64,000 bases of DNA from Bdellovibrionota bacterium (GTDB taxonomy: Bacteria; Bdellovibrionota_C; UBA2361; OMII01). Shown here piece after piece: positions 1 to 64,000 of this stretch (positions within the stretch are counted from its first letter, which is position 1; each line of letters starts with the position of its first letter). The stretch spans positions 5,511 through 69,510 of the forward strand of contig JBIIOE010000002.1 of NCBI GenBank assembly GCA_044337105.1. Reading direction: 5' to 3'. Below the pieces are notes generated by a model. It was not told the DNA's origin. It ran no database searches and saw nothing but the letters and a program-made list of their open reading frames with translations. The translations under genes were made by a program, and so were the position numbers.

Positions 1-187
1 CTGTGTATTCGATCCCTTCCTGAGAATCTACAGCCGAAGGTGGCGCTTGATGTCTCGGAATCGGATTTTACACAGGTATGCTAAGTTGCGTATGGGAACG
101 TAACTGAGGCGAGGAGTCCGGAGATTTGAGGGCTTCATGCGGTTATGAGGGTCGCATGGAATGCCGAGATTACGGTGAAGTAGGGCG

Positions 188-514
188 CTACATCTTGACG
201 AGCTCTAGCCTGTATTTCGTCTCAGAATAACTCCCGCGCTGGTTGCCGCACATCAAATTGCGCTCGATCTGGCGCACTCCATCCTCGGACATGCCCATCT
301 TTTCGTAGAATCGGCGGGCTGACTCGTTGTCGCTCTCTACCCAAAGTATGAGCGATTTAACCTGCGGTCGGGTCTGCAGCTCGGTTAGCATCGACTGGAA
401 CAAGGCGCTGCCTACACCGTGCCGATGGTACTCGGGTCGGATCGCCAGCATTGAAAGCTCGACCGTCCCGCGGGCGTACCCAATACTGGGGATAATGCTC
501 GGCCCGAAGCTCAA
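188..514 (-). CDS. GNAT family N-acetyltransferase, possibly N-terminally truncated as predicted
   Basis: Acetyl-CoA-binding motif A (R/Q-x-x-G-x-G/A: 'RHGVGSALF') is present. At 108 aa it is shorter than a typical GNAT, so the start codon is uncertain. Confidence 0.6.
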   Translation of the reverse strand: MSFGPSIIPSIGYARGTVELSMLAIRPEYHRHGVGSALFQSMLTELQTRPQVKSLILWVESDNESARRFYEKMGMSEDGVRQIERNLMCGNQRGSYSETKYRLELVKM

Positions 515-518
515 GAAG

Positions 519-710
519 CCTGGGGAAGCGAGGCAAAACCTACCTGTAGCGAGAAAGTGGAGGTTGGGTCGATATTCGATTTTCGCGATATGGAAAAACC
601 GCAGGTGTATCCTCTGCGATACACTGAGGATTTTTCCATGTCACGAAAATTGAATAACAACCCAACATCCGCTTTCGCAGCAGCGAGGTTTTTTGCCTCG
701 CTTCCCTAGG
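519..710 (+). repeat. family-1 inverted-repeat element, full-length copy A (~190 bp, MITE/REP-like)
   Basis: Ends CCTGGGGAAGCGAGGCAAAACCTACC ... GGTTTTTTGCCTCGCTTCCCTAGG are inverted repeats of each other. The core contains the imperfect palindrome TGGAAAAACCGCAGGTGTATCC..GATACACTGAGGATTTTTCCA. Intergenic, just upstream of the GNAT gene. Confidence 0.8.
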
Positions 711-727
711 GTAATCAGACTGTGGCT

Positions 728-1894
728 TTAGGGGGTAGGTTGGTGCGGAGGAAAGAGCGCCTTGAGCGCTGGAGGAGCAACGATAGAAGTAACAAGGGAC
801 ATCAGAATAATTACTCCATAGACGGTTTGAGAGAAAACGCCTGCTTGCAGACCGAGGCTCGCAACGATGATGCCTACCTCACCGCGCGGGACCATGCCAA
901 TGCCGATGATCAGGCTGGGTCTTCTTCCGAGGGACATCGCCGCCAGGCTACAGGGTATCATTTTCGAGAGGATAGCGAGAAGGGATACGACGAGGATTGT
1001 GACGATCGTGCCGGGGTCGTGCAGTAGAGAGAGATCGACGTGCGCTCCCGTCAACACGAAAAAGTAGGGGGCAAGGAAAGAGGTGATAGGTCGTATGCTC
1101 TCCTCTAAACCTAATCGGTGCTTGGATTCCGCGGAAACCATCCCCGCAAGAAACGCGCCTATGATCGCTGCCAGTCCGATGTGATGAGCGGCCATAGCGA
1201 GAGCGAGACAAGCGCTCAAGGACAGGGCGACTGGGGAGAAGTACCGAGTAGGAAGATCGAGAAGGCCCGAGAAGCTCTGCATCATGCGAGTGCCAACGAA
1301 GGCTATAAGTATTACAAATCCGAGAGCTTGCAGTATCACAACAAGTAGTCCAGCAACATCAACGCTTCCTTGCGCATGCAGGGAGACTACCGCTCCGAGG
1401 ATGAGCATTGCCAGAATGTCGTCTATCACCGCAGCGCCGAGAATCGCGTGGCTCTCGACGGTGTTCAGGGCCCCGAGCTCTCGCAGAACCTGGGCAGTGA
1501 TCCCCGCAGAGGTAGCTACGAACGCTGCTCCGATGAAGAGGGCATTGGGGGCTTCATGCCCTGCGCGCGATGCCCAAAAGCTTCCCACGAGGAAGGGTAC
1601 GAAGACACCAGCCATTCCAACATACGCAGCGATCTTCCCTACACTTTTGAGATCAGCTAGGCGAGTCTCGAGTCCGACCGAAAAGAGTAAAAGTATGGCT
1701 CCGAGTTCCGAAAGAATTGCTACCGACTCGTTGACCTCGATGAGGCTAAGGGCGAAAGGCCCTACCGCGCAACCTGCGGCGATCTCACCGACTACTGTAG
1801 GGATGCGCAGGGCGCGAGCGAACAGAGAGCCGATCTGTGCTGCAACAAAGACGATGAAAAGAGTCGGCAGTACATTGGGGGGTGGAGCGATCAT
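728..1894 (-). CDS. cation:proton antiporter (CPA1/CPA2 Na+/H+ exchanger family)
   Basis: About 11 TM segments. The N-terminus 'NVLPTLFIVFVAAQIGSLFARALRIPTVVGEIAAGCAVGP' and 'GMVPRGEVGIIVA' are typical of KefB/NapA-type exchangers. The ORF-track start (1963) was trimmed to the internal Met 'MIAPPP'. Confidence 0.8.
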   Translation of the reverse strand: MIAPPPNVLPTLFIVFVAAQIGSLFARALRIPTVVGEIAAGCAVGPFALSLIEVNESVAILSELGAILLLFSVGLETRLADLKSVGKIAAYVGMAGVFVPFLVGSFWASRAGHEAPNALFIGAAFVATSAGITAQVLRELGALNTVESHAILGAAVIDDILAMLILGAVVSLHAQGSVDVAGLLVVILQALGFVILIAFVGTRMMQSFSGLLDLPTRYFSPVALSLSACLALAMAAHHIGLAAIIGAFLAGMVSAESKHRLGLEESIRPITSFLAPYFFVLTGAHVDLSLLHDPGTIVTILVVSLLAILSKMIPCSLAAMSLGRRPSLIIGIGMVPRGEVGIIVASLGLQAGVFSQTVYGVIILMSLVTSIVAPPALKALFPPHQPTP

Positions 1895-2117
1895 GTATGT
1901 GGATCGTCGAAGGCAACGGTCCACAGTAGAAAGAGTCGCTGGATAGAGCGACGACCAGTACAACAGAGGCGTATGCTACGCATCAACACGAGCTGCTACC
2001 GTGGTTTCGACGTGAATAGAAAGAGCGAGCATCCGGTTAAGGGTGCTCGCTCGTAGAACGCTCACTGAAACTCTTGTCCCTCGTAGAGAGAGAGAGAGCG
2101 AGGTTTTCGCCTAATGC

Positions 2118-2930
2118 TCAGTGATACGGCTGTTGTGAAGGGCCCACAGTCGAGACCGGTATCTCTTGGAAAACTTGCCGTCTCCATGCAACGTATCCGC
2201 CTAATCCAGCAGCAGCCAACCCGAGAAGCATGGAAAACAGCGCGCCCCATGCCGCTTTGCTCGCGACTTCTGCACTTTGCTGCACTCTCTCCGGGGTTAC
2301 CCGCTGACGTAGGTTCTCCACAGCTTGGCGAGCTTTGTCTTGCGCTTCGCGGGCGGCGTCTCGTGCTTGCTGGTCTATAGGAGCGCCCTCGCTCTGTCCG
2401 GGCTGCCCTGCCTCCGGTCGGGTGGCCTGTCCCGCAAGAGGCGCCGCTGCCTCGATTCCTGTCTGCACAACCCCACCCAATGTTCTGAACAACGATCCGA
2501 CACCGCCAGCGATTACGTACAACAGTAAGGGGATCGTTACCACCCACACCATTACACCCTGGAGGATGCGTGTGAAGTTATCGATAATTGGAGTGGTTCG
2601 TCCCGAGACCCATCCGCCCAGGAAGAAAGATATGAGAGCTACGGCAGCTCCCCATATACCAGCTCCTATGCCGAACGAGCGAAGGGTGTCGTTCGGATCC
2701 ACACTCGAAAAGCCGATTGCGAGTCCAAGGACACTCAGAACTGCTGTCGCCGACAGAACAGTAAAGACTCCTGCCAAAACTGGTCCCCATCGAACCAAGT
2801 CAGGGGATGTGCCCTGAGCGAAGCCTACATCATATCGTTCACTCCCGTGAAACCCTTCAACTCGAGAGAGATTGCCTCCCGATGGATTTTCTTTGTAAAT
2901 ATCTGCGGCCATAAGGTGCCTCCGTGACAC
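2118..2930 (-). CDS. hypothetical integral membrane protein
   Basis: Multiple hydrophobic helices and an Ala/Gln-rich, probably cytoplasmic, C-terminal tail. I recognise no family signature. Confidence 0.4.
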   Translation of the reverse strand: MSRRHLMAADIYKENPSGGNLSRVEGFHGSERYDVGFAQGTSPDLVRWGPVLAGVFTVLSATAVLSVLGLAIGFSSVDPNDTLRSFGIGAGIWGAAVALISFFLGGWVSGRTTPIIDNFTRILQGVMVWVVTIPLLLYVIAGGVGSLFRTLGGVVQTGIEAAAPLAGQATRPEAGQPGQSEGAPIDQQARDAAREAQDKARQAVENLRQRVTPERVQQSAEVASKAAWGALFSMLLGLAAAGLGGYVAWRRQVFQEIPVSTVGPSQQPYH

Positions 2931-3221
2931 TTGTAAAATTCATGGGCATTCGCCCACATCTCCGCTACGACCCAACTTTCCCCATATGGTGCTGGAGCCC
3001 GCATGCCGTACGACATGCGGGTGGATAACTCTTTGTGGTGCGAGCAGAAGACCTTAGACGTCGGAGCCATCTCAGCACGAGCATGCAGTGCGTGCTTTGA
3101 TCAATGACTCTTCGTGGCTAAGGCTCTCTGCGAGCACGCCGAGTTAGGAATAGTATAGAGAATCCTGCTGCTCTGTGAGCTGATCAGAATTAGAGAGAGG
3201 ATCCCCTTATCGATGACTCTT

Positions 3222-3677
3222 CTAATGAGTTAGCGATGATGGTGAGGACCAGCCCCGCTGCTGACCAGCGTTGCGTGTCACCTGCTGTGCGTAGTCGCGG
3301 GGGGCTTTCTCGACGAGATCGGCCTGAGACACGATGCCACAACAGATTCCTCGATTGTCCACTACAGGAACTCGGCGCACTACGTTCTCGTCCATGACTC
3401 GCAAGCATTCCTGTACAGACATCTCTGGATTAACGCTGGCAACAGGGGATGACATGCAGTCTCGAACCATGACCGCGGCAGGGGAGAGGTTTCGTGCAAC
3501 GACGCGACAGCAGATGTCGCGGTCCGTAACCACTCCTACCAATCGGCGACTCTGCTGGTCTTCGACGACAGGGATCTGTCCGCAATCGTTCTCTACCATC
3601 AGCTTGGCAGCCTCGACGACGTTGGTGTTCGGCGTACAGCATACCGGGTCTTTCGACATTATCTCTCGAACATTCAT
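3222..3677 (-). CDS. CBS-domain pair protein
   Basis: Two CBS repeats ('VMSKDPVCCTP...AAKLM', 'VPVVDNRGICCGIVSQADL'). Confidence 0.8.
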   Translation of the reverse strand: MNVREIMSKDPVCCTPNTNVVEAAKLMVENDCGQIPVVEDQQSRRLVGVVTDRDICCRVVARNLSPAAVMVRDCMSSPVASVNPEMSVQECLRVMDENVVRRVPVVDNRGICCGIVSQADLVEKAPRDYAQQVTRNAGQQRGWSSPSSLTH

Positions 3678-3770
3678 AGCTATCTCTCCTCGAACTATGT
3701 GCTATCTCGCTAGTCGCGTAAGTGAGAGCTGGTCTTACAACGCGAAAGAGGTGGTCAGCACTGATTCGGG

Positions 3771-4850
3771 TCAGGGATGCCCTGTATCGGGGTGTTCTTG
3801 CTTGCTCAGTGCCTTTGCGATAATTCGAGCCGCTTGGGCGTGCCCGACGGTGCTAAGATGCCTGTCAGCCTCTGAATAGAGGGGTTCGCCGCGCCATGCG
3901 ACGAATTCAGGATATAGATCCACGACCTCAAGACCCTCTTCGCGGCAGATCGTGAGAGCAGCTTCGTCGAGATGTGAGCGAGGGGTGTTCTGCATATCGT
4001 TGTGGGATGGGATGACGATAGCGCTAGGACGGATGGAGTGCTCGAGGGCGACCCTCTTGAATTCCCTCAACACGAGCTTCATCAGTATCTGAGCTTTTCG
4101 ATATTCCTGCTCGTCGGGAATATCGTCGGTGGTCTTGTCGTTGAACAGGATTTCGGAGATGTGTTCCTCCGTTTCCTCCGGTAGAAAGTGGCCGGTCGTG
4201 ATGAGCCGTAACGCCATCGGGAGTCTGAAGGTCGGAATGATCTGTTCGATCGGATTTGGGTGTAGTGGCCTCAAGCTACCATCGTCGGCGTTGATCTCGA
4301 AGAGGTGGTTCTTGAGCAGGTCATTGAAATCGTTTGACGGGTACAGCGAAAAAAGTGCTTGAGACGGCGCAAGCGGCAATCCATACCGTTTGAAAGCTAG
4401 CAGCGACTGATCAGGTCCGTAGCCTTGTACCCCCATGTTGTAGACTTCTCGACCAGTCAGGAGCTTTTCGAGCTGCTGGGGGAACGTGTCCCTCGGCTCT
4501 ACAATCAAACCCATCGGAAATGAATCCCCCGAGACGGTGATCAGGTGCCTTCCCGAGTGTGTTGGCTTCTCGTCACGAAAGCCATCGGCGTTGATGTGAT
4601 GGGTTTCGTTGGGGATCATACGGAAGAGAGTTTCCGTATCGAGTGTAAAGAAGGTGATACCCTTAGTGCCGCCAACGCCTTTGCCTACGAGTTGGTAGGT
4701 AGGCCACACCCCCCATACCTTCATTGAGAGTTCGGAAAACAGAACACACAGTGTTGCTATAGCACACCACTTCGCTACGAATTTAAAGAGAGCCAGCATA
4801 CATCCTGATGTACCATCCCAACGAGCTCTACAGAAGGAGCGAAATGTCAT
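3771..4850 (-). CDS. SGNH/GDSL-type hydrolase (AlgX/AlgJ-like esterase/acyltransferase) with N-terminal membrane anchor
   Basis: GDS block 'ITVSGDSF' near the N-terminus and a C-terminal 'DRHLSTVGH' (DxxH catalytic block). Hydrophobic N-terminus. Confidence 0.6.
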   Translation of the reverse strand: MTFRSFCRARWDGTSGCMLALFKFVAKWCAIATLCVLFSELSMKVWGVWPTYQLVGKGVGGTKGITFFTLDTETLFRMIPNETHHINADGFRDEKPTHSGRHLITVSGDSFPMGLIVEPRDTFPQQLEKLLTGREVYNMGVQGYGPDQSLLAFKRYGLPLAPSQALFSLYPSNDFNDLLKNHLFEINADDGSLRPLHPNPIEQIIPTFRLPMALRLITTGHFLPEETEEHISEILFNDKTTDDIPDEQEYRKAQILMKLVLREFKRVALEHSIRPSAIVIPSHNDMQNTPRSHLDEAALTICREEGLEVVDLYPEFVAWRGEPLYSEADRHLSTVGHAQAARIIAKALSKQEHPDTGHP

Positions 4851-5235
4851 TTTGTAGAATCATACGACACAACGTGCAAATTACGCCGGCCTCTACAGGA
4901 ATTAAGTGCCCGACAATATAAGAATCGCGCAAAGAATTGGGAGTATCACATCTTTCGTCCTACCATGATCTCCATATTTTCCGCAAAAAATGTCTAGCCC
5001 GCCATGAGCCCTCTCCTTACGGTTGAGCTGTGGCTCCTGAGGTCGGCAGATGATGCAACGCGATGTGTTGCGGTGCGCACGCTACTGGCGTCCGAAGAGG
5101 AGCTCGGTTCGGTTGTGAAGATAGGTTTTCGTGCAGTACATGCACCCTCTGTTCGAGGGTGCAGGTTTTAGTTAGCTCCCCACGACGTTCCTTCGCAGTC
5201 GAACGTTTCTCTTTCAACAGGGGAGCGATTCGAGA

Positions 5236-7725
5236 GTGTGTATGAGGTTGTATCTAAAGACGGTCGTGGCACTTTGCCTCGTCACGACCTGCCTTCTTCG
5301 ATCCACGGGTAGGGCGGCAGCACAGGCCGCGTCCTTTACTGTAATGCGGGTGACATCTCTTGCCGATTCCGGAGCAGGAACTCTGCGGGAGTGTGTCTCG
5401 AAGGGATTCCCACGGGTGTGTGTGTTCGAGGTCTCCGGTCGTATCAAATTGTCGAGTGATCTCGTGATTACTCAGCCTGATCTCATAATTGCGGGGCAAA
5501 CCGCTCCGTCGCCCGGAATACTCGTCAGTAATGCCGGAATTAGGGTGAAGAGTCACCATGTTCGCATAGAGCACATCGCCGTTCGCGCGGGAGATGACAA
5601 ATCCGGGCCGGACCCTCGAAGTCGCGACAGTATGAGTATCCAGGGGTCATCGGCTTACGAGGTTAAGCTCAAGAACCTCTCGATATCGTGGGGAGTGGAC
5701 GAGAACTTTTCGACCTACCAGGGTATAAAGAACGTAACGGTAGAGAACTCCATTATCTCTGAGGGGTTGATGTACTCGTTGCATCCGAAGGGGCACCACA
5801 GTATGGGAGCCCTGGTCGGCGAGACAGCACGAAGTGTCATCTTCAGGAACAATCTCTTCGCGGTCAACAATGACCGCAACATACGTTGGAAGTTTGATAC
5901 GACGGGGGCCATGATCAACAACGTCATATACGGATGGGGGGGCACGTCATCGTGGAATACGACGAATCTTTCCGACACCGACGGGGCGAACAAAGCCAAC
6001 GTTTTGGATATCATCGGAAACAGGTATATTCCGGGGCCTCACGGTCTGCAGACGGCGTACGCAGTGTATTCATCCAAAGTCCCGAGCAATTCTAAGATAT
6101 ATCTCGCGGACAATATCGCTTCACGACTCACGAACGTACCGTCTTCCTTTTTGGTGAAGACTCCCAACTTCGGCATCTCGGATGTGATGCCGGTCGCGGA
6201 TGCGTATGAGTATGTTTTGGCCAACGCAGGTAGTCGGCCATGGGATCGCAACGCCGATGACATTCGTGTGATCTCGGGAGTCAAAGCTCGAACGCTGAAG
6301 CTCCGCAACTCTGTAGGCGCTTGGCCTGCATATGAGGTTAACCGCAAGCCGGTGGAGATACCGGATGGAGCGGTGGGGCTCGATCGAATCAACTCAGTCC
6401 TCGCATCGTGCGAAAAATCTTCTGGTTCGACAGTTGAAGCAACGTCGACACCTCCCGTAGTGGCGACAGCCACTCCGCGACCACCGAGCGCTCCGACGCA
6501 GGTCGCTACACCGGTTGTGGCACCGGTAGCAACGCTAGTGCCCTCAACGCCTCCGACAGGGAGTCCGAGCGCACCAGGGATATCTCGCGGCCCTTCTGCG
6601 GCGCGAGCTTATACGGTGGTCAAGGTTACATCGCTTGCGGATGCAGGACAGGGAACGCTGCGGGACTGCGTGGAGAAGCCGTTTCCCCGAGTGTGCGTGT
6701 TCGAGGTTTCTGGTGGTATCAAACTGACCCGGAATCTAGTCGTCGACCAACCCAACCTCGTAGTAGCGGGACAGACAGCGCCTTCTCCAGGGATTGTGTT
6801 GACTAATGCGGGAATTGTGGTCAGGAGTCACGACGTACGAGTCGAGCACCTGAGTGTGCGTAGCGGAGATGCTCCTGATGGGCCAGCGCCGGCGTCTCGG
6901 CGCAGCATCAGCGTCCGGGGCTCTTTAGCGCACGACGTAAGGTTTAAGAACCTCTCAGTTTCGTGGGCAGTGGCTGAGAATATACAGACGGCAGGGCCAG
7001 TAAAGAATGTGGTGTTCGAGAACTGTATCATCTCAGAGGCTCTACACCGTTCGATACATCCCAAAGGAGCTCACAGCATGGGAGTTTCGGTAAATCAGAG
7101 GGCTCGAGGGGTGCGCTTTGTCGGGAATCTTTTGGCTGCTAATGGAGACCGTAACATTAGCTGGCAGTACGATACTCGTGGCGAGATGATCAACAACGTC
7201 ATCTACGGATGGGGAAATGCTAGTTCGCGGAATACGACCAATATCTCCGATCCGAGCAATGCGGGTAGAGCGACAGTGCTGGATGCCATCGGAAATGTCT
7301 TTCTTGCGGGTCCGCAAGGGATGAGTAGGCCATACGCCTTCTATTCGGCAAGCACTCCGAGGGGATCAAAGATCTTCCTGAGTGACAACATCGCGCCACG
7401 ACTTACCAACATAGGGTCAAAGTATCGGGTCAGGCGGCGAAGCTTTGCGGGAGCGACCGCAGCGCCGGCATCGACAACTTTGGAGTCGGTGCTCCGAAGT
7501 GCCGGAGCTCGTCCGTGGGATCGCAATCCGGATGACGCTAGGGTGATAGAAGGGGTCAGGTCACGCTCTCTGCGAATACGCAATAGGGTAGGGGCATGGC
7601 CTCTGTATGCCAGAAACGGGCGCAGCATCCAGATGGCAGAGGCGTTGATTACGCAGGAGCGTCTCGATCGGGCGCTACCGCTCTTCGAAGTGCAAATGGG
7701 TGCTCCCACGTTGCCCGCTTTTTGA
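5236..7725 (+). CDS. secreted protein with two tandem pectate-lyase-like right-handed beta-helix domains joined by a Pro/Thr-rich linker
   Basis: Signal peptide. Each half (aa ~30-400 and ~455-829) carries 'DSMSIQGSS..VKLKNLSISWGVDEN' (compare PL1 'D..I.....NVWIDH.S.S..D') and 'DRNIRWKFD..GAMINNVIYGWG' (PL1 'R.P..R.G...NN.Y'). The two halves are about 70% identical. Confidence 0.6.
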   Translation: MCMRLYLKTVVALCLVTTCLLRSTGRAAAQAASFTVMRVTSLADSGAGTLRECVSKGFPRVCVFEVSGRIKLSSDLVITQPDLIIAGQTAPSPGILVSNAGIRVKSHHVRIEHIAVRAGDDKSGPDPRSRDSMSIQGSSAYEVKLKNLSISWGVDENFSTYQGIKNVTVENSIISEGLMYSLHPKGHHSMGALVGETARSVIFRNNLFAVNNDRNIRWKFDTTGAMINNVIYGWGGTSSWNTTNLSDTDGANKANVLDIIGNRYIPGPHGLQTAYAVYSSKVPSNSKIYLADNIASRLTNVPSSFLVKTPNFGISDVMPVADAYEYVLANAGSRPWDRNADDIRVISGVKARTLKLRNSVGAWPAYEVNRKPVEIPDGAVGLDRINSVLASCEKSSGSTVEATSTPPVVATATPRPPSAPTQVATPVVAPVATLVPSTPPTGSPSAPGISRGPSAARAYTVVKVTSLADAGQGTLRDCVEKPFPRVCVFEVSGGIKLTRNLVVDQPNLVVAGQTAPSPGIVLTNAGIVVRSHDVRVEHLSVRSGDAPDGPAPASRRSISVRGSLAHDVRFKNLSVSWAVAENIQTAGPVKNVVFENCIISEALHRSIHPKGAHSMGVSVNQRARGVRFVGNLLAANGDRNISWQYDTRGEMINNVIYGWGNASSRNTTNISDPSNAGRATVLDAIGNVFLAGPQGMSRPYAFYSASTPRGSKIFLSDNIAPRLTNIGSKYRVRRRSFAGATAAPASTTLESVLRSAGARPWDRNPDDARVIEGVRSRSLRIRNRVGAWPLYARNGRSIQMAEALITQERLDRALPLFEVQMGAPTLPAF

Positions 7726-7901
7726 TATGGTGATCCACGAGCGGTACCGCTGAGACGTCAGCGGTTTCCGTCGCCCTCTGCGTACCGTAAAGGTGCGCAG
7801 GGGGCTTTTTTTGCTCGCTGCGTGTGTGAGGCCGCAGTAGGAGCGGCCACTCTGCGGCAGGAGCGGGTGGGTCGCGCGATGTAGGAAATTGAGGAACAGA
7901 T

Positions 7902-9902
7902 ATGACTAGACGTATGACAACGTGCTGTGCGCTTGCCAGCCTGCTCGTGATCGCGCTCTACTTCCGCAGCATGGTCGGTCTGTTTTGGGACGAAGGGGAG
8001 CACCTTCACCCTGACGAGCGTTTTCTCACGATGGTGACCGAACGCATCGCATTGCCATCCTCAATCGGGGAGTATTTCAACTCTCAGACCTCGCCGCTGA
8101 GTCCATACAACAATGATTTCGGCTTTTTTGTGTATGGCACCCTTCCCATCTTTGTCACCAAGTACGTAGCGGCAGTCTTGGGATTGGCAGACTACGGACA
8201 TGTACACATCGTCGGCAGAGTGATGAATTCGGTGTTCGAACTCTTGAGCCTGTTCACGCTGTATCTGTTTGGCAGCCGAGTTTTCAATCGAGCAACAGGG
8301 TTAACGGCTGCGCTTCTGTTTGCGATCGTTCCTCAAAACATCCAGCTCTCGCACTTCTACGGAGTAGAGAGTGCCGCAGCCTTCTTTGTGCTGCTGTCGT
8401 TCTTGCTGTCCACAGAGGTACTGCTACCTCGCGAGGCACCCAGACCAGTGAGTAAACGGGTCAAGATAGGGACCGCATGCGTAGTCGTCCTGGGGTCTCT
8501 CGCACTCGTCATGAGTGGGCTACCGTCTTTTGTAGCGTTCCAATTAGTAGCTCTGGTTGTAGGTGTCGGGGCATGCCTGGCATTCCATGCGAGCTGTGGA
8601 ATCCTCCTTCGATCGGCCCTTTTGGGTCTTACCGTGGGATGCGCCTTGGCGTGCAAAATCAGCACGGTGTACGCGATCCCCTTTATATTTCTTCCACTCG
8701 CGGTTGAATTCCTCCGTAGCTGCCTCAGGAAGATAGCCTCGATTGGTTCAGCCAGAGATGAATTCGGAGAGCTTCCGCGCCCCTCGTATCTGGTTCTGGG
8801 GGGAATCATGGCGGTGTTCATAGCGGCCCTCGGATTTCGTGTGTTTCAACCGTACGCTTTTGAAGGTACCTCGATACTCTCGCTCAAGCTTGCCCCGAAG
8901 TTCCTTTCCAACATGTCTGAAGTAAAGGGGCTGATGAAAGGCGCGGATTTTCCGCCTTCTGTCTATTGGGTCGATCAACCGGCATTTTTGTTCCACTGGC
9001 GCAACATGCTGTGGTGGCAGATGGGGCTCGGCTGGTTCGTAGCTGCATGGGGTGGCTTGTTATTTGTCGTGTGGAGGCTTCTGAAGGCTGCCGATGTCGT
9101 GACGTTGCCGTGGGTTGCTTGGACGGTTTTTTGGTTCTCATTTAACGCGATCAGCTTCGCCAAGGCTGGACGCTACCTTTCGCTCATTTATCCATTCTTT
9201 GCGCTTGCCGGTGGTTGTCTACTTGTGGCGGTGACTCGAGCTGTCAATCAATCGGTGTTCGTGGGAGGGGCGGGGCGTATGCATGCGCGTGTCGTAGCGC
9301 TTGTGCCTGCTAGTATCGTGGTTGTCAGTGCGCTGATATGGGCGATTGCGGTAACGAATATCTATCGCCGTCCGCATACTCGTATCGCTGCTTCACGCTG
9401 GATCTATGCGAATATTCCGTGTGGTTCCACCCTGGCAAATGAGCATTGGGACGACGGATTGCCACTCCGCGTGGATGGAAAGGACGGCTTCGGAGCTTGT
9501 TACAAAGGTCTCGAGTTCGAGCACTATCACTGGGATGATTCAAAGAAATTAGCCTCGACGTTGAGTAAGCTCCAGCAGACTGATTACATCATACTCTCGA
9601 GTAATCGCTTGTCCGGCTCTATTCCTCGTATGCCGCGTCGGTTCCCTTTCACCACTGAGTACTACAGGATGTTGTTTTCGGGTGAATTGGGATTCGCACT
9701 GGAGAAGATCTTCACGTCGTATCCGTCCTTTGGTCCATTTGAGCTGAAAGACGACACGTTCGAGGAGCTGCTACTAAACTACGATCATCCCAAGGTTCTC
9801 ATCTTCAAGAAGACCCCTAACTTCGATTTCGAGTACGTATCGAAGAAGCTCCGAGCGTTCCCGCCGCATGTGCCTCTCACGTTGTTGGACCAGCAGACCT
9901 AG
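7902..9902 (+). CDS. GT-C fold membrane glycosyltransferase (ArnT/PMT-like, GT39/GT83-type)
   Basis: About 12-13 TM helices and a first-loop acidic motif 'WDEGEHLHPDERF'. 666 aa, typical of undecaprenyl/dolichyl-phosphate-sugar dependent transferases. Confidence 0.55.
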   Translation: MTRRMTTCCALASLLVIALYFRSMVGLFWDEGEHLHPDERFLTMVTERIALPSSIGEYFNSQTSPLSPYNNDFGFFVYGTLPIFVTKYVAAVLGLADYGHVHIVGRVMNSVFELLSLFTLYLFGSRVFNRATGLTAALLFAIVPQNIQLSHFYGVESAAAFFVLLSFLLSTEVLLPREAPRPVSKRVKIGTACVVVLGSLALVMSGLPSFVAFQLVALVVGVGACLAFHASCGILLRSALLGLTVGCALACKISTVYAIPFIFLPLAVEFLRSCLRKIASIGSARDEFGELPRPSYLVLGGIMAVFIAALGFRVFQPYAFEGTSILSLKLAPKFLSNMSEVKGLMKGADFPPSVYWVDQPAFLFHWRNMLWWQMGLGWFVAAWGGLLFVVWRLLKAADVVTLPWVAWTVFWFSFNAISFAKAGRYLSLIYPFFALAGGCLLVAVTRAVNQSVFVGGAGRMHARVVALVPASIVVVSALIWAIAVTNIYRRPHTRIAASRWIYANIPCGSTLANEHWDDGLPLRVDGKDGFGACYKGLEFEHYHWDDSKKLASTLSKLQQTDYIILSSNRLSGSIPRMPRRFPFTTEYYRMLFSGELGFALEKIFTSYPSFGPFELKDDTFEELLLNYDHPKVLIFKKTPNFDFEYVSKKLRAFPPHVPLTLLDQQT

Positions 9903-10133
9903 CGCGCAAACGCTGTTTGTTGCGAGGTGGTAGGTTCCTCTTAGGCATTGCATCGGCTAAATCCCTTGCGGGGGAGGCATTTTGCTGTGGCCGTTTGCGG
10001 GGTATTTCAGACGCAAGTAGGGGTGGCTCCTCCCCAACGATTGCAACCAAAACAAAAAAGAGGCAGAAAGTGCGTTGCGTTATTGCCGAGCTCGCTTTGT
10101 TGCGAACTCGGTATGTCTTTGGGAGAAAAATTC

Positions 10134-10958
10134 ATGGTACGAAAAATTTCGTTGGGGATGCTATGCGCACTTGTAGTGTGTGTTTCCCCGTTTTCGGCGC
10201 AGGCCCAGGAACTGTCACAGAACCTGAGAGACCTGTCGGTCAAAGCAACGCCGGCCCCAGCTCCTGTCTCGTGTGAGCCCCCGGCCAAGGATCCGTCCGT
10301 ATGGGACAAGAGCCTCTTGTTCGGGTTGAACTACACCGAAGGTAACACCAAGACCACCAACATCAACTTGGGTGGAGTTGCCGCGCGTGATTACGAGAAC
10401 AACGCATGGAGATTCCAGGCGGACTACAACTACGGTAGTGCTGCGAATAGTGCGAACGATCCCAAAGAGGAGAACAAGAACAACATTCGCGCTCTGGCCG
10501 ACTACCGACGCGTTCTCGATAATCGCTGGTTCGCGGGAGCGGGGGCTGCGTTTGCGCACGATGAGATCGCAGACTTGAAGTATCGAGCTGTTCTCAGTCC
10601 ATCTCTGGGTGCATACGTACTGCGGGATGATGATGTGAAGTTCAGCTTGGAGGCTGGTCCTTCATACGTCTGGGAGAAGCTCGGTGACGAGGACGACAAC
10701 TTCGCTGCTGCGCGCATTGCAAATCGCTTCGAGTGGGAGTTCAGCGAAACTTCGAAATTGTTCGAATACACCGAGTATTTGGTGAGCTTCGAGGATGCTG
10801 ATCAGTACCTTATCAACGCCGAGGTCGGCTTGGAGACGGCACTGAATTCCTTCATGAGCCTCGTTATTTCCGTGAAGGACTACTACATAAACCAACCTGC
10901 TGAAGATCGAGTTCCAAACGACGTGATCACGATTACAGCACTCAAGGTTACCTTGTAA
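10134..10958 (+). CDS. DUF481 family outer-membrane beta-barrel protein (YdiY-like)
   Basis: Signal peptide 'MVRKISLGMLCALVVCVSPFSAQA' and alternating amphipathic beta-strands. 'GLNYTEGNTKTTN...WRFQADYNYG' resembles DUF481. The start was chosen at an internal ATG. Confidence 0.6.
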   Translation: MVRKISLGMLCALVVCVSPFSAQAQELSQNLRDLSVKATPAPAPVSCEPPAKDPSVWDKSLLFGLNYTEGNTKTTNINLGGVAARDYENNAWRFQADYNYGSAANSANDPKEENKNNIRALADYRRVLDNRWFAGAGAAFAHDEIADLKYRAVLSPSLGAYVLRDDDVKFSLEAGPSYVWEKLGDEDDNFAAARIANRFEWEFSETSKLFEYTEYLVSFEDADQYLINAEVGLETALNSFMSLVISVKDYYINQPAEDRVPNDVITITALKVTL

Positions 10959-10981
10959 TAGAATTAGGGGAGACAAAAATC

Positions 10982-11401
10982 ATGGCTATCGAAACGGTTG
11001 GTAAGAAGGCTTTTGGGCTGGTCGACGAGTTCAAGGCGTTCGCCTTCAAGGGCAATGTCGTTGATCTCGCCGTGGGTGTGATCATCGGAGCTGCATTCGG
11101 AAAGATTGTGGATTCGTTGGTGAAGAACATCATAATGCCGACTGTTTCGGTGCTGCTCCCCGGTGACCAGAGCTACGTTGGATGGAAGTTCATCTTCAAC
11201 GGGAAAGAGATACCGTATGGGCTCTTCCTGGGGGAGGTTGTGAACTTCATCATCGTTGCTCTGGCTTTATTCCTCTTCATTGTAAAGTTCCTCGGTTGGA
11301 TGATGCGAAGTAAGGCGGTCGAGACTGCGGCGCCCCCGGCTTTGACTAAGGATCAGGAGCTACTGGTAGAGATTCGCGACCTTCTGCAGAAGCGAACCTA
11401 G
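10982..11401 (+). CDS. mscL: large-conductance mechanosensitive channel MscL
   Basis: 'FKAFAFKGNVVDLAVGVIIGAAFGKIVDSLVKNIIMP' is the canonical MscL TM1 signature. Length 139 aa. Confidence 0.9.
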   Translation: MAIETVGKKAFGLVDEFKAFAFKGNVVDLAVGVIIGAAFGKIVDSLVKNIIMPTVSVLLPGDQSYVGWKFIFNGKEIPYGLFLGEVVNFIIVALALFLFIVKFLGWMMRSKAVETAAPPALTKDQELLVEIRDLLQKRT

Positions 11402-11413
11402 TAGTAGGACCCA

Positions 11414-11452
11414 AAGATCGTCATCGCTAAGCGATGACGATCTTCTCGGTTT
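11414..11452 (+). terminator. rho-independent terminator-like hairpin after mscL
   Basis: Perfect 13-14 bp stem AAGATCGTCATCGC/GCGATGACGATCTT with a TAA loop, followed by a T-rich stretch CTCGGTTTCG. Confidence 0.6.
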
Positions 11453-11491
11453 CGAGGTCCCTTCGAATATTGGTGAAGGGGAGCTAAGCGC

Positions 11492-12877
11492 GTGCTCAAT
11501 AGGTATTCCCTCATGTGTCGTCTACCTCTCTTGTCCTTGCTCGGAGCGATTGCCCTGGGTGTGTTCTGTGCTTGTGTGCCGATTGCGCCAGCCTTTGCGC
11601 AGAGTAAACAGGATGAAGGATTCGAAACTGCCCCAGTTCTTGTTGCATCAAAGGTGCTTCCTCTCAAGCTTCTCAAGGGTGCTCATTACTCAATCGACGA
11701 GCGAGTGGTAAATGACGGATATTTCAACACCTATACCGTTCGAACGTCCTTCGGCATATTTAAACCGGCGGGGCGCCCGTTGCTCGAGATTCGCATCAAG
11801 GAGATTCAGGCCATAGCTGAACTCGACAAGCTCGCGAGCACGCAGGTTTTCGTCGATGCCGCAGCGAGCACCGGAAAGAGTGTGTTGCTGGCGCCGGTGC
11901 GGGCAGCCGAGAAGGTGGTCGATACCGTGTCGGATCCGGACAAGATGATTGACACGGTCAAGGCTGTTCCTCGGGGGGCGCAGCGGCTCTTTTCATGGGC
12001 GGCACGCCAGGTTGAGAGTGCCTACGAGGCGGCTGGCGATCTCGTTTCATCTGACAAGGATAAGAGCGACAAAGGTGCGGCCGACGAAAAGGGTTTCAGT
12101 ACTACAGAGGTGCTGAAGCAAGGTAAGAATTTCGGTCTGGGATTCATAGGATACAATAAACGCGAGCGTGAGTGGTTTCGTAAACTTCAGGTGAGTCCAT
12201 ATACCTCGAATCATGTTTTGAAAGACGAAGTTGTGCGTGTTGCGGCGATCGAAACTGCGGTAGGTGTCGCCTTCAAGTTCGTTCCCTCTATCTCCTTTCT
12301 GAGTGAGCTCAACACTTTTAATACGTGGTATGGTAGGGCCGAGAAGTTGGCTCTCTACGAGGAGCCTGACAGTATCCGCAACAAAACGCGCGCGGACCTT
12401 GTGTCACTCGGAGTATCCGAGGAGCTCATCAAAGGATTCCTAGCTCATAAAGCGTACACACCGTGGTCACAAAGGCTCATCAGCTCTTCATTGGTATCGA
12501 TCGGCCCCTCTGTAAAAGGCCATGCAAATTTCGTGCGTGCAGCTCTCGAGGCTAATGACGAAGCTACTGCACTGTATTTCGTCGCAGTAGCGGAGCAGCT
12601 CGCAGAGACGCATCAAGCGCGCCCGCTCGACCGCATCGTTGCATCCCTCTGTCTCCCGGCGGGTGTGTTACGGGATGGAACGCTCTTCCTGCCGCTGCAG
12701 GTCGATTACTTGGTATGGACCAAGGAAGTTGCCAAGGTCTTTACCGACTTCTCCAAGAGGGTTGTAGTGCCTGAGCGGTGTAAAAAGGCGGAGGTACACA
12801 TCATTGGAGATTTAAGCCCACGCGCCAAGATGGAGCTGGCTCGGATAGGGGTAGTGCTCACGGTTGAGCGATCCTAG
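11492..12877 (+). CDS. hypothetical secreted protein or lipoprotein
   Basis: Signal peptide with a Cys near the cleavage region. No recognisable domain. Confidence 0.4.
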   Translation: MLNRYSLMCRLPLLSLLGAIALGVFCACVPIAPAFAQSKQDEGFETAPVLVASKVLPLKLLKGAHYSIDERVVNDGYFNTYTVRTSFGIFKPAGRPLLEIRIKEIQAIAELDKLASTQVFVDAAASTGKSVLLAPVRAAEKVVDTVSDPDKMIDTVKAVPRGAQRLFSWAARQVESAYEAAGDLVSSDKDKSDKGAADEKGFSTTEVLKQGKNFGLGFIGYNKREREWFRKLQVSPYTSNHVLKDEVVRVAAIETAVGVAFKFVPSISFLSELNTFNTWYGRAEKLALYEEPDSIRNKTRADLVSLGVSEELIKGFLAHKAYTPWSQRLISSSLVSIGPSVKGHANFVRAALEANDEATALYFVAVAEQLAETHQARPLDRIVASLCLPAGVLRDGTLFLPLQVDYLVWTKEVAKVFTDFSKRVVVPERCKKAEVHIIGDLSPRAKMELARIGVVLTVERS

Positions 12878-12937
12878 TTTCCCGTACATCCGTGGCTAAA
12901 AATGGTGTTCTTGAGGACGGGAATAATCTACTCGACC

Positions 12938-12985
12938 AAGAAGGTCGTTGTCGCTTGTCGATAACGACCTTCTTAAGGTCTCGTT
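12938..12985. terminator. bidirectional terminator hairpin between convergent genes
   Basis: 12-bp stem AAGAAGGTCGTT/AACGACCTTCTT with a 13-nt loop, lying between the stop of 11492..12877 (+) and the stop of 12993..13262 (-). Confidence 0.5.
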
Positions 12986-12992
12986 TCTGATC

Positions 12993-13262
12993 TTACCGGC
13001 CCGCTGATTCGCCACCCGGCTGATTGCGAGATGCCTTCTGACTGCGAGCTTCCCCACCGAGCCGGCCGATCGCAGCCATGTGTGCGCGATCTCGACTAAC
13101 TGCTTCGCCACCCTTTCTGCCCGCTTCACGGGCCTCTTCTGGTGTGAATTCATGGGCATGCCCTCGCTGATGGGCTATCTTGCCGCCTTTGCTGGCTATC
13201 TGGCGTTGCTTCTCTGCATCCATGGACGCAAAGCCGCGACCTGATTTCTTGTTATTTGCCAT
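12993..13262 (-). CDS. KGG-repeat general stress protein (YciG/Con-10 family)
   Basis: Repeated 'KGG' blocks ('ASKGGKIAHQRGH...EEAREAGRKGGEA'). Confidence 0.8.
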   Translation of the reverse strand: MANNKKSGRGFASMDAEKQRQIASKGGKIAHQRGHAHEFTPEEAREAGRKGGEAVSRDRAHMAAIGRLGGEARSQKASRNQPGGESAGR

Positions 13263-13433
13263 ATCACCTCCGTATACGACGGTTGCTCAATAGCTTTAGA
13301 CCGTAACAGAGGGGCATGTTTCGCCCGTATGATACGGGTTCGGTGGTATGGACATTGAGAGTGTCCGAAGTCGAAAAAGAACGGACTCGAGAAGAGGCGA
13401 GAGATCGGTGAATACGCTCGTCATCGTACTAAC

Positions 13434-13502
13434 CTATAGTGATGTTGAGCAAAAGCCTTGCCGGTTTTACTGGTACGGACTTTTGCACATCGCTATAGCG
13501 TT
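13434..13502. repeat. hairpin repeat, family 2, copy 2 (hairpin-1 module only)
   Basis: CTATAGTGATGT...ACATCGCTATAG stem with loop GAGCAAAAGCCTTGCCGGTTTTACTGGTACGGACTTTTGC. Near-identical to 21059..21122. Confidence 0.7.
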
Positions 13503-13675
13503 CTCTCGCTTGCCCAGGGGGTAGTCGTTGGCTGAGGAGTCCTTATCACAGAGAGTCCGGAGAGTGGGCGGAAATGCCCCGATTCCGGCAATGGTGCTTG
13601 GTCCAATCTGGAACCGAGATGCTCCGGGAAAAAGATCTCACAAGGAGAATGGCGAGAGCAGCGAGGAGATGTTGA

Positions 13676-15169
13676 TCAACGACGCTTGCTACCGCCAGTC
13701 AGAGAGCCGAAGATCCCACGCAGGATCGACTTGCCTAACTGATTTCCGACCGAGCGGGCAGTGCTCACGACGATCGCCTCGAGTGGGCTCTGACGCGATC
13801 GCTTTCCGCCGCTTCCAGTGAAGATAGAGGAGAATATCGAACCCGACGATGCTTGCTCGGCTTTCTCCTTTGACGCAGTCTGCTCCGCAGCCTCGACCTT
13901 CTTCGTGAGGATTTCGTAGGCCGATTCACGGTCGATACTCTTCTCGTACACGCCATGGACGACCGACTGTTTGATTATCTCAGCGCGCTCCTCAGGTGTA
14001 ATTGGCCCCAGCCTGCTCGACGGTGGAGCTATGAGAGCCCGCTGAGCGATGGTCGGGGTTCCGTGCTCGTCGAGCAGTGATACGACCGCCTCACCAATCG
14101 CAAGCTCCCCGATCGCTTCCTGGAGGTTAGTCGACCCGTCTGAGCGAAAGGTCTCTGCGGTTGCTCTGAGCGCCTTCTGGTCCTTTGCCGTGAAGGCTCT
14201 CAGCGCGTGTTGGACCCGATTGCCAAGCTGAGCCAGGACCGAATCAGCTATGTCGAGAGGGCTTTGGGAGACGAAGTACACTCCAACACCCTTGGAACGA
14301 ATGAGCCGGACAACCTGCTCAATTTTGTCGAGAAGGGCTTTAGGGGCCTCGTCGAAGAGGAGGTGTGCTTCGTCGAAAAAGAACACCATCTTCGGTTTTG
14401 CAACGTCTCCGATCTCTGGGAGTCGTTCAAAAAGCTCGGAGAGGAGCCACAGCAAAAAGGTCGAATAGATGGCAGGAGACATCATCAGCTTATCCGCACT
14501 GAGGATGTTGATGACGCCGCGCCCCTTGTGATCGGTTTGGATGAGATCATCGATGTTGAGGGAGGGCTCACCAAAGAACTTGTCACCACCAGCCTCCTGG
14601 AGTGAAAGCAGGGCGCGCTGAATCGCTCCAACACTGGCAGGTGAGACGTTGCCATATTGCAACGTGAAGTTCTTGGCGTTCTCCCCCACATGTACCAGCA
14701 TCGCCTGCAAATCTTTGAGGTCGAGCAGCAACATGCCTGCGTCGTCTGCAGCCTTGAATACTAGGTTGAGTACGCCCGACTGCGTGTCGTTTAAGTTCAG
14801 TAGCCTACCAAGTAGGAAAGGTCCGACCTCGGAGATGGTTGTTCGAACCGGATGCCCCTGTTCACCGAAAACATCCCAGAAGACGACCGGGAAGGACGAT
14901 GGCGCCCAGTCCTCGATGCCGAGAGACGAAAGTCTTTGTGACAGCTTGTCATTCATTGCGCCGGGCTGGCTCAGGCCTGCGAGGTCTCCCTTCACATCTG
15001 CCATGAATACAGGAACCCCCATGCGGCTGAAGCCCTCGGCGAGGACTCGTAACGTGACGGTCTTACCGGTGCCTGTGGCGCCAGCGATAAGTCCGTGGCG
15101 GTTCGCCATACCAGGGACGAGCTGTACCGCTGAATTCGCGCCTTTGCCTACGAGAAGATCGTTCTCCAT
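13676..15169 (-). CDS. HerA-like/DUF853 P-loop ATPase (YjgR family)
   Basis: Walker A 'IAGATGTGKTV', Walker B 'MVFFFDEAHLLF', and an N-terminus 'LLVGKG...MANRHGLIAGATGTGKT' like E. coli YjgR. About 500 aa. Confidence 0.75.
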   Translation of the reverse strand: MENDLLVGKGANSAVQLVPGMANRHGLIAGATGTGKTVTLRVLAEGFSRMGVPVFMADVKGDLAGLSQPGAMNDKLSQRLSSLGIEDWAPSSFPVVFWDVFGEQGHPVRTTISEVGPFLLGRLLNLNDTQSGVLNLVFKAADDAGMLLLDLKDLQAMLVHVGENAKNFTLQYGNVSPASVGAIQRALLSLQEAGGDKFFGEPSLNIDDLIQTDHKGRGVINILSADKLMMSPAIYSTFLLWLLSELFERLPEIGDVAKPKMVFFFDEAHLLFDEAPKALLDKIEQVVRLIRSKGVGVYFVSQSPLDIADSVLAQLGNRVQHALRAFTAKDQKALRATAETFRSDGSTNLQEAIGELAIGEAVVSLLDEHGTPTIAQRALIAPPSSRLGPITPEERAEIIKQSVVHGVYEKSIDRESAYEILTKKVEAAEQTASKEKAEQASSGSIFSSIFTGSGGKRSRQSPLEAIVVSTARSVGNQLGKSILRGIFGSLTGGSKRR

Positions 15170-15418
15170 GTTCTGTTCCTTTGCGGGATTTTCCGCTGCT
15201 TCGTGGACGGTATAGCCGCAAATCGCGTCAGAGGCCAGTGGTGTATATAGTCAGGTTTCCTGATTCCCCACATATCTATGAGATTCCCCTATCTGCGGTC
15301 GGGGGATCTCTGAATTACAGCAATCAAAGCGTAAGCTGGTCGGATTTTTGAGTCCCTAGTGTGCAGGCGGGTTTGGATCCGACCGAGTTTTACAACACAG
15401 AGTTGAGGGAAGAGGCTG

Positions 15419-16582
15419 ATGAACGCTGCTGAAAAGATACACGAGGATGCTACAACCTTCTCGGAGACCTCCTGGCTACAAGCCCGGAACTATGCTGATG
15501 CGCTTGGTCGACCACCTGCCTCGGTAGAGTCTCTGATTAGGAAATTGTTGGTGGATGCAGAGACGGACCCGTGGGGGCTTAGTGAAGTTGGGCGATACTT
15601 TCTGGGTAGATTCTTCGCAAGCCGTTCATTTCAGTCACCGTACTTCCATGCCATCTCCTTGTTCAAAAAAGAGCGGCTTCAACCCGAGGATGAACCGTTT
15701 ATAACCAGGGATTTCCTTGAATCGTTCTCTGGCGCAGAGCATGCGGTATTGACTGGGCTCATCTTCTTACATCGCATGGCGCGTCGTGGAGTGGACCGTG
15801 ATCTCATAGCGGGTGTAGACGAGTGGCTACAGCGCGGCGTGAACCTTGGCTGGTACATCGGGAAGGCGTTGAAACCCGTTGGGACGGAGGCGGGGATGCT
15901 GGCGGGAAGCCTGCGCTGGATAGGGCTGCTTCCCTTCGCAAAACGCGATCCTCAGGGGCTCAAAAAGTACATGAAGCACCTCAAATCTCAGAACTTAGCA
16001 ACCACGGATCCAAACTACGAGTTCGATCAGTGGTATTGTACGTCGCTTCAAGTGGGATTGATCCTCCTCCAACGGCTGGGATTCGAAATGAGCAAGCTGG
16101 TACCGCTGATGCGTGCCATGACTACCAACTCCCCGATTCCATCGCAGGATCCTACCGAGCGTGCGTATAGAGTTGTCGAGGTGTGGACGCGCTACTTGTT
16201 AGAGGTGCGTAAGGCGCCCGCAGTTCCCCTGCAGCCCACGTACTACCTGAGCCAAGAGAAAATGGACCAGATTTCAGAGCAAGTTTTAATGAACCAAGAG
16301 TCGCGTATCTTTAATTGGCTCTCTGCCCATCATTCGTTCCTAACGCCAGACACCGCCCCACAACTCTTCTGTGGGCATTTGTCTGATGACTCTGCTCAGG
16401 CGGGAGCGGACGGGGAATCAGGCGAGCTGGAAGAGGGCTCTACAGAGGTGCTAGTTTTGCAAGACGAGCAGATACCGCCGTTGGCAAGCCAGGTCACAGG
16501 GCTCTCAGATGATGCCGAGTGCGTCGCCTTGGCGATGCCCGAGGGGCTTACAGAAGAGGAGGCGGCTATCCTCGACGAATAA
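15419..16582 (+). CDS. hypothetical protein with acidic C-terminal tail
   Basis: 387-aa soluble ORF with good codon usage. No family recognised. Confidence 0.4.
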   Translation: MNAAEKIHEDATTFSETSWLQARNYADALGRPPASVESLIRKLLVDAETDPWGLSEVGRYFLGRFFASRSFQSPYFHAISLFKKERLQPEDEPFITRDFLESFSGAEHAVLTGLIFLHRMARRGVDRDLIAGVDEWLQRGVNLGWYIGKALKPVGTEAGMLAGSLRWIGLLPFAKRDPQGLKKYMKHLKSQNLATTDPNYEFDQWYCTSLQVGLILLQRLGFEMSKLVPLMRAMTTNSPIPSQDPTERAYRVVEVWTRYLLEVRKAPAVPLQPTYYLSQEKMDQISEQVLMNQESRIFNWLSAHHSFLTPDTAPQLFCGHLSDDSAQAGADGESGELEEGSTEVLVLQDEQIPPLASQVTGLSDDAECVALAMPEGLTEEEAAILDE

Positions 16583-16614
16583 GAGGATGGCTTCGCGAGT
16601 GGTTCGACCGCGAT

Positions 16615-17757
16615 CTATACTCGGCCGGCGAACGAGGGCTCGCCGAAAGCTTTTTGCCTCAGACTCTCCAAGTGCAGTTGTACTTCGTCAGGCAAATGTA
16701 TGCCCCCGCTACCAGTAAACTCCTCAGCGGTCATATCGCGGTATACGCGGTAGGCGCGCTGTGCATCCTTGGTGCCGGGGAACTCGTTGATACATTGCTC
16801 GAGGTACATACCTGCCCAGCTTTCCGCAAAATAGCCAGGCAGCGAGCTGTACGCGAAGCCGAGTAGGTATAATCCGCGGCGGCGTTGTTCGGGTGTAACG
16901 CTTTCCTTCTCGAGCACATCGTGGATCATCGCTGTTCCACGTAGCAGGGAGACATCGTCTTGATAGTACTCGAGGCCTCGGGCAGCGCCGGCAACGACGA
17001 GTTTTTCCCCGGCAGCGAGCGGATCCTTCTCCGTAGGAGCCTTGCCCGCACGCCATTTCTCTAGGCTCTGCATCCACCCGCGAACCTCGTGCGCGTCCTC
17101 CTCGGGAAGTTTCGAAGTGGCGAGTACGTCTTTAAAAAGAGCGATTCCCTCGTTCGGGCTCTTGTTGATCCGCGTGACGACTATCAAAAGGTTACGCAGG
17201 GCTTCGTCGTAGGAGAATCTGAAGTTGGGATCCTTGAGGACTTGGAGCAACGCTTCCTGAGCCTGAGCGAACTGTCGGGTTGCTAATAGGAATCGCGCAC
17301 GCTCGAGGTTGTTCAGGGACGGGTCGATAGCGCCCTCGTTTGCATAGGTAGTCGAAACTTTGTAGGTCGCATGGCACGCAAAGCAGCTTGAGGGGATCCC
17401 TCGCGCCCGCCACCACGCATACGAGACCCTGCCTTCCGAAAATCGGCGCGTGGCGTCGTCGAGAAGGTCGCTCATCAGGGTGAGGTTCTCCTTGAAGCCC
17501 GGCACCTTTTGATAGCGGCTGGGTATATTTTCGAGCGAGTGAAAGTTCGTACGTAAGCCTTGAAGAAGTGTGCCCACCTTCTCCTTGTTGGCCGGATCGG
17601 AGAATTCATCTTGGTCGGCGATAAAGGGCTGAAGCTCGCGCAGGGGGGTCAGCAGGCTGTGCATGCCTTCTTTGACATTTTGAGCCCGAGCGGGCTCGGC
17701 TAGAAACAGAGAGAGACCTAGCGCAGCGATTGTCAGTGTGAGGTGGCTTTTCTTCAT
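16615..17757 (-). CDS. secreted protein with a single CxxCH heme-binding motif (putative c-type cytochrome / helical-repeat protein)
   Basis: Signal peptide. 'SSCFACHATYK' is the only CxxCH. The remainder is predicted helical. Confidence 0.45.
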   Translation of the reverse strand: MKKSHLTLTIAALGLSLFLAEPARAQNVKEGMHSLLTPLRELQPFIADQDEFSDPANKEKVGTLLQGLRTNFHSLENIPSRYQKVPGFKENLTLMSDLLDDATRRFSEGRVSYAWWRARGIPSSCFACHATYKVSTTYANEGAIDPSLNNLERARFLLATRQFAQAQEALLQVLKDPNFRFSYDEALRNLLIVVTRINKSPNEGIALFKDVLATSKLPEEDAHEVRGWMQSLEKWRAGKAPTEKDPLAAGEKLVVAGAARGLEYYQDDVSLLRGTAMIHDVLEKESVTPEQRRRGLYLLGFAYSSLPGYFAESWAGMYLEQCINEFPGTKDAQRAYRVYRDMTAEEFTGSGGIHLPDEVQLHLESLRQKAFGEPSFAGRV

Positions 17758-18000
17758 AGGATATCTTCACCGAGGTCTATGGGCTGGTTGTCGTTCTATA
17801 GTTATATCATTCATACCTCACAGTTGAGTGACGAGCACCATGTCTTGTGGCTACGGGGAGAGGGGAGGGCCTATGCTCAGTTGGAGCTAGGAGAAGGGCC
17901 CCTCAAACGGTGACACGAACCGCTGAGAGTGGTACGTTCGAAGCCAGGGAAGCGACGCGTTCACGATCCTTTGCCCTTTCCTTAGTTTTCGGGGGTACGC

Positions 18001-20694
18001 ATGTCTACGGATAGCATGTCCAAGCAGTTCGATCACCAAGAGGCTGAAAAACGTATATATCGATTCTGGGAGGAATTGGATCTCTTCCACGGCGTAGTCG
18101 ATCGTTCCAAGAAGCCATTCTGCGTGGTGATACCGCCCCCGAACGTGACGGGCATCCTCCACATGGGGCACGTACTCGACAACATCCCGCAAGATGTCAT
18201 GACACGTTGGCACCGCATGCGGGGCTTTGCCGCTGTATGGATTCCGGGAACTGACCATGCGGGCATCGCCACCCAGAATGTCGTCAAGCGCCAGCTCGAG
18301 AAGGAAGGGATCAAGATGCTCGACCTGGGCAGAGAGGAGTTCCTCAAGCGGGTCTGGCAGTTCAAGGAGAAACACGGTGACATCATCATTGAGCAGCTCA
18401 AGCGGCTCGGATGTTCGTGCGATTGGAAGCGCGAGCGCTTCACGATGGACGAAGGGTTGGCGAAGGCGGTTCTGACCGCTTTTGTACAGCTCTACGACCG
18501 CGGGCTCATCTATCGCGGAAAGCGCATGGTGAACTGGTGCACGGTGTGTGGTACCGCCCTATCGGACGACGAGGTCGAGCACAGTACCCATTCCAGCCAT
18601 TTGTGGCACCTGCGGTATCCGCTGCTCGACCAGGCTGGAAAGCCTACCAATGAATTCTTGATAGTGGCGACTACTAGGCCTGAAACGATGCTGGGCGATA
18701 CCGGTGTTGCGGTTCATCCTGATGACGAGCGCTACAAGGCTGTTGTCGGTCGGCAGGTTATGCTGCCTATTCAAAATCGTCCTATCCCCGTAGTTGCGGA
18801 TTCTTTTGTGGACACAACGTTTGGCACCGGTGTCGTAAAGCTCACCCCGGCCCACGATCCGAACGACTATGCAGTGAGCCTCAAGCATGGACTGTCATTG
18901 GAGGTTGTCATCGGAGACAACGGCAAGATGACTCCGGCGGCAGGCTCGGCCTACGCAGGACTCGATCGCTATGAGGCTCGTAAGAGGGTCGTAGCCGATC
19001 TCGAGGCTCTCGAGCTGATGGAGAAGATTGAGAAGCACTCGCACGCCGTGGGTGAGTGTTATCGGTGCAAGAGCGTGTTGGAGCCGAAGGTCTCCGATCA
19101 GTGGTTCGTCAAGATGCAGCCGCTCGCAGAGAAAGCCAAGCAGGTCGTAAATGACGGACGCCTCACAATAGTGCCGGAATCCGAGAAGCACGACTACTTC
19201 CACTGGATGGATACTATCCAGGATTGGTGCATATCGCGGCAGCTCTGGTGGGGACACCGTATTCCCGTCTACTACTGTCAGAGTTGTCCTCACATTGTGG
19301 CAGCGGTCGAAGCGCCAACGAGTTGCGAGAAGTGTGGAGGAGCTTCGTTCAAACAGGACGAGGATGTTCTTGATACCTGGTTCTCCTCGCAGTTGTGGCC
19401 TTTCTCTACCCTCGGATGGCCGGAAAAGACCGACGAGCTGGACTTTTGGTTCCCGAACGCCTGGTTGATGTCAGGAAGGGATATCCTCTTTTTCTGGGAT
19501 GCGCGCATGATTATGTCTGCGCTGGAGCTTCTCGGTGATGTGCCGTTTAAAACCTTGGTGTTGCACGGTCTGGTACGTGACGCACAGGGGAGGAAGCTCT
19601 CCAAATCGCTGGGCAACTCGCCAGATCCTCTCGATCTGTTTAACAAGTACGGGACGGACGCAGTTCGTGTGGCGATAGCGCTCAATTACCCGATGGGGCG
19701 TCAGGATACCCGCCTGAGCGAAGAGATATTCAAAAACGGACAGGGATTGGTGATCAAGCTATGGAACGCCACCAAGCTCTTTCTCGGAAATCTCGGAGAG
19801 CAGGGGCTTTCATTCGACTCGCGAGCGATGAATCTGACTGCGCTTGAGGATCGCTGGATCGTGTCGCGGCTCGGGGAAGCAGTCCGAGCGCACGATTCAT
19901 ACCTGGAGAAGAACGACTTAGTTCATGCATGTGGTGCAGTTAACAGCTTCTTCTGGAACGACTACTGCGATTGGTACCTCGAGATCGTAAAACCGCGCCT
20001 GTGGGGCGATGGGGAGTCCAAGCACGCGGCCTTAGCGGCCGCGGCTCTATGCGAGCGTACACTGCTCAAGCTCCTGCATCCGTACATGCCGTTTGTGACC
20101 GAGGAGCTCTGGCAGGTCTTGAAGACCCGGGGCGTTGTCGATAAGGGCGGCCTGGGCGACGAGCGTTCCATCTGCGTTGCTTCGTGGCCGGATGCCGAGC
20201 TTCTCGCCAAAGATAGCGCAGCAGAAGCACAGATCGATCTGATGGCCTCGCTCGTGAGAGGTATCCGCGATATCCGACAGAATCTGAACATCTCAGCCAA
20301 GGCTCCACTCAAGGTCCGCATGTTGTTCCTCAACGAAGCTGCGCGTGGAAACTTCGAACCGGTGCGTTTGGTCGCGCAGTCGATCGGTGCCGTGGAGGCG
20401 TTCTCTGACCATGCAGGGGAGGGGATTCCGTCGGGCCATGTGCCTCTGAAGTTCAACGGAGGAATCGGATACGTTCAAGTGCCCTCGGATATCGATGTGA
20501 AAGAGATCACGTCGAAGCTCTCGGTAAGGGTCGATAAGCTCGAAAAGCAGTTGGCAGGTGTAGAGAGAAACTTGGCGAATTCCGAATTCGTTGCTAACGC
20601 CCCAGCTGCGTTGGTAGAGGAGACGCGCGGCAAGGCTAGTGAGCTTCGCGAATCGATCGCCAGACTGGATGAGTTCCGTAAGTCTTTACAGTAA
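18001..20694 (+). CDS. valS: valine--tRNA ligase
   Basis: HIGH-type 'PPPNVTGILHMGHV', KMSKS 'KLSKSLGN', and a ValRS C-terminal coiled coil. 897 aa. Confidence 0.95.
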   Translation: MSTDSMSKQFDHQEAEKRIYRFWEELDLFHGVVDRSKKPFCVVIPPPNVTGILHMGHVLDNIPQDVMTRWHRMRGFAAVWIPGTDHAGIATQNVVKRQLEKEGIKMLDLGREEFLKRVWQFKEKHGDIIIEQLKRLGCSCDWKRERFTMDEGLAKAVLTAFVQLYDRGLIYRGKRMVNWCTVCGTALSDDEVEHSTHSSHLWHLRYPLLDQAGKPTNEFLIVATTRPETMLGDTGVAVHPDDERYKAVVGRQVMLPIQNRPIPVVADSFVDTTFGTGVVKLTPAHDPNDYAVSLKHGLSLEVVIGDNGKMTPAAGSAYAGLDRYEARKRVVADLEALELMEKIEKHSHAVGECYRCKSVLEPKVSDQWFVKMQPLAEKAKQVVNDGRLTIVPESEKHDYFHWMDTIQDWCISRQLWWGHRIPVYYCQSCPHIVAAVEAPTSCEKCGGASFKQDEDVLDTWFSSQLWPFSTLGWPEKTDELDFWFPNAWLMSGRDILFFWDARMIMSALELLGDVPFKTLVLHGLVRDAQGRKLSKSLGNSPDPLDLFNKYGTDAVRVAIALNYPMGRQDTRLSEEIFKNGQGLVIKLWNATKLFLGNLGEQGLSFDSRAMNLTALEDRWIVSRLGEAVRAHDSYLEKNDLVHACGAVNSFFWNDYCDWYLEIVKPRLWGDGESKHAALAAAALCERTLLKLLHPYMPFVTEELWQVLKTRGVVDKGGLGDERSICVASWPDAELLAKDSAAEAQIDLMASLVRGIRDIRQNLNISAKAPLKVRMLFLNEAARGNFEPVRLVAQSIGAVEAFSDHAGEGIPSGHVPLKFNGGIGYVQVPSDIDVKEITSKLSVRVDKLEKQLAGVERNLANSEFVANAPAALVEETRGKASELRESIARLDEFRKSLQ

Positions 20695-20711
20695 ACAGAG
20701 AGGAAAATTCT

Positions 20712-20945
20712 ATGACGACAGGAAAGGTAAAGATAACCATCAAAAATAACGGTCCTTTGCGTGTAGAGGGAGGCGAGTTCGAGATCTGCGACGCTTCAGG
20801 AAAGACCTTTGATCTCGGCGGTCGCGCGGCTGTTTCGATCTGTCGCTGCGGGCATTCGCAGAAGCAGCCGTTTTGCGACGGCTCGCACGGTCAGTGTGGC
20901 TTTTGTTCAGAGGTAGCTGCGTACGATCTGCCTCCAAAGGCCTGA
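20712..20945 (+). CDS. CDGSH iron-sulfur domain protein
   Basis: 'CRCGHSQKQPFCDGSHGQCG' matches the CDGSH [2Fe-2S] motif. Begins 18 nt after the valS stop. Confidence 0.85.
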   Translation: MTTGKVKITIKNNGPLRVEGGEFEICDASGKTFDLGGRAAVSICRCGHSQKQPFCDGSHGQCGFCSEVAAYDLPPKA

Positions 20946-20976
20946 AAACAGGTGACTGCGCCTTTGTTGGGTGTGT

Positions 20977-21122
20977 ATAGCGTTCACCAAAAGTCCGTAG
21001 CGAGATCACGACTTTTGGAGAACGCTATCGATTCGCGGATGCGAATCAAAACAACAACCTATAGTGATGTACAGCAAAAGCCTTGCCAGTTTTACTGGCA
21101 CGGACTTTTGCACATCGCTATA
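20977..21122. repeat. hairpin repeat, family 2, copy 1 (three stacked hairpins)
   Basis: The first hairpin is 20977..21028, a 19-bp stem ATAGCGTTCaCCAAAAGTC/GACTTTTGGaGAACGCTAT. A 7-bp hairpin GATTCGC-GGAT-GCGAATC follows. The third hairpin is 21059..21122, with the same TATAGTGATGT/ACATCGCTATA module as copy 2. Confidence 0.7.
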
Positions 21123-21614
21123 GACCCAGTAAAGGCGCCCGCTCCGTTCTTGAGTACGGCAGTCGTCCATGTTACATGGATATGGTTTGGGGCGTAGTTC
21201 CCCTCAAATTTGGGTCTCTCGCACTTCTCTGGCGAGCTTGTGGAGTACTCGAGAGAGTCTCTGCATGAGTGACGCTACGTACCTGCAAATTACGACTTTA
21301 GGCAGTATCTAGTCCCGCCTGTTAGAGGCTTAATCTCAGCGGATCTGTTTCCTGTTCTTTTACATCGCCGCATCGCCGTATGACCTGCGATTGGCTTCTG
21401 TAGTGGGTATGTACAAGTCCACCTGATTCATCTTTCGTGCTGACGAATTGTCGGCAGAAAAGAGGATCGGGGAGGAAGAGAGCTTATAAGGTTTTTTGAA
21501 CCTCCTGCGTCAGAGCACTTTACGTTGCCTGTGTGCGCTCCCTCGTTCGTCTTTTGGGGTGAACAGGGGAGCGCACATTGGATGCGTGTGTTTTTTCGCT
21601 AGAGGAGACCAATA

Positions 21615-22118
21615 ATGAGCCAAATAACAGAGCTCGTGAGGATTGATTTTGAGAAGGCGGCGGATGAATACCTCGCAAGCGAGGAGTTCCGGACAGTTTT
21701 CGAGCGAATCAAATCCTGGAGAGAAGAGGTGGCGGTACTTGCCACCAATCCTCCAAATCACATAGGTGATTTTGAAGACGGCACGATGCACATCGTGCTA
21801 GGGCAGCAAAATGTTGATGCAACGTTGAGTCGGCATGCGGATTCAGCCAACTCAGATTCTTCCTTTGCAATAATCAAGCAGGGGAGATTCCACCAGATCG
21901 TTGAAGCCTTGATAAACTTGAAAGGAGAAAGCCAGCGCGAAGCTGCTATGGCCTTTTACGTCCGTGCCACCAATGGGGCCTTGGTGAGTTCCACCGAGCA
22001 ATGGAAGCGAGTCGCAGGCAAATGTGGGAGCAACTATCCTGCAACCCTTGAGAACCCGATGTACCGTCTCGTTTGCGAGCGTATATTACGTGCGTTCTTA
22101 GAGCATGGTTGGGTATAA
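21615..22118 (+). CDS. hypothetical protein in a low-GC islet
   Basis: 167-aa ORF at about 50% GC (surroundings about 58-60%), bracketed by family-2 repeat copies. No domain recognised. Confidence 0.4.
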   Translation: MSQITELVRIDFEKAADEYLASEEFRTVFERIKSWREEVAVLATNPPNHIGDFEDGTMHIVLGQQNVDATLSRHADSANSDSSFAIIKQGRFHQIVEALINLKGESQREAAMAFYVRATNGALVSSTEQWKRVAGKCGSNYPATLENPMYRLVCERILRAFLEHGWV

Positions 22119-22217
22119 TCCAGCCGGCTTCTTGAATCGTTGATACCCCGAGCAGCACAGTGAGGTTAGGAAGAGATCCAAAAGCTCTCTCCTCCTGACC
22201 TCCATTTTTTGGCCCCT

Positions 22218-22270
22218 AGAGCGTTCTCCAAAGTTCGTAGCGAGATTACGACTTTTGCACATCTCTATAG
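22218..22270. repeat. hairpin repeat, family 2, copy 3 (deletion chimera of hairpin-2 and hairpin-1 ends)
   Basis: AGAGCGTTCTCCAAAGTTCGTAGCGAGATTACGACTTTTG is joined directly to CACATCTCTATAG. The breakpoint is in GACTTTTG, which both modules share. Confidence 0.6.
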
Positions 22271-22303
22271 TAAAGTTGCATTCAAAGGGAATGCTAATCC
22301 CAA

Positions 22304-23422
22304 TTATTCCTTGGTCGTAATCTTCGCAATCTCCCCCTCAAGAGTTGCCACATACAGCTCCCCTTCAGCATCTTCTCCGAACGAGGTGATGTGACGATTG
22401 GTTTTGAAGAGTACTTCACGTTTCCATGAGTTGGCCTGTTCGGTGAGGTACCAGATCGTCCCCGAACCGTGATCGCCGAATATGTAACATCCATTCAGTT
22501 TGGATATCTTTCTTCCCCGATATACGAAGCCTCCTGTGACGCTTCTGCCTTCGTCGTGCGCGTATTCCGCGATAGGGGGTGTGAATTTCGACGCATCGCA
22601 CGGTGGTTTGAAGCATGACGTTCCTTCGAAGGTATTCCATCCGTAATTCTTGCCGCGCTCGACGATATTGATCTCTTCTCGGGAATTTTCTCCGACATCT
22701 GCGGCGAAGAGTCGGCCCGTGGCTCGGTCGAAGGAGAATCTCCACGGGTTTCGGAATCCCAATGCCCAGATCTCCGCCAATGAGTGATTTCCTGGCGAAA
22801 GCGGATTATCACGGGGAACCTTGTAGGGGCCGGTTTCCGAAACATCGATACGCAGGATCTTGCCGAGCATGGAGCTTTTGTTCTGGGCGTTTCCGGACGG
22901 GTCTCCTTGTCCGCCGCCGTCGCCGAGTCCTATGTAGAGGTACCCGTCTGGTCCGAAGGCAAGTTGCCCGCCGTTGTGGTTCGCAGCGGGTTGAACGATC
23001 TTGAGGACAACGGACAAGGATTCTTCGTCGAGGCGATCGTTTGTTTCGGGTGAAAAGGTTCCGATGATCGAATCGCCTTGGCGGTCCGTGAAGTACACGA
23101 AGACCCGTTTGTCGTTCGGATACGAGGGCGGAAAGGCGAGCCCCAGGAGGCCTTGCTCCGTTCCGGTGCTGACGAGGTCTTCGATGTCGAGAAACACAGA
23201 GCGACGAACTTTGCCGTCTGCAAAAATCTTTACCAGCCCATCCTTCTCAATAATGTAAAGGCGATCGCCCTGTCCGGGAGCAACGGCTATTCCCACCGGC
23301 TTGTCCAGCCCATAAGCGATCGGCTCAAGCCGCACCTCTGTACTAGCAGGAGTCGGGGTGTTGGCAATGGAGGGCTGAGCAACTACAGGTAGGGCGCCAA
23401 TCGAAGAGACGACGCCCATCAT
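22304..23422 (-). CDS. PQQ-dependent sugar dehydrogenase (soluble glucose/sorbosone dehydrogenase family)
   Basis: 'HNGGQLAFGPDGYLYIGLGDGGGQGDP' and 'LLGLAFPP' are typical of the GSDH beta-propeller. The start was trimmed to the internal Met that begins the signal peptide 'MMGVVSSIGALPVVAQ'. Confidence 0.8.
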   Translation of the reverse strand: MMGVVSSIGALPVVAQPSIANTPTPASTEVRLEPIAYGLDKPVGIAVAPGQGDRLYIIEKDGLVKIFADGKVRRSVFLDIEDLVSTGTEQGLLGLAFPPSYPNDKRVFVYFTDRQGDSIIGTFSPETNDRLDEESLSVVLKIVQPAANHNGGQLAFGPDGYLYIGLGDGGGQGDPSGNAQNKSSMLGKILRIDVSETGPYKVPRDNPLSPGNHSLAEIWALGFRNPWRFSFDRATGRLFAADVGENSREEINIVERGKNYGWNTFEGTSCFKPPCDASKFTPPIAEYAHDEGRSVTGGFVYRGRKISKLNGCYIFGDHGSGTIWYLTEQANSWKREVLFKTNRHITSFGEDAEGELYVATLEGEIAKITTKE

Positions 23423-23462
23423 AGCGAGTTTCAGAGCGAAGCAAAGGACTCTCTTGGTGTCC

Positions 23463-24683
23463 TCAAGCCCCTTCAAGTACGCCCGATATAGCCTCGCAGA
23501 TGTAATCAACGTTCCCCTCATTGATGGCAGCAAGACATATTCTCCCGCTCTCGATAGCGTAGATATGATACCGGTCCCTCAGTGAGCGGACTGCTTCGGC
23601 CGAGAGTCCGGAATACGAAAACATTCCCCGTTGTTTCAGAATAAAGGAGAAGTCTCTATCTGGTACGCTGGCGGCTAACTTGGAGCAGAAGAGGTGACGC
23701 ATGGAGTGAATACGCTCGCGCATCTCTCCAAGCTCACGTTCCCACGTCACACGTAGTTCCGATGAGTTGAGTACGATCGATATCAGCTGTGCCCCATACG
23801 ATGGAGGGCTCGAATACAATGAACGAACGATTCGTTTGAGTTGAGTCAGAACGGCAGTGGCTTCTTGGGCCGAGCCAGTCACAACCGATAGGGCCCCGCA
23901 GCGCTCTCGGTACATCGAGAACGATTTGGCGTACGAGTTCGAGACGATGAAGGTGAGGCCTTTATCGACGAACATTCGAATAGGCGCTGAATCTTCTTGA
24001 ATCCCCTCGGCGAAGCCTTGGTACGCGAAATCGACGAACGGAAGGAGTTCCCGCTCTGCGCAGATATCTACGACCTCTCTCCAGGTGTCGAGGTCGAGAT
24101 CGACGCCGGTCGGGTTGTGGCAACAGGCGTGAAGTAGGACCGCGCTGCGTGAAGGGATCTTTCGCAAGAACTCCAACATCTCCGTCTTTCTGAGGCCTGA
24201 GGTCGCTGGGTCGTAGTACGGATACGTTTCGACCTTGATACCGGCAGCCTCGAAGACGCCTCGGTGATTTTCCCAGCTTGGGTCAGTGATGTACATGGTC
24301 GCGTCGGGCAAGAAACGATGGATCAGGTCGGCTCCGAGTTTCAGAGCTCCGCTACCGCCTACGGACTGAACTGTGACTACGCGCTTCTGGGTAAGAAGCG
24401 GTGAACCCTTTCCGAATAAAAGTTCTTGGGTGGCAGAGTTGTACTGCGCTACGCCGTCAATCGGAAGGTACGTCTTGGTATCCTCCATTTCTAGCCACTG
24501 CTTGGCGGCATGTTTGATCGCCTGGAGTACGGGGATCTTGCCGGTGTCATCTTGATATACGCCGACCCCGAGATTGACCTTTAGGGGGGAGGGGTCGTTT
24601 CTGAATGCCTCTGTCACGCCGAGGATGACATCAGGGGCTGCCGTAGGAATGTTCGCGAAAAACGATGTGCTCATACAATCCAA
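23463..24683 (-). CDS. aspartate/aromatic amino acid aminotransferase (class I, AspC/TyrB-like)
   Basis: 'SNSYAKSFSMYRERCGALSVV' (PLP-lysine region, compare SKNFGLYGERVG) and 'GVGVYQDDTGKIPVL'. 406 aa. Confidence 0.85.
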   Translation of the reverse strand: MDCMSTSFFANIPTAAPDVILGVTEAFRNDPSPLKVNLGVGVYQDDTGKIPVLQAIKHAAKQWLEMEDTKTYLPIDGVAQYNSATQELLFGKGSPLLTQKRVVTVQSVGGSGALKLGADLIHRFLPDATMYITDPSWENHRGVFEAAGIKVETYPYYDPATSGLRKTEMLEFLRKIPSRSAVLLHACCHNPTGVDLDLDTWREVVDICAERELLPFVDFAYQGFAEGIQEDSAPIRMFVDKGLTFIVSNSYAKSFSMYRERCGALSVVTGSAQEATAVLTQLKRIVRSLYSSPPSYGAQLISIVLNSSELRVTWERELGEMRERIHSMRHLFCSKLAASVPDRDFSFILKQRGMFSYSGLSAEAVRSLRDRYHIYAIESGRICLAAINEGNVDYICEAISGVLEGA

Positions 24684-24699
24684 TCAAGAAAACAGAGAC

Positions 24700-24790
24700 G
24701 CAAGAAGTGAAGCAAAACCTACCCGCAGCGAGAAAGTGAAGGCTGGGTTGCTCTATTCGCTTTCGTAGCAGGGAGGCTCTTGCCTGGTAC
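24700..24790 (+). repeat. family-1 inverted-repeat element, short (ends-only) derivative, copy C
   Basis: GAAGCAAAACCTACCCGCAGCGAGAAAGTGAAGGCTGGGTTGC ... TTCGCTTTCGTAGCAGGGAGGCTCTTGCC. It matches both arms of the full-length copies but lacks the about 100-bp core. Confidence 0.7.
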
Positions 24791-24861
24791 GGTACCATAT
24801 GAATCCGCACTGAGCCACCTGTTGGGAGGGGCTTTGCCTTGCTGCCCTGGGTGTAGCGGTC

Positions 24862-25446
24862 TTACTCCCCAAGAAATCCCATGTCGATGTTCAATAGTCG
24901 CACGACACCGAGCTGCGCTACTACGATAAGAAGCAGCACAAATTGAAAAGCGGCTTTGCGCGTCTTGTGCTTGAACACGTGAATTCCCAGTAGCAATCCC
25001 GGAGAACCACCGAGAAGTCCGATAACGAACAAGATGACCTCTGGTGTTCTCATTGAGCCAGAGCGCGCCAGAGACTTGTCGAGCCCCATGAAAAAAACGG
25101 CCCCCACGTTGATCGCTAAAAATGCGGCAGCGAGAGGTGCAAGATCAAAATGCCACCACACCAGGATAGCAACAAGGATAACGAGAGCACCGCACATGGC
25201 GGAATAAAAGATGTAGGGGTTAGTTCCTCGGAGTGCAACAACCTCAATCTGTACGAGCTTTGAGCCCTTGGGCGTCGAGGTAATGATGCCTTGGAGTACG
25301 CTGCCGACCTGAAGGCGAGCGGTATTCCCCGGCACATCGGAAAGTGCAAAAAACACATCTTTTGCGCTGTCTTCAGTACGTACGAATCCGTATCTCCTTT
25401 GGGGATCGATGGTCGATACAGTTCCGGAAACTTTTGATGAACCCAT
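24862..25446 (-). CDS. cold-shock-domain / DUF1294 fusion membrane protein
   Basis: N-terminal 'GTVSTIDPQRRYGFVRTEDSAKDVFF' is an OB-fold CSD-like module. The C-terminal half has 3 TM helices, the DUF1294 architecture. Confidence 0.65.
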   Translation of the reverse strand: MGSSKVSGTVSTIDPQRRYGFVRTEDSAKDVFFALSDVPGNTARLQVGSVLQGIITSTPKGSKLVQIEVVALRGTNPYIFYSAMCGALVILVAILVWWHFDLAPLAAAFLAINVGAVFFMGLDKSLARSGSMRTPEVILFVIGLLGGSPGLLLGIHVFKHKTRKAAFQFVLLLIVVAQLGVVRLLNIDMGFLGE

Positions 25447-25479
25447 AATGCTGTAATTATTAGCACCGCTGATCAGCTA

Positions 25480-27354
25480 TTGTCTCTACTCAAGCAGTCA
25501 CACGACGTAGCGCTAGTTATTTCCGATTTGACCTTTGCTCTACCATCTCTTTTAATGGAGAAGAGTAGTGCCTCGGAATATTACATGAATTCAGACGATG
25601 GGTCCTCGTGTGTTGTCTATGATAACAGCGAAGGATGTTGGCTCTTCTTCGAGCCGCCAATTGACACGATAGTCGCTCATTCCATCGAGGATGTGAGAGG
25701 GGCGCTCGATCGTATCGAAAGCGAGTCACGAGCTCGGGGATTATGGGCCGTGGGGTGGCTCTCCTACGAAGCCGCCACAGGGTTCGATGCGGCTTTAGTG
25801 ACTAAGAAGGGCGTTAGCGATTTTCCGCTCTTGTGGTTCGGTCTTTTTCAGGCACCGCATCGGAGGCCAGATCTTGTGCCGCCGCTCGATACGGAGCCCG
25901 GAGAGTGGCTAGCTACGGTATCCGAGGACCAGTACAGGGAGTCAATCGAAAGGATTCACGCCGCAATTCGCCGAGGAGATACCTACCAAGTAAACTACTC
26001 CTTTCGGTTGCGGGCTCCAGCGCCGCGCGATCCTCGGAGCTTGTTTTCATCTATGGTTTCGGTGCAGGCCGGGGCCTATAGCGCCTACATCGATGCTGGA
26101 CGGTTCGTAGTATGTAGTGCATCGCCTGAGGTTCTCTTCGCTCGGAGAGGTGATTCGATCGAATGCGCGCCGATGAAAGGGACTATTCAGCGAGGACGTT
26201 TTGCGACGGAGGATATCCAGCGGCATAAGCAGCTACTCGAGTCGACGAAAGATCAAGCCGAAAACGTTATGATCGTCGACATGGTTCGTAACGATCTTGC
26301 TAGAGTTGCCGAGCGTGGGAGTGTAGTCGCCTCTCCGCGCTGTGACATAGAGCGCTATCCGCGGGTGTTTCAGATGACTCGCCGCGTGACCGCCAATGTT
26401 CAGCGCTCGCTCGGGGAGTTGATGCAGGCTCTGTATCCGGCGGCTTCCATTACAGGAGCGCCCAAGGGGCGTACGATGGAGATTATCGCGGAGCTAGAAA
26501 CTACCCCACGCAGGATTTATACCGGCTCTGTAGGGTTTTTAGCGCCTGATGGAAGACAGACGTTCAACGTCGCTATACGAACGGCCTTAGTCGACAGAGA
26601 GCGGGGGGAGATGGAGTATGGCGTAGGAAGCGGTATCACCTGGGATTCGCAGTGGAGGAGTGAGTACGATGAGTGTTTCGCAAAAGCTGGTGCCGTAACA
26701 AAGAAGCCACAGAGTTTCGAACTCTTCGAGACAATATTGTGGGAAGCTCGAAAGGGATACTTTCTCGAGCATCGGCACCTTCATCGACTGCAACAATCGT
26801 GTGCATACTTCGGATGGAAATTCGACGAAGGACGTGTGCGTGGTGTGCTTCAAGATATTCTTGTGGGCAATGATCCGAGCGTAGTAGCAGGACGCGTCAA
26901 GCTTTTTATCGACAAGGGCGGGTGTGTTCGGGCAGAGATATCCGACATCCCTCCGTTAGCGTCGCGCTACACTGTAGCGCTGGCGCGGCTACCAATAGAC
27001 TCGGAAGAGATCTCTTTGTTTCACAAGACTACGGATCGAGAAGCCTATGACGCCGCGACCCCCGAGGTGCCGCACGTCGAAGACGTGATTCTTTGGAACG
27101 AGCGAGGCGAGATTACCGAATCGCGAATAGCCAATATCGTTGTTGATCTCGATGGAGAGCTCGTGACCCCGCCTGTCGAGTGCGGTCTCTTGGGGGGCTG
27201 CTATCGCGCAGAGCTGCTCGAGTCTGGGGCGATCAAGGAGCGTGTGCTGCACAAGGAGACGCTGGGTCGAGCGCGAGCGGTGTATTTCGTCAATTCATTG
27301 CGCCGTATGTGGTCAGTTGAGGTGGTCAGAAGCCTGTTAAAGCCCCAGGCGTGA
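25480..27354 (+). CDS. pabBC: bifunctional aminodeoxychorismate synthase component I / aminodeoxychorismate lyase (PabB-PabC fusion)
   Basis: The N-terminal 420 aa is a chorismate-binding fold ('PMKGTIQRG', 'SITGAPKGRTMEII', 'YGVGSGITWDS'). The C-terminal about 200 aa is a class-IV aminotransferase/ADC-lyase-like fold. Confidence 0.8.
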   Translation: MSLLKQSHDVALVISDLTFALPSLLMEKSSASEYYMNSDDGSSCVVYDNSEGCWLFFEPPIDTIVAHSIEDVRGALDRIESESRARGLWAVGWLSYEAATGFDAALVTKKGVSDFPLLWFGLFQAPHRRPDLVPPLDTEPGEWLATVSEDQYRESIERIHAAIRRGDTYQVNYSFRLRAPAPRDPRSLFSSMVSVQAGAYSAYIDAGRFVVCSASPEVLFARRGDSIECAPMKGTIQRGRFATEDIQRHKQLLESTKDQAENVMIVDMVRNDLARVAERGSVVASPRCDIERYPRVFQMTRRVTANVQRSLGELMQALYPAASITGAPKGRTMEIIAELETTPRRIYTGSVGFLAPDGRQTFNVAIRTALVDRERGEMEYGVGSGITWDSQWRSEYDECFAKAGAVTKKPQSFELFETILWEARKGYFLEHRHLHRLQQSCAYFGWKFDEGRVRGVLQDILVGNDPSVVAGRVKLFIDKGGCVRAEISDIPPLASRYTVALARLPIDSEEISLFHKTTDREAYDAATPEVPHVEDVILWNERGEITESRIANIVVDLDGELVTPPVECGLLGGCYRAELLESGAIKERVLHKETLGRARAVYFVNSLRRMWSVEVVRSLLKPQA

Positions 27355-28389
27355 TTCCAGATCCTGATGTGTATACGTGATCAGTGTATCGTCACCACTA
27401 GGGCATGTTTCGGCGTTCTGTTGCGGTAGTTGTGGTGCGGCAACTCCCGAGCCGAACTGAGATGGGCTCACGAAGACGCGCGCTTCGTCCCAGAGATCTG
27501 CAGCTATGAAGCTCCTGAGGGTTCGTGCGCCTCCCTCGATAAAGAGCGAGATGAGATTACGCTCGTAGAGGCGCGAGAGGATCTGCGGAGCGATCGGCTG
27601 TTGAAAATCGATCTTCTCCCAACTGATCTGTGTGTTGCACTCTTGCTTAACGGCGTTGAAGACGATCGTCTCCGCTTCTTTATTGAAGAGATTGAGGTGG
27701 GGTGGAAGTGAAAGAGAGGCATCAATTACTACACGCACTGGATTCGGTCCGGTCACGTGGCGTACCGTTAGACTTGGGTTGTCTATTCGAGCAGTCGCAG
27801 TTCCTACGAGGATGCTCATCTCTTGAGCACGCCACTCGTGAGTCAGTGTGCGAGACGCTTCGCAGCTGATCCATTTAGAGGACCCGTCGTTGCGAGCGAT
27901 GAAACCGTCCGAAGTTTGTGCCCACTTCAGAATTACATAAGGGCGTTTGAGTCGGTGTGCGAGGATAAAGCGCTTGTTGAGTAGTGTAGACTCTCTGTGT
28001 TGAATTATCTCCGTGACTTGGACGCCCGCAGCACGCAGTTTTTCGATGCCTGTACCGGCGACCTCAGGGAAAGGATCCCGGCATCCCACAACGACTTCGG
28101 GTATTCCTGACTCTACTATCAGGTCGGCGCATGGTGGTGTTTTTCCGAAGTGCGAGCATGGCTCGAGGGTTACGTAGAGGGTAGCGTGTGAGAGCTTCGT
28201 GCGATCTTTGACGGCCCGAATCGCGTTGACCTCGGCGTGAGGGTCACCATAAAACTCATGGTGGCCCTCTCCGATAATGTGCGTGTCATGCACTAGCACC
28301 GCACCGACCATCGGATTGGGCATAACAGATCGTCCGCCCAGCGCAGCGAGCAGTAGTGCGCGATCCATGTATCGTGGGTCGATCGTCAT
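27337..28389 (-). CDS. ribD: bifunctional riboflavin biosynthesis deaminase/reductase RibD
   Basis: CMP/dCMP deaminase zinc motif 'HAEVNAI...LEPCSHFGKTPPC' followed by a RibD C-terminal reductase domain. Confidence 0.9.
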   Translation of the reverse strand: MTIDPRYMDRALLLAALGGRSVMPNPMVGAVLVHDTHIIGEGHHEFYGDPHAEVNAIRAVKDRTKLSHATLYVTLEPCSHFGKTPPCADLIVESGIPEVVVGCRDPFPEVAGTGIEKLRAAGVQVTEIIQHRESTLLNKRFILAHRLKRPYVILKWAQTSDGFIARNDGSSKWISCEASRTLTHEWRAQEMSILVGTATARIDNPSLTVRHVTGPNPVRVVIDASLSLPPHLNLFNKEAETIVFNAVKQECNTQISWEKIDFQQPIAPQILSRLYERNLISLFIEGGARTLRSFIAADLWDEARVFVSPSQFGSGVAAPQLPQQNAETCPSGDDTLITYTHQDLESRLGL

Positions 28390-28403
28390 GTTCCAATGGT
28401 CAA

Positions 28404-28799
28404 TTACGAGCGAGCCGCTGCTATCATCTCGATCTCAACGATGGCGCCGAGAGGGAGCGCGCTAATCTGAATTGTAGAGCGCGCTGGTTTGTGGGAGCCG
28501 AGCGCCTCACCATATATCTTGTTGACCGTTTGAAAGTTTGCAAGATCTGTGAGGAAGATGGTGGTCTTGACGACGTCGTCGAACGAAAGTCCGAGATGGC
28601 TCAAGACTTCCTTCAAATTGCTCAGTACCTGAGCTGTTTGCTCCTCAATCCCTGGACCAACGAGCTGCATACTCTCCGGGTTTAATCCCACCTGACCAGA
28701 TAAATAGTAGGTATCACCAGCCCTGACTGCCGGGGAATATGGGCCAACGGCCTTTGGTGCGCCTGTGATGCTCTCGAAACAGCTGATGGACTTGTTCAT
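28404..28799 (-). CDS. ridA: RidA/YjgF family reactive-intermediate deaminase
   Basis: 'APKAVGPYSPAV...YLSGQVGL' and 'AARSTIQISALPLGAIVEIE'. 131 aa. Confidence 0.9.
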   Translation of the reverse strand: MNKSISCFESITGAPKAVGPYSPAVRAGDTYYLSGQVGLNPESMQLVGPGIEEQTAQVLSNLKEVLSHLGLSFDDVVKTTIFLTDLANFQTVNKIYGEALGSHKPARSTIQISALPLGAIVEIEMIAAARS

Positions 28800-29025
28800 C
28801 GCGACCTCCTACTAAGATAATTGGCCAGAAACGTCGATACGATAGTCTGCTGAGGTTGGAGTAGAAAGGGGACTTTTTGTGCCGCGTCCGTGAATCTGTC
28901 CCGTGTCGGAGCGAGGGTCTGGTAAATACGGCGTTAATTTTCTGTTAGAATGGGGGTTTGCGGGATACAAAGGGGGCGTTTCGAGGTAAGTAGAGCAGCG
29001 TCGTGTACAGTTTCCAAGTGAAGGC

Positions 29026-29709
29026 ATGAAGGAATCCATCTTAGTCGTTGATGACGAGGACGATATCCGAGAGTTGTTGGAGTACAACCTCTCGAAGGCG
29101 GGATATCGGGTCACTTGCGTAGCCTCGGGAGAGGAGGCGGTGAAAGCGGTCGGTGTCAAAGCGCCGGATCTCGTTGTGCTCGATCTCATGCTCCCTGGTA
29201 TGGATGGGCTCGACGTATGTCGGGAGTTGAAGGGGAATCCGGCTTTTCGGGCTATTCCGGTTATCATGGTATCGGCCCGAGGAGAGGAAGCAGATGTTGT
29301 CACGGGGCTCGAGCTGGGGGCCGACGATTACCTTCCTAAGCCTTTCAGCCCGCGGGTCTTGTTAGCTCGGGTCAAAAGCGTCCTGAGGCGGGGAAAGACT
29401 CCTGCCATCGATCCGCAGGCGGCTGTGCGCTTTGAAGGGCTGGTGATTGATCCAGCTCGCCGCGAGGTGTTGCTTGACAACGCTGCCGTAGAGCTAACCA
29501 ATACCGAATTCAAGCTTTTGCATTTTCTCATGAAACAGCCGGGAATCGTGTTCACCCGCGACCAGATCGTCGATGGGGTTCATGGAGATGATTATCCGGT
29601 CACCGATCGCTCAGTAGATGTGCAGGTCGTGGGGCTTCGTAAAAAGCTCGGCTCATACGGGCGGCTGATAGAAACAGTTCGCGGAGTGGGGTATCGCTTC
29701 CGCGGATAG
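29026..29709 (+). CDS. phoB: OmpR-family response regulator (PhoB/PhoP-like)
   Basis: Receiver domain 'LVVDDEDDIRELL...LDLMLPGMDG' plus a winged-helix 'TNTEFKLLHFLMKQPGIVFTRDQI'. Directly upstream of the histidine kinase and pst genes. Confidence 0.85.
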   Translation: MKESILVVDDEDDIRELLEYNLSKAGYRVTCVASGEEAVKAVGVKAPDLVVLDLMLPGMDGLDVCRELKGNPAFRAIPVIMVSARGEEADVVTGLELGADDYLPKPFSPRVLLARVKSVLRRGKTPAIDPQAAVRFEGLVIDPARREVLLDNAAVELTNTEFKLLHFLMKQPGIVFTRDQIVDGVHGDDYPVTDRSVDVQVVGLRKKLGSYGRLIETVRGVGYRFRG

Positions 29710-29736
29710 GATGCCGTTCTTCTTCAAAGGTGCGCC

Positions 29737-31143
29737 ATGTCTCAATCTTTAGTACAAAGGTACGGGGGGCGTGTGCGTATAAATATTTCCGGTCTGACCT
29801 CTCGTTTCTTTGTTTTGGTGTTGGTTTCCCTCGCCCCGATGGCGCTCGTACTCGTTGCGTATCTCGGTGCCTCGACACTGACTGTCTCGATGTTGCTTCT
29901 GAGTATCGTGATGGCGGGAATAGGAAGTTGGATGGTGGCGGGGCGTATCGACCGTTCTCTCGAGCGTTTCGAACGAGCAACGGAGCGTCTCGCGAAGGGC
30001 GATCTCTTGGCAAAGGTGTATCCCCCCCGTATTCCGCAGTTGGTTGGTTTGGCGAACGGTTTCAACCTGATGGCCACACAGCTCAAGCAGCGAGTTGATG
30101 CTCTGACGCTCCTGAGCGGAGAGCAGGACGCAATCCTCAGAAGTATGGCGGAAGGGGTGGTGACGATTGATGCCTCAGGTCGGATTTGGAGGCTCAATGC
30201 GGCGGCTCAGCGTCTCCTCGATGTGGCAGTGCCGAGTTGGCAGGGCCGACTCGTGGCAGAGGTGATTCATCACGCAGAGGTGCAGCGCTTTATCGGTGAG
30301 GCGATCCTTAACCAAGAAGCCGATGTCGAAGTCGTCATAGTGCCTGGCCAACCCGAGCGTGTATTGCAGATATACGCCACCCCTCTCGAAGGTTCAGAGG
30401 GTGAACGTTTAGGGACTCTCGTGGTTTTTCAAGACACAACTCGTATCGCCAAGTTGGAGAACATTCGCAGGGACTTCATAGCGAATGTTTCGCATGAGCT
30501 GAGAACCCCCGTGACCTCGATCAAGGGCTTCGTGGAAACACTGCTCGAGGGTGCCAAAGATGACCCGCAGGCGCTCGATAAATTTCTTGGAATTATTGGA
30601 CATCACGCTGATCGGCTTAATGCCATATTTAGCGAGCTCCTTACCTTGGCGCGATTGGAGGCGCAGGGAGATGGAGCGCGAGTCGAGACAACGCCCTCGA
30701 AAGCGTACGAGATTGTGCAAGGCGCGCTTGAGGCGTGTCGATTCAAACTTGAAGAGCGGTCGGCAGAGGTGGAGGTTTTGGTCCCCCTGGATCTGCACGT
30801 CATGGCGAATGCCAATCTCCTCGAGCAGGCTTTGGTCAATCTTATTGAGAATGCAGTAAAGTACTGCGAAGGGGTTCCACGTCTCGTTATTCGTGGGGAG
30901 CAGGTAGCAGACACGGTGCATCTGTCGTTATCCGACAACGGCCCTGGTATCGCCAAGCCGCACCTGGCCCGGCTATTCGAACGATTTTATCGAGTGGACC
31001 AGGGCAGGAGTCGCAAGATGGGCGGCACCGGACTTGGGTTATCTATAGTCAAACACATAGCGCAGGTTCACGGGGGGGAGGTTCAGGTCGACAGTGCCCC
31101 CGGAAAAGGCTCAGTGTTTTCGATAACTCTTCAGGCGGCTTAA
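29737..31143 (+). CDS. phoR: sensor histidine kinase (PhoR-like; TM-HAMP-PAS-HisKA-HATPase)
   Basis: H-box 'FIANVSHELRTPVTSIKG', G-boxes 'LSDNGPGI' and 'GGTGLGLSIVK', and two N-terminal TM segments. Confidence 0.85.
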   Translation: MSQSLVQRYGGRVRINISGLTSRFFVLVLVSLAPMALVLVAYLGASTLTVSMLLLSIVMAGIGSWMVAGRIDRSLERFERATERLAKGDLLAKVYPPRIPQLVGLANGFNLMATQLKQRVDALTLLSGEQDAILRSMAEGVVTIDASGRIWRLNAAAQRLLDVAVPSWQGRLVAEVIHHAEVQRFIGEAILNQEADVEVVIVPGQPERVLQIYATPLEGSEGERLGTLVVFQDTTRIAKLENIRRDFIANVSHELRTPVTSIKGFVETLLEGAKDDPQALDKFLGIIGHHADRLNAIFSELLTLARLEAQGDGARVETTPSKAYEIVQGALEACRFKLEERSAEVEVLVPLDLHVMANANLLEQALVNLIENAVKYCEGVPRLVIRGEQVADTVHLSLSDNGPGIAKPHLARLFERFYRVDQGRSRKMGGTGLGLSIVKHIAQVHGGEVQVDSAPGKGSVFSITLQAA

Positions 31144-31276
31144 CCCTCCTTGATTGTCCTTCTAATAAAACTTTAACAGTAGCTTTCGTGAGAAGCGTTC
31201 CCCGCTGTGGTACAAGGACAGAACTGCGGATCGTGTCCAGATGCGCATGCAGGGTTCCAATCCGGTCGTCTGTTGA

Positions 31277-32179
31277 TTGGGTGCACAGGAGATGAGAGCA
31301 AATCGCGCCATACTTGAAAGAGGAATTGAGAGTTGGCTTTTCGCTTGCGGCGCGCTCTCTGTCGCTACGACTCTGGGCATCATCGCCGTATTGACCATCG
31401 AAAGCGCGCTCTTTTTTCAGAACGTGTCCCTCTCGCAGTTTCTATTCGACACTCAGTGGACTCCGCTCTTTATGGAGAAGCACTTTGGGATCTGGCCTCT
31501 CTTGTGCGGAACTCTGTTGACCACCTTCATCGCGGTTGCATTTTCAGTGCCGGCAGGGTTGGTCATCGCGATCTATTTGAGTGAATTCGCGTCAGAGCGA
31601 ACGCGAAAGATGCTCAAGCCGTTTCTTGAGATCCTCGCTGGTATCCCGACCATCGTGTACGGGTACTTCGCGTTGTTGTTCGTGACGCCGTTGCTGCAGA
31701 GGGTCTTTCCAGAGATGGGCTCTTTCAACGCGCTCAGTCCGGGCCTGGTGATGGGGATTATGATTCTCCCGATGGTTGCCTCGCTCAGTGAAGATGCCTT
31801 GTACACAGTACCGCGGAGTTTGCGTGAGGGCGCATACGCCCTGGGTGCCTCTAAGCTCCAGATGATCTTCGGAAGCGTGGTGCCAGCAGCGATCGGTGGT
31901 ATTACAGCGGCCTTTATCTTGGCGGTATCGCGAGCGGTTGGGGAGACTATGATCGTGGCGATAGCGGCAGGACAGCAGCCGCTCCTGCACTTTGACCCGA
32001 TACAACCGGTAGAGACGATGACTGCCTACATCGTGCAGGTTTCTCTCGGGGATATTCCTCACGGCACCTTGGAGTACCACACGCTCTTTGCAGTCGCCAT
32101 GATGTTGTTTTTGCTGACCCTGTTCCTGAATGTCGTGAGTATGATGATTCGGAACCGTTTCAAGAGGATGTTTCGATAA
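31277..32179 (+). CDS. pstC: phosphate ABC transporter permease PstC
   Basis: 6 TM helices. The EAA-like loop '[15 protein letters not shown]' is typical of PstC. Confidence 0.9.
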
Positions 32180-33085
32180 ATGGAACACGTGGCCTCTTCA
32201 GGGACTTTGACTGCTTCAAAGGCACTCATCAAAAAGCCGCTTCTAGCACGGCCGGGTGTCGAGCTTCTTTTTGTGTGGTTCGCGCGCCTTGTCATCCTGT
32301 GTGCGGCATTGGTGCTGGTGGTTCTCGTATGGGACATCGTCGCTGATGGTTGGTCGCGGTTGAGTTTGCAGTTTTTCACCGAGTTTCCTTCGCGCAAACC
32401 GGAGCGCGCCGGGATCTATGCAGCCTGGACAGGGAGTCTTCTTCTGATTGTGCTCACGGTTGGGTGCGCACTCCCGGTAGGCGTTGGGGCTGCGCTGTAC
32501 CTCGAGGAATACGGCAAAAAGGGGAAGGTTACCAATCTGATCGAGTTGTGTATCGCAAACCTTGCAGGGGTACCCTCTGTCATCTACGGGCTCCTGGGGT
32601 TGCAGGTGTTCGTGCGCGTGTTGAACTTTGAACGCAGCATCCTCTCCGGGGCTCTGACGCTCGCGCTGCTGGTGTTGCCCATCATCATCATGGCTGCTCG
32701 CGAGGCGCTGCGTACCGTGCCCAAAGGATATCGGGAAGGGGCCCTGGCTTTAGGAGCAACCAAGTGGCAGACGGTGTGGTCGCAGGTCTTGCCGAGTGCG
32801 CTGCCAGGCATCCTTACTGGTTGCATATTGGCCTTCTCGAGGGCTGTGGGAGAGACCGCTCCCCTGGTTGCTTTGGGGGCCTTAACCTACGTAGCGACTG
32901 TGCCGGATTCGATATTTGCACCCTTCACAGCCCTGCCAATTCAGGCATTTAACTGGCTTTCTCGTCCGCAGACCGAATTTCATGTCAACGCAGCTGCGGC
33001 GATTTCCGTGCTTCTCTCCATAATGATACTGATGAACGCGTTGGCGATATGGCTCAGGTCCAGATTCGAGCGTAGGCAAAGGTAG
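32180..33085 (+). CDS. pstA: phosphate ABC transporter permease PstA
   Basis: 'REALRTVPKGYREGALALGATKWQ' is the PstA EAA loop. Start is translationally coupled to the pstC stop. Confidence 0.9.
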   Translation: MEHVASSGTLTASKALIKKPLLARPGVELLFVWFARLVILCAALVLVVLVWDIVADGWSRLSLQFFTEFPSRKPERAGIYAAWTGSLLLIVLTVGCALPVGVGAALYLEEYGKKGKVTNLIELCIANLAGVPSVIYGLLGLQVFVRVLNFERSILSGALTLALLVLPIIIMAAREALRTVPKGYREGALALGATKWQTVWSQVLPSALPGILTGCILAFSRAVGETAPLVALGALTYVATVPDSIFAPFTALPIQAFNWLSRPQTEFHVNAAAAISVLLSIMILMNALAIWLRSRFERRQR

Positions 33086-33094
33086 GGGTGTTTT

Positions 33095-33955
33095 ATGTTT
33101 GCTCAAAAGCTGTTTACGTTGAATTCTCAGTCACCGGCGGCACTGGGATTCGTGAGTGATATCGAAACGACAGGAGATGTCGAAGTGGAAGGCGCGCAAC
33201 GAGAAATCAAGGTAGATGTGAAGGATCTCGACCTCTTTTACGGCGATTACCAAGCTCTACATGGGATCAAAATCGCCATTCCCGCTCGAGAGGTTACTGC
33301 CTTCATCGGACCATCAGGATGTGGGAAATCCACATTCCTGCGCACCATGAATCGCATGAACGATCTCATCGATGGGGTCCGAGTTCGGGGAACCGTGACT
33401 ATCGATGAGGAAAATATTTATTCTCCGAGTGTCGACTTGATTGCTCTCCGTAAGAGGGTAGGCATGGTGTTTCAAAAGTCGAATCCCTTCCCAAAGAGTA
33501 TCTTCGAAAATGTCGCGTTCGGGCCGCGCATTCACGGCCTGCGTGATCAATCGAAGCTGGAAGAGATCGTCGAGAGAAGTCTTACTCGATCCGATCTGTG
33601 GAAAGAGGTAAAGGATAGACTCCACAAGAGCGCCCTGGATCTCTCCGGTGGTCAGCAACAACGTCTGTGTATCGCCCGAGCTTTGGCGGTCGATCCTGAG
33701 GTGCTGCTCATGGACGAGCCTGCGTCAGCGCTCGATCCGCGGTCCACAGCGAAGATCGAGGATCTCATTGGTGAATTGAGGTCGCAGTACACGATAGTCA
33801 TCGTTACTCATAATATGCAGCAGGCCGCGCGTGTCTCGGACAATACGGCGTTCTTTTACGAGGGGCGGCTGATTGAGTTTGGCGCAACTAAGGAGCTGTT
33901 CACCAAACCCAAGGAGAGGCAAACTGAGGACTATATTACGGGCCGCTTCGGATAA
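33095..33955 (+). CDS. pstB: phosphate ABC transporter ATP-binding protein PstB
   Basis: Walker A 'GPSGCGKST', signature 'LSGGQQQRL', Walker B 'LLMDEP'. Confidence 0.95.
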
Positions 33956-33985
33956 TATTCGGTCCTTACATAGAGGAAGTTCGCT

Positions 33986-34648
33986 ATGTCGATGCATTTG
34001 CACCGCGCTATCGAGGGGTTGAAGTCGAAGATTCTCGAGCTCAGCGCGGTAATCGAAGAGAGTGTCTACAAGGCTGTAAAGGCCGTTGAGCATCGAGATG
34101 GAAAGCTGGCCCATGAAGTAATTGAGGGTGATAGCCGCATTGACCTTATGGAGGTCGAGGTGGAGGAAGAGTGCTTGAAGATCCTCGCGCTTCATCAGCC
34201 GGTAGCCACTGATCTACGTTTTATCGTTGCTGTGCTGAAGATTAACAACGATCTTGAGCGCATAGGAGATCTCGCGGTCAATATAGCTAGTCGGGCGCGA
34301 GCCTTGAGCGCAATCAAAACGGCGCCGCGGGCGCATATCGATTTTCAGGATGTCGAGGGTAAGGTTCAGCAGATGCTGCGAAGAAGCCTTGAAGCACTCG
34401 TGAATCTCGACGAAGGTGTAGCGAAGTGGGTATGCACCTCTGACGATGCTATTGATGATATCAATCGAAGTGTTCACAAACAGGTCCTTCAGGCGATACG
34501 TGAGCATCCCGATGATGTCGACCGGTTTATACTCTTGCTCTCTGTTTCTCGTAACCTCGAGAGGATAGCCGATCATGCAACCAACATCGCCGAGGATGTG
34601 TTGTACATGATTCGAGGGGAGATCGTCCGTCACTCGCGGGTGGAATAG
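33986..34648 (+). CDS. phoU: phosphate signalling complex protein PhoU
   Basis: Two PhoU repeats with 'ERIGDLAVNIA' and 'ERIADHATNIAEDV'. Confidence 0.9.
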   Translation: MSMHLHRAIEGLKSKILELSAVIEESVYKAVKAVEHRDGKLAHEVIEGDSRIDLMEVEVEEECLKILALHQPVATDLRFIVAVLKINNDLERIGDLAVNIASRARALSAIKTAPRAHIDFQDVEGKVQQMLRRSLEALVNLDEGVAKWVCTSDDAIDDINRSVHKQVLQAIREHPDDVDRFILLLSVSRNLERIADHATNIAEDVLYMIRGEIVRHSRVE

Positions 34649-34822
34649 CCGCTTCGGCTCGAGTATCTCCGACCTGTACGCAGGTTTCTTCTCCTCGGCA
34701 AACGTTGATGGCGATGTCGTCTGACTCGCAGTCGCGTAGCTCGCGTCACTTTGCGCCTTCAAGGCTACTCACCTGTATGGTAGGTATGGAATGATTTACG
34801 AATTGTATACACCCCTTAGAAG

Positions 34823-35383
34823 TTGTGTGAGCGTGGTTTGAGTGGCGAGGGATCGATGGTGATTGTGAATCGAGGCTGGCGGGTAGGTTTGATGGCGCTC
34901 GTGGTGGTAGCTCAGGTCGCGATCGCTCGCGCTGACGGACGTTTCCCTGATTTGAGGAATGGGAACACCATTGGCCAGGTTATTCAGCAGTGGGGAGACC
35001 CCAAGGAGAAGGTCGAACGGGGGCTCAAGGGGCAGGTGATTTGGTATTACCAAAATGGAGCCTACGTCCTGTTTCAGAGCGGCAAAGTCATCCGTTGGAG
35101 ATCTCCCTCAAGTGGGTCTGTGGTGGAAACTCAGCCCGTTCCGAAAGCCACCGTGGCCACTGTTCCGACGATAGCGGTCGATTCCGCCACGCGAGATTTA
35201 GTCAGGGATATCGCCCGTGAACTTCCTTCCAGCCCCGATGCGCCCTACGTAGAGCAGCCGCCCGCAGCACCGATGCCAGTGGCGCCCGGTAGCTTCGATC
35301 AGCAGAGAGTAGTGCCTCAGCCCGCCCCTGGTTTAGCGCCTGGTAATCCGATCTTGCCGTTCGGGGAGGAAGGGGAGGATTGA
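34823..35383 (+). CDS. hypothetical secreted protein with Pro-rich C-terminus
   Basis: Signal peptide 'GLMALVVVAQVAIARA'. No domain recognised. Confidence 0.4.
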   Translation: MCERGLSGEGSMVIVNRGWRVGLMALVVVAQVAIARADGRFPDLRNGNTIGQVIQQWGDPKEKVERGLKGQVIWYYQNGAYVLFQSGKVIRWRSPSSGSVVETQPVPKATVATVPTIAVDSATRDLVRDIARELPSSPDAPYVEQPPAAPMPVAPGSFDQQRVVPQPAPGLAPGNPILPFGEEGED

Positions 35384-35387
35384 GATT

Positions 35388-35450
35388 ATCCAGGGAAGCG
35401 AGGCACAACCTACCCGTAGCAGGAAAGGGTTTTGCCTCGCTCACCTAGGT
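35388..35450 (+). repeat. family-1 inverted-repeat element, minimal hairpin derivative, copy D
   Basis: CCAGGGAAGCGAGGCACAACCTACCCGTAGCAGGAAAGGGTTTTGCCTCGCTCACCTAGG lies between the convergent stops of 34823..35383 and mltA. The two ends pair directly. Confidence 0.7.
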
Positions 35451-36676
35451 ACCAAGTACACGATACGAGCCGGATGCTGAATGATACCGGCGTAGCACTT
35501 TGCTTCGTCGCCACGGCCCCAAAATAGATCGACCCTATCTGTTCCTGTTATGGCGCCTCCCGAGTCCTGGTCGAGAACGAGGCGAGTTATCTCTACCTCT
35601 CGCAGAGGATCACCCGTGTCTTCCGACTCGTCGCTGAGTACCGGCTTCGAAAAGCTCAAGAGAGCCAGGGCTCCCTTGGGAGCATACTTTGGATCCGCTG
35701 CAATTGTTCGTCCTGGTGTCGCGGGGACGCCCAGGGCTGTGATCGCGCGCTGTGGAGACTTGTTGAAGAATACGTAGCTTGGATTTCGGTAGAGTAGTTC
35801 GTTGCGCTCGTGTTCGGGCATCTCACGCAGTGCCGCTTCGACCCGTTGCATCGTGATCTTCTTCGGAGCTATGCGTTCTTTGAGGAACTTGCCAATCGCT
35901 TCGTATTTTCGTCCATTTTTGTCGGCGTAGGTAATGAAGACCTCACTACCGTCTTCGAGTCGTACCGTTCCAGAGCCCTGAATGTGTAGAAAGAACGCCT
36001 CTATTAGATCTACCCAGCAGAGTTCGAGGCGCCTCCCTTTCAAAACGCCGCCTCCATCTATCTCTTCACGCGTGTAATAGGGGAGCACTTTTCCGTCGTG
36101 AAGCCTTCCTTTGAGAGCATTCTCTCCTTTGAATCGCTCGGAGAACTGCTTCAGATCTATCGTGACTAAGTCGGTAGGTTTCGCATACAGAGGATGTGAG
36201 TGGCTTGAGGTGCGAACAGTGCTGCCGCTGATGATCGGTTCGAAGTAGCTCGTGAGTAGGATCTCTCCCCACTGTTTACCTCCGTATATCTCGAAAAAGC
36301 GAAATCGACTCCGGACAAAATCGATCTTTTCCTCGGTCGACGAAGCGTGTCCGAGCACGTGGTGAAGCTCCTCTAAGGCCTTGGCATATTCCCCGCGTGT
36401 AACTGTGACCGGCCCAAACCGCATCCGTGTCTCAGACGTCCGTTGTAATACAGGACGTTGTGCTTCAATTGCATGCATCAATCCGTCGAAATCGAGATCG
36501 TCCGCGACAGGAGTAGATGTGATTTCCCTAAAAGCGGACTCGGGTCCGGGAACCGCTGGACGAGCGCACGCGGTGAGCACTGTAAGGCCCACTAATCCCC
36601 AGATTTGGCAGAGGAGAATGCCTCTTCCTTTGATGAAATTCGCCCGAAAGAGATTCAGAAATTTCATAGTCACCAT
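35441..36676 (-). CDS. mltA: membrane-bound lytic murein transglycosylase A
   Basis: MltA domain plus a 3D domain ('FFLHIQGSGTVRLEDGSEV', 'GVPATPGRTIAADPKYAPKGALALL'). Confidence 0.85.
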   Translation of the reverse strand: MVTMKFLNLFRANFIKGRGILLCQIWGLVGLTVLTACARPAVPGPESAFREITSTPVADDLDFDGLMHAIEAQRPVLQRTSETRMRFGPVTVTRGEYAKALEELHHVLGHASSTEEKIDFVRSRFRFFEIYGGKQWGEILLTSYFEPIISGSTVRTSSHSHPLYAKPTDLVTIDLKQFSERFKGENALKGRLHDGKVLPYYTREEIDGGGVLKGRRLELCWVDLIEAFFLHIQGSGTVRLEDGSEVFITYADKNGRKYEAIGKFLKERIAPKKITMQRVEAALREMPEHERNELLYRNPSYVFFNKSPQRAITALGVPATPGRTIAADPKYAPKGALALLSFSKPVLSDESEDTGDPLREVEITRLVLDQDSGGAITGTDRVDLFWGRGDEAKCYAGIIQHPARIVYLVPR

Positions 36677-36992
36677 GCGTTGTCGTGCAGTTATGTGAGC
36701 GGTCCTCTTCCAGCACCTTCAAAAGCTGTCTCCTAACTGACCGGTTTAGCCCCCTTAGGGAACTCACCGGGCCTCTTTGAAAGGTATGACCTCACTTGCA
36801 GCGCCTTCTGGCGAGCCCATGACAGTGTCTCGGGAAGCCTCAGCTTGCACAAGACACTTCATGAAGAGCGAAAAAATGAGACCTGCTCGAGCCGATCGCA
36901 TCCTAAAGGATTGTGTAGTTTTCTTTGAAGCGGAAGGGGCGCACGCACTTTCCAAAAGTTGTCGGTTGGTGAAGGTTCTACGAGGTTGACGT

Positions 36993-38588
36993 ATGGAGAG
37001 GGAGCAGGGGATTCTCCACAGTCTGATAGTTGCAGTCCTTGCTGTGTGTTGTGTGCGCATGGCACAAGCGGACCCCAGTTCTCCGTATCGTACCGAAGTA
37101 GCGTTACGCGGGTTCTATGAACTGAAACCGGGAACGAGCGCTGGGGTAGAGCGAGAGATTATTCCTTCCGTGCGGCTGGCAGGGCGTGTGTACGGCGAGG
37201 GTGCCATCGATGCCCGTTTTTCAATCCGCAAAAACAAAACGTGGCGAGCTTTCACGCACAAGGCGGGAAGGCTTCAAGAAGATACTCTCGACCCGGTTCT
37301 TCTCCAGGGTACACTGGCATTAGGGGGTGGCTGGCGGGCTTCCGGGCGTCGGATCTTTCCCACTGCAGCTTCGATTATCGGTAACCGACTCAAGGTCACG
37401 TTCCCCGGACGGGTAAAAGGTTCCCGGCGCTCTCGTCAGCGCGTGTACACTATCAGTTTATCACTTGATGGCTCGCTCGTAGTGAAGGCCAATGTCTCGA
37501 GTATTCCCGTGGCCGCCGCCAGGCGCGGAGCCTGTGGAGTAGAGGTCGAGCCGGAAGCTCATCCGAGGGCTGTGATTGAGCCACTTAAAGACTTCGCGCG
37601 CCAAGAGAGTGCGACCAAGACGGTGCGTGTCGTTACGTTGAGCACGGACGCGGACGAGCAGTGGTATGCCAAATATGGGGATCAGAGCAACGCAGTAATC
37701 GCCAGTATCGTGAATACCGCGGAGGCAATATACGATCGCCAGCTCGATATGCGCTTCAGGATCGTCAAGCAGCACGTGTATACGGATATATCTCCGTACA
37801 CAATGACAGCCCCAGGGGGCTTGTTGAGTAGCTTCACACGCAATCCCGATAATCCGGCCAACTTAGGGATAAACGCTGCTACCTTCGATGATGACGTTAA
37901 TCTCAAACACCTCTTCACGGGTAAGGACTTCGATGGAGGGGTGATCGGTATCGCATACATCGGAGTCGTATGCTCGATCCCGACACTTTCATACGGCATA
38001 ACTCAGGCGTTCGGAGATGGTCCGACGGCGGGCATATTTGCCCACGAGGTCGGGCACAACTTTGGTGCGTATCACGATGTGAATAATCGTGGCAGTTTGA
38101 TGTATCCGAGTATTTCGCTTCCGCCTTCTGACTATTTCTCGCCTACGAGTCTGCAGGAGATACGTGGTCATCTCGAGGAGGCGCGCACGTGTCTATCGGT
38201 CGAGAGTGTAGAACCGCGTCCGGGTAATCCAGCGCCACCCACTAGTGAGGAAGTGCCGACCCCCGTACCAGGGGGTGATGCGCCAGGTCCTCAGGCGTCG
38301 ATCTCTCTCGCAAGGCAGAGGGTGGGTGACGTACGGGCTCCTGTCGTGCGCCTCTCGGGGAAGATGCTGACAGCCAGTAACCTCCCGGCTGCTCAGGTAG
38401 AGTTGCAGCTGGTGGCCGAGGGGGTTGTCGTTGCATCAACGGCCACCAACGATGAGGGGCGTTTCCAGTTCTTCGTGAAGGTTGCGATCCCCGCTGGAAA
38501 GACTATCGAGGTGGTCGTACAGACGAGCGATGGAGCGATCCGGTCGAATACCTTGAACCTGAAAAAGACGAGACCAAAGCGTTCTTGA
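36993..38588 (+). CDS. secreted zinc metalloprotease (reprolysin/M12B-like HExxHxxGxxHD) with C-terminal beta-sandwich domain
   Basis: Signal peptide, 'FAHEVGHNFGAYHD' (extended zincin motif) and a downstream Met-turn 'SLMYP'. Confidence 0.75.
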   Translation: MEREQGILHSLIVAVLAVCCVRMAQADPSSPYRTEVALRGFYELKPGTSAGVEREIIPSVRLAGRVYGEGAIDARFSIRKNKTWRAFTHKAGRLQEDTLDPVLLQGTLALGGGWRASGRRIFPTAASIIGNRLKVTFPGRVKGSRRSRQRVYTISLSLDGSLVVKANVSSIPVAAARRGACGVEVEPEAHPRAVIEPLKDFARQESATKTVRVVTLSTDADEQWYAKYGDQSNAVIASIVNTAEAIYDRQLDMRFRIVKQHVYTDISPYTMTAPGGLLSSFTRNPDNPANLGINAATFDDDVNLKHLFTGKDFDGGVIGIAYIGVVCSIPTLSYGITQAFGDGPTAGIFAHEVGHNFGAYHDVNNRGSLMYPSISLPPSDYFSPTSLQEIRGHLEEARTCLSVESVEPRPGNPAPPTSEEVPTPVPGGDAPGPQASISLARQRVGDVRAPVVRLSGKMLTASNLPAAQVELQLVAEGVVVASTATNDEGRFQFFVKVAIPAGKTIEVVVQTSDGAIRSNTLNLKKTRPKRS

Positions 38589-38717
38589 GACGCAGTAGCT
38601 CCTGGCCAGACTAGAAGATTCTCTTTTTAGGCCCCTAACCTTGACCGAGGCCGTTGCTTCGGCGATATCTGTGGGAGCCCTGAGAGGTCGGGCCGAAGAT
38701 GGTGAGAGGCGAAAGAT

Positions 38718-39095
38718 ATGAGCCAAAAGACAGGTAAGCTCGAGGAAGGGTTGGTCCAGGCGATGAAGGCAATTGATAACCAAGTTGCTCGGGCGTTGCA
38801 GAGGACTCCAGCTGAGCGCGAACAGCTGGGCGTGCAGAAATGGGAGCCGTACGAGAGTCGTATCGAACATGTGACGGCTTTTATCCTCAATGAATTGGGA
38901 GACAATTCCGTCTCTATCGATTCACTCCTTGTTCTCTCTCAATCTTTCACCAAGGCGCTGCGACTTGTAAGCGAGGATTTAGGATTGGATGGGCTTGGCA
39001 CTCTCAGGTCGTCGTATTGCGTTGACGCCATGCAAAAAATACAGCGCGATGCGGACAAGACGCTGGCAGAGCTGTCGACCGAGCGATTGACGTAA
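38718..39095 (+). CDS. hypothetical protein
   Basis: 125-aa ORF, helical. No signature recognised. Confidence 0.35.
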   Translation: MSQKTGKLEEGLVQAMKAIDNQVARALQRTPAEREQLGVQKWEPYESRIEHVTAFILNELGDNSVSIDSLLVLSQSFTKALRLVSEDLGLDGLGTLRSSYCVDAMQKIQRDADKTLAELSTERLT

Positions 39096-39266
39096 ACAAG
39101 CACGATCGTAAACAAGCACGATCGTTCGACAGGGTTCGCGCACAAACTGGGCGAGGTGTGCATCCTGTACTGAGGGATATCATCGGTGTGTCACCACTAG
39201 TGCCTTAGTGTGCCTTCCTCTTGCCGAAGCTTCGGCACGTGCATCGAAGATAGCTCAGGTTGCGTC

Positions 39267-40460
39267 ATGCTAAAAATTGTTCACTGCATTACCGGTCTCA
39301 CAGGAGACGGAGCTCAGGGTATGCTGTTGAGGCTCGTTACTGCCCTTGCAGCACAAGGTATAGAAAATCGTGTGGTCAGTCTCGAAACTCGTCAGCCTAT
39401 GGCCGCTCGTTTCGAGAAGGTTGGTGTGCCCGTCTATTCCTTGGGGATCGACTCAGTTCTTTCCGGGGGGCCGGCATTAGCCACTCTTTGTAAGGTTCTG
39501 AGAGCTGAATCACCGGCTCTTCTGCAGGGATGGATGTATCACGGTAATATGGCCCTGTACCTTGCACGCAAACTTATGCGAGTGCGTACGCCCCTGGTCT
39601 GGAATATCCGTCGAGGATTAGACGACCTCGGAGAACGTTCGTTGAAGACTCGAGGTATGATCTGGATGAATCAGATACTCTCGCGAGTTCCTGCGGGCAT
39701 CGTGTATTGCACCGAACAAAGCATGATACAGCACGAGACTCTCGGGTTCACGCGGGGCAAGGGTGTAGTAATCGGAAACGGATTCGACACTGATCGATAT
39801 CGACCATGTCATGATTCTCGCGACGCAGTGCTAACCAAACTGGGATTTTCGACGGATGCACTCGTAATTGGCCACGTGGGACGTTACGACGTTGCAAAGG
39901 GTCACGTGCACTTACTAGAAGCTTTTTCGCGGGTGCTCTCACAATTCCCACAGGCGCGGCTAGTGTGCGCTGGGCGGGGAGTTGATAAGGACAATAAGGA
40001 CCTCGCAGGGCTTGTGGACCGCTTGGGCCTTGCTCCCTACACGGTATTACTCGGCGAGTGTTCTCCTATCGAGAAGCTGTATCATGCATTCGACATCATG
40101 TGCTCCTCTTCGATAGCGGAGGGTTTTCCAAATGTTGTTGCAGAGGCGATGGCGAGTGGCGTTCCGTGTGTAGTGACAGATACCGGCGCTTCGCGAGTGC
40201 TCGTAGAAGACCTCGGTTTGGTGGTGGAGCCGCGTTCAAGCGCTGCTTTGGGAGATGCCCTCTGTGCGCTGTGTGCGAGGAGTTCAGATGAGCGACGGGC
40301 ATTAGGCGCATTAGGACGAGAAAGGATACGGGGGCTCTACTCTATGCGGGCGGTTTCTCAGCGTTATGCGGATCTGTACGGGAGGGTGTGTGGGGACGAC
40401 AGGCTCTCTTCGCATCCCGTGGCTAGCAATCCCCGTGATGACAGAGTAGGGGTCGTCTGA
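39267..40460 (+). CDS. glycosyltransferase family 4 (GT-B, 'glycosyl transferases group 1')
   Basis: N-terminal 'IVHCITGLTGDGAQ', C-terminal 'SSIAEGFPNVVAEAMASGVPCVVTDTG' (E-x7-E region). Confidence 0.8.
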   Translation: MLKIVHCITGLTGDGAQGMLLRLVTALAAQGIENRVVSLETRQPMAARFEKVGVPVYSLGIDSVLSGGPALATLCKVLRAESPALLQGWMYHGNMALYLARKLMRVRTPLVWNIRRGLDDLGERSLKTRGMIWMNQILSRVPAGIVYCTEQSMIQHETLGFTRGKGVVIGNGFDTDRYRPCHDSRDAVLTKLGFSTDALVIGHVGRYDVAKGHVHLLEAFSRVLSQFPQARLVCAGRGVDKDNKDLAGLVDRLGLAPYTVLLGECSPIEKLYHAFDIMCSSSIAEGFPNVVAEAMASGVPCVVTDTGASRVLVEDLGLVVEPRSSAALGDALCALCARSSDERRALGALGRERIRGLYSMRAVSQRYADLYGRVCGDDRLSSHPVASNPRDDRVGVV

Positions 40461-40777
40461 CCTGTGATAGCTATGCTCGGCCTCGCGTAGGGAGTGTTAT
40501 GTTGTTGTTTAATCTTGAGTTTTTGCCTCTGGGAGGCTCGCTGGCCGGGTGTCTGCTGCCATTTTGAGTCAGGGGTGGGAGGGGGCTGGCGTGCCGCTGT
40601 CAAGTGTTCGTTGACCCCGGCTCCGTCTGCCTGGTATCCTCAGGAGGATTATCTGGTTACCGCTCCGGGACCCTACCGGTGGATATTGATGGCTTGAGAT
40701 CGTTCAAGCATCGGTGTGCGCTTCCGACACTGAGTTCCTGCGGCCTATCAGAATGATAATTGCCGTGGAGGAATGAA

Positions 40778-41143
40778 ATGTCGAATAGAAAATTGTACGT
40801 AGGTAACCTGCCGTTCTCCCTTGAGGACGGTGACCTCGCACAGCTGTTTAGTCAAGCTGGAACCGTTGTATCAGCACGTGTTGTGCTCGATCCAGCAACG
40901 GGCCGCAAGCGTGGCTTCGGCTTTGTCGAGATGTCGAGCGAGGACGAGGCTGAAGCGGCAAAGAATTCGCTTAACGGCACTGATGTTGATGGTCGTTCTA
41001 TCGTTGTTGATATCGCTCAGGAGCGCCCTCGTCGCGAAGGCGGCGGAGGAGGCGGTGGCGGTTTCCGTGGCGGAGATCGTCCTCGTCGGCACGGCGGCGG
41101 TGGTGGTGGTGGCTACGGTGGTGGTGGCGGCGGACGTCGCTAA
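40778..41143 (+). CDS. RRM-type RNA-binding protein with Gly-rich (RGG/GGYGG) C-terminal tail
   Basis: RNP2 'KLYVGNLPF', RNP1 'RGFGFVEM', then 'GGGGGGGGFRGGDRPRRHGGGGGGGYGGGGGGRR'. Confidence 0.9.
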   Translation: MSNRKLYVGNLPFSLEDGDLAQLFSQAGTVVSARVVLDPATGRKRGFGFVEMSSEDEAEAAKNSLNGTDVDGRSIVVDIAQERPRREGGGGGGGGFRGGDRPRRHGGGGGGGYGGGGGGRR

Positions 41144-41146
41144 TCT

Positions 41147-41338
41147 CCCCTAGGGAAGCGAGGCAACCCCCCCCTGCTACGAAAGCGGATCTTGGGTTGC
41201 TCTCCGACTTTCGCGATGTGGAAAAATCCTCAGTGTATCGCAGCGGATACACCTGCGGATTTTCCACATCGAGAAAATCGAATATCACCCAACCTCCACT
41301 TTCTCGCTACGGGTAGGTTTTGCTTCGCTTCCCAAGCT
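41147..41338 (-). repeat. family-1 inverted-repeat element, full-length copy B (opposite orientation to copy A)
   Basis: The reverse complement aligns along about 190 bp with 519..710, including the central imperfect palindrome TGGAAAAATCC..CAGCGGATACACCTGCGGATTTTCCA. It starts 4 nt after the RRM gene stop. Confidence 0.8.
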
Positions 41339-41412
41339 CGAGCGTCGCAGCATCTTTGCGGCGCTCGACTTCTGTTCCGACCGTAGTCTTTTCTTAAATC
41401 CCTTCCAAGATT

Positions 41413-42891
41413 TCACTCGACCATCAGGGCATCGCAGAGAGCTTGTCGTAGTGCCTTGAATGTTTTGACTGTAGAGCTGTCGGATAGCCCCACCTGGTCT
41501 TCAGGAGCCTCTAGATACAGAACACCTATGCGCCGTTTGGTTCCCAAAGAGCTGTAGATGCCGGCCGTAGATTCTACGACCTCCGTTCCCTCCCGTTCTA
41601 TTAAAGGCTGAGCGCAGTTGAATGCGACGAGAGCTGGATCGCCCTGGGTGTGTTGAGACGTCGTGATGTTGTCCGCAACCAGCCCTGCCATAGCGCTGCC
41701 AGGGGAGGTCTTGATATTTATCTTCCCTAAGCGTCTGAGCCTGACATTTCCTATTACTGACAGTGGTAGAAGGCTCATCTGCGAAGGATCCACGACAAAG
41801 ACACAACCTCCAGTGAACCCCGCATCGGGGATTATTCGTTTTATCAGCTGTTCTATTATTTCTTCGCTCACGCCGCTGCTTGGCATTTCGGAATATAGGG
41901 AGCGCAGGGCTGATTGAACTGCAGGGGGACAATGACGGATGTACTGATTGTCCAACGCGCGTGAACCGAGCCTGTACCGCTCAATAGCTTTGGGTGGATC
42001 GAACGTGGGTAGGGTGGCGAAGGTAGCCGGCAAGGCAGATCTATAATGCTCGCTATGCTCGACGGCCCGAGTACGGATGAGGTGGACGCCATCCTCGCCT
42101 AGAAACTTAGTAATGTAGTCATTGGCTCTGCGCCAATCGTTTTCTGCCGATGGGTATGTTTCGGGGCTGCCAGCTCGTGCGAGGGCTTGGCCGATCTCAC
42201 ACAGACTTTCGCATATCTCCCACGAATCCTCTTCTTGTGCAGGAGTCTTCGGCGATGACACCTCGCTTGAAGGACGAAGAATGCGCATCGCTAACACAGT
42301 GGGGCTGAACCCGAGCTCTTTGGTCAGCTCTTCGTCTACGGTTGTTCGCGATGTGAGGGACTTGATGATGCGCGAGTAAAGAGATGGATAGTTCCAGGCA
42401 ATCAAGTTGAGTCCTATCTCTCGAATGACTCCGTGAGCGAACGCCATATCTGGATCGATATTCTGGTTCTTGCTGAGCGCCTCGGCGGTCGAGGCGATAA
42501 TGGCGGTCTCCTTCAAACGATTGGACTGAAGATAATCGCTGGATTCTAGTTGATGAGTTGATGGCGGTTCGTTCTGAGTGCCTAAAATAGCGGTCAGCTT
42601 CGGTAGCCCCGCCCATCGTATCAGCTGGATCGGATTCGAGGAGGTTGATGGCGGAACGTTTTCCTTCGTCGCGACTGGGATAAGCTCCTTGACCACGTAT
42701 GTAAAGAGCGCGAAGTCTTTTTTCAGTTCGTCAATGAGAGGTGAGATGTCCGAGGCATACCGACCATTTTCGAGTCCCTCACGAATGGTTTTCAATACCG
42801 ATGGATTAATGGGAAACCACAGAGCGCTGACGTGATGCACGGCTCGGTCGAGGCGTTTGTCAGAAGAGCCATGACCTTGATAGACCGGCAT
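41413..42891 (-). CDS. signal-transduction protein with N-terminal HDOD-like domain and C-terminal GAF-like domain
   Basis: 'AFAHGVIREIGLNLIAWNYP' resembles the HDOD His/Asp region. The C-terminal 'GGCVFVVD...IGVLYLE' is GAF-like. Confidence 0.45.
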   Translation of the reverse strand: MPVYQGHGSSDKRLDRAVHHVSALWFPINPSVLKTIREGLENGRYASDISPLIDELKKDFALFTYVVKELIPVATKENVPPSTSSNPIQLIRWAGLPKLTAILGTQNEPPSTHQLESSDYLQSNRLKETAIIASTAEALSKNQNIDPDMAFAHGVIREIGLNLIAWNYPSLYSRIIKSLTSRTTVDEELTKELGFSPTVLAMRILRPSSEVSSPKTPAQEEDSWEICESLCEIGQALARAGSPETYPSAENDWRRANDYITKFLGEDGVHLIRTRAVEHSEHYRSALPATFATLPTFDPPKAIERYRLGSRALDNQYIRHCPPAVQSALRSLYSEMPSSGVSEEIIEQLIKRIIPDAGFTGGCVFVVDPSQMSLLPLSVIGNVRLRRLGKINIKTSPGSAMAGLVADNITTSQHTQGDPALVAFNCAQPLIEREGTEVVESTAGIYSSLGTKRRIGVLYLEAPEDQVGLSDSSTVKTFKALRQALCDALMVE

Positions 42892-43173
42892 CTAGGGGGG
42901 AGCTCCTACTACGAAACTACATCCTTTCACCGTGCTCGACATTGAACTTCGACGGATGAGGGAACGGGCCACTTTGTACAAATGGCAGAACGAACCTCTA
43001 GGACGGTCGAATCGGACAGTGGTCGGGCACAATTCCTCGTACGCAAGAGGGTGTCGACTGCGGCGTAGCAGACCTTGAGCTTTCCGGTCGAAAAAGATGT
43101 GCTACGTAGTGAGATCAGGCGCTTATATCGTAGAGTGGGCGCCGCTCGGTAACGAAAACAACTAGAGCTTTTC

Positions 43174-43761
43174 TCAATGTACCGGTTTTCCGGCTGCCCG
43201 CAGAAGGCGTCTCCATGACAGAGCGAGACGGATAGCCTCAAGGATCTCTTCCTTGGATAGTTCGGAGAACTCCGTTGAAAGCTCCGGTAAGATGCGCAGT
43301 GGATTTCGAAGCTCTTTGATAGAAAACATCTCGAAGCATGCATCGGCCACGATGAAAAGCTTCTCGCGTGAAATGGCCTTGCGCGGGTCCTTCCCTGAAA
43401 CGAGCGCAGAATCAGTCATGTTTGCCCCAGGATGTTTCATAACATTTGGGACACTAGTAGATTGAGTGGTCGGTGTACAGGATTTTTCTCGCCACAGATT
43501 CAGGAAAGAAGCCGATAAAATGCCGAGTACAGTAGGTGTGTTTCGCCATGACGAAGGGATGAATTGACTGTTAATCCAGGTGAAACAGTGGATGACAGAT
43601 ACGACCAGTTCGAAACATAGTTGCGCCGTGTTGTTGCGGTCTTTAGTGTCGGGACGAGAGGTCATCGCGTCGCTTTCGAGAACGATTAGATGTTTTGCGA
43701 TTAATTCGATAGGTCGGTATTTGGTCGTATCGTAACGGAATGGGAAGAAGAATATGAGCAC
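43174..43761 (-). CDS. hypothetical protein (low-GC ORF)
   Basis: About 49% GC against about 59% in the flanks. No domain recognised. Start uncertain. Confidence 0.3.
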   Translation of the reverse strand: MLIFFFPFRYDTTKYRPIELIAKHLIVLESDAMTSRPDTKDRNNTAQLCFELVVSVIHCFTWINSQFIPSSWRNTPTVLGILSASFLNLWREKSCTPTTQSTSVPNVMKHPGANMTDSALVSGKDPRKAISREKLFIVADACFEMFSIKELRNPLRILPELSTEFSELSKEEILEAIRLALSWRRLLRAAGKPVH

Positions 43762-44731
43762 ATGGTACTTGAGCTACAACGGAAAGCAGTTTGGACCTTT
43801 TGAAGACGTCGTCGCTATCGCGAAAGCTCATGAGAACCCTCAGGGATTCGCCTGGAGAGAGGGCATGGACAACTGGCTTCCGATTGCACAAGTTCCGGAA
43901 TTGAAGGGCAGGGGAGAGGGCTCGACGGCTGCACCGCCGCCAATTTCGCGCTTGGTCGCCGATGTCATCGACTTCAAGATCTGTGGCTCAGAGATGCAGT
44001 TTGTCGAGGTCGAGCTCGATCCAGGGGAGTCCGTAATCGCTGAGGCTGGGGCGATGATGTACAAGTCTCCGTCTATTACGATGCAGAGTATATTTGGGGA
44101 CGGAAGTGCACAGAGTTCCTCGGTAGTAGACAAGCTCATAGGTGCTGGAAAGCGCCTGCTGACGGGAGAGGGCCTCTTCATGACGGCGTTCACTCATTCT
44201 GGCCAAGGAAAAGCGCATGTGGCGTTCGCCTCGCCGTTTGCCGGAAATATCGTTCCTGTTGCGTTGTCTCATATCGGTGGTGCTCTGGTGTGTCAAAAGG
44301 ACAGCTTCCTTTGTGCGGCGAAGGGAGTTTCGGTCGGCATTTACTTTCAGCGTAGGATATTGACCGGTCTGTTCGGTGGTGAGGGCTTTGTCATGCAGAA
44401 GCTAGAAGGCGATGGGCTCGTCTTCATGCATGCGGGAGGAACGGTGGTAGAGCGTTTCCTAGAACCGAACGAGACCTTACACGTCGACACGGGGTGTGTG
44501 GTTGGATTTCAGCCGACCGTCGATTTCAAGATTGAACAAGCAGGGGGAATCAAGACGGCGCTCTTTGGTGGAGAAGGGCTCTTCTTCGCGTCGCTTCGTG
44601 GTCCAGGGGCTGTGTGGATGCAGTCGCTCCCGTTCTCGCGTCTTGCGGGCAGGATGCTCATGGCGTCCAAGGGAGGCCAGGAAGAAGGGTCTGCACTCGG
44701 GGCGCTCGGATCGATATTCAAGACGAGTTAG
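43754..44731 (+). CDS. DUF4339 (GYF-like) domain fused to AIM24/TIGR00266 family protein
   Basis: N-terminal 'WYLSYNGKQFGPFEDVV...GFAWREGMDNWLPI' is a DUF4339 module. The remaining about 230 aa has the repeated 'GGEGLF/GGEGFV' beta-rich pattern of the AIM24/DUF124 family. Confidence 0.6.
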   Translation: MSTWYLSYNGKQFGPFEDVVAIAKAHENPQGFAWREGMDNWLPIAQVPELKGRGEGSTAAPPPISRLVADVIDFKICGSEMQFVEVELDPGESVIAEAGAMMYKSPSITMQSIFGDGSAQSSSVVDKLIGAGKRLLTGEGLFMTAFTHSGQGKAHVAFASPFAGNIVPVALSHIGGALVCQKDSFLCAAKGVSVGIYFQRRILTGLFGGEGFVMQKLEGDGLVFMHAGGTVVERFLEPNETLHVDTGCVVGFQPTVDFKIEQAGGIKTALFGGEGLFFASLRGPGAVWMQSLPFSRLAGRMLMASKGGQEEGSALGALGSIFKTS

Positions 44732-44770
44732 AGATAGTGGCTCGACTGCGGTTCATTCGAATTGAGGCTG

Positions 44771-45229
44771 TCAGTGTTTTTTCGTGGTCCGAGCGAACTC
44801 CTCGCGTAGCCGTGACGCGTCGGCGCCGCGTGTGAATTCGTCGAGTGCGTCTCCAAGGCGGACTGCCAGTTGATTTTCGATGTGCGCCACCTCTTCGAGG
44901 CGCTTCACGGTCTCCTCAGCGCGATACTTGGTGTTCATGGTATCCACACTACCTGTCAGCAACACTGTGTGGCCACGCACCTCAACGGTGATATCCGAAG
45001 TGCTGAGGTCGGTTTCCGAAGAGAGAGCGCGAACGACTCGCTTGAGTAGTAGTCGGCTCGGAGAGAGGGATTCGTCCGAATGGATTTCTCGATAGGTACC
45101 GTGCACCACTCGTTCGATTTCGCCTGGCAGGGATTCGGGTTCCTCCTTGAAGAGAGATCCCGCTGGTCGAGGTCGAATGCGCTCCGCTTCGCTGCGATAA
45201 TCTTGGGGGGTGTCTCCTTTTTTCGCCAT
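44771..45229 (-). CDS. BON-domain protein (OsmY-like)
   Basis: 'ITVEVRGHTVLLTGSVDTMNTKYRAEETVKRLEEVAHIENQLAV' fits the BON pattern. Confidence 0.6.
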   Translation of the reverse strand: MAKKGDTPQDYRSEAERIRPRPAGSLFKEEPESLPGEIERVVHGTYREIHSDESLSPSRLLLKRVVRALSSETDLSTSDITVEVRGHTVLLTGSVDTMNTKYRAEETVKRLEEVAHIENQLAVRLGDALDEFTRGADASRLREEFARTTKKH

Positions 45230-45367
45230 CTCACCTATCCATATAGATCTCTGCCACCTTTACTCGCGTGGCAGTTTTTGGGGCACTGCTGCGTACAGCT
45301 GATTTGGCCGCACACTCGTGGGATTGAAGGAGATACTACAAGGCGATGCGCATGGGTCTGATGCAGC

Positions 45368-46090
45368 TTACGCCCCGAGGTATGCTTCTCGCACTCTGGG
45401 ATCGGAGGCCAACAAGGAGGAGTCGCCGGTCAGGGTGATTGTGCCGGTCTCCAAGACGTAGCCGCGAGTGGCGAGCTTCAAAGCAAGGTGCGCGTTCTGC
45501 TCGATGAGTAGGACGGTTAGCCCTTCTTCGTTCAATCTCGCAAGGGTGTCGAATATCTTGCGCACCAAGAGAGGAGCGATACCCATTGACGGCTCGTCGA
45601 GGAGCAGCATGCGTGGTTTGCTCATCAGGGCGCGTCCAATGGCGAGCATCTGTTGTTCACCACCTGAGAGCGTTCCACCGAGCTGGTTCGCGCGTTGACG
45701 AAGGATCGGAAACAGTAAGTACACGTATTCCTCTGAAGCGCGAATCTCCGCCTCGTCGCTCCGAGAGTATGCGCCCAGTCGTAAGTTATCGTTGACGGTG
45801 AGTCTGGGAAATATTCGACGGCCTTCGGGAACTTGGGCCAAACCGAGCGTCAAACGCTCATGTGCCGGCATCGATGTGATGTTAGAGCCGTCGAACCAAA
45901 TCTCACCACTCGTAATAGATTGGATACCGGAGATACACATGAGGGTGGTGGTTTTACCAGCACCGTTTGATCCGAGGAGCGTCACCGCCTCGCCAGGCAG
46001 GACGTCGAGGCTGATGTCCTGAAGCGCTTCGATTGGTCCGTAAGACGAGCGAATGTTTCGGACCGAAAGGAGAGGGGGGTTAGTGGTCAT
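45368..46090 (-). CDS. livF: branched-chain amino acid ABC transporter ATP-binding protein LivF
   Basis: Walker A 'GSNGAGKTT', signature 'LSGGEQQML', Walker B 'LLLDEPS'. Confidence 0.9.
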   Translation of the reverse strand: MTTNPPLLSVRNIRSSYGPIEALQDISLDVLPGEAVTLLGSNGAGKTTTLMCISGIQSITSGEIWFDGSNITSMPAHERLTLGLAQVPEGRRIFPRLTVNDNLRLGAYSRSDEAEIRASEEYVYLLFPILRQRANQLGGTLSGGEQQMLAIGRALMSKPRMLLLDEPSMGIAPLLVRKIFDTLARLNEEGLTVLLIEQNAHLALKLATRGYVLETGTITLTGDSSLLASDPRVREAYLGA

Positions 46091-47138
46091 GATTCGTATC
46101 CCCCAGATATGCGGCTATGACCTTCGGATCCCGCCTTACTACATCGGGGGGGCCTTCCGCTATCTTCTCGCCATACTCCAGCACAGTGATGTGATCCGAG
46201 ATCCCCATCACCAACTTCATGTGATGCTCAATTAGGAGCACGGTTGTTCCCCGTTCTCGGATCTTCGCTATGAGTGAGGTGAGTGCCCCCATCTCCGAAG
46301 GATTCATACCAGCCGCCGGTTCGTCCAACAGAATTAGGTGTGGCTTAGAGGCTAGAGCGCGCGCAATCTCCAGTCGTCGTTGGCTTCCGTAGGGAAGAGA
46401 GCTCGCTGGAGTATCTTCGACATCTGAAAGCCCCACAAAATTCAGGAGTTCCCGAGCCTCTTCGCGTCGTGTGTGTTCCTGTAGCCTAAAGCACTTGGTT
46501 CTGAGCAGCGCAGAGATAGGGTTGGTCTTGTGCACACTTTGCATGCCCATCAGCACATTCTCGAGAGCGCTCATGCTCCGGAACAAGCGGATGTTCTGGA
46601 AGGTACGTGAGATCTTTCTTTGAACCGCCGTGTATGGGGTGTGTCTGGTTCGTTGCCACATGGTGAAGGAGCCGGCTGCGGCAAGTAGCGAGCCGAAGCT
46701 GAAGATTCCCCACGTGAGAGAGGGGTCTTGCGATCGTAGTGTCGATAGAAAAGCAGTGGCGCCGGCAGCCCAGTCGAATGGCTGCTCATAGACATACAAT
46801 TGATTAATCGAGGCATCCCACAAGCTCTGTGCATTGATGCCGAGCATCAATGCTGCGCCGAAGGCCATTCCCGTAGCGAGGCACTTGCCGAGGACGGCCC
46901 ATTTCAGAGGCTCGCGGATATCCTGACCATGCACCTCAATCGTGCCCGAGCTCGGAGCGTATATCCCCGTTACGCAATTGAAGACAGTTGTTTTGCCGGC
47001 ACCGTTGGGTCCGATGACGGCAGCTATCTGCTTGTTTGTCACGTTGAGCGTGACATCGTGAGCTGCGGTGAGTCCACCAAACTTCACGGTGACGTTACGG
47101 AGTGCCAAGAGGGGAGTGGCGTCATTCGTCATGGTCAC
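46080..47138 (-). CDS. livG: branched-chain amino acid ABC transporter ATP-binding protein LivG with ~95-aa hydrophobic insertion
   Basis: Walker A 'GPNGAGKTTVFN', 'RTFQNIRLF', signature 'LPYGSQRRLEIARAL'. An insertion of about 95 aa with two hydrophobic segments sits between the Q-loop region and 'RTFQ', making it 352 aa against about 255 aa for the canonical protein. Confidence 0.85.
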   Translation of the reverse strand: MTMTNDATPLLALRNVTVKFGGLTAAHDVTLNVTNKQIAAVIGPNGAGKTTVFNCVTGIYAPSSGTIEVHGQDIREPLKWAVLGKCLATGMAFGAALMLGINAQSLWDASINQLYVYEQPFDWAAGATAFLSTLRSQDPSLTWGIFSFGSLLAAAGSFTMWQRTRHTPYTAVQRKISRTFQNIRLFRSMSALENVLMGMQSVHKTNPISALLRTKCFRLQEHTRREEARELLNFVGLSDVEDTPASSLPYGSQRRLEIARALASKPHLILLDEPAAGMNPSEMGALTSLIAKIRERGTTVLLIEHHMKLVMGISDHITVLEYGEKIAEGPPDVVRRDPKVIAAYLGDTNHDH

Positions 47139-48151
47139 CTTTCTCCTGATTCACGAGGAGGCATGAGCCCTTGACTCTTGAAGCGCATCATGAGCACTAA
47201 TGCCAACCCGAATATCATGTACTTCCAGTTCGCCGGTGAAAGGAGCACATTTGAACTTCCGGTGCTCATGTTCGAAAGCCAATCGGCTAGCTTCGCCAGA
47301 ACGATCGAGTTGATTCCTACCATGATGATGGCCCCGAGGATCGCACCTGGTATGCTACCGAGGCCGCCTACGATGACCATAGAGAGCGCCATGATCGACA
47401 CCTGAAAATCGTAATTACTCGGCTCTCCGCTCGAACCTAGGAAGCTCGCCAAAAGGGCACCTGCTACGGCGCACAGCCCCGCAGAGATGGAGAATGTCGA
47501 AAGCTTGGTACGTGCTGGATTGACCCCCATACACGAAGCTGCGAGTTCATCGTCTCTGAGAGCGAGCCATGAGCGGCCAGTGGGAGAATGCAACAGGCGC
47601 TGCATGAGAAAGGCTGCCAGAGCTACTATCGAGAGGATGAGGTAATACCACCCCGAGGGAGAAGTGCTCGAGATTTGTAACGACGCGATCGAGGGTCCTT
47701 TGAGCGGATTGATCCCTTGAGTCCCTTTGGTGATTGCATCGAGATTACGGAGGACGTCCTGTACGATCTCACCGAATCCAAGCGTTACTATTGCAAGGTA
47801 GTCCCCGCGCAACCGCATCGTAGGGAGAGCCAAGAGTGCGCCTGTGGCCATACCTACGATCCCTGCCAATAGTACGGCGCATACCCACGGGATCTGGAAC
47901 GGGTAGATGGAGCAGGTGGCGATAGCGAAGGTATATGCCCCTATCGCCACGAAAGCGGCGACGCCGAGGTGCAGGAGTCCAGTGAAGCCGGTGGCTACCG
48001 AGAGCCCCAGTCCGACCAGCGAGAAGATCAGCACAGGAGGCATGAGTGGGGTGATCTGCAGAGCTGTAGGCAAGAGTGCATCGATGAGTGGAACCAGGGC
48101 CATTATTCCCAGGAGTGCGATCAGTCGCATGTCGATCTGTGTTCTCTTCAT
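47135..48151 (-). CDS. livM: branched-chain amino acid ABC transporter permease LivM
   Basis: Multi-TM permease with the LivM-type conserved region. Start set at the internal Met ('MKRTQIDMRL') preceded by an AGGAGA RBS, 14 nt after the livH stop. Confidence 0.85.
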   Translation of the reverse strand: MKRTQIDMRLIALLGIMALVPLIDALLPTALQITPLMPPVLIFSLVGLGLSVATGFTGLLHLGVAAFVAIGAYTFAIATCSIYPFQIPWVCAVLLAGIVGMATGALLALPTMRLRGDYLAIVTLGFGEIVQDVLRNLDAITKGTQGINPLKGPSIASLQISSTSPSGWYYLILSIVALAAFLMQRLLHSPTGRSWLALRDDELAASCMGVNPARTKLSTFSISAGLCAVAGALLASFLGSSGEPSNYDFQVSIMALSMVIVGGLGSIPGAILGAIIMVGINSIVLAKLADWLSNMSTGSSNVLLSPANWKYMIFGLALVLMMRFKSQGLMPPRESGER

Positions 48152-48165
48152 AAGAAATGAACGCT

Positions 48166-49143
48166 CTATACCTTCTCCTTGACTGCCCTTCCCAGCAGGC
48201 CTGCGGGTCGAAAAATCAAAACTCCGATGAGAATCATGAATACGATGGTATTGGTCCATTCGGTAGAGATGTATTGATCGCTCATAGCTCGGATGAGCCC
48301 GATGAGGATTCCACCAACGACGGAGCCGACGAGGTTCCCGATGCCGCCGAGCACAGCAGCGGTGAATGCGTCGATACCTACTCGATATCCCATCTGGAAG
48401 AACACGGTGTTGTTGTATAGAGCATAGATGATGCTAGCGACACCAGCCAACGCACCACCGAGCACAAAGGTGAGGCTTATGATGCGATCAACATCGATAC
48501 CGACGAGCCTCGCAGCGACTGGATTCTGAGCCACGGCCCGCATTGCTCGACCGAATTGCGTGCGCGTGACTACGAGAACGAGAATCAGCAGCAATGGCAG
48601 AGTCACCGACATGACCAAGAGATCCTTCGGCGAGAGGAGGATAAAAGAGGACTCTCCCAAGAGATTCGTGTTGGAGACCAGCTGCGGGAAGTCTTTAGGA
48701 GATGCTGCCGATGCTCCCATGTCGAATGCCGACATCGGAAGCCCTCCCCAGAATAAGCCCACATTGAGCAGGATAAAGGAGACCCCAAGTGCCGATACGA
48801 GTGGTACGAGTCGTGGGGCGTTTCTCAAGGGGCGGTATGCAAGTCGGTCGATAAGCCAATTCAGCGCGCCGCAGAAAAGTGGTACGAGCGTGAACAGCAG
48901 CACAAACGACGTCCACCACATCACAGTACCGACCTCGGACGCCGAGGGGAGCGGAGCTAGACCCAGCCCTCCCAAAATCGTGAGTGCGCAAAACCCACCC
49001 AGCATGAAGAGGTCCCCGTGTGCAAAGTTGATGAGTTCCACCAACCCGTACACCATGGTGTAACCGAGGGCGATCAGAGCGATGATCATCCCATTTGAAA
49101 GCCCGATGATGAGCTGTTGAACGAGAACCTCTGCAGTATCCAT
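48166..49143 (-). CDS. livH: branched-chain amino acid ABC transporter permease LivH
   Basis: 'ELINFAHGDLFMLGGF' N-terminal LivH signature. 8 TM helices. Confidence 0.9.
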   Translation of the reverse strand: MDTAEVLVQQLIIGLSNGMIIALIALGYTMVYGLVELINFAHGDLFMLGGFCALTILGGLGLAPLPSASEVGTVMWWTSFVLLFTLVPLFCGALNWLIDRLAYRPLRNAPRLVPLVSALGVSFILLNVGLFWGGLPMSAFDMGASAASPKDFPQLVSNTNLLGESSFILLSPKDLLVMSVTLPLLLILVLVVTRTQFGRAMRAVAQNPVAARLVGIDVDRIISLTFVLGGALAGVASIIYALYNNTVFFQMGYRVGIDAFTAAVLGGIGNLVGSVVGGILIGLIRAMSDQYISTEWTNTIVFMILIGVLIFRPAGLLGRAVKEKV

Positions 49144-49149
49144 GCTAGT

Positions 49150-50349
49150 TTATTCGAGTACCTTCGAGAGAACGAACGTGCCGTTCTCGACCACATTGCC
49201 ACTCATCGTCCGCAGAGTCGTGTCGCCGTTGGAATCGAACGACCAGGTTCCCAAAGCGCCTTGATAATCCTTGGTTTCCGCGATCGCAGCGATTATTCCG
49301 GCGCGATCCTTTGTGGTTGCTTTGCCGATAGCATGTATGACGGCTTTGGCTGCTTCATAGCCGTACGCCGCGTACCCTTCGGGTTCGGAGTTGTAGGTGG
49401 CCTTGTAACTTTCATAGAATTTCTGCCCGATTCCTTTGAGCTGGTTAGCTGGCACACCACCGAAGGTTATGTAGGTATTTCCTTGTACCGCCTCGGCACC
49501 TGCCGATTCGATGAAGGCGGTCTCGTAACAGCCGTCTGGCACCATGAATTTGCTGGTAAGACCGGTGGCTCGTAGATCCTTGATGAGCTGGCCTGCGTTT
49601 GTTTGAGTAGTTCCTCCGAAATACACGAGATCCGGCCTGGTCTGTTTGATCTTCACAGCGAGTGATCGGTAGTTCGACGCCTTAGGGTCGATCTTGTCGA
49701 ATCCGAGGATTGAGAAGTTACGAGCGGTAGCGCCTTTTTTGAACATCGTGGCAACCCCTTTACCGTAGAGCTCCCCGTCGTGAAGTATGTATACGGACTT
49801 CACTCCGAGCTCTTGCGCCCATTGTGCGCCCACATCGCCTTGGAGGTCGTCCGCAGGTACGACTCGGAAGAAGGTCACCTTATTAGACGGGCGGTAGATG
49901 CTGGGTTCGTTCGGTTCCCCGAGCCCTGGCTTCGTGAGACCTGGCCATGATGCGGCGGGAGAAACCATCAGAAGCCCTGCTTGATTGAGCTTGGGCATAC
50001 TGATCTTGGCTGCGCCGGAGTTATAGGGTCCGAGATAGGCCACGATTGAAGGGTCTTGAATCGCTTTATCAGCGTTGGCCGCCTCGACAGCAGGGTCCCA
50101 GCTTCCGCGTGCTGGAGAGGAGTCGTCCCAATCCTCGTACTGGAGCGAGACATCGCCTACTTTGCCGCTGGCCTCTTTGAGCGCAAGTCTAATGCCGTTG
50201 GCGATGCTGGTAGCTTGCGCATTCGCGCTGCCAGTTTTGGGAAGGCTCGACACGATCTTGAGGCTCGTATCGGCGTACACGGCAGGAGCGCACAGGAAGA
50301 GTGCAGCTATCGTGGCGAAAAGTGACCTGGTGAGATCGAATGACTTCAT
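49150..50349 (-). CDS. livK: branched-chain amino acid ABC transporter substrate-binding protein (LivK/LivJ family)
   Basis: Signal peptide and type I periplasmic-binding fold ('VGPYNSGAA', 'VYFGG'). First gene of the liv operon on the minus strand. Confidence 0.85.
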   Translation of the reverse strand: MKSFDLTRSLFATIAALFLCAPAVYADTSLKIVSSLPKTGSANAQATSIANGIRLALKEASGKVGDVSLQYEDWDDSSPARGSWDPAVEAANADKAIQDPSIVAYLGPYNSGAAKISMPKLNQAGLLMVSPAASWPGLTKPGLGEPNEPSIYRPSNKVTFFRVVPADDLQGDVGAQWAQELGVKSVYILHDGELYGKGVATMFKKGATARNFSILGFDKIDPKASNYRSLAVKIKQTRPDLVYFGGTTQTNAGQLIKDLRATGLTSKFMVPDGCYETAFIESAGAEAVQGNTYITFGGVPANQLKGIGQKFYESYKATYNSEPEGYAAYGYEAAKAVIHAIGKATTKDRAGIIAAIAETKDYQGALGTWSFDSNGDTTLRTMSGNVVENGTFVLSKVLE

Positions 50350-50686
50350 AGAGCGTACCTCCGTAATGTGAGCGAGTATTGCACGGGAGGCGGTTGAGCC
50401 GGAAGTGCCATGAAGTCGGTAGGCTTGGACAGATGTAGAGAGCAGGGGAGTGTAGAACCTTACGCGGCCGTGGGTGCTGCCTCTGTTTACCAGAAATCCA
50501 CATGAGGAGGCTCATTTCGTGCGCAGTGGCCCTCGCAGTAGAGCTGGGCTTGGCTCCGCTTTCCGAGGTGACTCCTCTCATGTCGACAGGCGGCAGTTGT
50601 TGATATCTCCGTGCTCCATGTCCGACATCCACGTGTCAGAAGATGTCGGCAATCGCTTCAACGGATAATGCTCTGGAGATTTCATT

Positions 50687-51442
50687 ATGACCATGCTCGA
50701 ACGTTTCATGACCGGTAATCGCAGCTCTCGCGGGGGGTACCTTCGCGAGCGAATCAGGGAGAACGTCGGGCGTAGGGAGCGGGGCGCATCTACGGTCGCT
50801 GGTGGATTCATGATAATCGACGGGCTCCGTCGTCGTGGCGTGAGTGGCCTGATAGAAAGTGTGTTGGGGGCAAGTCTCTTGTACCGCGGAAGCACAGGCT
50901 TCTGCTGGCTTTACAACATGCTGAACATAGATATGGCAGAAGAGCGTGAAGGACGTCCGAGTATACGAGTTCAACGGACTATCACCATCGATCGGGATCC
51001 TCAGACGGTGTACTCTGTGTGGCGAAGATTCGAGAATCTTCCGCGCTTTCTTCACCACGTCGAATCGATCTCTCCCTTGGACGGTAATCGCTTTCGCTGG
51101 GTAGTTCGAGGACCCCAGGGCCGGAAGGTCGAGTGGAATGCCGAGATCGTCGAAGACGTACCAGGGCACCACTTAGCGTGGCGTTCGGAGGAAGGGGCGC
51201 CCTTGCGACACTCAGGTGCGGTGGGGTTCCTGCCCCTCGAGGGCGGGCGTGCCACTGAGGTGAAGGTGTCTCTGCAGTACGAGCCAACTCGGGGCGCCTT
51301 CCGGGATGTCGTGAGCAGACTTCTCGGCGATGATCCGCGGAGGCAGATACGTGAGGATCTCGAGCGATTTAAGCGTGTGGCCGAAGAGGAGAGTGGCTTC
51401 GAATCGCGTGGGTGGCCGCAGGAGTCGCCTCGGGTGGTCTAG
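50687..51442 (+). CDS. SRPBCC (polyketide cyclase/dehydrase-like) protein with N-terminal DUF2892/YgaP-like segment
   Basis: 'VQRTITIDRDPQTVYSVWRRFENLPRFLHHVESI' starts a Bet v1-like START fold. A short N-terminal hydrophobic patch is present. Confidence 0.6.
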   Translation: MTMLERFMTGNRSSRGGYLRERIRENVGRRERGASTVAGGFMIIDGLRRRGVSGLIESVLGASLLYRGSTGFCWLYNMLNIDMAEEREGRPSIRVQRTITIDRDPQTVYSVWRRFENLPRFLHHVESISPLDGNRFRWVVRGPQGRKVEWNAEIVEDVPGHHLAWRSEEGAPLRHSGAVGFLPLEGGRATEVKVSLQYEPTRGAFRDVVSRLLGDDPRRQIREDLERFKRVAEEESGFESRGWPQESPRVV

Positions 51443-51459
51443 CTAAGCCAGGCAAAGCC

Positions 51460-51566
51460 GGGGCGAAGCGAGGACATAGAGCCTTCGTCGCGCGTGTTTC
51501 TATCAGGAAGCGAGGCGAGGCCTCTACTGCCGCAGCAGGGAGGGGTTTTGCCCTGCTTCCATAAGG
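51460..51566. repeat. family-1 inverted-repeat element, degenerate copy E
   Basis: GGGGCGAAGCGAGGACATAG...GGAAGCGAGGCGAGG...GCAGCAGGGAGGGGTTTTGCCCTGCTTCC retains the family end motifs. Intergenic, between the SRPBCC gene and tlyA. Confidence 0.55.
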
Positions 51567-51603
51567 GACGACTTGAGCACGTGGATATGTCATACTCGTA
51601 TCC

Positions 51604-52359
51604 ATGAGTTCCAGAGCCAAAGAGAAGCGTGCGTTGATAGATCGGATAGTACGAGACGGGTTATGTCCGGATCGTGATTCGGCGGAAAAGCACATTCGCG
51701 CTGGGCTCGTTCGTGTGAGGGACGAGGTCGTCGATAAGCCGGGAGCGATTGTCGACGACAAGGTTCCGGTCTCCCTCATGCCGCGTCGCGAATACGTTGG
51801 CCGTGGTGCTCTCAAACTCGAAGCCGCCCTGAAACATTTTGCGATCTCGCCGCAGGGGATGGTGTGTGCGGATGTTGGAGCATGCACTGGTGGTTTTACG
51901 GACGTCCTGCTCCGTTCGGGTGCTTTACGGGTCTACGCGATCGACGTTGGATACGGCGACCTCGATTGGCGCATCCGCACGGATCCGCGGGTGGTGGTGA
52001 TGGAGCGCACCAATGCGCGTTACCTAGAGAAGCTTCCCGAGGCTATCACGTTCGTATCTATCGATGTCTCTTTCATCTCACTGACGCAGATCCTGCCAGC
52101 GGTGTGTCGGTGGTTAGGAGAGCACGCAACGATTGTGGCTCTCGTCAAACCCCAATTCGAGGCAGCTCGCGATCAGGTGGGAGAGGGTGGAATTGTGACG
52201 AACTCCGATGTGCACGATCAGGTAGTCGAAAAAATCGTCGAGTTCCTACCAGCTATTGGACTCACCTTCCGCGGTCTTAAGCCATCTCCGATCTTAGGCG
52301 CAGAGGGTAACAAAGAGTTCCTCTTGTGGTGCGAGCGGGTCGCTCAAGCTAAAGCTTGA
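51604..52359 (+). CDS. tlyA: TlyA family rRNA 2'-O-methyltransferase (S4 domain + FtsJ-like MTase)
   Basis: S4-like N-terminus 'RIVRDGLCPDRDSAEKHIRAGLVRV' and the SAM motif 'CADVGACTGGFTDVLL'. Confidence 0.85.
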   Translation: MSSRAKEKRALIDRIVRDGLCPDRDSAEKHIRAGLVRVRDEVVDKPGAIVDDKVPVSLMPRREYVGRGALKLEAALKHFAISPQGMVCADVGACTGGFTDVLLRSGALRVYAIDVGYGDLDWRIRTDPRVVVMERTNARYLEKLPEAITFVSIDVSFISLTQILPAVCRWLGEHATIVALVKPQFEAARDQVGEGGIVTNSDVHDQVVEKIVEFLPAIGLTFRGLKPSPILGAEGNKEFLLWCERVAQAKA

Positions 52360-52528
52360 GAAAGCGAAGCGAACACTTTCCCCGCTTGAGTGGCGCTCTT
52401 TTTTGGGTTTTGCCGCAGTACCGTGGCAAAGTTCGATCTCGACATGATCGTACTCATTTCGACTTTTCTTTTTCGGCGTTACACCACATCCCATTGTCCC
52501 ACCTTTTCTAGAGCACAAACAAGGAAAG

Positions 52529-53932
52529 ATGTTTATGAAAACTTACCGACTCGCATGTTCTCGTCACGTGACTCCTCTGGCTTTCGCAGCCCTGACAGCT
52601 CTACTTGGAGGGGGAAGTACCAGCGCGTTGGCAGAGCCGCCTATTGTATACAGAGAGACATTCGGCTTTTGTACTGGCAGCGTAGGTCCGTTAGCGGCCG
52701 ATGACGCAGGGTGGTACGGTCTTAAAAGTGGTCTTCCTAAGGCTAAGTTCAGTAACTTGAAGGTGTTCTCGTATGGCACGCCGCGTATAGGAGGTTCGGT
52801 AAATAGTAATCCTGCAGGATTGGCCCAGGGATACAGCTTCTGGTTCCGGCCCACTTATGGGCTCACGATACTCACTCGTGAATTCCCTTTCGATGCTGCC
52901 CTACTTTCGGACCCAACTACTGAGGTGGCGTACGAGCAGCGGCTCAGTGGAATCAACCAGTCCGGGACTCCAAACCGTACCCAACTTGCATTTCAAATCG
53001 ACGGAGTGTGGTACATCTCCGAGGAGGCGATCGCGCAATCCAATGGAGGTGCGGCCTGGGAAGGTGTCAGTGTGTTCCCGGCTGGATTGAAGTACGGTGC
53101 AGTAGCAGTGGTTGGAGACATAGGACCCGAGATCCCATTGTCATACAACACAAGCCTACCGACGACAGGGACGGTAGAAGCCTTCGGTGTCTTCGTCGGT
53201 GAGGTCAATGGGCGTGTGCGTATCGAGAATTTCACCATCCGAGGCACGCCGTCTGCCGGTAAATCGTTCTCTACAGCTGTCCAACAGTCAAATGTTGCAG
53301 CGTGCCCAGTCACGAGCCCTGATCGACAAGGAATCGTATCTCCGACACCGAATCCTGATCCAGATGACTTAGGCAGTGGAGGAGACGATTCCGCCGGACC
53401 TCCGGACAGAGAGGTGCCTGATGAAACTCCTCCTCCTCAATTGACGCCAGGTGCAGTGAAGTTCATTTTCTGTCCTGCTAGCGAACTGGGAACTGGTAAG
53501 AGCGTTAAATTTCCAGCCAGAGCTCGTAGGGCACTGTTGAAGGTCTCGCGTAATCCCACTGCGATGGATTTACGAGATCAGGCCATTCTTGCAGTAATGT
53601 CTCAACGGGTGATGCCGTTGGGCGCATTGGTGAATGTGAGGGTTGCTGATTTCAATTCGAGCAACGGAACTCTTGCAGTTGTCGTTAGGAAGGGGGCTGC
53701 GCCCATGAAGATAAAGTTGAATAGCAGTGCAAAGAACGCGATCATCAATTACATGGCGCTAGCCGGTCTCGGACGCGATGCCACGTCGCCACTCTTCTTG
53801 AAAACTGACAAGAGGACGAAGTTGCTGGATGCTTCGCATGCAGCATGTTCTCGGGATCTCCGAAGTGTTGTTACTCAGAGAGCACGCCGAGCGAAGATTC
53901 CAGCGGCTGGACTCTTCGTGCGCGTTAGGTAG
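52529..53932 (+). CDS. hypothetical secreted protein. C-terminal ~110 aa resemble the N-terminal part of a tyrosine-recombinase catalytic domain
   Basis: Signal peptide. C-terminal 'LRDQAILAVM..GALVNVRVADFNSSNGTLAVVVRKGAAPMKIKLNSSAKNAIINYM' resembles the integrase 'rdrall..lllyTGlRisEl..L...Di....g.i.v..gKg.k.r.vpl' core. The ORF ends before the HxxR/Y catalytic residues. Confidence 0.3.
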   Translation: MFMKTYRLACSRHVTPLAFAALTALLGGGSTSALAEPPIVYRETFGFCTGSVGPLAADDAGWYGLKSGLPKAKFSNLKVFSYGTPRIGGSVNSNPAGLAQGYSFWFRPTYGLTILTREFPFDAALLSDPTTEVAYEQRLSGINQSGTPNRTQLAFQIDGVWYISEEAIAQSNGGAAWEGVSVFPAGLKYGAVAVVGDIGPEIPLSYNTSLPTTGTVEAFGVFVGEVNGRVRIENFTIRGTPSAGKSFSTAVQQSNVAACPVTSPDRQGIVSPTPNPDPDDLGSGGDDSAGPPDREVPDETPPPQLTPGAVKFIFCPASELGTGKSVKFPARARRALLKVSRNPTAMDLRDQAILAVMSQRVMPLGALVNVRVADFNSSNGTLAVVVRKGAAPMKIKLNSSAKNAIINYMALAGLGRDATSPLFLKTDKRTKLLDASHAACSRDLRSVVTQRARRAKIPAAGLFVRVR

Positions 53933-54142
53933 GACGGGCGAAATACCGCAGTGCTTCCGCTACGGTTGGTTGAGCAAACCATTGCTAGGGGATTGATTGA
54001 TCGATCGTTGGCGGGTTGGCCACGAGTTCGCCGGGGCGGCTTTTAGGCGGGCCGCAGATGCTCCTCTCTGCAGGCGCAGAGAGGAGCTCGAATCTAGTGC
54101 GGAGGCGTTCGTCGTGCTGTTGACGGAGTGCGCACTGTTCCT

Positions 54143-54529
54143 CTATAAGCGCTCGGAGAGGAGTCGACATGCATCGGTTACGGTGAATATCCCCACGACC
54201 TTCTCCGCTTCGTTTACCACTACAGCTGAGCCTACGCCTGTTTCAGCCATGTATGCGGCAACATTCTTGACCGGCTCGTTGAGCGCAACAGTATACACAT
54301 CGGTGCTACACACATCGCTGATTATCAAAGCCTCGCCTCGCTCACTCTGGATATCGTGAACCAGCTTTAGATCTCTGTCGCTTACGAGCCCGACGCACTC
54401 GCCGCCGCGGAGAACCGGGATGTGGCGAATGCCGCGCACGACCATCTCGTGCTTGGCGCGAGACACGGGCTGGTCATCGCCAATGGTGAAGGGGGTTTGA
54501 GTCATCACATCTTTGATCTCTGTATTCAT
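54143..54529 (-). CDS. CBS-domain pair protein
   Basis: 'IKDVMTQTPFTIGDDQPVSRA' and 'AYMAETGVGSAVVVNEAEKVVGIFTVTD' form two CBS motifs. Start trimmed to 'MNTEIKD'. Confidence 0.75.
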   Translation of the reverse strand: MNTEIKDVMTQTPFTIGDDQPVSRAKHEMVVRGIRHIPVLRGGECVGLVSDRDLKLVHDIQSERGEALIISDVCSTDVYTVALNEPVKNVAAYMAETGVGSAVVVNEAEKVVGIFTVTDACRLLSERL

Positions 54530-54583
54530 AATCCATCCTTTGTGGGTAAACTTCAGAGCCCGTATACTTTCAAAGCGAAGCTC

Positions 54584-56416
54584 ATGAAACACCTGAATAC
54601 CATCATAGCGCTGGCCGCACTCAACGGTATCTTCGGCACGCTCCTTTTCCGGTATCTATTCGAGGTGTCTGAGCCGATCTCCGAGTATCCCGTTCTCACC
54701 GTGGTGATCTTCGGAGGAAGTATTCTGGTGGCGCGACTCCTATACGGAGTGTGCAAGGGAAACTTTGGATCGGACCTTCTGGCAGGGGTGTCTATAGTCA
54801 CCGCACTCCTGTTGGGTGAGTATCTCGCTGGAGCAATCGTGGTGCTGATGCTTTCAGGTGGAACAGCCTTGGAGGACTTTGCCATGCGACGGGCTTCGTC
54901 TGTATTGGATGCCCTCGCAAAGCGTATGCCTCAGATCGCCCACCGACGCTCAGGACAGCAGCTTCAAGATATTACCGCAGGCGAGGTCGAAGTAAGCGAT
55001 GAGCTCGTCGTTTTGCCACACGAGCTATGTCCTGTTGACGGCGTGGTGATAGAGGGGCGTTCATCGATGGACGAGTCCTATTTGACAGGAGAACCGTACA
55101 AGCTCTCGAAGACTCCGGGCTGCGAGGTCATCTCTGGTGCCATCAATGGGGAAGGATTGGTCGTCATCAAGGCTAGTCGGAAGGCCGTGGATTCGCGCTA
55201 CGTCAAGATCATGCAGGTGATGGATGCGACGCGTCAGCGTAGGCCACGAATGCGACGACTAGCTGATAGATTGGGAGCTTGGTATACACCGCTCGCGATC
55301 GTGATAGCGATAGCGGCGTGGTACGGCTCCCATGATCCGACCCGTTTTCTTGCGGTGCTGGTCGTAGCGACGCCGTGCCCGTTGATCATCGCTATCCCAG
55401 TGGCGATCATTGGAGCGATCTCGTGGTGTGCGCGCCGCGGTATTATCATCAAGGATCCGATCGTTTTGGAGCGAGGTTACTCGTGCGACGTTCTCATTAC
55501 AGACAAGACCGGTACCCTTACTGTGGGAGAACCGGAGCTTGTTGCGATTGAGGTAAGCGGTGTGACGGCAGATGAGGTTTTACGCCTGACCGCCGGTCTA
55601 GAGCAGTACTCGAAGCATCCGCTCGCTCAGTCGGTTCTCGATGCGGCGAAGTTGCGCGATTTGGTGGTTCCGGAAGCATTCGAGGTGAGTGAGAAGCCTG
55701 GGCAGGGGCTCTCTGGTCGAGTAGGTGCACATCATGTGGCGATTACCGGGCGCAAGGGTATGCCAGCGGCGGTCGCTGAGCGGTTTGGTCAGAGTGTGGT
55801 AGGGCTGGAATGTATTGTGGTCATCGATGGTGAGGCTCGGGGGCTGCTGCGCTTTCGAGATGAGCCCAGGCCGGAGAGCCGGAGCTTTGTGGCGCATTTG
55901 GCGCCACGACACGGGTTCCGAGAGGTGGTGCTACTTTCGGGGGATCGCGATACGGAGGTTCAGTACCTAGCCGAGAAGATGGGGATAACGCGAGTTTTTA
56001 GCGGCAAGTCTCCTGAGGAGAAGGTTGATATTGTGCGAGCGGAATCCGAACATTCGCGAACGCTTTACCTCGGAGACGGGATAAACGACGCCCCAGCACT
56101 CGCTGCTGCGAGTGTTGGAATCGCCTTTGGGCCGAGGAGCGAAATTACCTCAGAAGCCGCAGGTGCCGTTATCCTCGAACCATCGCTTCGCAAAGTTGAT
56201 CAGTTTCTGCATATCAGCCGGCACATGCGTCGAGTGGCGCTTCAAAGCGCAGTTGGTGGAATGACGCTCAGTGTGGTCGGTATGGTGTTCGCTAGCGTTG
56301 GGCTGCTCTCTCCGGTTGCGGGAGCAGTGGTTCAGGAGGGGATAGATCTCTTCGCGGTGGTGAATGCTCTCCGAGCGGCTCGGCTGGGAGATGGTAACAG
56401 CGAGGATATGGAGTGA
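54584..56416 (+). CDS. heavy-metal-translocating P1B-type ATPase lacking N-terminal metal-binding domain
   Basis: TM 'PCP' motif 'VATPCPLIIAIP', phosphorylation site 'DKTGTLT', hinge 'GDGINDAPAL'. Start chosen at 'MKHLNTII', because the upstream in-frame extension overlaps the divergent CBS gene. Confidence 0.8.
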   Translation: MKHLNTIIALAALNGIFGTLLFRYLFEVSEPISEYPVLTVVIFGGSILVARLLYGVCKGNFGSDLLAGVSIVTALLLGEYLAGAIVVLMLSGGTALEDFAMRRASSVLDALAKRMPQIAHRRSGQQLQDITAGEVEVSDELVVLPHELCPVDGVVIEGRSSMDESYLTGEPYKLSKTPGCEVISGAINGEGLVVIKASRKAVDSRYVKIMQVMDATRQRRPRMRRLADRLGAWYTPLAIVIAIAAWYGSHDPTRFLAVLVVATPCPLIIAIPVAIIGAISWCARRGIIIKDPIVLERGYSCDVLITDKTGTLTVGEPELVAIEVSGVTADEVLRLTAGLEQYSKHPLAQSVLDAAKLRDLVVPEAFEVSEKPGQGLSGRVGAHHVAITGRKGMPAAVAERFGQSVVGLECIVVIDGEARGLLRFRDEPRPESRSFVAHLAPRHGFREVVLLSGDRDTEVQYLAEKMGITRVFSGKSPEEKVDIVRAESEHSRTLYLGDGINDAPALAAASVGIAFGPRSEITSEAAGAVILEPSLRKVDQFLHISRHMRRVALQSAVGGMTLSVVGMVFASVGLLSPVAGAVVQEGIDLFAVVNALRAARLGDGNSEDME

Positions 56417-56548
56417 AGTTGCCACGCTGTTCTACTCGTCTGGCATGAAGCTTGAAGCTATCTGAAGGAAAACAGCGATGCTAAAGCTTTTCGAAGCGCG
56501 GTATCGACCGATTTCTCATTTCTTTGGTCCATGAAATACAGGTGAGCA

Positions 56549-57955
56549 ATGCGCAGATCCCTCGTCCTTTCAATCGTTTCTCTTCTATGGTCGCTACCTG
56601 CTCTGGCAGGGGTACCGTCCGATTTCGATGGAGACTCACAGTCAGATCGGGTGCAGGTTGAGATTGGAGCTGACAAATCTTTGACATGGAAAACAGTTCT
56701 GTCGAGTACTGGAGAGACCCAGTCTCTGGGGACCATTGGCAAGGAGGGAGACCACCTCATAATGGCGCAATGGTTAGGCGGGGGTACGCAGATCGGTGTT
56801 GTCTCGTTGAAGACGGGGTCAGAGGATCTCCTATGGTCGATTGTCAATGCTCAAGGAGAGCAGCTCGAGCGTACGTTCGGAAACAAAGGCGATCTGGTTG
56901 TATCAGGGGCCGATTTCAACGGTAACGGTACCGCTGACGCGGCTGTTGTTCGACTCGCGAATGGAAAAGCTGAATGGCAGATTCGATACGATATGTTCAC
57001 GAGTGAGGCTGTGAACGAGACCTCTGCGGTGTTCGGAAAAGCAGGGGACCGGGCTTTTTATGCGAGCCTTGATGGGACGGTTGATTCGCTCGGGATGATC
57101 AGAAAGGGGAGGGGCAACCGGTCGATGGCACAGATGAGGAATCTGGTGACGGGTGAGGTGCGCAAATTTCTCAGGCTTCCGAAATTTGCGAGTGTCGGTA
57201 CGCGACCGCGCGCTTTTCCAGTGCCTCAATCGATTGGGGAAGATCTGATCGGTTTTCATGTTCAAAAGGGGCAGGGAACGGAGATTCGAATATATACCTT
57301 CGGGGGTACGGAGGTTGCCAATGCGCCTTTCGAGGGTAAGGGCGAATCCGTAGTTGGACAGTTCTCTCCGGGTGGGGACTATGAGGTGCTCTTTGAGGGC
57401 GAGAGTGAGTCGGGAATGCTCGACCCCGAAGGGGGAGAGGTCGTGGAGACAACGAACCTCAGTGGTATCTCTGTAGACGAAACGAACGTGAACACCGTAG
57501 GGGCGCCAACAACCTCTAACCCGAACAACGGCGGTGGTGGTTCTGGTGGGGGTAACTCGGGAGGTGGATCGGTATCCCAGTGTGCACAGACAGTGGCGTG
57601 GCCAGGAGGCCACATTTACAAAACGATAGGATCCACGCACTTCACGGATATTCGGCGCAATACCGTCGGGGTTGTGCTCCGTTCGGGAGCACGCGGACCC
57701 TTTCCAAGCTGTGTCGAGGCCCTCGACAGCTCGGGACGTACAATCGCCAAACTAGGACTCTACGCGCGTGGTGCGGGATGGGCCGCTCGTTATTACGCAG
57801 GAATCGGATGTGGAGCTGGTACTCCTTTCAATGGGTCCAGGCTCGCCTCTATAGCTCGGGCGAATACAGGGAGCTCGCGCATCTACATGAAGTTCGACAC
57901 TGTGTGCTACGGTCCGATCGAGGCAGCGAAATGCATCGGTAGTCAGCAATGCTAA
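56549..57955 (+). CDS. secreted FG-GAP/VCBS-repeat protein with Gly/Ser-rich linker and Cys-rich C-terminal domain
   Basis: Signal peptide, 'DFDGDSQSD' and 'ADFNGNGTADAAV' (FG-GAP calcium-binding loops), and 'NPNNGGGGSGGGNSGGGS'. Confidence 0.5.
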   Translation: MRRSLVLSIVSLLWSLPALAGVPSDFDGDSQSDRVQVEIGADKSLTWKTVLSSTGETQSLGTIGKEGDHLIMAQWLGGGTQIGVVSLKTGSEDLLWSIVNAQGEQLERTFGNKGDLVVSGADFNGNGTADAAVVRLANGKAEWQIRYDMFTSEAVNETSAVFGKAGDRAFYASLDGTVDSLGMIRKGRGNRSMAQMRNLVTGEVRKFLRLPKFASVGTRPRAFPVPQSIGEDLIGFHVQKGQGTEIRIYTFGGTEVANAPFEGKGESVVGQFSPGGDYEVLFEGESESGMLDPEGGEVVETTNLSGISVDETNVNTVGAPTTSNPNNGGGGSGGGNSGGGSVSQCAQTVAWPGGHIYKTIGSTHFTDIRRNTVGVVLRSGARGPFPSCVEALDSSGRTIAKLGLYARGAGWAARYYAGIGCGAGTPFNGSRLASIARANTGSSRIYMKFDTVCYGPIEAAKCIGSQQC

Positions 57956-57975
57956 CCGTGGCGGTGCAGAGTCTG

Positions 57976-58461
57976 TTAATCTTCGAAAGCGCTGACAAGG
58001 GCTTCTAGCCGTCCGGCTCTGAAAGGAACCGAATAGAATGTAGCCACTTCAGCGACCAAGGCACGCCGCTGTGCTGGCGTCATCTGTGCCGCTGCGTGTG
58101 CTTGAAACACGTTGACGTACTTCTCCGCTAGCTCGTAGATACGAGAGGCGCCGATGTGGCGTGCACCGGCAGGTTCAAGAAATCCCTCCGGTTGTGCATA
58201 TGAAAACTCAGGGGCTGGTGGCTGAGGATCGGAGTTGGGGATCGGTTCAGAGAAGGTTCGGATTCCGTTCGTTGTAGCGTACGGATTGGCTGTAATCGTC
58301 TTTGTCGGTATGGGGCCGGCTTCGAAATATGGTGTCACGGTGGAAAAATCGCTGCCATCAAGCTGAGCTGATCGCGATGCATCCGAGGGTGCTACACCTG
58401 ATACCTTCAAGCCCTTGATTGAAATTCTCTTGGTCTGGTAGCGCGCATCTCCGTACGACAT
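57976..58461 (-). CDS. hypothetical protein
   Basis: 161-aa ORF. No signature recognised. Confidence 0.3.
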   Translation of the reverse strand: MSYGDARYQTKRISIKGLKVSGVAPSDASRSAQLDGSDFSTVTPYFEAGPIPTKTITANPYATTNGIRTFSEPIPNSDPQPPAPEFSYAQPEGFLEPAGARHIGASRIYELAEKYVNVFQAHAAAQMTPAQRRALVAEVATFYSVPFRAGRLEALVSAFED

Positions 58462-58856
58462 AGTGCCCCTTTATATCCTTACAAAGGTGCAGAATCGGGC
58501 GGAGCGACACCTAAAGCCGATCCGTCTTTCTGCTTACTGCTTCTTGTCGGATATAGGGGGAGTATCTGCACGTTTCGGAGCTTTTTCGTGTCTGATGGTC
58601 GCCAATCCTTCAAGCTGCCTCAAGGCGCTCAAAAGCGAAGCTTTCTGATAACTGCCTGAAGGATATGGGGTTTTGTGTGTTTGGCCGGCTAAAGGCACAC
58701 CGACAGAGCAGTTTATTTTTTTCTCGACCAATCTCCGACCGGGGTGTAGCGTCTAAAGATAGAGGGTGCAAACGCGCTAGGATTTTTCATCCTTGTGTTC
58801 GCGCACACTTAAGCCTCAATCCGATAGTTCCGATGTGGTATCTAGAGGGCAAAGGT

Positions 58857-59213
58857 ATGAGTGGATGCTACCAATGCGGTCTGGCTGATGGCAGCGAGAC
58901 CAAGCTGTGCGAGACGTGTCACCGCAAGCGGTTTCACCAGGAGCTGTTCGTCATGTACGAGGCGCCGGAGGAACCGGTTCAAGGCATGGAGTGGTCTCCA
59001 AGGACCCAGCGCTTTATCCTGGGAGGTGGTGCTCTCTTCTATCTGTCACTGATAGCACTCTTCGGATTCATAACCCTCAAGACAGGTGCTCTGCCGCTCT
59101 CGATGAGTGCCGATGGACGATACGAATTCTATGTTGGAGGGGATTCTGTAACTCCGGTGCTGACAGAGCAAAGGTTCGAGCACGTCGAGTTCAAGAGCTC
59201 GAGTCACCGGTAG
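58857..59213 (+). CDS. hypothetical zinc-ribbon (CxxC...CxxC) membrane protein
   Basis: 'CYQCG...CETCHRK' followed by a single TM helix. RBS AGGGCAAAGG before the ATG. Confidence 0.4.
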   Translation: MSGCYQCGLADGSETKLCETCHRKRFHQELFVMYEAPEEPVQGMEWSPRTQRFILGGGALFYLSLIALFGFITLKTGALPLSMSADGRYEFYVGGDSVTPVLTEQRFEHVEFKSSSHR

Positions 59214-59243
59214 GCGATCACTTTTTCTGCTGCACGATTTCCC

Positions 59244-60230
59244 ATGACAACGCCAGCACACACGCAGATCTTTACAGGTCACGAGATGATCCGTCACGCA
59301 GAGGCGCGTATACGCCACTACGTGCGCGAGACAGCGCTCGAACACGCTCCCGATCTCGAAACAGGAGATGGAACGGTGTGGCTCAAGTGCGAACACCAAC
59401 AGGTGACCGGGTCCTTCAAGGTGCGCGGTGCATTGAACTGCGTTGCACAGTTGAGCGATGAAGAGCGTGCGCGAGGAGTCATTGCGTGTTCTGCCGGTAA
59501 TCACGGTCTCGGAGTTGCATATGCAGCGCATGTGTATGGGATGAACGCTACCATATTTCTTCCGGAGAGCGTCGATGCATCACGGAGGCGAGAACTCGAG
59601 CGCTTTCCAGTAGAGCTTCGCCTTGTAGGGCGCGAGTACGGTGAAACCGAGCGCGCTGCGCTCGCATGTGCAGAAGAGAGTGGGCGACCTTTTATCTCTC
59701 CATACAACAATCCAAATGTCGTAGCCGGACAGGGAACTGTTGCCGTAGAGCTACTCAGGCAGCTCCCCGAGGTCGAGCAGCTCTTCATCGCAGTAGGAGG
59801 GGGTGGATTGTTATCTGGTGTGGCTTCGTATGCCAAAGCGCTCAAGCCCGATATAAAAATCGTTGCGGTCTCTCCTTCGAACTCGGCGGCTATGTTCGAT
59901 GAGCTATCAGGAACGCCGGATGAATATCGCACGTTTCTTCCGACCTTATCGGACAGCACCGCTGGGCCGATAGAGGGTGGTTCGATTACCATCGATCTCT
60001 GTCGCGCCCTGATTGATCATTGGATCCTCGTCGAGGAGGAAGAAATAGTGGGAGCGATGCGGTATCTCTTTTTCGAACACCGCTTGGTAGTTGAGGGGGC
60101 AGGGGCGCTTGCAGTAGCTGCGTATCTCAAGGAGCAGCAGCGTTTTGGGGATCTCCACACAGCTTTGATAGTCTGTGGTGGAACGATAGATATGCAACGC
60201 TTTCACGGGTTGGTCCGGCCGGTGCGATGA
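59244..60230 (+). CDS. threonine/serine dehydratase (PLP-dependent, fold-type II; IlvA/TdcB-like)
   Basis: PLP lysine 'KCEHQQVTGSFKVRGALN' and the glycine loop 'AVGGGGLLSG'. No ACT regulatory domain. Confidence 0.85.
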   Translation: MTTPAHTQIFTGHEMIRHAEARIRHYVRETALEHAPDLETGDGTVWLKCEHQQVTGSFKVRGALNCVAQLSDEERARGVIACSAGNHGLGVAYAAHVYGMNATIFLPESVDASRRRELERFPVELRLVGREYGETERAALACAEESGRPFISPYNNPNVVAGQGTVAVELLRQLPEVEQLFIAVGGGGLLSGVASYAKALKPDIKIVAVSPSNSAAMFDELSGTPDEYRTFLPTLSDSTAGPIEGGSITIDLCRALIDHWILVEEEEIVGAMRYLFFEHRLVVEGAGALAVAAYLKEQQRFGDLHTALIVCGGTIDMQRFHGLVRPVR

Positions 60231-60254
60231 GAGAGCTGAAGCACGGTAGTCTAC

Positions 60255-61451
60255 TCAAAGAAGCTCGCGCGCGATGATCATACGCTGAACCTGGTTTGCT
60301 CCTTCAACTATCTGGAGCATCTTGGCCTCGCGCATCAGTCGTTCGACCGAGTACTCTTTGATATATCCGGCGCCGCCCAGGAGTTGCACTGCATCGGTCG
60401 TAATCGACATGGCTGCGTCCGTCGCAAAACACTTTGCCAACGAGGACGAGAGCTTCGTATTGAGCGCTGAGGTTCCAAGCCTGTGAGCATCGAGCTCACG
60501 CGCTGCATCGCTGGTCAAAAGCTTTGCTGCGCGCAGTTTCGCGTACATATCGGCTACCATGAACTGAAGTCCCTGAAATTCCGCTAGGGCGTGTCCGAAC
60601 TGGCGTCTCTCCTTGAGATGTTTTACGGCGATATCGATAGCCGTCGCCGCTATTCCATTTGCACATGCGGCGATGTTGACGCGACCACCGGCAAGTCCTG
60701 AGAGGGCGACTTTGAACCCTTCGTGAAGCGACCCGAGGAGTGCAGATGCGGGCACGCGGGCATCTTCGAAGAAGAGCGATGCAATAGGAGAAAGTTCACA
60801 CCCCATCTTCTTCTCCGGTTTGCCGATCGAGAGCCCCGATGTGTCGGCAGGCACCAGGAACGCAGAGATCTCGCTGCCGGTATCCTTCGGAGTTCTAGCA
60901 AAGACAAGGTATAGATCTGCGAACCCGGCGCTGGTGATGTAACACTTGTTCCCGCGAAGAACGAAATCGCCCCCGTCGGGTTTGGCCTCAGTCGATAGTG
61001 CAGCAGCATCAGAGCCGGCGTGTGGCTCGGTCAGTGCAAAGGCAGCGAGAGATTCCCCGGAAACGAGCTTGGGAAGAACGGAGCTCTTCTGAGTATCACT
61101 TCCGAATCGCGAAATGAGTCCGGCGACCATCGTGTGGACCGAAATGAATATGGCAGGTCCAAGATCGTGCTTCGACATAGTCTCAAAGACCGCCGCGCAG
61201 GTAGTCGCGGATGCCGCGATGCCCCCGTACTGTTCCGGAATTGCGAGCCCACCAAGACCTGCCTCGCACAGCGAACGGAAGAGCTCTCGAGGAACGGTGT
61301 TGTAATACGATTCGTCTTGGTAACGTGGAATGACTGATGCACTGACACGTTCAACCGTTTCCAGGACAAGCGGGTCGGCTTCGAGTTCGTTTATGTGGTC
61401 TTCCATCTCTTTAGGATACTCCACTTCTCGGGCGGGAAAAACCGGCTTCAA
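60255..61451 (-). CDS. acyl-CoA dehydrogenase
   Basis: 'FALTEPHAGSDAAAL', 'YKITSAGFA' and C-terminal 'QLLGGAGYIKEYSVERLMREAK..IVEGANQVQ' are ACAD hallmarks. Confidence 0.9.
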   Translation of the reverse strand: MKPVFPAREVEYPKEMEDHINELEADPLVLETVERVSASVIPRYQDESYYNTVPRELFRSLCEAGLGGLAIPEQYGGIAASATTCAAVFETMSKHDLGPAIFISVHTMVAGLISRFGSDTQKSSVLPKLVSGESLAAFALTEPHAGSDAAALSTEAKPDGGDFVLRGNKCYITSAGFADLYLVFARTPKDTGSEISAFLVPADTSGLSIGKPEKKMGCELSPIASLFFEDARVPASALLGSLHEGFKVALSGLAGGRVNIAACANGIAATAIDIAVKHLKERRQFGHALAEFQGLQFMVADMYAKLRAAKLLTSDAARELDAHRLGTSALNTKLSSSLAKCFATDAAMSITTDAVQLLGGAGYIKEYSVERLMREAKMLQIVEGANQVQRMIIARELL

Positions 61452-61529
61452 CGAGGTGGATTACGCAGGTGAAACGCCGGGCTGCGGTTCAACCAGCCAT
61501 GAGCGCCATGAATTCAGCGGTAGAGTGGG

Positions 61530-62111
61530 TCAAAACGTCCGCGGTCCGGCAGTCAGCTTGTTCGGCTCCCCAGGAAGCACTACCGGAATCCGAGTGTCTG
61601 TTCCTCCGGAGAGTTCGATTCGCACGGTTTCGCTAGCATGGCTCAAGGCCTCGGCTTGACGTAGGAATGTTGCTGAGAGGTCCTCGAAGGTGTCGAGGTA
61701 TTCAGTTTCTTCGTCGACCGAGCGCTCACTCATTGGGAGCGACCCACCGAGGGGGTTGATGAAGGGGTTGAAGCCCTGAGGTTTTCTGAGCTGCTCGCGC
61801 CGCTTGGTGATGAGTGCGGGAACATCGATCCAAAACGTGTAGTCCCGATGATCGTCCAAGCTCTTTCCGTTGCGCCATAAAAAGATGTTGCGCTCCGTCT
61901 CGGCCAAGAACCACAACGGGATCGAGTTGTGCCCTCGTAACCCCATAAGGTCGCGTTTGGTCAGTTCGCTTTCCACCGACTTCAAAACACCTAAAAGCAC
62001 GGAGCCTTCAGGCAGTGCTTGTACATTGCTATGCAACTCCTGCGTAGCGTTCCGGGAATGATCGAGGGCTGAAATATACAAGACCATTGATCTCCTTGCA
62101 CAAATTACCAC
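61530..62111 (-). CDS. hypothetical protein
   Basis: 193-aa ORF. No signature recognised. Confidence 0.3.
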   Translation of the reverse strand: MVICARRSMVLYISALDHSRNATQELHSNVQALPEGSVLLGVLKSVESELTKRDLMGLRGHNSIPLWFLAETERNIFLWRNGKSLDDHRDYTFWIDVPALITKRREQLRKPQGFNPFINPLGGSLPMSERSVDEETEYLDTFEDLSATFLRQAEALSHASETVRIELSGGTDTRIPVVLPGEPNKLTAGPRTF

Positions 62112-62298
62112 TACTTGGTGCTCGCGGTGCTCGGGAGAGGACCCCGTGCAAGAGCCTTGCCAGTTCGGAACAATTGCAATGTATCAATTGTGCTCTTGAT
62201 TGAACTTGCCCCCGGTATCGACTACATTCGAGAGCTGAAATGGGGCATAATTTGCTTCGCCTGAGCACCACCGATTAGTGGTTGTACGATGTTCTGCT

Positions 62299-63474
62299 AT
62301 GGCCACACGTCCTGATTCCGAAAAGAAGCGAAGTCTCCGCATCTGTCACATGGCGGACGTTCATTTGGGGTACCGGCGCTACAACAAGCTCACCAAACAT
62401 GGGATAAACCAGCGAGAGGCGGACGTAAATCTTGCCTTTCAGGAAGCTATCGGCAGAATCATCTCCTTAAAGCCGGATGCTACCATCATTGCTGGAGACC
62501 TGTTTCATGCGGTGCGCCCCTCGAACGCCAATGTGACCTTCTGCTTTAGACAGTTGAGGCGGTTGGCGCGGGAAACGGGAGCGCCCGTGATAGTGATTGC
62601 AGGTAATCACGAGACTCCCAAGCGCACGGATACCGGTTCTGTGCTTCAGCTCTTTTCCGAGATTGAGGGGGTGTTCGTAGCAGAGTCGGGGTTCGAGGTT
62701 TTTCCCTTCAAGGATCGCGACCTGGCGATAACGTGCCTGCCACATGCGGCGCTATTGGAACGCGAGAAGCTCTCGCTACGAGCTGATGACCGATTTACGT
62801 ACAATGTGCTCGTGGTTCATGCGCAGGTTAACGAGCGCTGGATCAGTGATTTCGGCGGTGTCGAACTGGAACTCAAGGCGCTTGCTCCTCACGAATGGGA
62901 TTACATCGCCTTGGGTCATGTGCATCTGCAGCGAGTCGTAGGGTTGAATGCGGCTTATTCAGGCGCTATCGAGCACACCTCTGCTAATATTTGGAGCGAA
63001 GCCTCTGAGTTGAAGGGGTTTCTCGAGGTGGCGCTTCCTTCAGGCAAACGCACCTTCCATCCACTCACATCCCCGCGTGAAATAGTGGTATTGGAGCCGA
63101 TAGACGCTGCACCACTCGAACCGCAAGAGCTCACTAAGCTCATCACCGAACGAACCGAGGGGATCGCTGGAGGGATAGAAGGAAAGATAGTGAGGCTCGA
63201 GATTAAAGGTATTTCCCGTGAGTCTTACCGAAATCTCGACCATCGCGAGCTGCGGGCGCTGCGAGCAAAAGCACTCAACTTGACCCTCGATATCTCCTTT
63301 GCTGCTGTTTCTCTTAGCTCTGCCGCACTTGGTGCTCCTGGGCGTGGTTTGCTCAGAGACGAGCTTATCGAATTCAGCAAGGGAGGAGAGGTGCCTGGTA
63401 TCTCGCACGAGGAGATCGCGCGGACTCTTGGAACGTATCTGTCAAAAGTAGAGGCAAAGTATGAAGCTTCGTAG
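62299..63474 (+). CDS. sbcD: DNA double-strand break repair nuclease SbcD (Mre11-type metallophosphoesterase)
   Basis: 'ICHMADVHLG' (motif I), 'IIAGDLFH' (motif II), 'IAGNHE' (motif III), 'GHVH' (motif V). Confidence 0.85.
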   Translation: MATRPDSEKKRSLRICHMADVHLGYRRYNKLTKHGINQREADVNLAFQEAIGRIISLKPDATIIAGDLFHAVRPSNANVTFCFRQLRRLARETGAPVIVIAGNHETPKRTDTGSVLQLFSEIEGVFVAESGFEVFPFKDRDLAITCLPHAALLEREKLSLRADDRFTYNVLVVHAQVNERWISDFGGVELELKALAPHEWDYIALGHVHLQRVVGLNAAYSGAIEHTSANIWSEASELKGFLEVALPSGKRTFHPLTSPREIVVLEPIDAAPLEPQELTKLITERTEGIAGGIEGKIVRLEIKGISRESYRNLDHRELRALRAKALNLTLDISFAAVSLSSAALGAPGRGLLRDELIEFSKGGEVPGISHEEIARTLGTYLSKVEAKYEAS

Positions 63475-64000
63475 CCTCTCGATGCAGCTTTTCCGGCAGC
63501 ACGTGTCGAGCGAGGTTGTGTTTCCCGATGGCTTGGTAGGTGTAGTAGGTTCGAACGGGTCGGGCAAAACAACCATCGTCGAAGCGATAGGATTCGCGCT
63601 CTTCGGTTCACGTGCGTTGCGCGGCAAGGTAGAGGACGTGCGCACGAGAACTGCGCCGACACGGACGGGCCGCGGTAAGCGAGACCATGACCTCAAAGTC
63701 TCCCTTTCCCTCGAACACGACGGGATTATCTTTCGTATCGAGCGCACTCTGTCAGAGGCATCTCTCTTCGTAGGAGGTGAGTCTACACCGGTTGCCGCTG
63801 GCAATCGCGATGTTTCCACCCGTATAAGTTCGATCGTCGGCATGTCGTACGAAGAGTTCGTGTCGACCTACTGTACCGAGCAGAAGGGGCTCGAATTCCT
63901 GAGTGGTAAAAAGGGCGCGACCGAGCGTGAGAAGTTCATCGTCAGGATGATGGGCTACGATCGGCTCGAGGAGGTACAGGATCTCCTCAGGACAGATCGC
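63461..64000 (+). CDS. sbcC: DNA repair ATPase SbcC/Rad50-like (5' partial, runs off window end)
   Basis: Overlaps the sbcD stop. 'LFRQHVSSEVVFPDGLVGVVGSNGSGKTTIVEAIGFALFG' is the SbcC N-terminal Walker A. No stop codon inside the window. Confidence 0.8.
   Translation, partial: MKLRSLSMQLFRQHVSSEVVFPDGLVGVVGSNGSGKTTIVEAIGFALFGSRALRGKVEDVRTRTAPTRTGRGKRDHDLKVSLSLEHDGIIFRIERTLSEASLFVGGESTPVAAGNRDVSTRISSIVGMSYEEFVSTYCTEQKGLEFLSGKKGATEREKFIVRMMGYDRLEEVQDLLRTDR

Follow-up and report, generated by a model that had tools for sequence, protein, structure and literature searches.

The window, the whole 64,000-nucleotide stretch of DNA analyzed here, carries two similar, oppositely oriented repeats of about 190 nt (A and B), which raises the question of what kind of element they represent and how it spreads. 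We consider it very likely that they belong to a family of non-autonomous, non-coding miniature elements (MITEs) that insert at YTAG with a 4-bp target-site duplication (TSD) and would be mobilized in trans, perhaps by an IS5-group-like transposase. The element is small and non-coding, ends in terminal inverted repeats (TIRs) next to a TSD, is dispersed in many copies, and is present at some orthologous sites that are empty in relatives, in agreement with the non-autonomous miniature element put forward in the original prediction.

Two copies of a structured repeat

Copy A (window 519-710, + strand) and copy B (41147-41338, reverse-complemented) match over their full length with about 87% identity (87.4% across 191 nt by blastn). 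The two had been described as aligning base-for-base over ~190 bp; the end-to-end alignment stands, while the base-for-base agreement does not. Similarity ends abruptly at the element ends and the flanks are unrelated. The TIRs and the internal palindrome (window 591-638) quoted earlier for both copies are present. The exact cores are 524-705 (A) and 41154-41332 (B), with flanking 4-mers CTGG/CTAG and CTTG/CTAG, respectively. Two statements about their surroundings need correction: copy A is not strictly intergenic, as its left end adjoins a 5'-truncated GNAT gene, and B does not begin 4 nt after the stop codon of the RRM-protein gene (41141-41143), as its flanking CTAG begins 6 nt on.

520..523, + strand: left flanking 4-mer of A, CTGG, where A meets the truncated GNAT gene; the intact gene of the relative L061 reads CTAG here
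524..705, + strand: copy A, full-length core of the probable MITE, 182 nt; canonical strand is the window + strand; termini GGAAGCGAGGCAAAACC / GGTTTTTTGCCTCGCTTCC; whole-length hairpin of -122 kcal/mol
591..638, + strand: apical module of A, consisting of an A-run, a short stem-loop and a T-run (TGGAAAAACC...GGATTTTTCCA); terminator-like, and common to a second MITE family with other termini
706..709, + strand: right flanking 4-mer of A, CTAG, present beside the half-element in L061 too
41150..41153, - strand: presumed TSD copy flanking B on the right; CTAG, with the RRM stop codon 6 nt away
41154..41332, - strand: copy B, full-length core of the probable MITE, 179 nt; canonical strand is the window - strand; orthologous site empty in L055, L065-L069, L071 and L072
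41333..41336, - strand: presumed TSD copy flanking B on the left; reads CTTG on the - strand, with one mismatch to CTAG

Each copy folds as one imperfect hairpin of ~190 nt. For copy A, the fold reaches -121.9 kcal/mol on the + strand (z = -14.8) and -113.9 kcal/mol on the - strand (z = -13.4), and none of 200 dinucleotide shuffles folded as well. Allowing up to 3 mismatches, the window has four occurrences of the 20-nt terminus GAAGCGAGGCAAAACCTACC, where chance would give 0.00. The abrupt ends, the shuffle-tested hairpin and the four terminus occurrences indicate that the repeat seen in A and B is real.

Besides A and B, the window holds three short or decayed relatives that had been missed in the original prediction, making five family members in 64 kb.

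about 24703..24846, + strand: decayed composite of an apex-deleted element followed by a second right-terminus remnant, directly upstream of the start of an aminotransferase gene
35394..35444, + strand: 51-nt short form, outer stem only; flanks CCAG/CTAG; the MltA stop codon lies inside
51506..51560, + strand: 55-nt degenerate short form; flanks ATCA/ATAA

The stop codon (35441-35443) of the MltA-like gene (35441-36676, - strand) falls in the right terminus of the 51-nt short form, and insertion thus replaced the original 3' end of this gene. The window has two further repeats. A 68-nt palindromic repeat unrelated to the family (13431-13498 and 21056-21123; 94% identical, CTATAG at both ends, -41 to -47 kcal/mol) is probably a second mini-MITE family, and an 89-nt direct repeat (5851-5939 and 7126-7214; 73% identical) inside an 829-aa ORF (5236-7725) is probably an internal protein repeat.

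Distribution across genomes

We searched one genome per species (185,579 species) for a degenerate 21-nt pattern taken from the left arm and obtained 53 loci. Ten MAGs from lakes and ponds, labeled Bdellovibrionota (Proteobacteria in older records), account for 51; the two remaining loci, in Shouchella and Ruminococcus, do not have the element. Copies were called with an nhmmer profile built from 24 full-length copies, pairing of termini by fuzzy regular expressions being unreliable on a palindrome. In the scanned loci there are ~25 full-length copies, 83-88% identical to copy A, besides many truncated, internally deleted or apex-expanded forms. Housekeeping DNA of the window is only 66-79% identical to that of these MAGs, and the elements are therefore more alike across species than the genomes that carry them.

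The population from which the window derives is absent from the species representatives scanned. Several metagenome samples contain it at 100% identity, often on contigs that break off within the element (L054, L059 and L060 end there). A G/C homopolymer run inside B (41167-41176) differs by one base from that of L054, the population being otherwise identical. Exact-protein look-ups with window proteins yielded only 100%-identical DNA from other samples, so that no strain-level polymorphism was seen.

These results place the family exclusively in uncultured freshwater Bdellovibrionota. A distant blastn search of a plasmid collection with the whole element gave no match, and the 17-nt terminus had a single chance match in a scan of viral contigs, without an element at that place. 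We found no description of this MITE family in the literature; it is a previously undescribed family of an ordinary kind of element.

Termini, target-site duplication and length variants

The element core is 179-182 nt with termini GGAAGCGAGGCAAAACC...GGTTTTGCCTCGCTTCC, and variants span 51 to about 260 nt. The TIRs (GGAAGCGAGGCAAAACC / GGTTTTGCCTCGCTTCC) are conserved across the 24 aligned copies, which with their flanks read YTAG-GGAAGCGAGGCAAAACCTACCCGTAGC ... GGGAGGGGTTTTGCCTCGCTTCC-YTAG (ends GGAAGCG...CGCTTCC). In copy L017c, both termini carry a compensated change of 4 bases.

On either side the flanking 4-mer is YTAG, in most cases CTAG, and a left TTAG is usually paired with a right TTAG: the first base (left/right) is T/T in 7 copies, T/C in 2, C/T in 2 and C/C in 20 (Fisher p = 4e-4). 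One near-identical subfamily has CTAG/CTAG in L024 and L030, and TTAG/TTAG in L034 and L037, with unrelated outer flanks. The presence of both states within one subfamily indicates that the 4-mers are target-derived direct repeats rather than inherited parts of the element, and on these alignments we read them as a 4-bp TSD of a YTAG target. Because CTAG is palindromic, most copies cannot separate a 4-bp TSD from a 2-bp TA TSD or from CTAG as part of the stem, and the length of 4 bp depends on copies flanked by TTAG..TTAG (4 exact and 3 near cases, and another from the second family). A duplication of TA only, of the IS630 type, is disfavored, since the base outside TA co-varies on both sides. 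In the canonical orientation, the non-palindromic TSDs are always TTAG..TTAG and never CTAA..CTAA (copies in L017, L034, L037, L045, L014 and others), which reflects either an orientation bias of insertion or an extension of the wobble rule described below to the duplication.

Short forms of 51-57 nt (D and E of the window, L005 and L028) consist of the outer stem only, with the junction between two copies of GYAGC. This suggests that short forms (51-85 nt) may be internal deletions that arose by slippage between GYAGC direct repeats at the stem base. In longer forms the apex or its vicinity carries additional palindromic modules, about 25, 58 or 65 nt long. The ~46-nt apical module itself (A-run, GTATCC stem-loop, T-run) recurs in a second family of ~185 nt with termini CAGGGTGGTGAAAAAT (L004:6434-6627, L048:2-189, L014:3381-3576 and, in reverse, L027:7252-7392), which is flanked by CTAG/CTAG or TTAG/TTAG and is absent from the window. 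L017:4883-6703 contains two copies in direct orientation, 1.4 kb apart, around a 439-codon stop-free frame without a Pfam match. One of these copies has hybrid termini (CGAGGC left, GCCGGC right), which suggests, from sequence, that they may stem from recombination between copies.

No reading frame is conserved across copies, as 1-nt indels shift the stop-free frame between them; we therefore rejected a coding role for the ORFs of 50-96 aa that overlap copies. Rfam gave no match in the window at gathering thresholds, and the best match of a permissive search was a generic hairpin (mir-548, 28.5 bits against a threshold of 90). A tRNA/tmRNA scan found none.

Occupied and empty sites

The RRM gene and a gene for a 492-aa protein are convergent neighbors in the window and in its relatives. 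Site B is empty in L072, L071 (the EUL_302 MAG), L065-L069 and L055, whose 492-aa proteins are 88%, 86%, 89% and 79% identical to that of the window, respectively; in these four lineages the intergenic region is about 85-125 nt and the element is undetectable. L072, L071 and L065 keep the terminator-like hairpin of the window (CGAGCGCCGC...GCGACGCTCG), and L055 has a different one.

41338..41368, no strand assigned: terminator-like hairpin that predates the insertion, in the gap where the RRM and 492-aa genes converge; conserved in relatives without the element

A clean insertion of ~190 nt separates this hairpin from the RRM stop codon in the window. When the core and one 4-mer are subtracted, the window reads AG-CTAG-GGGAGA, aligned with AG-GTCC-GGAGAGAC of L072. 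Judged from this alignment, copy B was inserted between the RRM stop codon and an older terminator hairpin. The RRM-domain protein gene (40778-41143) encodes a Gly/Arg-rich tail, and the protein is identical in at least 4 contigs from other samples.

Site A has a different history. The relative L061 (GCA_977097765.1; 87% nucleotide identity to the window) has, downstream of the antiporter gene, the right arm of the element only, then three genes and an intact GNAT gene of 181 aa. Relative to L061:4180-6840, window 188-727 lacks ~2.6 kb comprising a 164-aa ORF, an epimerase, a MarR regulator and the first ~73 GNAT codons, and copy A is located exactly at the deletion joint.

188..514, - strand: 5'-truncated GNAT acetyltransferase remnant adjoining A; Pfam match to profile positions 56-116 of 116 only

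At the junction, the window reads CGCTTCC/CCAG/GCTTCTTG and L061 reads GAGATC/CTAG/GCTTCTTG. The left end of A is joined exactly where the intact GNAT gene of L061 has ATC-CTAG-GCTTC, and CTAG pre-exists there. As the right arm of the element is present at the L061 site, the insertion at site A predates the split between the window and L061; the left end of A was later joined to the GNAT CTAG by either an adjacent deletion or recombination with a second copy.

A further locus is filled in L019 and empty in L001 (flanks 90% identical), with one junction visible since the L019 contig starts inside the element. L026 and L018 were rejected as an empty-site pair because they differ only by a 22-nt remnant indel, with no clean empty site. 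L026:2516-2549 is a 32-nt left-terminus remnant that is shortened by a further 22 nt in the 90%-identical L018 (about 4040-4063), and these lengths point to stepwise erosion of old copies. Between the window and L030, L047 or L012, intergenic DNA is too diverged for comparison at base level.

Pairing of one strand

The consensus hairpin of the 24-copy alignment has 71 pairs, with 97.1% of cells paired. Both sides have changed in 16 pairs, compared to 9.3 ± 1.5 in shuffles (none of 500 as high), and pairing falls to 36-56% when partners are slid by 1-3 columns.

Taking the + strand of copy A as the canonical strand, the non-Watson-Crick cells comprise 148 G-U and 21 A-C. In columns outside the scan pattern, variants present in at least two copies give 12 G-U pairs and 1 A-C pair, while singleton variants are 7 G-U and 10 A-C. 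The symmetry of the singletons and the 12:1 excess of G-U among common variants indicate that mutation is unbiased and spread is biased. The G/U-rich left arm is almost invariant (in columns 13-33 this is partly imposed by the scan pattern, elsewhere it is not), and variation in the C/A-rich right arm consists of transitions that produce wobble pairs. The consensus folds at -99.1 kcal/mol on the canonical strand and -66.3 kcal/mol on the other. The canonical strand folds better in 24/24 copies with RNA parameters and in 23/24 with DNA parameters, comparisons that are not independent tests because the copies share ancestry.

Neither this one-strand wobble nor the TTAG-only orientation is predicted by plain double-strand cut-and-paste. 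A tentative reading, to which we give a modest chance of being right, is that this family and the second family with the same apical module propagate through, or are selected as, a folded single strand of fixed polarity.

A separate proposal is that the element moves as single-stranded DNA by a Y1/HUH transposase (IS200/IS605 or REP/RAYT type), inserting 3' of YTAG and carrying its own right-end YTAG with no true duplication. REP/BIME (RAYT) and IS200/IS605-derived elements are likewise palindromic intergenic repeats with one strand active or folded, and such a process would fit the better hairpin of one strand in all 24 copies (consensus -99 vs. -66 kcal/mol), the preference for G-T/G-U over A-C among common variants, and flanking 4-mers that are asymmetric in one orientation only. 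The empty sites at B and at the GNAT gene fit one pre-existing tetranucleotide equally well. However, the right 4-mer tracks the left one within the subfamily described above (CTAG in L024/L030, TTAG in L034/L037), as expected for a duplication and not for the fixed right-end cleavage tetranucleotide of IS200/IS605-type elements, which have no TSD. Those elements also have separate subterminal hairpins, whereas the single hairpin here pairs the two ends of the element with each other. REPs measure 20-40 nt, frequently occur in clusters and lack a TSD, whereas members of this family are about 182 nt and single, with co-varying flanking 4-mers; size, organization and the TSD thus speak against the REP/BIME-like alternative that had been raised. 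In a non-exhaustive look we saw no TnpA or RAYT gene, including among the window ORFs. Overall, we regard movement by a Y1/HUH enzyme as improbable.

We hold in equally low regard the proposal that the repeats are primarily host-selected structured RNA (sRNA genes, transcript stabilizers or terminators), with mobility incidental or extinct, which corresponds to the small-RNA family of the original prediction. The strong covariation reported above would agree with it, as would G-U-rich, RNA-like substitution paths (e.g., GC->GU->AU), the location of copy B directly after a stop codon, and an apical module similar to a bidirectional intrinsic terminator and retained by two families whose termini differ, the stem of this module being short and A/T-rich (8 pairs, 3 of them G-C). 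Against it, orientation to neighboring genes is random (5' side, 10 same and 8 opposite; 3' side, 8 same and 12 opposite) and no sigma-70-like promoter was seen, which together argue against a simple role inside host mRNAs. There is also no Rfam match, sites that one lineage has filled are empty in its close relatives, many copies are half-elements or decayed or deleted forms, and the right arm of A has diverged from its L061 ortholog about as fast as the flanks.

That A and B are a chance palindrome or a simple segmental duplication without a family can be dismissed: just two full copies are in the window, but homology stops exactly at their ends, no shuffle folds comparably, and dozens of copies have different flanks in other genomes.

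Mobilization and comparison with known elements

The MITE reading thus remains the preferred one; the original prediction could have failed on a count of only two copies, a missing TSD, a stem without covariation or a match to a known family, and none of these was found. The two halves of the element are inverted copies of each other, so that either strand can fold as one long hairpin. In the mechanism that we propose, a transposase encoded elsewhere in the genome would bind the TIRs, the outer ~17-25 bp (GGAAGCGAGGCAAAACC...), and insertion at YTAG (mostly CTAG) duplicates 4 bp. The mobilizing enzyme would be an IS5-group-like DDE transposase acting in trans, whose gene should lie between GGAAGCGAGGC...GCCTCGCTTCC ends, with a 4-bp YTAR duplication outside them. 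This assignment is by analogy: a 4-bp YTAR-type duplication and a GGAAG terminus are found in IS5 and MITEPsy1 as well.

As originally predicted, no transposase adjoins the family in the window, and mobilization in trans is supported. Neither the window nor about 0.55 Mb of loci yielded an autonomous element with the family termini, and tblastn of the same sequences with an approximate E. coli IS5 InsH query gave no hit. Where an ORF lay between paired copies or beside a solo left end, Pfam searches assigned it to an ordinary gene or to no family, never to a transposase. IS copies are usually missing from MAG assemblies, and the failure to find a transposase is therefore weak evidence.

The terminus of IS5 begins with GGAAG. 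Its TSD is 4 bp with the motif YTAR, as in the family described here (PMC10359306). IS5 differs in being an autonomous element of ~1.2 kb that encodes a DDE transposase; no such gene with the family ends was found. A close parallel is MITEPsy1 of Pseudomonas syringae, which is non-coding, has the TIR GGAAGGTCTGAAAAAGCC (GGAAG, then an A-run) and a 4-nt CTAG/YTAA duplication, and is mobilized in trans, deriving from the IS5-family ISPsy2 (PMC3189936). By eye, the family terminus agrees with that of MITEPsy1/ISPsy2 at only 11/18 positions, GGAAG and the A-run being common to both (PMC3189936). IS701-family elements also have a 4-bp duplication, with an end consensus (---YACT) unlike these termini (PMC2266710). 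MITEPsy1 differs from the present family in its length (100 nt vs. about 182), in not being described as a whole-length hairpin, in belonging to a different phylum and in having a known parent IS.

Correia (NEMIS) elements of Neisseria and ERIC/IRU elements of enterobacteria target TA, compared to the 4-bp YTAG here. They resemble this family as intergenic MITEs of 100-200 bp with size variants produced by internal deletion or insertion, and their transcripts form long hairpins that alter the expression or stability of neighboring transcripts via RNase III or RNase E (PMC10969869). Their termini are different, and no promoter or IHF site is evident here. SPRITE, a small repeat of Streptococcus pneumoniae, has a motif like a Rho-independent terminator, to be compared with the A-run, stem-loop and T-run of the apical module (PMC10969869). 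It is unrelated in sequence and host, and the putative terminator stem here is short and A/T-rich.

Consequences for the genomes and for hairpin MITEs

The element affects these genomes in several ways. A 2.6-kb deletion with a truncated GNAT gene is associated with copy A, copy B adds a 190-nt hairpin to the 3' UTR of the RRM-protein gene, and a short form supplies a stop codon. The element also explains breaks in MAG contigs, several of which end inside it, and the family is usable as a lineage marker and helps in the annotation of these genomes. If the tentative single-strand reading is true, a MITE with a DDE-type 4-bp duplication would use a single-stranded DNA hairpin, or an RNA of defined strand, as an obligatory intermediate; alternatively, a strand-specific cellular role of the hairpin would decide which copies become founders. 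Mobilization of hairpin MITEs is poorly understood in bacteria, and the one-strand pairing signature, if confirmed, would bear on it.

Follow-up and report, generated by a model that had tools for sequence, protein, structure and literature searches.

A predicted secreted tandem PL1-like protein from a Bdellovibrionota bacterium: a putative N-terminal lyase domain joined to a probably non-catalytic partner domain

The analysis of a 64-kb stretch of Bdellovibrionota DNA (the whole stretch is referred to below as the window) showed that the gene at 5236..7725 on the forward strand encodes two homologous domains which, as judged from sequence profiles and a predicted structure, are both right-handed parallel beta-helices of the PL1 type, closest to subfamily 2 (PelZ/PfPL1 type). 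The reading that we favor, with a confidence slightly better than even, is a combination of one active lyase domain with a constrained, probably non-catalytic partner domain. The homology, the fold, the age of the duplication, the residue patterns and the selective constraint were shown by the analysis, while the activity, the substrate, the secretion and the function of the C module are inferred from them. The protein would be a secreted polysaccharide lyase with two modules, made by an uncultured member of the freshwater Bdellovibrionota. Both PL1 modules go back to an old duplication within the gene, and a flexible Pro/Thr-rich linker connects them. The N module would cleave an alpha-1,4-polyuronate, most probably a homogalacturonan/pectin-like polymer, by beta-elimination, and the C module would be a non-catalytic or much altered partner that binds or positions the substrate, similarly to the second beta-helix of the PL6 alginate lyases.

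The open reading frame is a genuine gene of either 829 codons, counted from GTG at 5236, or 827 codons, counted from ATG at 5242. The latter, which is used by the orthologues and by the protein P0001, is the likelier start, and a Shine-Dalgarno-like GGGGAG is located upstream at approximately 5220–5225. The first 29–31 residues (5236..5328, forward strand) read as a Sec-type signal peptide, in which R4 and K8 make the n-region basic, VVALCLVTTCLL forms the hydrophobic core and AAA/AQA would serve as the cleavage motif, suggesting that the protein is secreted, as was assumed in the initial annotation. A conserved lipobox was not found in the signal peptide, its Cys being replaced by Ser in the ortholog from locus L002, and the AlphaFold model has a helix over residues 2–26 followed by a low-confidence stretch. 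The stop codon is followed after 48 nt by an intrinsic-terminator-like hairpin (7773..7815, forward strand; 14-bp stem with 10 G-C pairs, then a T run), which suggests that the gene is a monocistronic unit.

The two halves of the 829-aa product (aa 26–398 and 450–822) aligned end to end with 0 gaps over 373 aa (BLASTP E 1e-151), so the homology of these ~370-aa segments, already recognized in the initial annotation, is far beyond chance. On the forward strand, the N-terminal PL1 subfamily-2-like beta-helix domain, a putative active lyase, is encoded at 5335..6429 (aa 34–398), the disordered interdomain linker at 6430..6603 (aa 399–456) and the C-terminal PL1-like beta-helix domain, a C-type paralogue, at 6604..7722 (aa 457–829), its homologous half being encoded to about 7704. 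The Pro/Thr/Ala-rich character of the linker was confirmed: Pro, Thr, Ala, Ser and Val make up 50 of the 60 residues in the linker-spanning segment aa 397–456, and its pLDDT in the AlphaFold model was 33–35, i.e., below 50. In comparison with the protein from the window, the orthologs from loci L001 and L002 have an 8-aa deletion in this region.

The assignment of both halves to the pectate-lyase-like (PL1) beta-helices, proposed from the outset, was supported by family profiles, by individual enzymes and by predicted structure. The PelZ model of NCBIfam (NF041900), which was the only NCBIfam match of the protein, covered each half over approximately full length, with E values of 7e-53 for the N domain (HMM positions 31–410 of 422) and 2e-48 for the C domain; however, with 333.9 bits for the whole protein (180 and 165 for the halves) against the curated cut-off of 840 bits for this equivalog model, the protein is a homologue only, and a status of PelZ equivalog or orthologue was ruled out. 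PfPL1 matched the N domain with E 8e-25 in a single-sequence search and the C domain with E 4e-17. In a PDB profile search, PfPL1 (9buj, E 6e-50) was followed by VexL (6fi2, PL1_13; E 3e-7), and no PL1 structures besides these two were found at E≤0.01. The AlphaFold2 model (mean pLDDT 86, mostly above 90 in the N domain) consisted of two beta-helices of repeated short strands, without confident inter-domain packing (pTM 0.52). Its top Foldseek match was again 9buj (E 1.6e-15, TM 0.61), followed by many PL1 pectate/pectin lyases, and the probability was 1.0 for 9buj, 6fi2, 1pxz, 7xks, 3zsc, 1jrg, 1idk, 1bn8 and other PL1 structures.

The Brønsted base of the PL1 enzymes is an Arg (R218 in PelC, R279 in BsPel), and acidic residues lining the groove are Ca2+ ligands in PelC and BsPel, with "binding" Ca2+ sites proposed also in PfPL1. 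The N-domain D131 (codon at 5626-5628), D155 and E156 (5698-5703) presumably correspond to PelC D131/E166/D170, an assumption based on motif similarity, not on superposition. The R-N-I-R tetrad of the N domain (aa 214–217; forward-strand codons R214 5875-5877 and R217 5884-5886, with K219 at 5890-5892) aligned gap-free to R232-N-P-R235 of VexL and R220-T-P-R223 of PfPL1, the residue equivalences coming from sequence alignment, not from structural superposition. In VexL, the mutants R232A/K and R235A are inactive, while R235K keeps 5% activity (PMC6003464). R220 of PfPL1 has been proposed as the base (PMC11229556); the "Arg235" mentioned in the same paper does not fit the PfPL1 chain numbering and is taken here as R223, the equivalent of VexL R235. 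Residue columns were compared in 190 domains, comprising 76 C-type domains, 82 domains that were either N-terminal from clades A and B or from close single-domain relatives, and 32 outgroup domains. The catalytic-Arg column was occupied by Arg in 97% of them, including R214 (N) and R639 (C) of the present protein, and the N domain deviated at only 1 of 56 family-conserved columns. R214 is, accordingly to this alignment, a putative catalytic base and R217 its putative partner: the former would abstract the C5 proton and the latter would hold the C6 carboxylate, with D131, D155 and E156 helping to bind the substrate, possibly through Ca2+. Overall, the N domain looks like a working lyase.

The active site of the C domain (forward-strand codons R556 6901-6903, A580 6973-6975, R639 7150-7152, S642 7159-7161 and Q644 7165-7167) showed a different picture. 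The D131 column contained Arg or Lys in 76/76 C-type domains (R556 here), in comparison with Asp in 82/82 clade-A/B N-terminal and close single-domain relatives and in 31/32 outgroup domains. The D580 column was Asp in 189 of the 190 domains, the only Ala being that of the present C domain, and the exchanges R642S and K644Q were unique within the clade. The acidic set of D131, D155 and E156 in the N half is matched by R556, A580 and E581 in the C half, and the second Arg (R217), which would hold the carboxylate, by S642. Among the substitutions specific to the protein from the window, 3 of the 11 in the C domain fell on highly conserved columns, in comparison with 0 of the 13 in the N domain. 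These differences split the motifs that had initially been read in both halves: D..I......N-[LV]-S-[IV]-SW..DEN is valid for the N half and not for the C half, which has R556 and SWAVAEN with A580, while the [RS] option in R-N-I-[RS]-W conceals that the conserved Arg of the N half (R217) has given way to Ser (S642) in the C half.

At the same time, the C domain keeps the base Arg R639 together with E581, E601, H608 and K610, and the C domains of clade B kept R..R.K in 66/66 cases. These retained residues speak against the preferred reading, so the variant class could still have lyase activity, by an altered mechanism that does not depend on metal. Within clade A, the base Arg was gone (replaced by W, Q or G) in 6 of 10 C domains. 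The dN/dS values were 0.06 for the N and 0.11–0.13 for the C domain (rough values, since dS of ~1.1–1.5 is near saturation), and the C domain is under purifying selection. Such a combination of active-site losses with purifying selection suggests a non-catalytic or altered partner as the most likely role of the C module, and in this protein the domain is probably non-catalytic. A double catalytic domain, as originally proposed, is therefore doubtful: its N half retains the active-site residues, while the C half lacks several of them.

The neighboring genes encode an SGNH/AlgX-like protein, a membrane protein with a weak similarity to GT-C/PMT_2, DUF481, MscL, a CBS protein, a HerA-like ATPase and ValRS, and the rest of the window is occupied by housekeeping and transport genes. 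The GT-C-like gene (7902..9902) is absent from those clade-B loci which have a downstream flank (L007 and L009). Neither genes of pectin utilization or uronate catabolism were found within the 64-kb window, nor an operon/PUL context or a functional link to the neighbors. With such housekeeping surroundings, pectin as the substrate is an extrapolation from the characterized PL1_2 enzymes. A bacterial or algal acidic polysaccharide (prey capsule, EPS or the polyuronate of an algal sheath), degraded in the course of predation or scavenging, might be the substrate instead of plant pectin, which we consider a possible, albeit rather tentative, explanation. It would fit the concentration of the family in Bdellovibrionota MAGs from lakes and rivers, the gene content of the window and the activity of PfPL1 on marine apiogalacturonan, and a PL1 member, VexL, is specific for the bacterial Vi antigen (PMC6003464). 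However, the characterized enzymes that are most closely related (PelZ, BT_4115/4116/4119 and PfPL1) all act on homogalacturonan-type polymers, VexL is a far weaker match than PfPL1, and there is no experimental or contextual tie to any capsule locus. This alternative bears on nothing but the substrate and can be combined with both readings of the C domain.

It is less probable, and in our opinion unlikely, that both domains are active and complementary, with the N domain acting as a Ca2+-assisted lyase of the pectate type and the C domain as a metal-independent one of the pectin-lyase/VexL type, in which Arg556 would replace the Ca2+ charge. The invariable presence of Arg or Lys at the D131 column of the C-type domains, together with the full R..R.K of clade B, would indicate a selected, functional groove, and the purifying selection and the retention of R639 point in the same direction. 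Moreover, Aspergillus pectin lyases A and B have an Arg in place of the pectate-lyase Ca2+ ligand. Operation without a catalytic metal is known for VexL (PMC6003464) and has been proposed for PfPL1 (PMC11229556). On the other hand, the equivalent of VexL R235 is Ser642, the otherwise invariant Asp is Ala580, and the frequent loss of the base Arg in the clade-A C domains would be unexpected for an active lyase.

It is very improbable that neither domain is a lyase and that the beta-helices serve a structural or adhesive purpose, for instance in an adhesin or in the S-layer. Such a role could be suspected from the absence of Pfam-A matches at E≤1, except for two spurious short ones (the pectate lyase model remained unmatched), from the lack of precomputed Pfam domains over the corresponding region of the homologues and from the source annotations of the latter, which all read "hypothetical protein" with a single exception of "pectate lyase". 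Against it stand the complete PL1_2-conserved set of the N domain with its catalytic Arg pair, the strong similarity to both the PelZ model and PfPL1 over the full length, and the fact that the top fold matches are PL1 enzymes.

The age of the duplication had to be revised profoundly. Instead of the approximately 70% protein identity between the halves stated in the initial annotation, the actual value was 54–55% (71% positives), and the claimed clear relationship at the DNA level was reduced to 59% identity in codon register and 39% at third codon positions, with saturated synonymous sites. The longest exact run common to both halves was 17 nt, which makes them not prone to recombination, contrary to the suggested risk of deletion. 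In an NJ domain tree, N domains grouped with N and C domains with C across orthologues 66–85% identical (bootstrap 100%), and the duplication is older than the divergence of these orthologues. The separate grouping extended to orthologues at 51–55% identity with a bootstrap of 68%, and the duplication probably also predates the split from those ~51% identical, the deep nodes of the tree having a bootstrap of only 2–13%. The two-domain layout is shared by no fewer than 73 of the top 120 database matches, and more than 70 same-layout homologues were present in freshwater Bdellovibrionota MAGs. A monophyly of the C-type domains would be supported by only one strong synapomorphy, Asp-to-Arg. Pairs of tblastn matches in Bacteroidota (L017 and L020), considered as candidates for fused double PL1_2 proteins, were adjacent separate genes. 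Gene conversion between the halves was rejected on the basis of the codon-level divergence and the domain tree; the residues common to the clade-A N and C domains and rare elsewhere were limited to 3 columns, too small a number to speak for it. An identical protein was recovered from the NCBI/ENA, JGI and Logan assemblies, and an assembly artefact was rejected on these grounds. A recent tandem duplication or artefact, with two catalytic copies of equal standing that might collapse by recombination, to which the exact gap-free colinearity of the halves and the 3 shared columns might point, can practically be dismissed in view of the low nucleotide and third-codon identity, the separate N and C clades, the three concordant assembly sources and the occurrence of the layout both at syntenic positions in other MAGs and in 73 or more database clusters.

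The C-type domain is confined almost entirely to the second position of the tandem PL1_2 proteins in freshwater Bdellovibrionota. We would propose, tentatively and with considerable doubt, that it forms a new class of lyase-derived beta-helix module, an enzyme turned into a partner that binds polyuronate or feeds substrate to the N-terminal lyase. It would be a PL1 counterpart of the non-catalytic PL6 C-terminal domain, and these bacteria, presumably predators, might use it to get through acidic capsules or the sheaths of algae. PL1 subfamily 2, so far represented by single-domain characterized members and one solved structure, would gain a conserved tandem layout from an uncultured phylum that is presumably predatory. 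The second beta-helix, progressively losing catalytic residues under selection, may offer a natural series and a model for the transition from a CAZyme to a binding or accessory module, and the family could reveal which acidic polysaccharides are attacked by freshwater Bdellovibrionota. The stakes are modest: both the fold and the chemistry are already known, and so is the idea that a duplicated domain can be inactive.

Among the known systems, the top match both in sequence and fold is PfPL1 of Pseudoalteromonas fuliginea (9buj), a member of CAZy PL1 subfamily 2, which also includes PelZ of Dickeya dadantii and BT_4115/4116/4119 of Bacteroides thetaiotaomicron. In common with PfPL1 are a beta-helix core that leads into a helical adornment at the C-terminal end and the motifs SW.VDE, HPKG.H and the R-x-x-R catalytic pair. 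In contrast, the identity to the PfPL1/PelZ type is only ~26%; the known PL1_2 enzymes are single-domain, while here two domains, the second with active-site changes, are fused via a Pro/Thr-rich linker; the gene does not lie in a pectin-utilization locus, and its host belongs to the Bdellovibrionota. VexL of Achromobacter denitrificans (6fi2, PL1 subfamily 13), the Vi-antigen lyase, is also a PL1 beta-helix, acting on a bacterial polyuronate without metal. Its similarity is weak (E 3e-7; 14% identity in the Foldseek alignment), and it differs in being single-domain, periplasmic and encoded inside a capsule locus, with D171-R172 where the present family has D155-E156.

The two-domain PL6 alginate lyases (AlyGC, BcAlyPL6, BoPL6) likewise have two parallel beta-helices per chain, and their N-terminal domain is catalytic, while the non-catalytic C-terminal domain binds substrate and modulates activity (PMC12992946), BoPL6 being the precedent for the arrangement favored here. 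PL6 structures were among the Foldseek matches to the full model at low TM (0.2–0.28), and this is a different family, with no sequence relationship shown. The PL6 domains pack tightly, with a C-terminal loop joining the active site, while in the present protein ~55–60 aa of disordered linker lie between them. Further parallels are the clade-B two-domain proteins (P0011-P0073, ~940–1030 aa; loci L003, L005 and L007-L014) from other Bdellovibrionota MAGs. Where their flanks are available (L007 and L009), the genomic position is the same as in the window, with a CBS-domain gene upstream and homologues of DUF481, MscL and w11492 downstream. Their first domain is a far more divergent PL1-like one (~34% identity to either half of the present protein), with insertions and a Cys-rich extension, and may be either a rapidly evolving ortholog of the clade-A N domain or a substitute for it. 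They share with the protein from the window a Pro/Thr-rich linker and a second domain of the C-type, whose D131 column is Arg; in this domain, the E156 column has changed from Glu to Ser, Ala, Gly or Thr and HSMG to RGNG, while R..R.K is complete.

The lyase gene (5236..7725, + strand) is an uninterrupted frame of 829 codons counted from a GTG, with a GGGGAG motif immediately 5' of the start; the ATG at 5242 (MRLYLKT...), two codons after the GTG, is the start in the orthologues and in the identical database protein P0001. As read from the sequence, the N terminus has a basic n-region, a hydrophobic core and an AAA/AQA motif and looks like a Sec signal peptide. The two halves of the protein aligned over 373 residues without a single gap (54% identity, 71% positives, BLASTP E 1e-151; 205 of 374 residues identical in a second alignment), which is far beyond chance and confirms the repeat recognized in the initial annotation. 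The similarity of about 70% claimed there was too high: besides the 54% at the protein level, the DNA of the two halves in codon register was 59% identical and the third codon positions 39%, with the same codon used at 93 of the 205 identical residues. The longest exact run common to both halves was only 17 nt, so the suggested risk of deletion by homologous recombination can be discarded.

The database search produced 680 relatives, and the domain architecture mapped for the best 120 of them revealed three groups: clade A (P0001-P0010, 51-100% identity) with two similar domains, as in the window protein; clade B (P0011-P0073; proteins of about 940-1030 aa, with several contig-truncated fragments among the entries), in which a long Pro/Thr-rich spacer separates a far more divergent first PL1-like domain from a close second one; and single-domain relatives of ~500 aa. 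Clades A and B made up at least 73 of these 120 best matches. The first domain of clade B (also in genome-scan loci L003, L005 and L007-L014) was located on a very long branch and had insertions (NLPTDGG, TGVNGTADGTT) and a Cys-rich extension (KDCTTT.TCCVTNTGG..CPTPG) followed by a long (TP)n linker, and it retained catalytic-type residues (RD, DES, R..R.K). In a bootstrapped NJ domain tree, which resolves shallower nodes only, bootstrap support was 100% both for a clade of N domains (P0001-P0004) and for a separate clade of C domains (P0001-P0005 and P0010), and the N domains of P0006-P0009 fell in the former (68%). The duplication is therefore older than the split of the 66-85%-identical orthologues and probably also than that of the 51-55%-identical ones; these separate clades and the divergence of the third codon positions contradict the proposed recent origin. 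An assembly artefact was dismissed, since the identical protein was recovered in the NCBI/ENA, JGI and Logan assemblies.

The Pfam-A search of the lyase protein gave no match, and the NCBIfam PelZ model matched both the N half (E 7e-53, model positions 31-410 of 422) and the C half (E 2e-48, positions 44-401), with scores far under the equivalog cut-off. The only strong sequence match among solved structures was Pseudoalteromonas fuliginea PfPL1 (9buj), at E 8e-25 when the protein itself was the query and 6e-50 when a family profile was; the Vi-antigen lyase VexL (6fi2; E 3e-7) came next. The structure of PfPL1 was the first for PL1 subfamily 2, to which PelZ and BT_4115/4116/4119 also belong (PMC11229556). 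The AlphaFold2 model, built with 55 homologues (mean pLDDT 86), consisted of two beta-helix domains with helices after each, and a disordered linker (aa 399-456) dominated by Pro, Thr, Ala, Ser and Val; with this linker and a pTM of 0.52, no inter-domain packing was confidently predicted. Foldseek against the PDB again placed 9buj on top (E 1.6e-15, TM 0.61), with VexL, Jun a 1 and numerous pectate and pectin lyases from bacteria and fungi below it. The pectate-lyase-like beta-helix assignment is thus well supported, the protein being a PL1 subfamily-2 homologue rather than a PelZ equivalog.

The suggestion of a double catalytic domain is doubtful, the two halves not being equivalent. In the N half, R214-N-I-R217 aligned gap-free with R232-N-P-R235 of VexL and R220-T-P-R223 of PfPL1. 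The base proposed for VexL is R232, and its R235 binds the carboxylate through a bidentate salt bridge; VexL lost its activity in the R232A/K and R235A mutants and kept 5% of it in R235K (PMC6003464). Abstraction of the C5 proton was proposed for R220 of PfPL1 (PMC11229556). Across 190 aligned domains, the N domain of the window protein had the consensus residue at essentially all conserved columns and is predicted to be a PL1_2-type beta-eliminase. The C domain had R556, A580, S642 and Q644. The R556 column was Asp in all 82 clade-A/clade-B N-terminal and close single-domain relatives and in 31 of 32 outgroup domains, and Arg or Lys in all 76 C-type domains of both clades. An exhaustive wider search (7151 representatives at E<=1e-3) showed Arg in just one of 140 further representative domains inspected. 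P0224 (452 aa, pattern RRDERRK) was the sole single-domain representative found with Arg at this otherwise invariant Asp column, and may have acquired the charge swap independently. A580 occupies a column with Asp in 189 of the 190 domains, S642 replaces the Arg equivalent to VexL R235, and Q644 replaces a Lys; none of the three was present in the 85%-identical orthologue P0002, and all were found in 3/3 independent copies of the window sequence.

The main rival explanation is that the Arg-for-Asp swap marks a variant that is active without metal, so that each chain would bear two complementary enzymes. It is less credible for the window protein than for clade B, where the base Arg was kept in 66/66 C domains; in clade A it was replaced by Gln, Gly or Trp in 6 of 10 C domains, all in homologues other than the window protein. 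Over 56 columns with a conservation of 85% or more in 45 single-domain relatives, the clade-A N domains had 1-3 deviations (median 1; window protein 1) and the C domains 3-10 (median 5; window protein 5). Purifying selection acts on both domains: in comparison with L001 and L002, NG86 dN/dS was 0.06 for the N domain and 0.11-0.13 for the C domain, at a dS close to saturation. Judging from its residues, the C domain no longer looks catalytically competent in clade A, particularly in the window genome; it would rather be a constrained variant beta-helix, most plausibly functioning in polymer binding or presentation. In secreted carbohydrate-active enzymes, similar flexible linkers connect catalytic modules to binding modules. 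By extrapolation from PL1_2 enzymes, the substrate may be homogalacturonan or a pectin-like polymer, while the host phylum and the lack of uronate-utilisation genes within the 64-kb window make bacterial or algal polyuronates possible as well.

The family occurred in Bdellovibrionota MAGs from lakes and rivers, with complete synteny of L001 and L002 to window 728..17757. The clade-B genes of L007 and L009 occupied the same position, with a CBS-domain gene upstream and DUF481, MscL and a 461-aa protein (homologue of 11492..12877) downstream. A strong hairpin terminator 3' of the lyase gene (7773-7805) indicates a stand-alone gene. Directly downstream, 7902..9902 (+) encodes a polytopic membrane protein of 666 aa that carries HPDERF early in its sequence and weakly matches PMT_2 (GT-C glycosyltransferase; E 0.002). 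This gene is present in L001 and L002 and missing from L007 and L009, which suggests an insertion between the lyase gene and DUF481, and its T-rich coding is probably responsible for the AT skew of -0.21 at 8001-10000. The divergent gene 3771..4850 (-), whose adjacency is kept in L001 and L002, encodes a 359-aa protein with a weak AlgX/SGNH-hydrolase-like C-terminal match (E 7e-7), and a connection with acetylated polysaccharides is conceivable. In the 385 nt between this gene and the lyase gene (4851..5235), a 9-bp G+C-rich hairpin with a T-rich stretch after it (5141..5163, +) could terminate an unannotated transcript or have a regulatory role; no sigma-70 promoter-like site was found in 4700..8100. 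An MltA-type lytic transglycosylase gene (35441..36676, -) adjoins one for a reprolysin-like M12B zinc metallopeptidase (36993..38588, +); secreted hydrolases of this type are in keeping with a life as predator or scavenger. For six ORFs, 380-492 aa in length (11492..12877, 15419..16582, 16615..17757, 41413..42891, 52529..53932 and 56549..57955), Pfam gave no match at the thresholds used; the first three also occur in the syntenic loci of other MAGs.

The window protein is not alone in having fused tandem PL1_2 domains. P0084/P0089 represent an independent domain duplication in the NJ tree; both bear dockerin, Laminin_G_3 and TSP3 Pfam domains. Other multi-domain PL1_2-like forms were P0135 (1414 aa), P0199 and P0225; the first domain of P0135 (pattern RDGKQRS) lacks the Asp-Glu pair and the base Arg, suggesting that tandem domains with one degenerate copy may recur. 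Tandem PL1_2 copies of Bacteroidota are separate adjacent genes, unfused; two or three such ORFs stood side by side in L017 (9881..11320 and 11402..12769), L019 and L020 (Alkalitalea, Natronoflexus, Marinilabiliaceae). The literature search found no paper on PL1 enzymes of Bdellovibrionota, and we rate the protein as a known kind of enzyme in which the architecture is what is new. A comparable layout is documented for the two-domain PL6 alginate lyases, which combine a catalytic N-terminal beta-helix with a non-catalytic substrate-binding C-terminal one (PMC12992946), but there the two domains are packed tightly, in contrast to the prediction for the window protein.

Follow-up and report, generated by a model that had tools for sequence, protein, structure and literature searches.

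Bacterial MITEs such as the Correia and RUP elements are 100-200 bp long, have inverted-repeat ends and TA termini, and form long stem-loops (PMC2229807). Elements of the Correia/NEMIS group occur as units of 107 and 155 bp with ends of ~24-26 bp; they carry a terminal TA, duplicate their target and form stem-loops in transcripts, and the transposase that mobilises them was not named in a review published in 2007 (PMC2229807). RUP of Streptococcus pneumoniae is a ~107-bp non-coding, intergenic MITE that targets TA and is often located within other mobile elements, and its movement has been attributed to the transposase of an IS630 element, IS630-Spn1 (PMC2229807). In behaviour, Correia/NEMIS and RUP are the closest known systems to the hairpin repeats analyzed here, which are present in a 64,000-nt stretch of Bdellovibrionota DNA that we refer to as the window.

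We estimate the probability at roughly 80% that these hairpin repeats are a family of TA-targeting MITEs, consisting of a non-coding 143-bp mobile element with imperfect 23-bp terminal inverted repeats. The copies have inverted ends and a duplicated TA, they are numerous and dispersed, and many of them are decayed. Movement would depend on a DDE transposase that is encoded elsewhere and acts in trans, binding both ends of the element, excising it and pasting it into a TA. Each end would pair with an internal inverted copy of itself, giving two long hairpins that flank a short central one, on either strand or in a transcript. The family is new, and its kind, a TA-targeting MITE, is ordinary and well known. 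Our literature search found no description of MITEs in Bdellovibrio-like bacteria, and the end sequences were encountered only in unrelated primers.

The original prediction had placed repeats at 13434..13502, 20977..21122 and 22218..22270. Sequence inspection, repeat detection and nhmmer all confirmed that repeats are present there, and in the 64 kb the family profile (nhmmer) matches these three places only. Repeat detection in the window connected the sites through a 68-nt pair showing 94% identity (repeat D6; 13431-13498 versus 21056-21123) and a 39-nt pair showing 85% identity (20990-21028 versus 22230-22268). It also revealed inverted repeats, of which I14 links both ends of the 20976-21123 block and I20 links separate sites. 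Counts of the end motifs in the window are 2, 3 and 5, whereas dinucleotide shuffles predict 0.00, 0.00 and 0.46. The window contains one intact insertion and two dead copies.

The intact insertion is flanked by the two copies of a duplicated TA. The left copy (20976..20977, plus strand) follows from the net insertion of 145 nt relative to paralogous empty sites described below, and the right copy (21121..21122, plus strand) is followed by G21123, which belongs to the flank and gives the preferred target TA-G. Between them lies the intact 143-nt core TAGCG...CGCTA (20978..21120, plus strand; nhmmer E = 9.5e-52), whose identity to the consensus of the related genome JBKCMS01 is 0.953. The left terminal inverted repeat, TAGCGTTCACCAAAAGTCCGTAG, occupies 20978..21000 on the plus strand, as indicated by the inverted repeats I14 and I20 and by the family consensus. 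The right one (reverse complement TAGCGATGTGCAAAAGTCCGTGC) was identified by inverted-repeat detection and the end-motif scan at 21098..21120 on the minus strand. Only spurious ORFs cross the core, which carries no gene.

Folding of the 148 nt recovered the three hairpins that had been described before, to none of which a strand is assigned. Predicted hairpin 1 (20977..21028) is made up of the left end and its internal inverted copy, and no part of the family varies more than the loop of this hairpin. Hairpin 2 (21030..21047), the central palindrome GATTCGC-GGAT-GCGAATC, is conserved more strongly than any other segment of the family. Predicted hairpin 3 (21059..21123) is made up of the right end and its internal inverted copy, and contains at 21084-21100 a very conserved inner palindrome, TGCCAGT-TTT-ACTGGCA. 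The plus strand of the 148-nt unit folds into these three hairpins with -71.9 kcal/mol (z = -12.8), and an equally stable fold is predicted for the opposite strand (-73.0 kcal/mol, z = -9.8). The earlier description of three stacked modules does not hold, however, as 20976-21123 is a single 148-nt unit that is found full-length in other genomes.

The first of the two dead copies (13431..13498, plus strand; repeat D6, 94%) is truncated at its 5' side and corresponds to consensus ~81-148, that is, hairpin 3 plus 3-4 nt of the linker; nhmmer aligned it to profile positions 77-148 (E = 2e-19). Other loci also contain truncated copies of this kind, which break at various positions. The truncated copy shares its TATAG with a stub of a tandem second unit, TATAGCGTTCTC, which comprises the first 12 nt of that unit (13494..13505, plus strand) and whose remainder has since been lost. 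Thus, the near-identical copy of the third module claimed near 13434 is a genuine repeat (94%), but it consists of a 5'-truncated unit plus a tandem stub. In the second dead copy (22217..22270, plus strand; nhmmer E = 3e-6), consensus 1-41 is joined to 136-148. What had been interpreted as a recombined chimera of hairpin ends is instead an internal deletion across the 8-bp direct repeats GACTTTTG, typical of slippage, and a comparable two-ended deletion derivative is present at positions 267-339 of locus L051.

A small polymorphism was noticed at this second dead copy. The patch 22206-22230 (25 nt), which spans the deleted copy's left arm and 12 nt of adjoining unique sequence, contains 4 substitutions and 1 indel, and these are the only differences across ~39 kb between the window and contigs that represent the same population in other samples. 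The alternative allele is common to contigs L081 and L082. A short recombination tract and palindrome-associated repair are candidates for the origin of this variation.

The intact copy lies downstream of the gene encoding a CDGSH protein. Judging from the reconstructed empty site, the element inserted into the loop of a 3' hairpin that already existed there, of which the left 15-bp arm is now at 20958..20972 (plus strand) and the right arm, disrupted by the element, at 21124..21138 (plus strand). Removal of the element together with one TA restores a 15-bp stem with the 6-nt loop GUGUAG (-27.8 kcal/mol, z = -3.8), which begins 13 nt past the CDGSH stop codon. This hairpin is not followed by a T-run and hence is not a canonical intrinsic terminator. 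The splitting of the hairpin could alter the 3' end of the CDGSH transcript. A preference for hairpin loops as targets was considered as well and was rejected, since TA sites taken at random fold as well as the reconstructed empty sites.

The region beyond the element, 21124-21614, is a stretch of ~490 nt without an ORF that extends to a gene encoding a 167-aa protein. It is closed by a long hairpin at ~21511-21595, for which only weak, miRNA-like Rfam matches were obtained (E 0.1-0.9), and at 21571-21587 a stem with a T-run resembles a terminator. The region could contain an unannotated small RNA or a leader.

The limits of the mobile unit were established by comparing filled with empty sites. 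The flanks of 53 full copies are unrelated beyond TATAG...CTATAG. For each copy, the left and right flanks were sought adjacent to each other in the fetched DNA; the empty sites found in this way are paralogous, being uninterrupted members of host repeat families, and not orthologous. The cleanest filled site, L051, reads CATGAAA-TA-[element]-TA-TGCGGGCTAG, and its ~30 uninterrupted paralogues read CATGAAA-TA-TGCGGG/TCCGGG-CTAG. At L016, L003 and L060, the filled site is longer than an empty paralogue by exactly 145 nt in each case. The TA is therefore duplicated in four of the five empty-site comparisons (L051, L016, L003 and L060), and the fifth (L023) is off by 3 nt. Because the net gain is 145 nt, the mobile unit comprises 143 nt (TAGCG...CRCTA) plus the duplicated TA, and the final G of CTATAG belongs to the flank. 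Indeed, the base after the right TA at L051, L003 and L060 is T, A and A, respectively, which is host sequence. With empty sites 2 nt shorter than such a model requires, TATAG can be neither a 5-bp duplication nor a fixed target.

Solo insertions, of which we analyzed 68, are flanked by TA in 66-68 cases and by otherwise unrelated sequences. G follows the right TA in 52 of them (76%), A in 10 and T in 6, and the left TA is preceded by C in 25 (37%), by T in 20, by A in 18 and by G in 5. The target context is thus roughly Y-TA-R, with an asymmetric preference.

In the family consensus, the terminal 23 nt are TAGCGTTCTCCAAAAGTCCGTAG, and those of the opposite end, read on the other strand, are TAGTGACGTGCAAAAGTCCGTGC. 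Hand comparison showed that the two ends match at 16 of the 23 positions, including a perfect 11-nt core, CAAAAGTCCGT. The two outermost arms share this core exactly, and their own pairing partners lack an exact copy of it. That the outer arms resemble each other more than their partners fits selection on the ends as putative double-stranded binding sites.

We then determined how widely the family is distributed. One genome per species was scanned with a degenerate 20-nt end motif, TATAGCGWTSWSCAAAAGTC, which resulted in at least 80 loci. Among the 80 loci listed, 71 are from a single MAG, JBKCMS01 (labelled "Pseudomonadota bacterium"), and 8 are from five MAGs labelled Bdellovibrionota or Bdellovibrionales; the remaining one, from an unrelated Lishizhenia MAG, is a chance match. 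BLAST of the window against the listed loci showed that the whole 20976-21123 block recurs at 93-96% identity, with 62 matches in these first 80 loci covering the full 148 nt, and the family consensus is nearly invariant. For JBKCMS01 we estimate ~125 units in 468 kb of tiles, so that the existence of further genomic copies, which the original prediction had proposed to check, is confirmed with well over 100 copies in related genomes. The family has undergone a burst in JBKCMS01, which represents an uncultured freshwater bacterium. A scan of freshwater metagenomes yielded 36 contigs with copies of 81-98% identity. Many contigs end inside the element, in keeping with a repeat at which assemblies break. 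No copies were found in the plasmid, phage and viral-contig collections searched; the lone viral match is in AT-rich coding DNA, lacks the surrounding element and was discarded as a chance match.

Syntenic genes of the window and JBKCMS01, encoding a HerA-like ATPase and phosphate-transport functions, are 67-71% identical at the DNA level, and this divergence indicates that the window genome is a different organism from JBKCMS01. Despite the ~70% identity of the genes, the element is ~94-95% identical between the two, and this near-identity across diverged genomes implies either that the family was exchanged recently or that its master copy is under strong constraint. In four other assemblies, the contigs that encode the same proteins as the window are identical or nearly identical to it, and both of those reaching the 20976 site contain the whole element. 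Orthologous empty sites were not found, as all contigs encoding the same CDGSH protein are from the same population and already contain the element. In addition, a metagenome search with the neighbouring 167-aa protein gave no relatives, and intergenic DNA could not be aligned with the syntenic regions of JBKCMS01 because of their divergence or rearrangement.

The copies behave as mobile DNA. According to crude gene calls, 57 of 62 copies are located outside ORFs of at least 100 aa. When the placement of 31 copies was determined, 13 were found between divergent and 8 between convergent genes, and 4 and 6 were between co-directional genes in the same and the opposite sense, respectively; the orientation of the copies is unrelated to that of the neighbouring genes. 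Truncated or deleted copies number 29 and have scattered breakpoints, and copies are present in or beside other MITE-like and repeat families. The proposal of a REP-like family was therefore right in that the repeat is dispersed, mostly intergenic, palindrome-rich, non-coding and present in >100 copies in related genomes, but not with respect to the mechanism, given the 23-nt inverted ends and the TA duplication.

Several other repeat families were observed along the way. JBKCMS01 contains several further MITE-like families, at L070 136-331, L051 200-266 and many other loci, and some of these families are shorter. In the fetched loci, >40 ends were counted for one of them, which terminates in ...CGACGCAGTTTCATGAAATATGCGGGCTAG, and the element is often placed at the terminal CTAG of this family. 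Another JBKCMS01 family, a repeat of ~220 nt, is located to the left of the L007 copy. The window itself contains a second dispersed family, GAAGCGAGGCAAAACCTACC...CCTAGG, at 519-710, 24698-24851, 35389-35449, 41149-41336, 50534-50568 and 51444-51565. Its arms are up to 118 nt long and show 86% complementarity (571-688 versus 41169-41286). This family looks like another MITE and is presumably the "first family" of the original prediction.

To analyze conservation within the element, 31 copies from genomes other than JBKCMS01 were scored by segment for mismatches to the consensus. The segments differ strongly (heterogeneity p ~1e-31, the 31 copies not being independent). The lowest mismatch levels were obtained for hairpin 2 (2.9%) and for consensus 99-124, the inner part of hairpin 3 (3.6%), followed by the right end (6.9%), the linker (10.6%), the 3' arm of hairpin 1 (13.8%), the loop of hairpin 1 (17.3%) and the outer 5' arm of hairpin 3 (19.4%). 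The interior palindromes are thus 2-6 times more conserved than the element ends, and they are nearly invariant among genomes with genes of only ~70% DNA identity. In addition, the two conserved segments are depleted of singleton changes among 52 young JBKCMS01 copies (8 in 45 nt versus 38 in 79 nt; p = 0.008, post hoc).

A conserved interior is not predicted for a purely end-dependent selfish MITE and counts against one. In the simplest reading, the interior palindromes could be a protein-binding or DNA-bending site that is required for joining the ends of this short element, a role also proposed for the IHF site in Correia elements. We consider it unlikely that the element is more than a selfish MITE, whether by virtue of such a bending or binding site or of a function co-opted by the host. 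The co-opted function could be that of an RNA hairpin with GGA exposed in the loop, or that of a methylation site, as GANTC occurs twice.

The same conservation bears on another explanation, namely, that the repeats are structured small RNA genes or cis-regulatory RNA modules, in which case the hairpins would be the product and the copies its paralogues. The very stable fold (z = -12.8), the strong conservation of hairpin 2 and inner hairpin 3 across genomes, and the depletion of singletons there in young copies (8 in 45 nt versus 38 in 79 nt) would agree with it, but the reverse strand folds as well as the forward one and no promoter-like or terminator-like site is present within the unit. 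The screening for Rfam 15 families did not identify any at the gathering threshold in the window, nor any with E <= 1 in the element and its surroundings (20700-21700). G-U columns (23) and A-C columns (19) are about equally frequent, so that neither strand is favoured, and the orientation of the copies looks random, with 13 of 31 lying between divergent genes.

The original prediction had also seen compensatory swaps between copies. These turned out to be two independent one-sided transitions in the 13431 copy, each of which makes a G-T pair, and the remaining changes lie in an unpaired bulge; both transitions do give G-U on the plus strand, which counts in favour of an RNA. Covariation proved to be marginal: the proposed pairs are formed in 92.4% of the cells, compared with 91.4% after shuffling for 54 copies and with 91.9% for the 30 more diverged copies. 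In the latter set, double-sided changes were found in 11 cells versus 4.7 in shuffled data, which is weak evidence of maintained pairing. Together with the TA duplication, the insertion into other repeats and the random truncations, which point to mobile DNA, these results render it very unlikely that the repeats are RNA genes with paralogues, as had been suggested.

Some copies are arranged in tandem, and these arrays are relevant for a third explanation. In the loci and the window, 23 tandem junctions (including the stub at 13494) are of the form CRCTATAGCG (CRCTATAGCGTTCT), with a period of 143 nt and a shared TATAG. Three element-to-element junctions have a period of 145 nt, CACTATATAGCG in L112 and CACTCTATAGCG in L098 and L071. 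Re-insertion into a flanking TA, in the preferred TA-G context, predicts 145 nt, but the 143-nt period is commoner. An IS200/IS605-derived palindrome-associated element, moved by a single-strand HUH transposase into a fixed short target and without true duplication, would explain the exact 143-nt period of the 23 junctions. Moreover, both ends of the element are hairpins, and the TATAG at both ends can be read as target plus cleavage site. However, the net insertion is 145 and not 143 nt in four comparisons, the empty sites hold TA or TAG rather than TATAG, and no conserved target of 4-5 nt extends leftward beyond the TA. The outermost arms also resemble each other more than their own partners, as expected for double-stranded transposase-binding sites. 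We regard an IS200/IS605 origin as very unlikely. For a TA-targeting MITE, the 143-nt period could result from the loss of TA from a (TA)3 run, or from unequal exchange between flanking TATAG pentamers.

The least probable explanation, a REP/REPIN-type extragenic palindrome spread by a RAYT, is extremely unlikely: the repeats are extragenic, palindromic and high-copy, and their paired hairpins with a linker loosely resemble a REPIN doublet, but the element duplicates its TA target, whereas REPs and REPINs to our knowledge are RAYT-dependent and make no target duplication, its hairpins (52 and 65 nt) are longer than REP palindromes (20-40 nt), its conserved 23-nt ends behave as inverted repeats, and no Y1 transposase is present among the annotated window genes.

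Returning to the TA-targeting MITE, we searched for the transposase that might mobilise it. Duplication of TA is a hallmark of IS630/Tc1-mariner elements, and some IS5-group elements duplicate TA within YTAR. The TA duplication of the element presumably points to IS630/Tc1-mariner or to the TA-duplicating branch of IS5. With respect to IS630/Tc1-mariner, both a strict TA target and a 2-bp TA duplication were found. No autonomous element with the ends of the family was detected in ~0.9 Mb of fetched DNA or in the plasmid and phage collections, no long repeats were found among the loci, and the annotated window genes do not include a transposase. MAGs usually lack assembled insertion sequences. 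Matches to the ends only were rejected as parents, as they are truncated copies beside ordinary genes.

Two transposase sequences present in the fetched loci were evaluated as parents and rejected. At L090 898-2202, a 434-aa ORF beside a truncated copy encodes a DruA-like N-terminal region followed by DDE_Tnp_1_assoc and DDE_Tnp_1. This is a transposase of the IS4/ISAs1 type, and such transposases make longer duplications. The sole sequence with an IS630 signature (PPYSPNLNLIE) is located at L050 ~6070-6540 on the minus strand, where the C-terminal remnant of an IS630-family transposase (…FLPPYSPNLNLIERFW…) lies within inverted repeats of ~50 nt. The ends of this remnant are unrelated to those of the element, and it looks like a deletion derivative that is becoming a MITE itself.

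The analysis defines a TA-targeting MITE family with clear boundaries in this lineage, supported by clean pairs of filled and empty sites. With regard to annotation, it explains the three odd hairpin clusters in the window, and it also explains the frequent assembly breaks in related freshwater Bdellovibrionota-like genomes. Notable features of the family are that its interior is conserved, that its copies are near-identical between genomes that have diverged, and that its transposase is missing.

Compared with known systems, the element shares with REP, BIME and REPIN sequences that these are abundant extragenic palindromes, sometimes paired with a linker, but it differs from them by its TA duplication and 23-nt inverted ends. 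Like RUP, it inserts at TA and lands in other repeat families. RUP, however, shows no sequence similarity to the element and has a candidate parent IS with matching ends, whereas none was found for the element.

The comparison with Correia elements involves both likenesses and differences. The interiors are unrelated, the hosts are freshwater Bdellovibrionota-labelled MAGs here and Neisseria in the case of Correia, and the ends of the element pair with an adjacent internal copy and not with the other end. On the other hand, the size class is similar (143 bp here versus 107/155 bp), and so are the inverted-repeat ends, the terminal TA with duplication of the target and the long stem-loops (PMC2229807). 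No transposase is named for Correia in the 2007 review (PMC2229807), and none was found here. The ends also look alike: those of Correia, TATAGTGGATTAACAAAAACCGGTACGG (PMC5039591), and those of the element, TATAGTGACGTGCAAAAGTCCGTGCC, can both be written as TATAGYG ... CAAAA, with TATAG(T/C)G shared. When the ends were aligned, however, the similarity did not exceed chance: comparison with shuffles gave p = 0.009-0.14 for variants of the CAAAA type and no support for the other two, and we do not claim membership of the Correia family. As a long shot, the resemblance could reflect a shared transposase family. Correia elements have a central IHF-binding site and a hairpin that is cleaved by RNase III. 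Finally, the conserved central segment of the element parallels the central IHF site of Correia.

Follow-up and report, generated by a model that had tools for sequence, protein, structure and literature searches.

Introduction

ERIC sequences of enterobacteria reportedly occur as shorter variants that arose by internal deletion and as longer variants that arose by internal insertion, as Sharp & Leach (1996) and Wilson & Sharp (2006) are said to have found. The target of IS630 is CTAG. ERIC elements carry terminal repeats of 7 bp, and Correia elements exist in 155-bp and 107-bp forms that differ by an internal segment of ~50 bp (PMC2229807). Correia elements also have TA termini and long stem-loop transcripts, and some of their copies are fused to the ends of ORFs (PMC2229807).

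Here we describe an element family found in a 64-kb stretch of Bdellovibrionota DNA (the window). The family is an ERIC/Correia-type palindromic bacterial MITE with typical internal-deletion decay. We paid particular attention to three short intergenic loci, which an earlier note had taken for derivatives that keep both arms of the element and lack its core. This description held for 35389-35449, whereas the loci at 24700 and 51460 turned out to be composites. All three are probably shortened copies of a non-autonomous, TA-flanked and whole-length-palindromic MITE, with a 192-bp master form, of a freshwater Bdellovibrionota clade.

Results

A whole-length hairpin element in the window

Repeat finding and BLAST within the window revealed two full copies, 88% identical to each other, that served as references:

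519-710, plus strand: full copy, 192 bp, whole-length hairpin
41149-41336, minus strand: full copy, 188 bp

Folding showed that the 192-nt element forms one end-to-end hairpin (dG -120 kcal/mol, z -15), and its ends consist of inverted repeats (CCTRGGGAAGCGAGGCAAAACC / GGTTTTGCCTCGCTTCCCTAGG). The window holds five element loci. A 28-nt left-arm pattern with up to three mismatches matched the window 3 times (0.00 expected) and a 19-nt right-end pattern 7 times (0.01 expected), so that the arm similarity on which the earlier note relied lies far above chance. Exact GAAGCGAGG occurs at six sites, compared with 1.15 expected, and all six are inside element loci. We mapped the short loci with a profile of 27 full copies. 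In the copy at 24700, where MAFFT had misaligned the right arm, this arm was placed by profile search. A candidate right arm at 50534-50568 (66% in the repeat search) was rejected, as the profiles gave it no support. Across the whole window, Rfam 15 at the gathering threshold returned no matches, and a tRNA/tmRNA search found none.

Other features of the window were recorded alongside. The start (TTG) of a GNAT acetyltransferase ORF (188-514, minus strand) lies 5 nt from the full element at 519-710, and the Pfam model is matched only from position 56 onward; this gene may have been truncated at its 5′ end by the insertion of the element. An unrelated repeat family with CTATAG-type ends is present at 13431-13498, 20973-21125 and 22230-22268, with two 68-nt copies (13431 and 21056) that are 94% identical and with inverted arms at 20973-20998 and 21100-21125. 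It is probably another small palindromic element. Finally, several direct repeats with a spacing of exactly 1275 nt (5415-5939 compared with 6690-7214; 72-85% identity) lie inside ORF 5236-7725 (829 aa) and indicate a putative internal tandem duplication of ~425 codons.

The family in other genomes

A scan with a degenerate left-arm pattern detected 61 loci in ~10 MAGs, all of them Bdellovibrionota or 'Proteobacteria'-labelled MAGs from lakes and ponds. The logo of the 122 ends reads C or T, T (104/122), A (105/122), G or A, and then an invariant GGAAGCGAGGCAAAACC. The terminal inverted repeat (TIR) is ~22 nt long, (C)CTAGGGAAGCGAGGCAAAACC, and 17 of its positions are 98-100% conserved over the 122 ends. 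The units measure 60-260 bp and hold no intrinsic ORF. Their core-to-core lengths fall into the following classes:

182 bp, n=28: the 192-bp full form, subfamily A
51-57 bp, n=7: short hairpins
129 bp, n=2: L038 and L041, which share an interior and lie at separate sites of one MAG
172-173 bp, n=5: subfamily B
204-206 bp, n=3
251-252 bp, n=4

All the long classes are whole-length hairpins (z -8 to -17). In assembly the element repeats break MAG contigs, and many family matches lie at contig ends.

Copies are polymorphic between species. At L010:4771-4960, a full A copy plus a stub occupies a site that is empty in the window:

39093-39095, plus strand: empty target site, the TAA stop of ORF 38718-39095; filled in L010

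At the position of L010 equivalent to 39095, the terminal CTAG of the inserted copy provides the stop of the ORF. Another copy, L073:19909-20098, has no counterpart in the window. A TA is present at both one-sided empty sites, window 39095 and L076. A virtual-empty-site BLAST of all element flanks against all loci yielded no clean two-sided filled/empty pair, and L036 was rejected as an empty site, its synteny breaking at the element. The end logo and the two one-sided comparisons suggest that insertion would duplicate TA inside a YTAR target. Contigs from five independent samples were 99.6-100% identical to one another, with no strain differences in or around the three short copies. The genome is present in SRR27419734, SRR10955595, JGI 3300042476 and 3300047094, and ERZ27272098. 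These comparisons establish the existence of the family, its ~22-nt TIRs and Y-TA-R ends, its polymorphism between species and its discrete size classes.

Subfamily B has the terminal repeats of the window element, together with an unrelated interior (CACGTGAACGTG...) that also makes a whole-length hairpin. This interior was not found in the window; in relatives, B copies occupy the sites of the window's short A-type copies.

L014:4249-4429, L031:857-1037, L001:147-326 and L010:899-1055: subfamily B copies
L072:8834-8989, L075:3077-3217 and L058 (two copies): subfamily B copies

A second MITE family of ~195 bp, absent from the window, has its own perfect ~21-nt terminal repeats (cTAGCAGGGTGGTGAAAAATGG). 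Its 46-nt central core hairpin is common to the 192-bp element (~87% identity). Isolated core matches had been considered a conserved host locus 5′ of a small membrane-protein gene; alignment showed them to belong to this second family.

L041:690-880, L005:6440-6630 and L018:3385-3580: second MITE family
L029:1-190 (minus strand) and L035:5200-5390: second MITE family
L007:4160-4275: internally deleted copy of the second family
L060:2900-3150, minus strand: expanded copy of the second family

We also observed an ultra-short variant in two different genomes, made up of one terminal repeat, then a small hairpin (AACGCAGTCGCGTTG), then the opposite end in truncated form:

L022:207-250 and L074:8891-8940: ultra-short variant

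In ~0.6 Mb of fetched DNA, we detected no autonomous transposase whose ends match those of the element. The larger TIR-bounded units in L059, L044, L004 and L022 showed no coding capacity, and the ORFs flanked by inverted repeats were host genes only (photolyase, HD, Cache, and one 468-aa ORF without a Pfam family). This 468-aa ORF lies in L020:4884-6702 between two full copies (4884-5074 and 6512-6702), a layout that resembles a composite transposon. A transposase gene bounded by GGGAAGCGAGGCAAAACC, if present, would complete the MITE assignment.

The three short loci

Short copies were sorted by the junction at which the two arms meet:

Class S1: window 35389, window 51503 and L006, joined at CGYAGC
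Class S2: window 24701 and L023, joined at ATYCG.TTTYCG
Class S3: L017 and L040, left position ~34 joined to 126
Unique junctions: L007, L034, L002, L026 and L046

The locus at the 3′ end of mltA is the simplest of the three:

35389-35449, plus strand: S1-class short hairpin, 61 bp, fold z -5 to -6

Two profile matches (35391-35429 to profile positions 3-41, E 7e-6; 35415-35448 to 158-191, E 0.006) overlap over 15 nt that fit both arms. The left arm runs to CGTAGC and is followed directly by the right arm, AGG..TTTTGCC..CCTAGG. As the earlier note had described, the hairpin sits between convergent genes. It begins 5 nt past the TGA of ORF 34823-35383, and on its other side the TGA of mltA (35441-35443, minus strand; product with Pfam MltA+3D) falls inside the right repeat, which is mutated from GGGAAGCG to GGTGAGCG. 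In the full copy 41149-41336, CGTAGC occurs as an exact direct repeat at 41306-41311 and 41176-41181 (spacing 130 nt), and deletion between the two is predicted to leave 58 nt that agree with 35389-35449 in 49 of 61 columns. In L010, which is syntenic with window 34845-40524 at ~77% nucleotide identity, the 3′ end of mltA carries at the identical position a 157-bp internally deleted B-type copy (E 2e-38), and the gene extends 6 codons into the repeat there.

The locus at 24700 is a composite with remains of at least two elements:

24701-24754, plus strand: left arm of an S2-class deleted copy (24704-24754 matches profile 7-57, E 3e-10)
24755-24785, plus strand: subterminal right-arm piece of the S2 copy (profile 149-180, E 0.045)
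24817-24851, plus strand: second right arm with terminal repeat (26/34 to consensus)

The right-arm piece 24755-24785 agrees exactly with the full copy of the window over 16/16 positions. The copy at 24701-24790 has lost ~91 nt of its centre as well as the outermost ~12 nt of the right terminal repeat, and it does not fold into a hairpin (z -1.1). The note's interval 24700..24790 was therefore correctly seen as an internally deleted copy, but its outer right repeat has been lost and the better right arm lies outside it, at 24817-24851. This second arm matches the TIR with 3 mismatches (0.01 expected), although its profile E of 0.32 is marginal; 10 nt separate its end from the stop codon of CSD-DUF1294 (24862-25446, minus strand). 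The left boundary of the 24701 copy was set by the empty orthologous site of L076, upstream of the aminotransferase gene, where homology resumes at window 24700. L075 carries a B-type copy on the DUF1294 stop (E 5e-12), and the same junction class as in 24701-24790 occurs in another MAG at L023:7803-7895. A GT2 glycosyltransferase and a 2-hydroxyacid dehydrogenase gene stand between DUF1294 and the aminotransferase in three relatives and are absent from the window. Comparison of window 24698-24861 with L076:3013-5276 places the element cluster exactly at this junction, and the cluster may be a recombination scar.

The third locus occupies the SRPBCC-tlyA spacer:

51441-51461, plus strand: degenerate left-end stub, directly on the SRPBCC stop codon TAG
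51462-51491, plus strand: degenerate left-end stub, with exact GAAGCGAGG at 51465
51503-51566, plus strand: S1-type short hairpin, 64 bp, z -4, with GCCGCAGC joined directly to AGGGAGGGG

The ~105-bp derivative that had been placed at 51460..51566 includes degenerate remains; its real unit is the well-formed 64-bp hairpin 51503-51566, in which 51527-51564 matches profile 154-191 (E 2e-5); the stubs within 51441-51491 are older than this unit. Three A>G changes in its left arm give G.U pairs on the plus strand only, and its fold reaches dG -36.9 on the sense strand versus -27.2 on the other. The tlyA loci of four related species were fetched through TlyA homologues, and the spacer measures 161, 77, 198, 91 and 91 bp in the five species. 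At the position orthologous to the stub 51441-51461, L072, L073 and L074 likewise have left ends. A B-type unit with internal deletions of its own fills the L072 spacer (E 3e-19), and the right junction, TA followed by AGGGrCGACTTGA, is common to the window and L072. L073 and L074 have end-like stubs only, on the stop codon, with E values of 13 and 2.3 that are individually not significant, and the L071 spacer has a right-end-like remnant.

Deletion junctions and decay of inserted copies

At orthologous sites the relatives' copies are shortened differently, so that decay in place is visible. The junctions suggest how the centre of the hairpin would have been lost: a short direct repeat of one arm (CGYAGC in the ~60-bp class, ATYCG.TTTYCG in the ~90-bp class) would have slipped onto or recombined with its partner on the other, folding of the hairpin bringing the two together. 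The CGTAGC repeats lie near-symmetrically on the arms, and this is the geometry expected for slippage across a hairpin. The interpretation of the earlier note, a deletion series produced by MITE decay, is supported by the TIRs, the TA ends, the lack of coding capacity, the large number of scattered copies, the sites filled in one species and empty in another, the defined internal deletions and the orthologous copies that were shortened differently.

Simple deletion in place is nevertheless not the whole story, since the window has A-type arms where relatives have B-type interiors. Replacement by re-insertion or conversion must also have occurred at orthologous sites, as is supported by the 5 of 122 ends that abut another copy's end via a shared YTAR (background 0.5%). 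The ends of a copy appear to constitute the element's own preferred target, CTAG, and new copies would thus land on old ones, leaving tandem stubs and replacing the resident copy. The composite loci at 24700 and 51460 would have formed because new copies insert into the CTAG ends of old copies.

Junctions alone do not give the direction of change, since the loss of sequence between direct repeats leaves the same picture as an insertion that brings a duplication with it. Moreover, a junction shared by different genomes could instead reflect multiplication of the short forms themselves. According to this alternative, the short forms are short subfamilies with both terminal repeats that are mobilised in their own right. 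Classes S1, S2 and S3 do recur at non-orthologous sites of different MAGs, the 129-bp class (L038 and L041) shows one interior at two sites of a single MAG, and L006, L007 and L034 have perfect or almost perfect terminal repeats. However, each class has only 2-3 copies, two metagenome scans (an S1-junction 28-mer and TIR-N{15,45}-TIR) returned 0 matches each, degeneration has gone further in the window's short copies than in its full ones, and recurrent deletion at the same direct repeats predicts an identical pattern. We consider the multiplication of short forms possible but rather improbable; it and decay in place are not mutually exclusive.

Stop codons, genomic context and the terminator question

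The terminal TA+R of the element is an in-frame stop codon at 17 of the 122 ends, counting ORFs of >=100 codons and including one known false positive at an RRM gene, compared with 4 and 4 in the control frames (p=4e-4). Eight further ORFs run 1-41 codons into the repeat, among them mltA in the window and in L010. Inside the window, stop codon and element overlap at two places:

41149-41153: stop-codon/element overlap
35441-35449: stop-codon/element overlap

Inspected by hand, the complete elements that supply a stop do so with the left arm in 5 cases and with the right arm in 6, without orientation bias relative to the upstream gene. The short copies would adjoin stop codons because the element targets TA within YTAR and insertions into the TA of a stop are tolerated, the first base of the element (G or A) rebuilding TAG or TAA at the interrupted stop. 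Targeting of YTAR and rebuilding of stops could thus account for the earlier picture of a hairpin wedged between stop codons, with no need for termination.

The same note had raised the possibility that a minimal hairpin is repeatedly exapted as a terminator or attenuator, and had proposed to test whether short forms sit preferentially at gene 3′ ends. The exaptation reading was not supported. By crude longest-ORF gene calls, copies lie in tandem, convergent and divergent spacers in numbers of 21, 15 and 10, which match the background of 218, 86 and 88 (chi-square p=0.20). Among the short forms, ~2 of ~11 lie between divergent genes (L034 and, less certainly, L007, by the same crude calls), as in the whole family and in background intergenic types. 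No T-run follows 24701-24790, 35389-35449 or 51503-51566 on either strand, and a terminator scan called none of the three short copies. A call did fall on the central core of the full copy (41253-41232), where a stem-loop stands between an A-run and a T-run; this is the sole terminator-like module, and the short forms are devoid of exactly that core. This core (41232-41253, minus strand) reads alike in both directions. Judged from these scans, the exaptation of short copies as terminators appears unsupported.

A broader version holds that the host has adopted the short hairpins, especially 35389-35449, either as terminators or as 3′-end hairpins that stabilise or attenuate RNA. It is in keeping with the stability of 35389-35449 and 51503-51566 (dG -33 to -37, z -4 to -6), with the sense-strand G.U pairing retained in the latter, and with the position of all three short loci 3′ of a stop codon. 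Both ends of the copy at the mltA site are also recognisable in the ~77%-identical genome, and effects on mRNA stability are known for ERIC and Correia elements (PMC2229807). Yet, besides the missing T-runs, scan calls and core, 24701-24790 does not fold, nor do the short forms of the L017/L040 type, some short forms appear to lie between divergent genes in a context equal to background, and two of the three loci (not 35389-35449) lie 15-38 nt upstream of the next co-directional gene. The copies at the mltA site belong to different subfamilies, and turnover accounts for their good state better than conservation does. Host adoption is in our view unlikely, although a role of 35389-35449, the one clean hairpin between convergent genes, is conceivable.

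Singleton mutations, which are strand-symmetric, speak on the same question. The alignment of 27 full copies (A2), which includes window 519-710 and 41146-41337, shows compensatory double changes at 16 of 71 stem pairs. Its wobble cells comprise 164 G.U versus 24 A.C. Among variants present in >=2 copies there are 15 G.U versus 3 A.C (p=0.008), whereas singleton wobbles divide into 16 G.U versus 18 A.C (p=0.86). The consensus folds with -124.5 kcal/mol on one strand versus -106.2 on the other. In our reading, selection acts on the structure of one strand in the multiplying lineages, and inserted copies decay neutrally. Strand-symmetric decay of singletons argues against general exaptation, and the short forms would be relics of neutrally decaying insertions. 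It is conceivable, though doubtful, that a strand-specific single-stranded hairpin intermediate (DNA or RNA) mobilises the MITE, or that the hairpin transcript has a function of its own; if so, the ~60-bp forms would represent the minimal structure that is still recognised.

It is very improbable that the ~60-bp hairpin is the ancestral minimal element and that long forms grew from it by palindromic modules added at the hairpin tip. Subfamilies A and B do share terminal repeats while having unrelated interiors in whole-length hairpins, the 46-nt core hairpin also occurs in a second MITE family, whose terminal repeats are different, and the 129-bp class differs from the 192-bp form by roughly this 46-nt core. 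Nevertheless, S1 copies continue past the shared repeat with arm sequence specific to A on either side, the junctions are many and different as against a single abundant and highly similar master form, and for a short form to grow, 130 nt would have to be inserted together with a duplication of 6 nt, which does not resemble the family's TA target. Integron attC sites, considered in view of the palindromes of variable length that lie 3′ of genes, were rejected, as the sequence contains no GTTRRRY/RYYYAAC core sites and the adjacent genes are housekeeping genes. Shortening of a 192-bp MITE remains the reading that we prefer for the three loci.

Discussion

The loci analysed here belong to a palindromic MITE family, abundant and undescribed, of uncultured freshwater Bdellovibrionota; the literature search retrieved no paper on Bdellovibrio MITEs. 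They provide a worked example of element shrinkage, by deletion at short direct repeats across a hairpin, with repeated use of favoured sites, since every copy carries its own CTAG target at its ends. The current understanding of MITEs is left unchanged, and the fate of the shortened copies is ordinary for such elements. For annotation, about 1 in 7-8 ends gives the neighbouring gene its stop codon, and some genes, such as mltA, end inside the repeat; hairpins of this MITE family should not be taken as terminators.

Among known systems, the REP/BIME/REPIN sequences associated with RAYT are likewise abundant intergenic palindromes, a REPIN consisting of two inverted units that form one hairpin, and they too include decayed singlets and a strand-specific structure that is read in single-stranded DNA. 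REP units, however, are 20-40 nt long, with a GTAG-type 5′ motif and no target duplication, whereas the present element has long TIRs and TA flanks, an anatomy that would argue against REP/REPIN. Stowaway-type MITEs, which IS630/Tc1-mariner transposases mobilise, resemble it in their TA target or duplication, their CTAG-like preference and their short, non-coding, TIR-bounded form; they differ in that no cognate transposase was found here in ~0.6 Mb and that the putative duplication is read from one-sided sites. Palindrome-stimulated deletion in E. coli by slipped mispairing also has its endpoints in 5-6-nt direct repeats placed near-symmetrically on the hairpin arms and yields shorter hairpins; here such a process is predicted from the junction sequences.

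The likeness to Correia/NEMIS elements of Neisseria lies in small non-coding TIR elements with TA termini and size forms that differ by an internal segment. There is no sequence similarity between the two, the host phylum here is Bdellovibrionota, all 192 bp rather than the ends only make one hairpin, and the size classes are more numerous. ERIC has 7-bp terminal repeats versus ~22 nt here. Its RNA effects depend on orientation, and the Bdellovibrionota copies showed no orientation bias. ERIC/IRU, together with YPAL, nevertheless share with the present element a whole-length imperfect palindrome, TA flanks, an intergenic location and both deletion and insertion variants.
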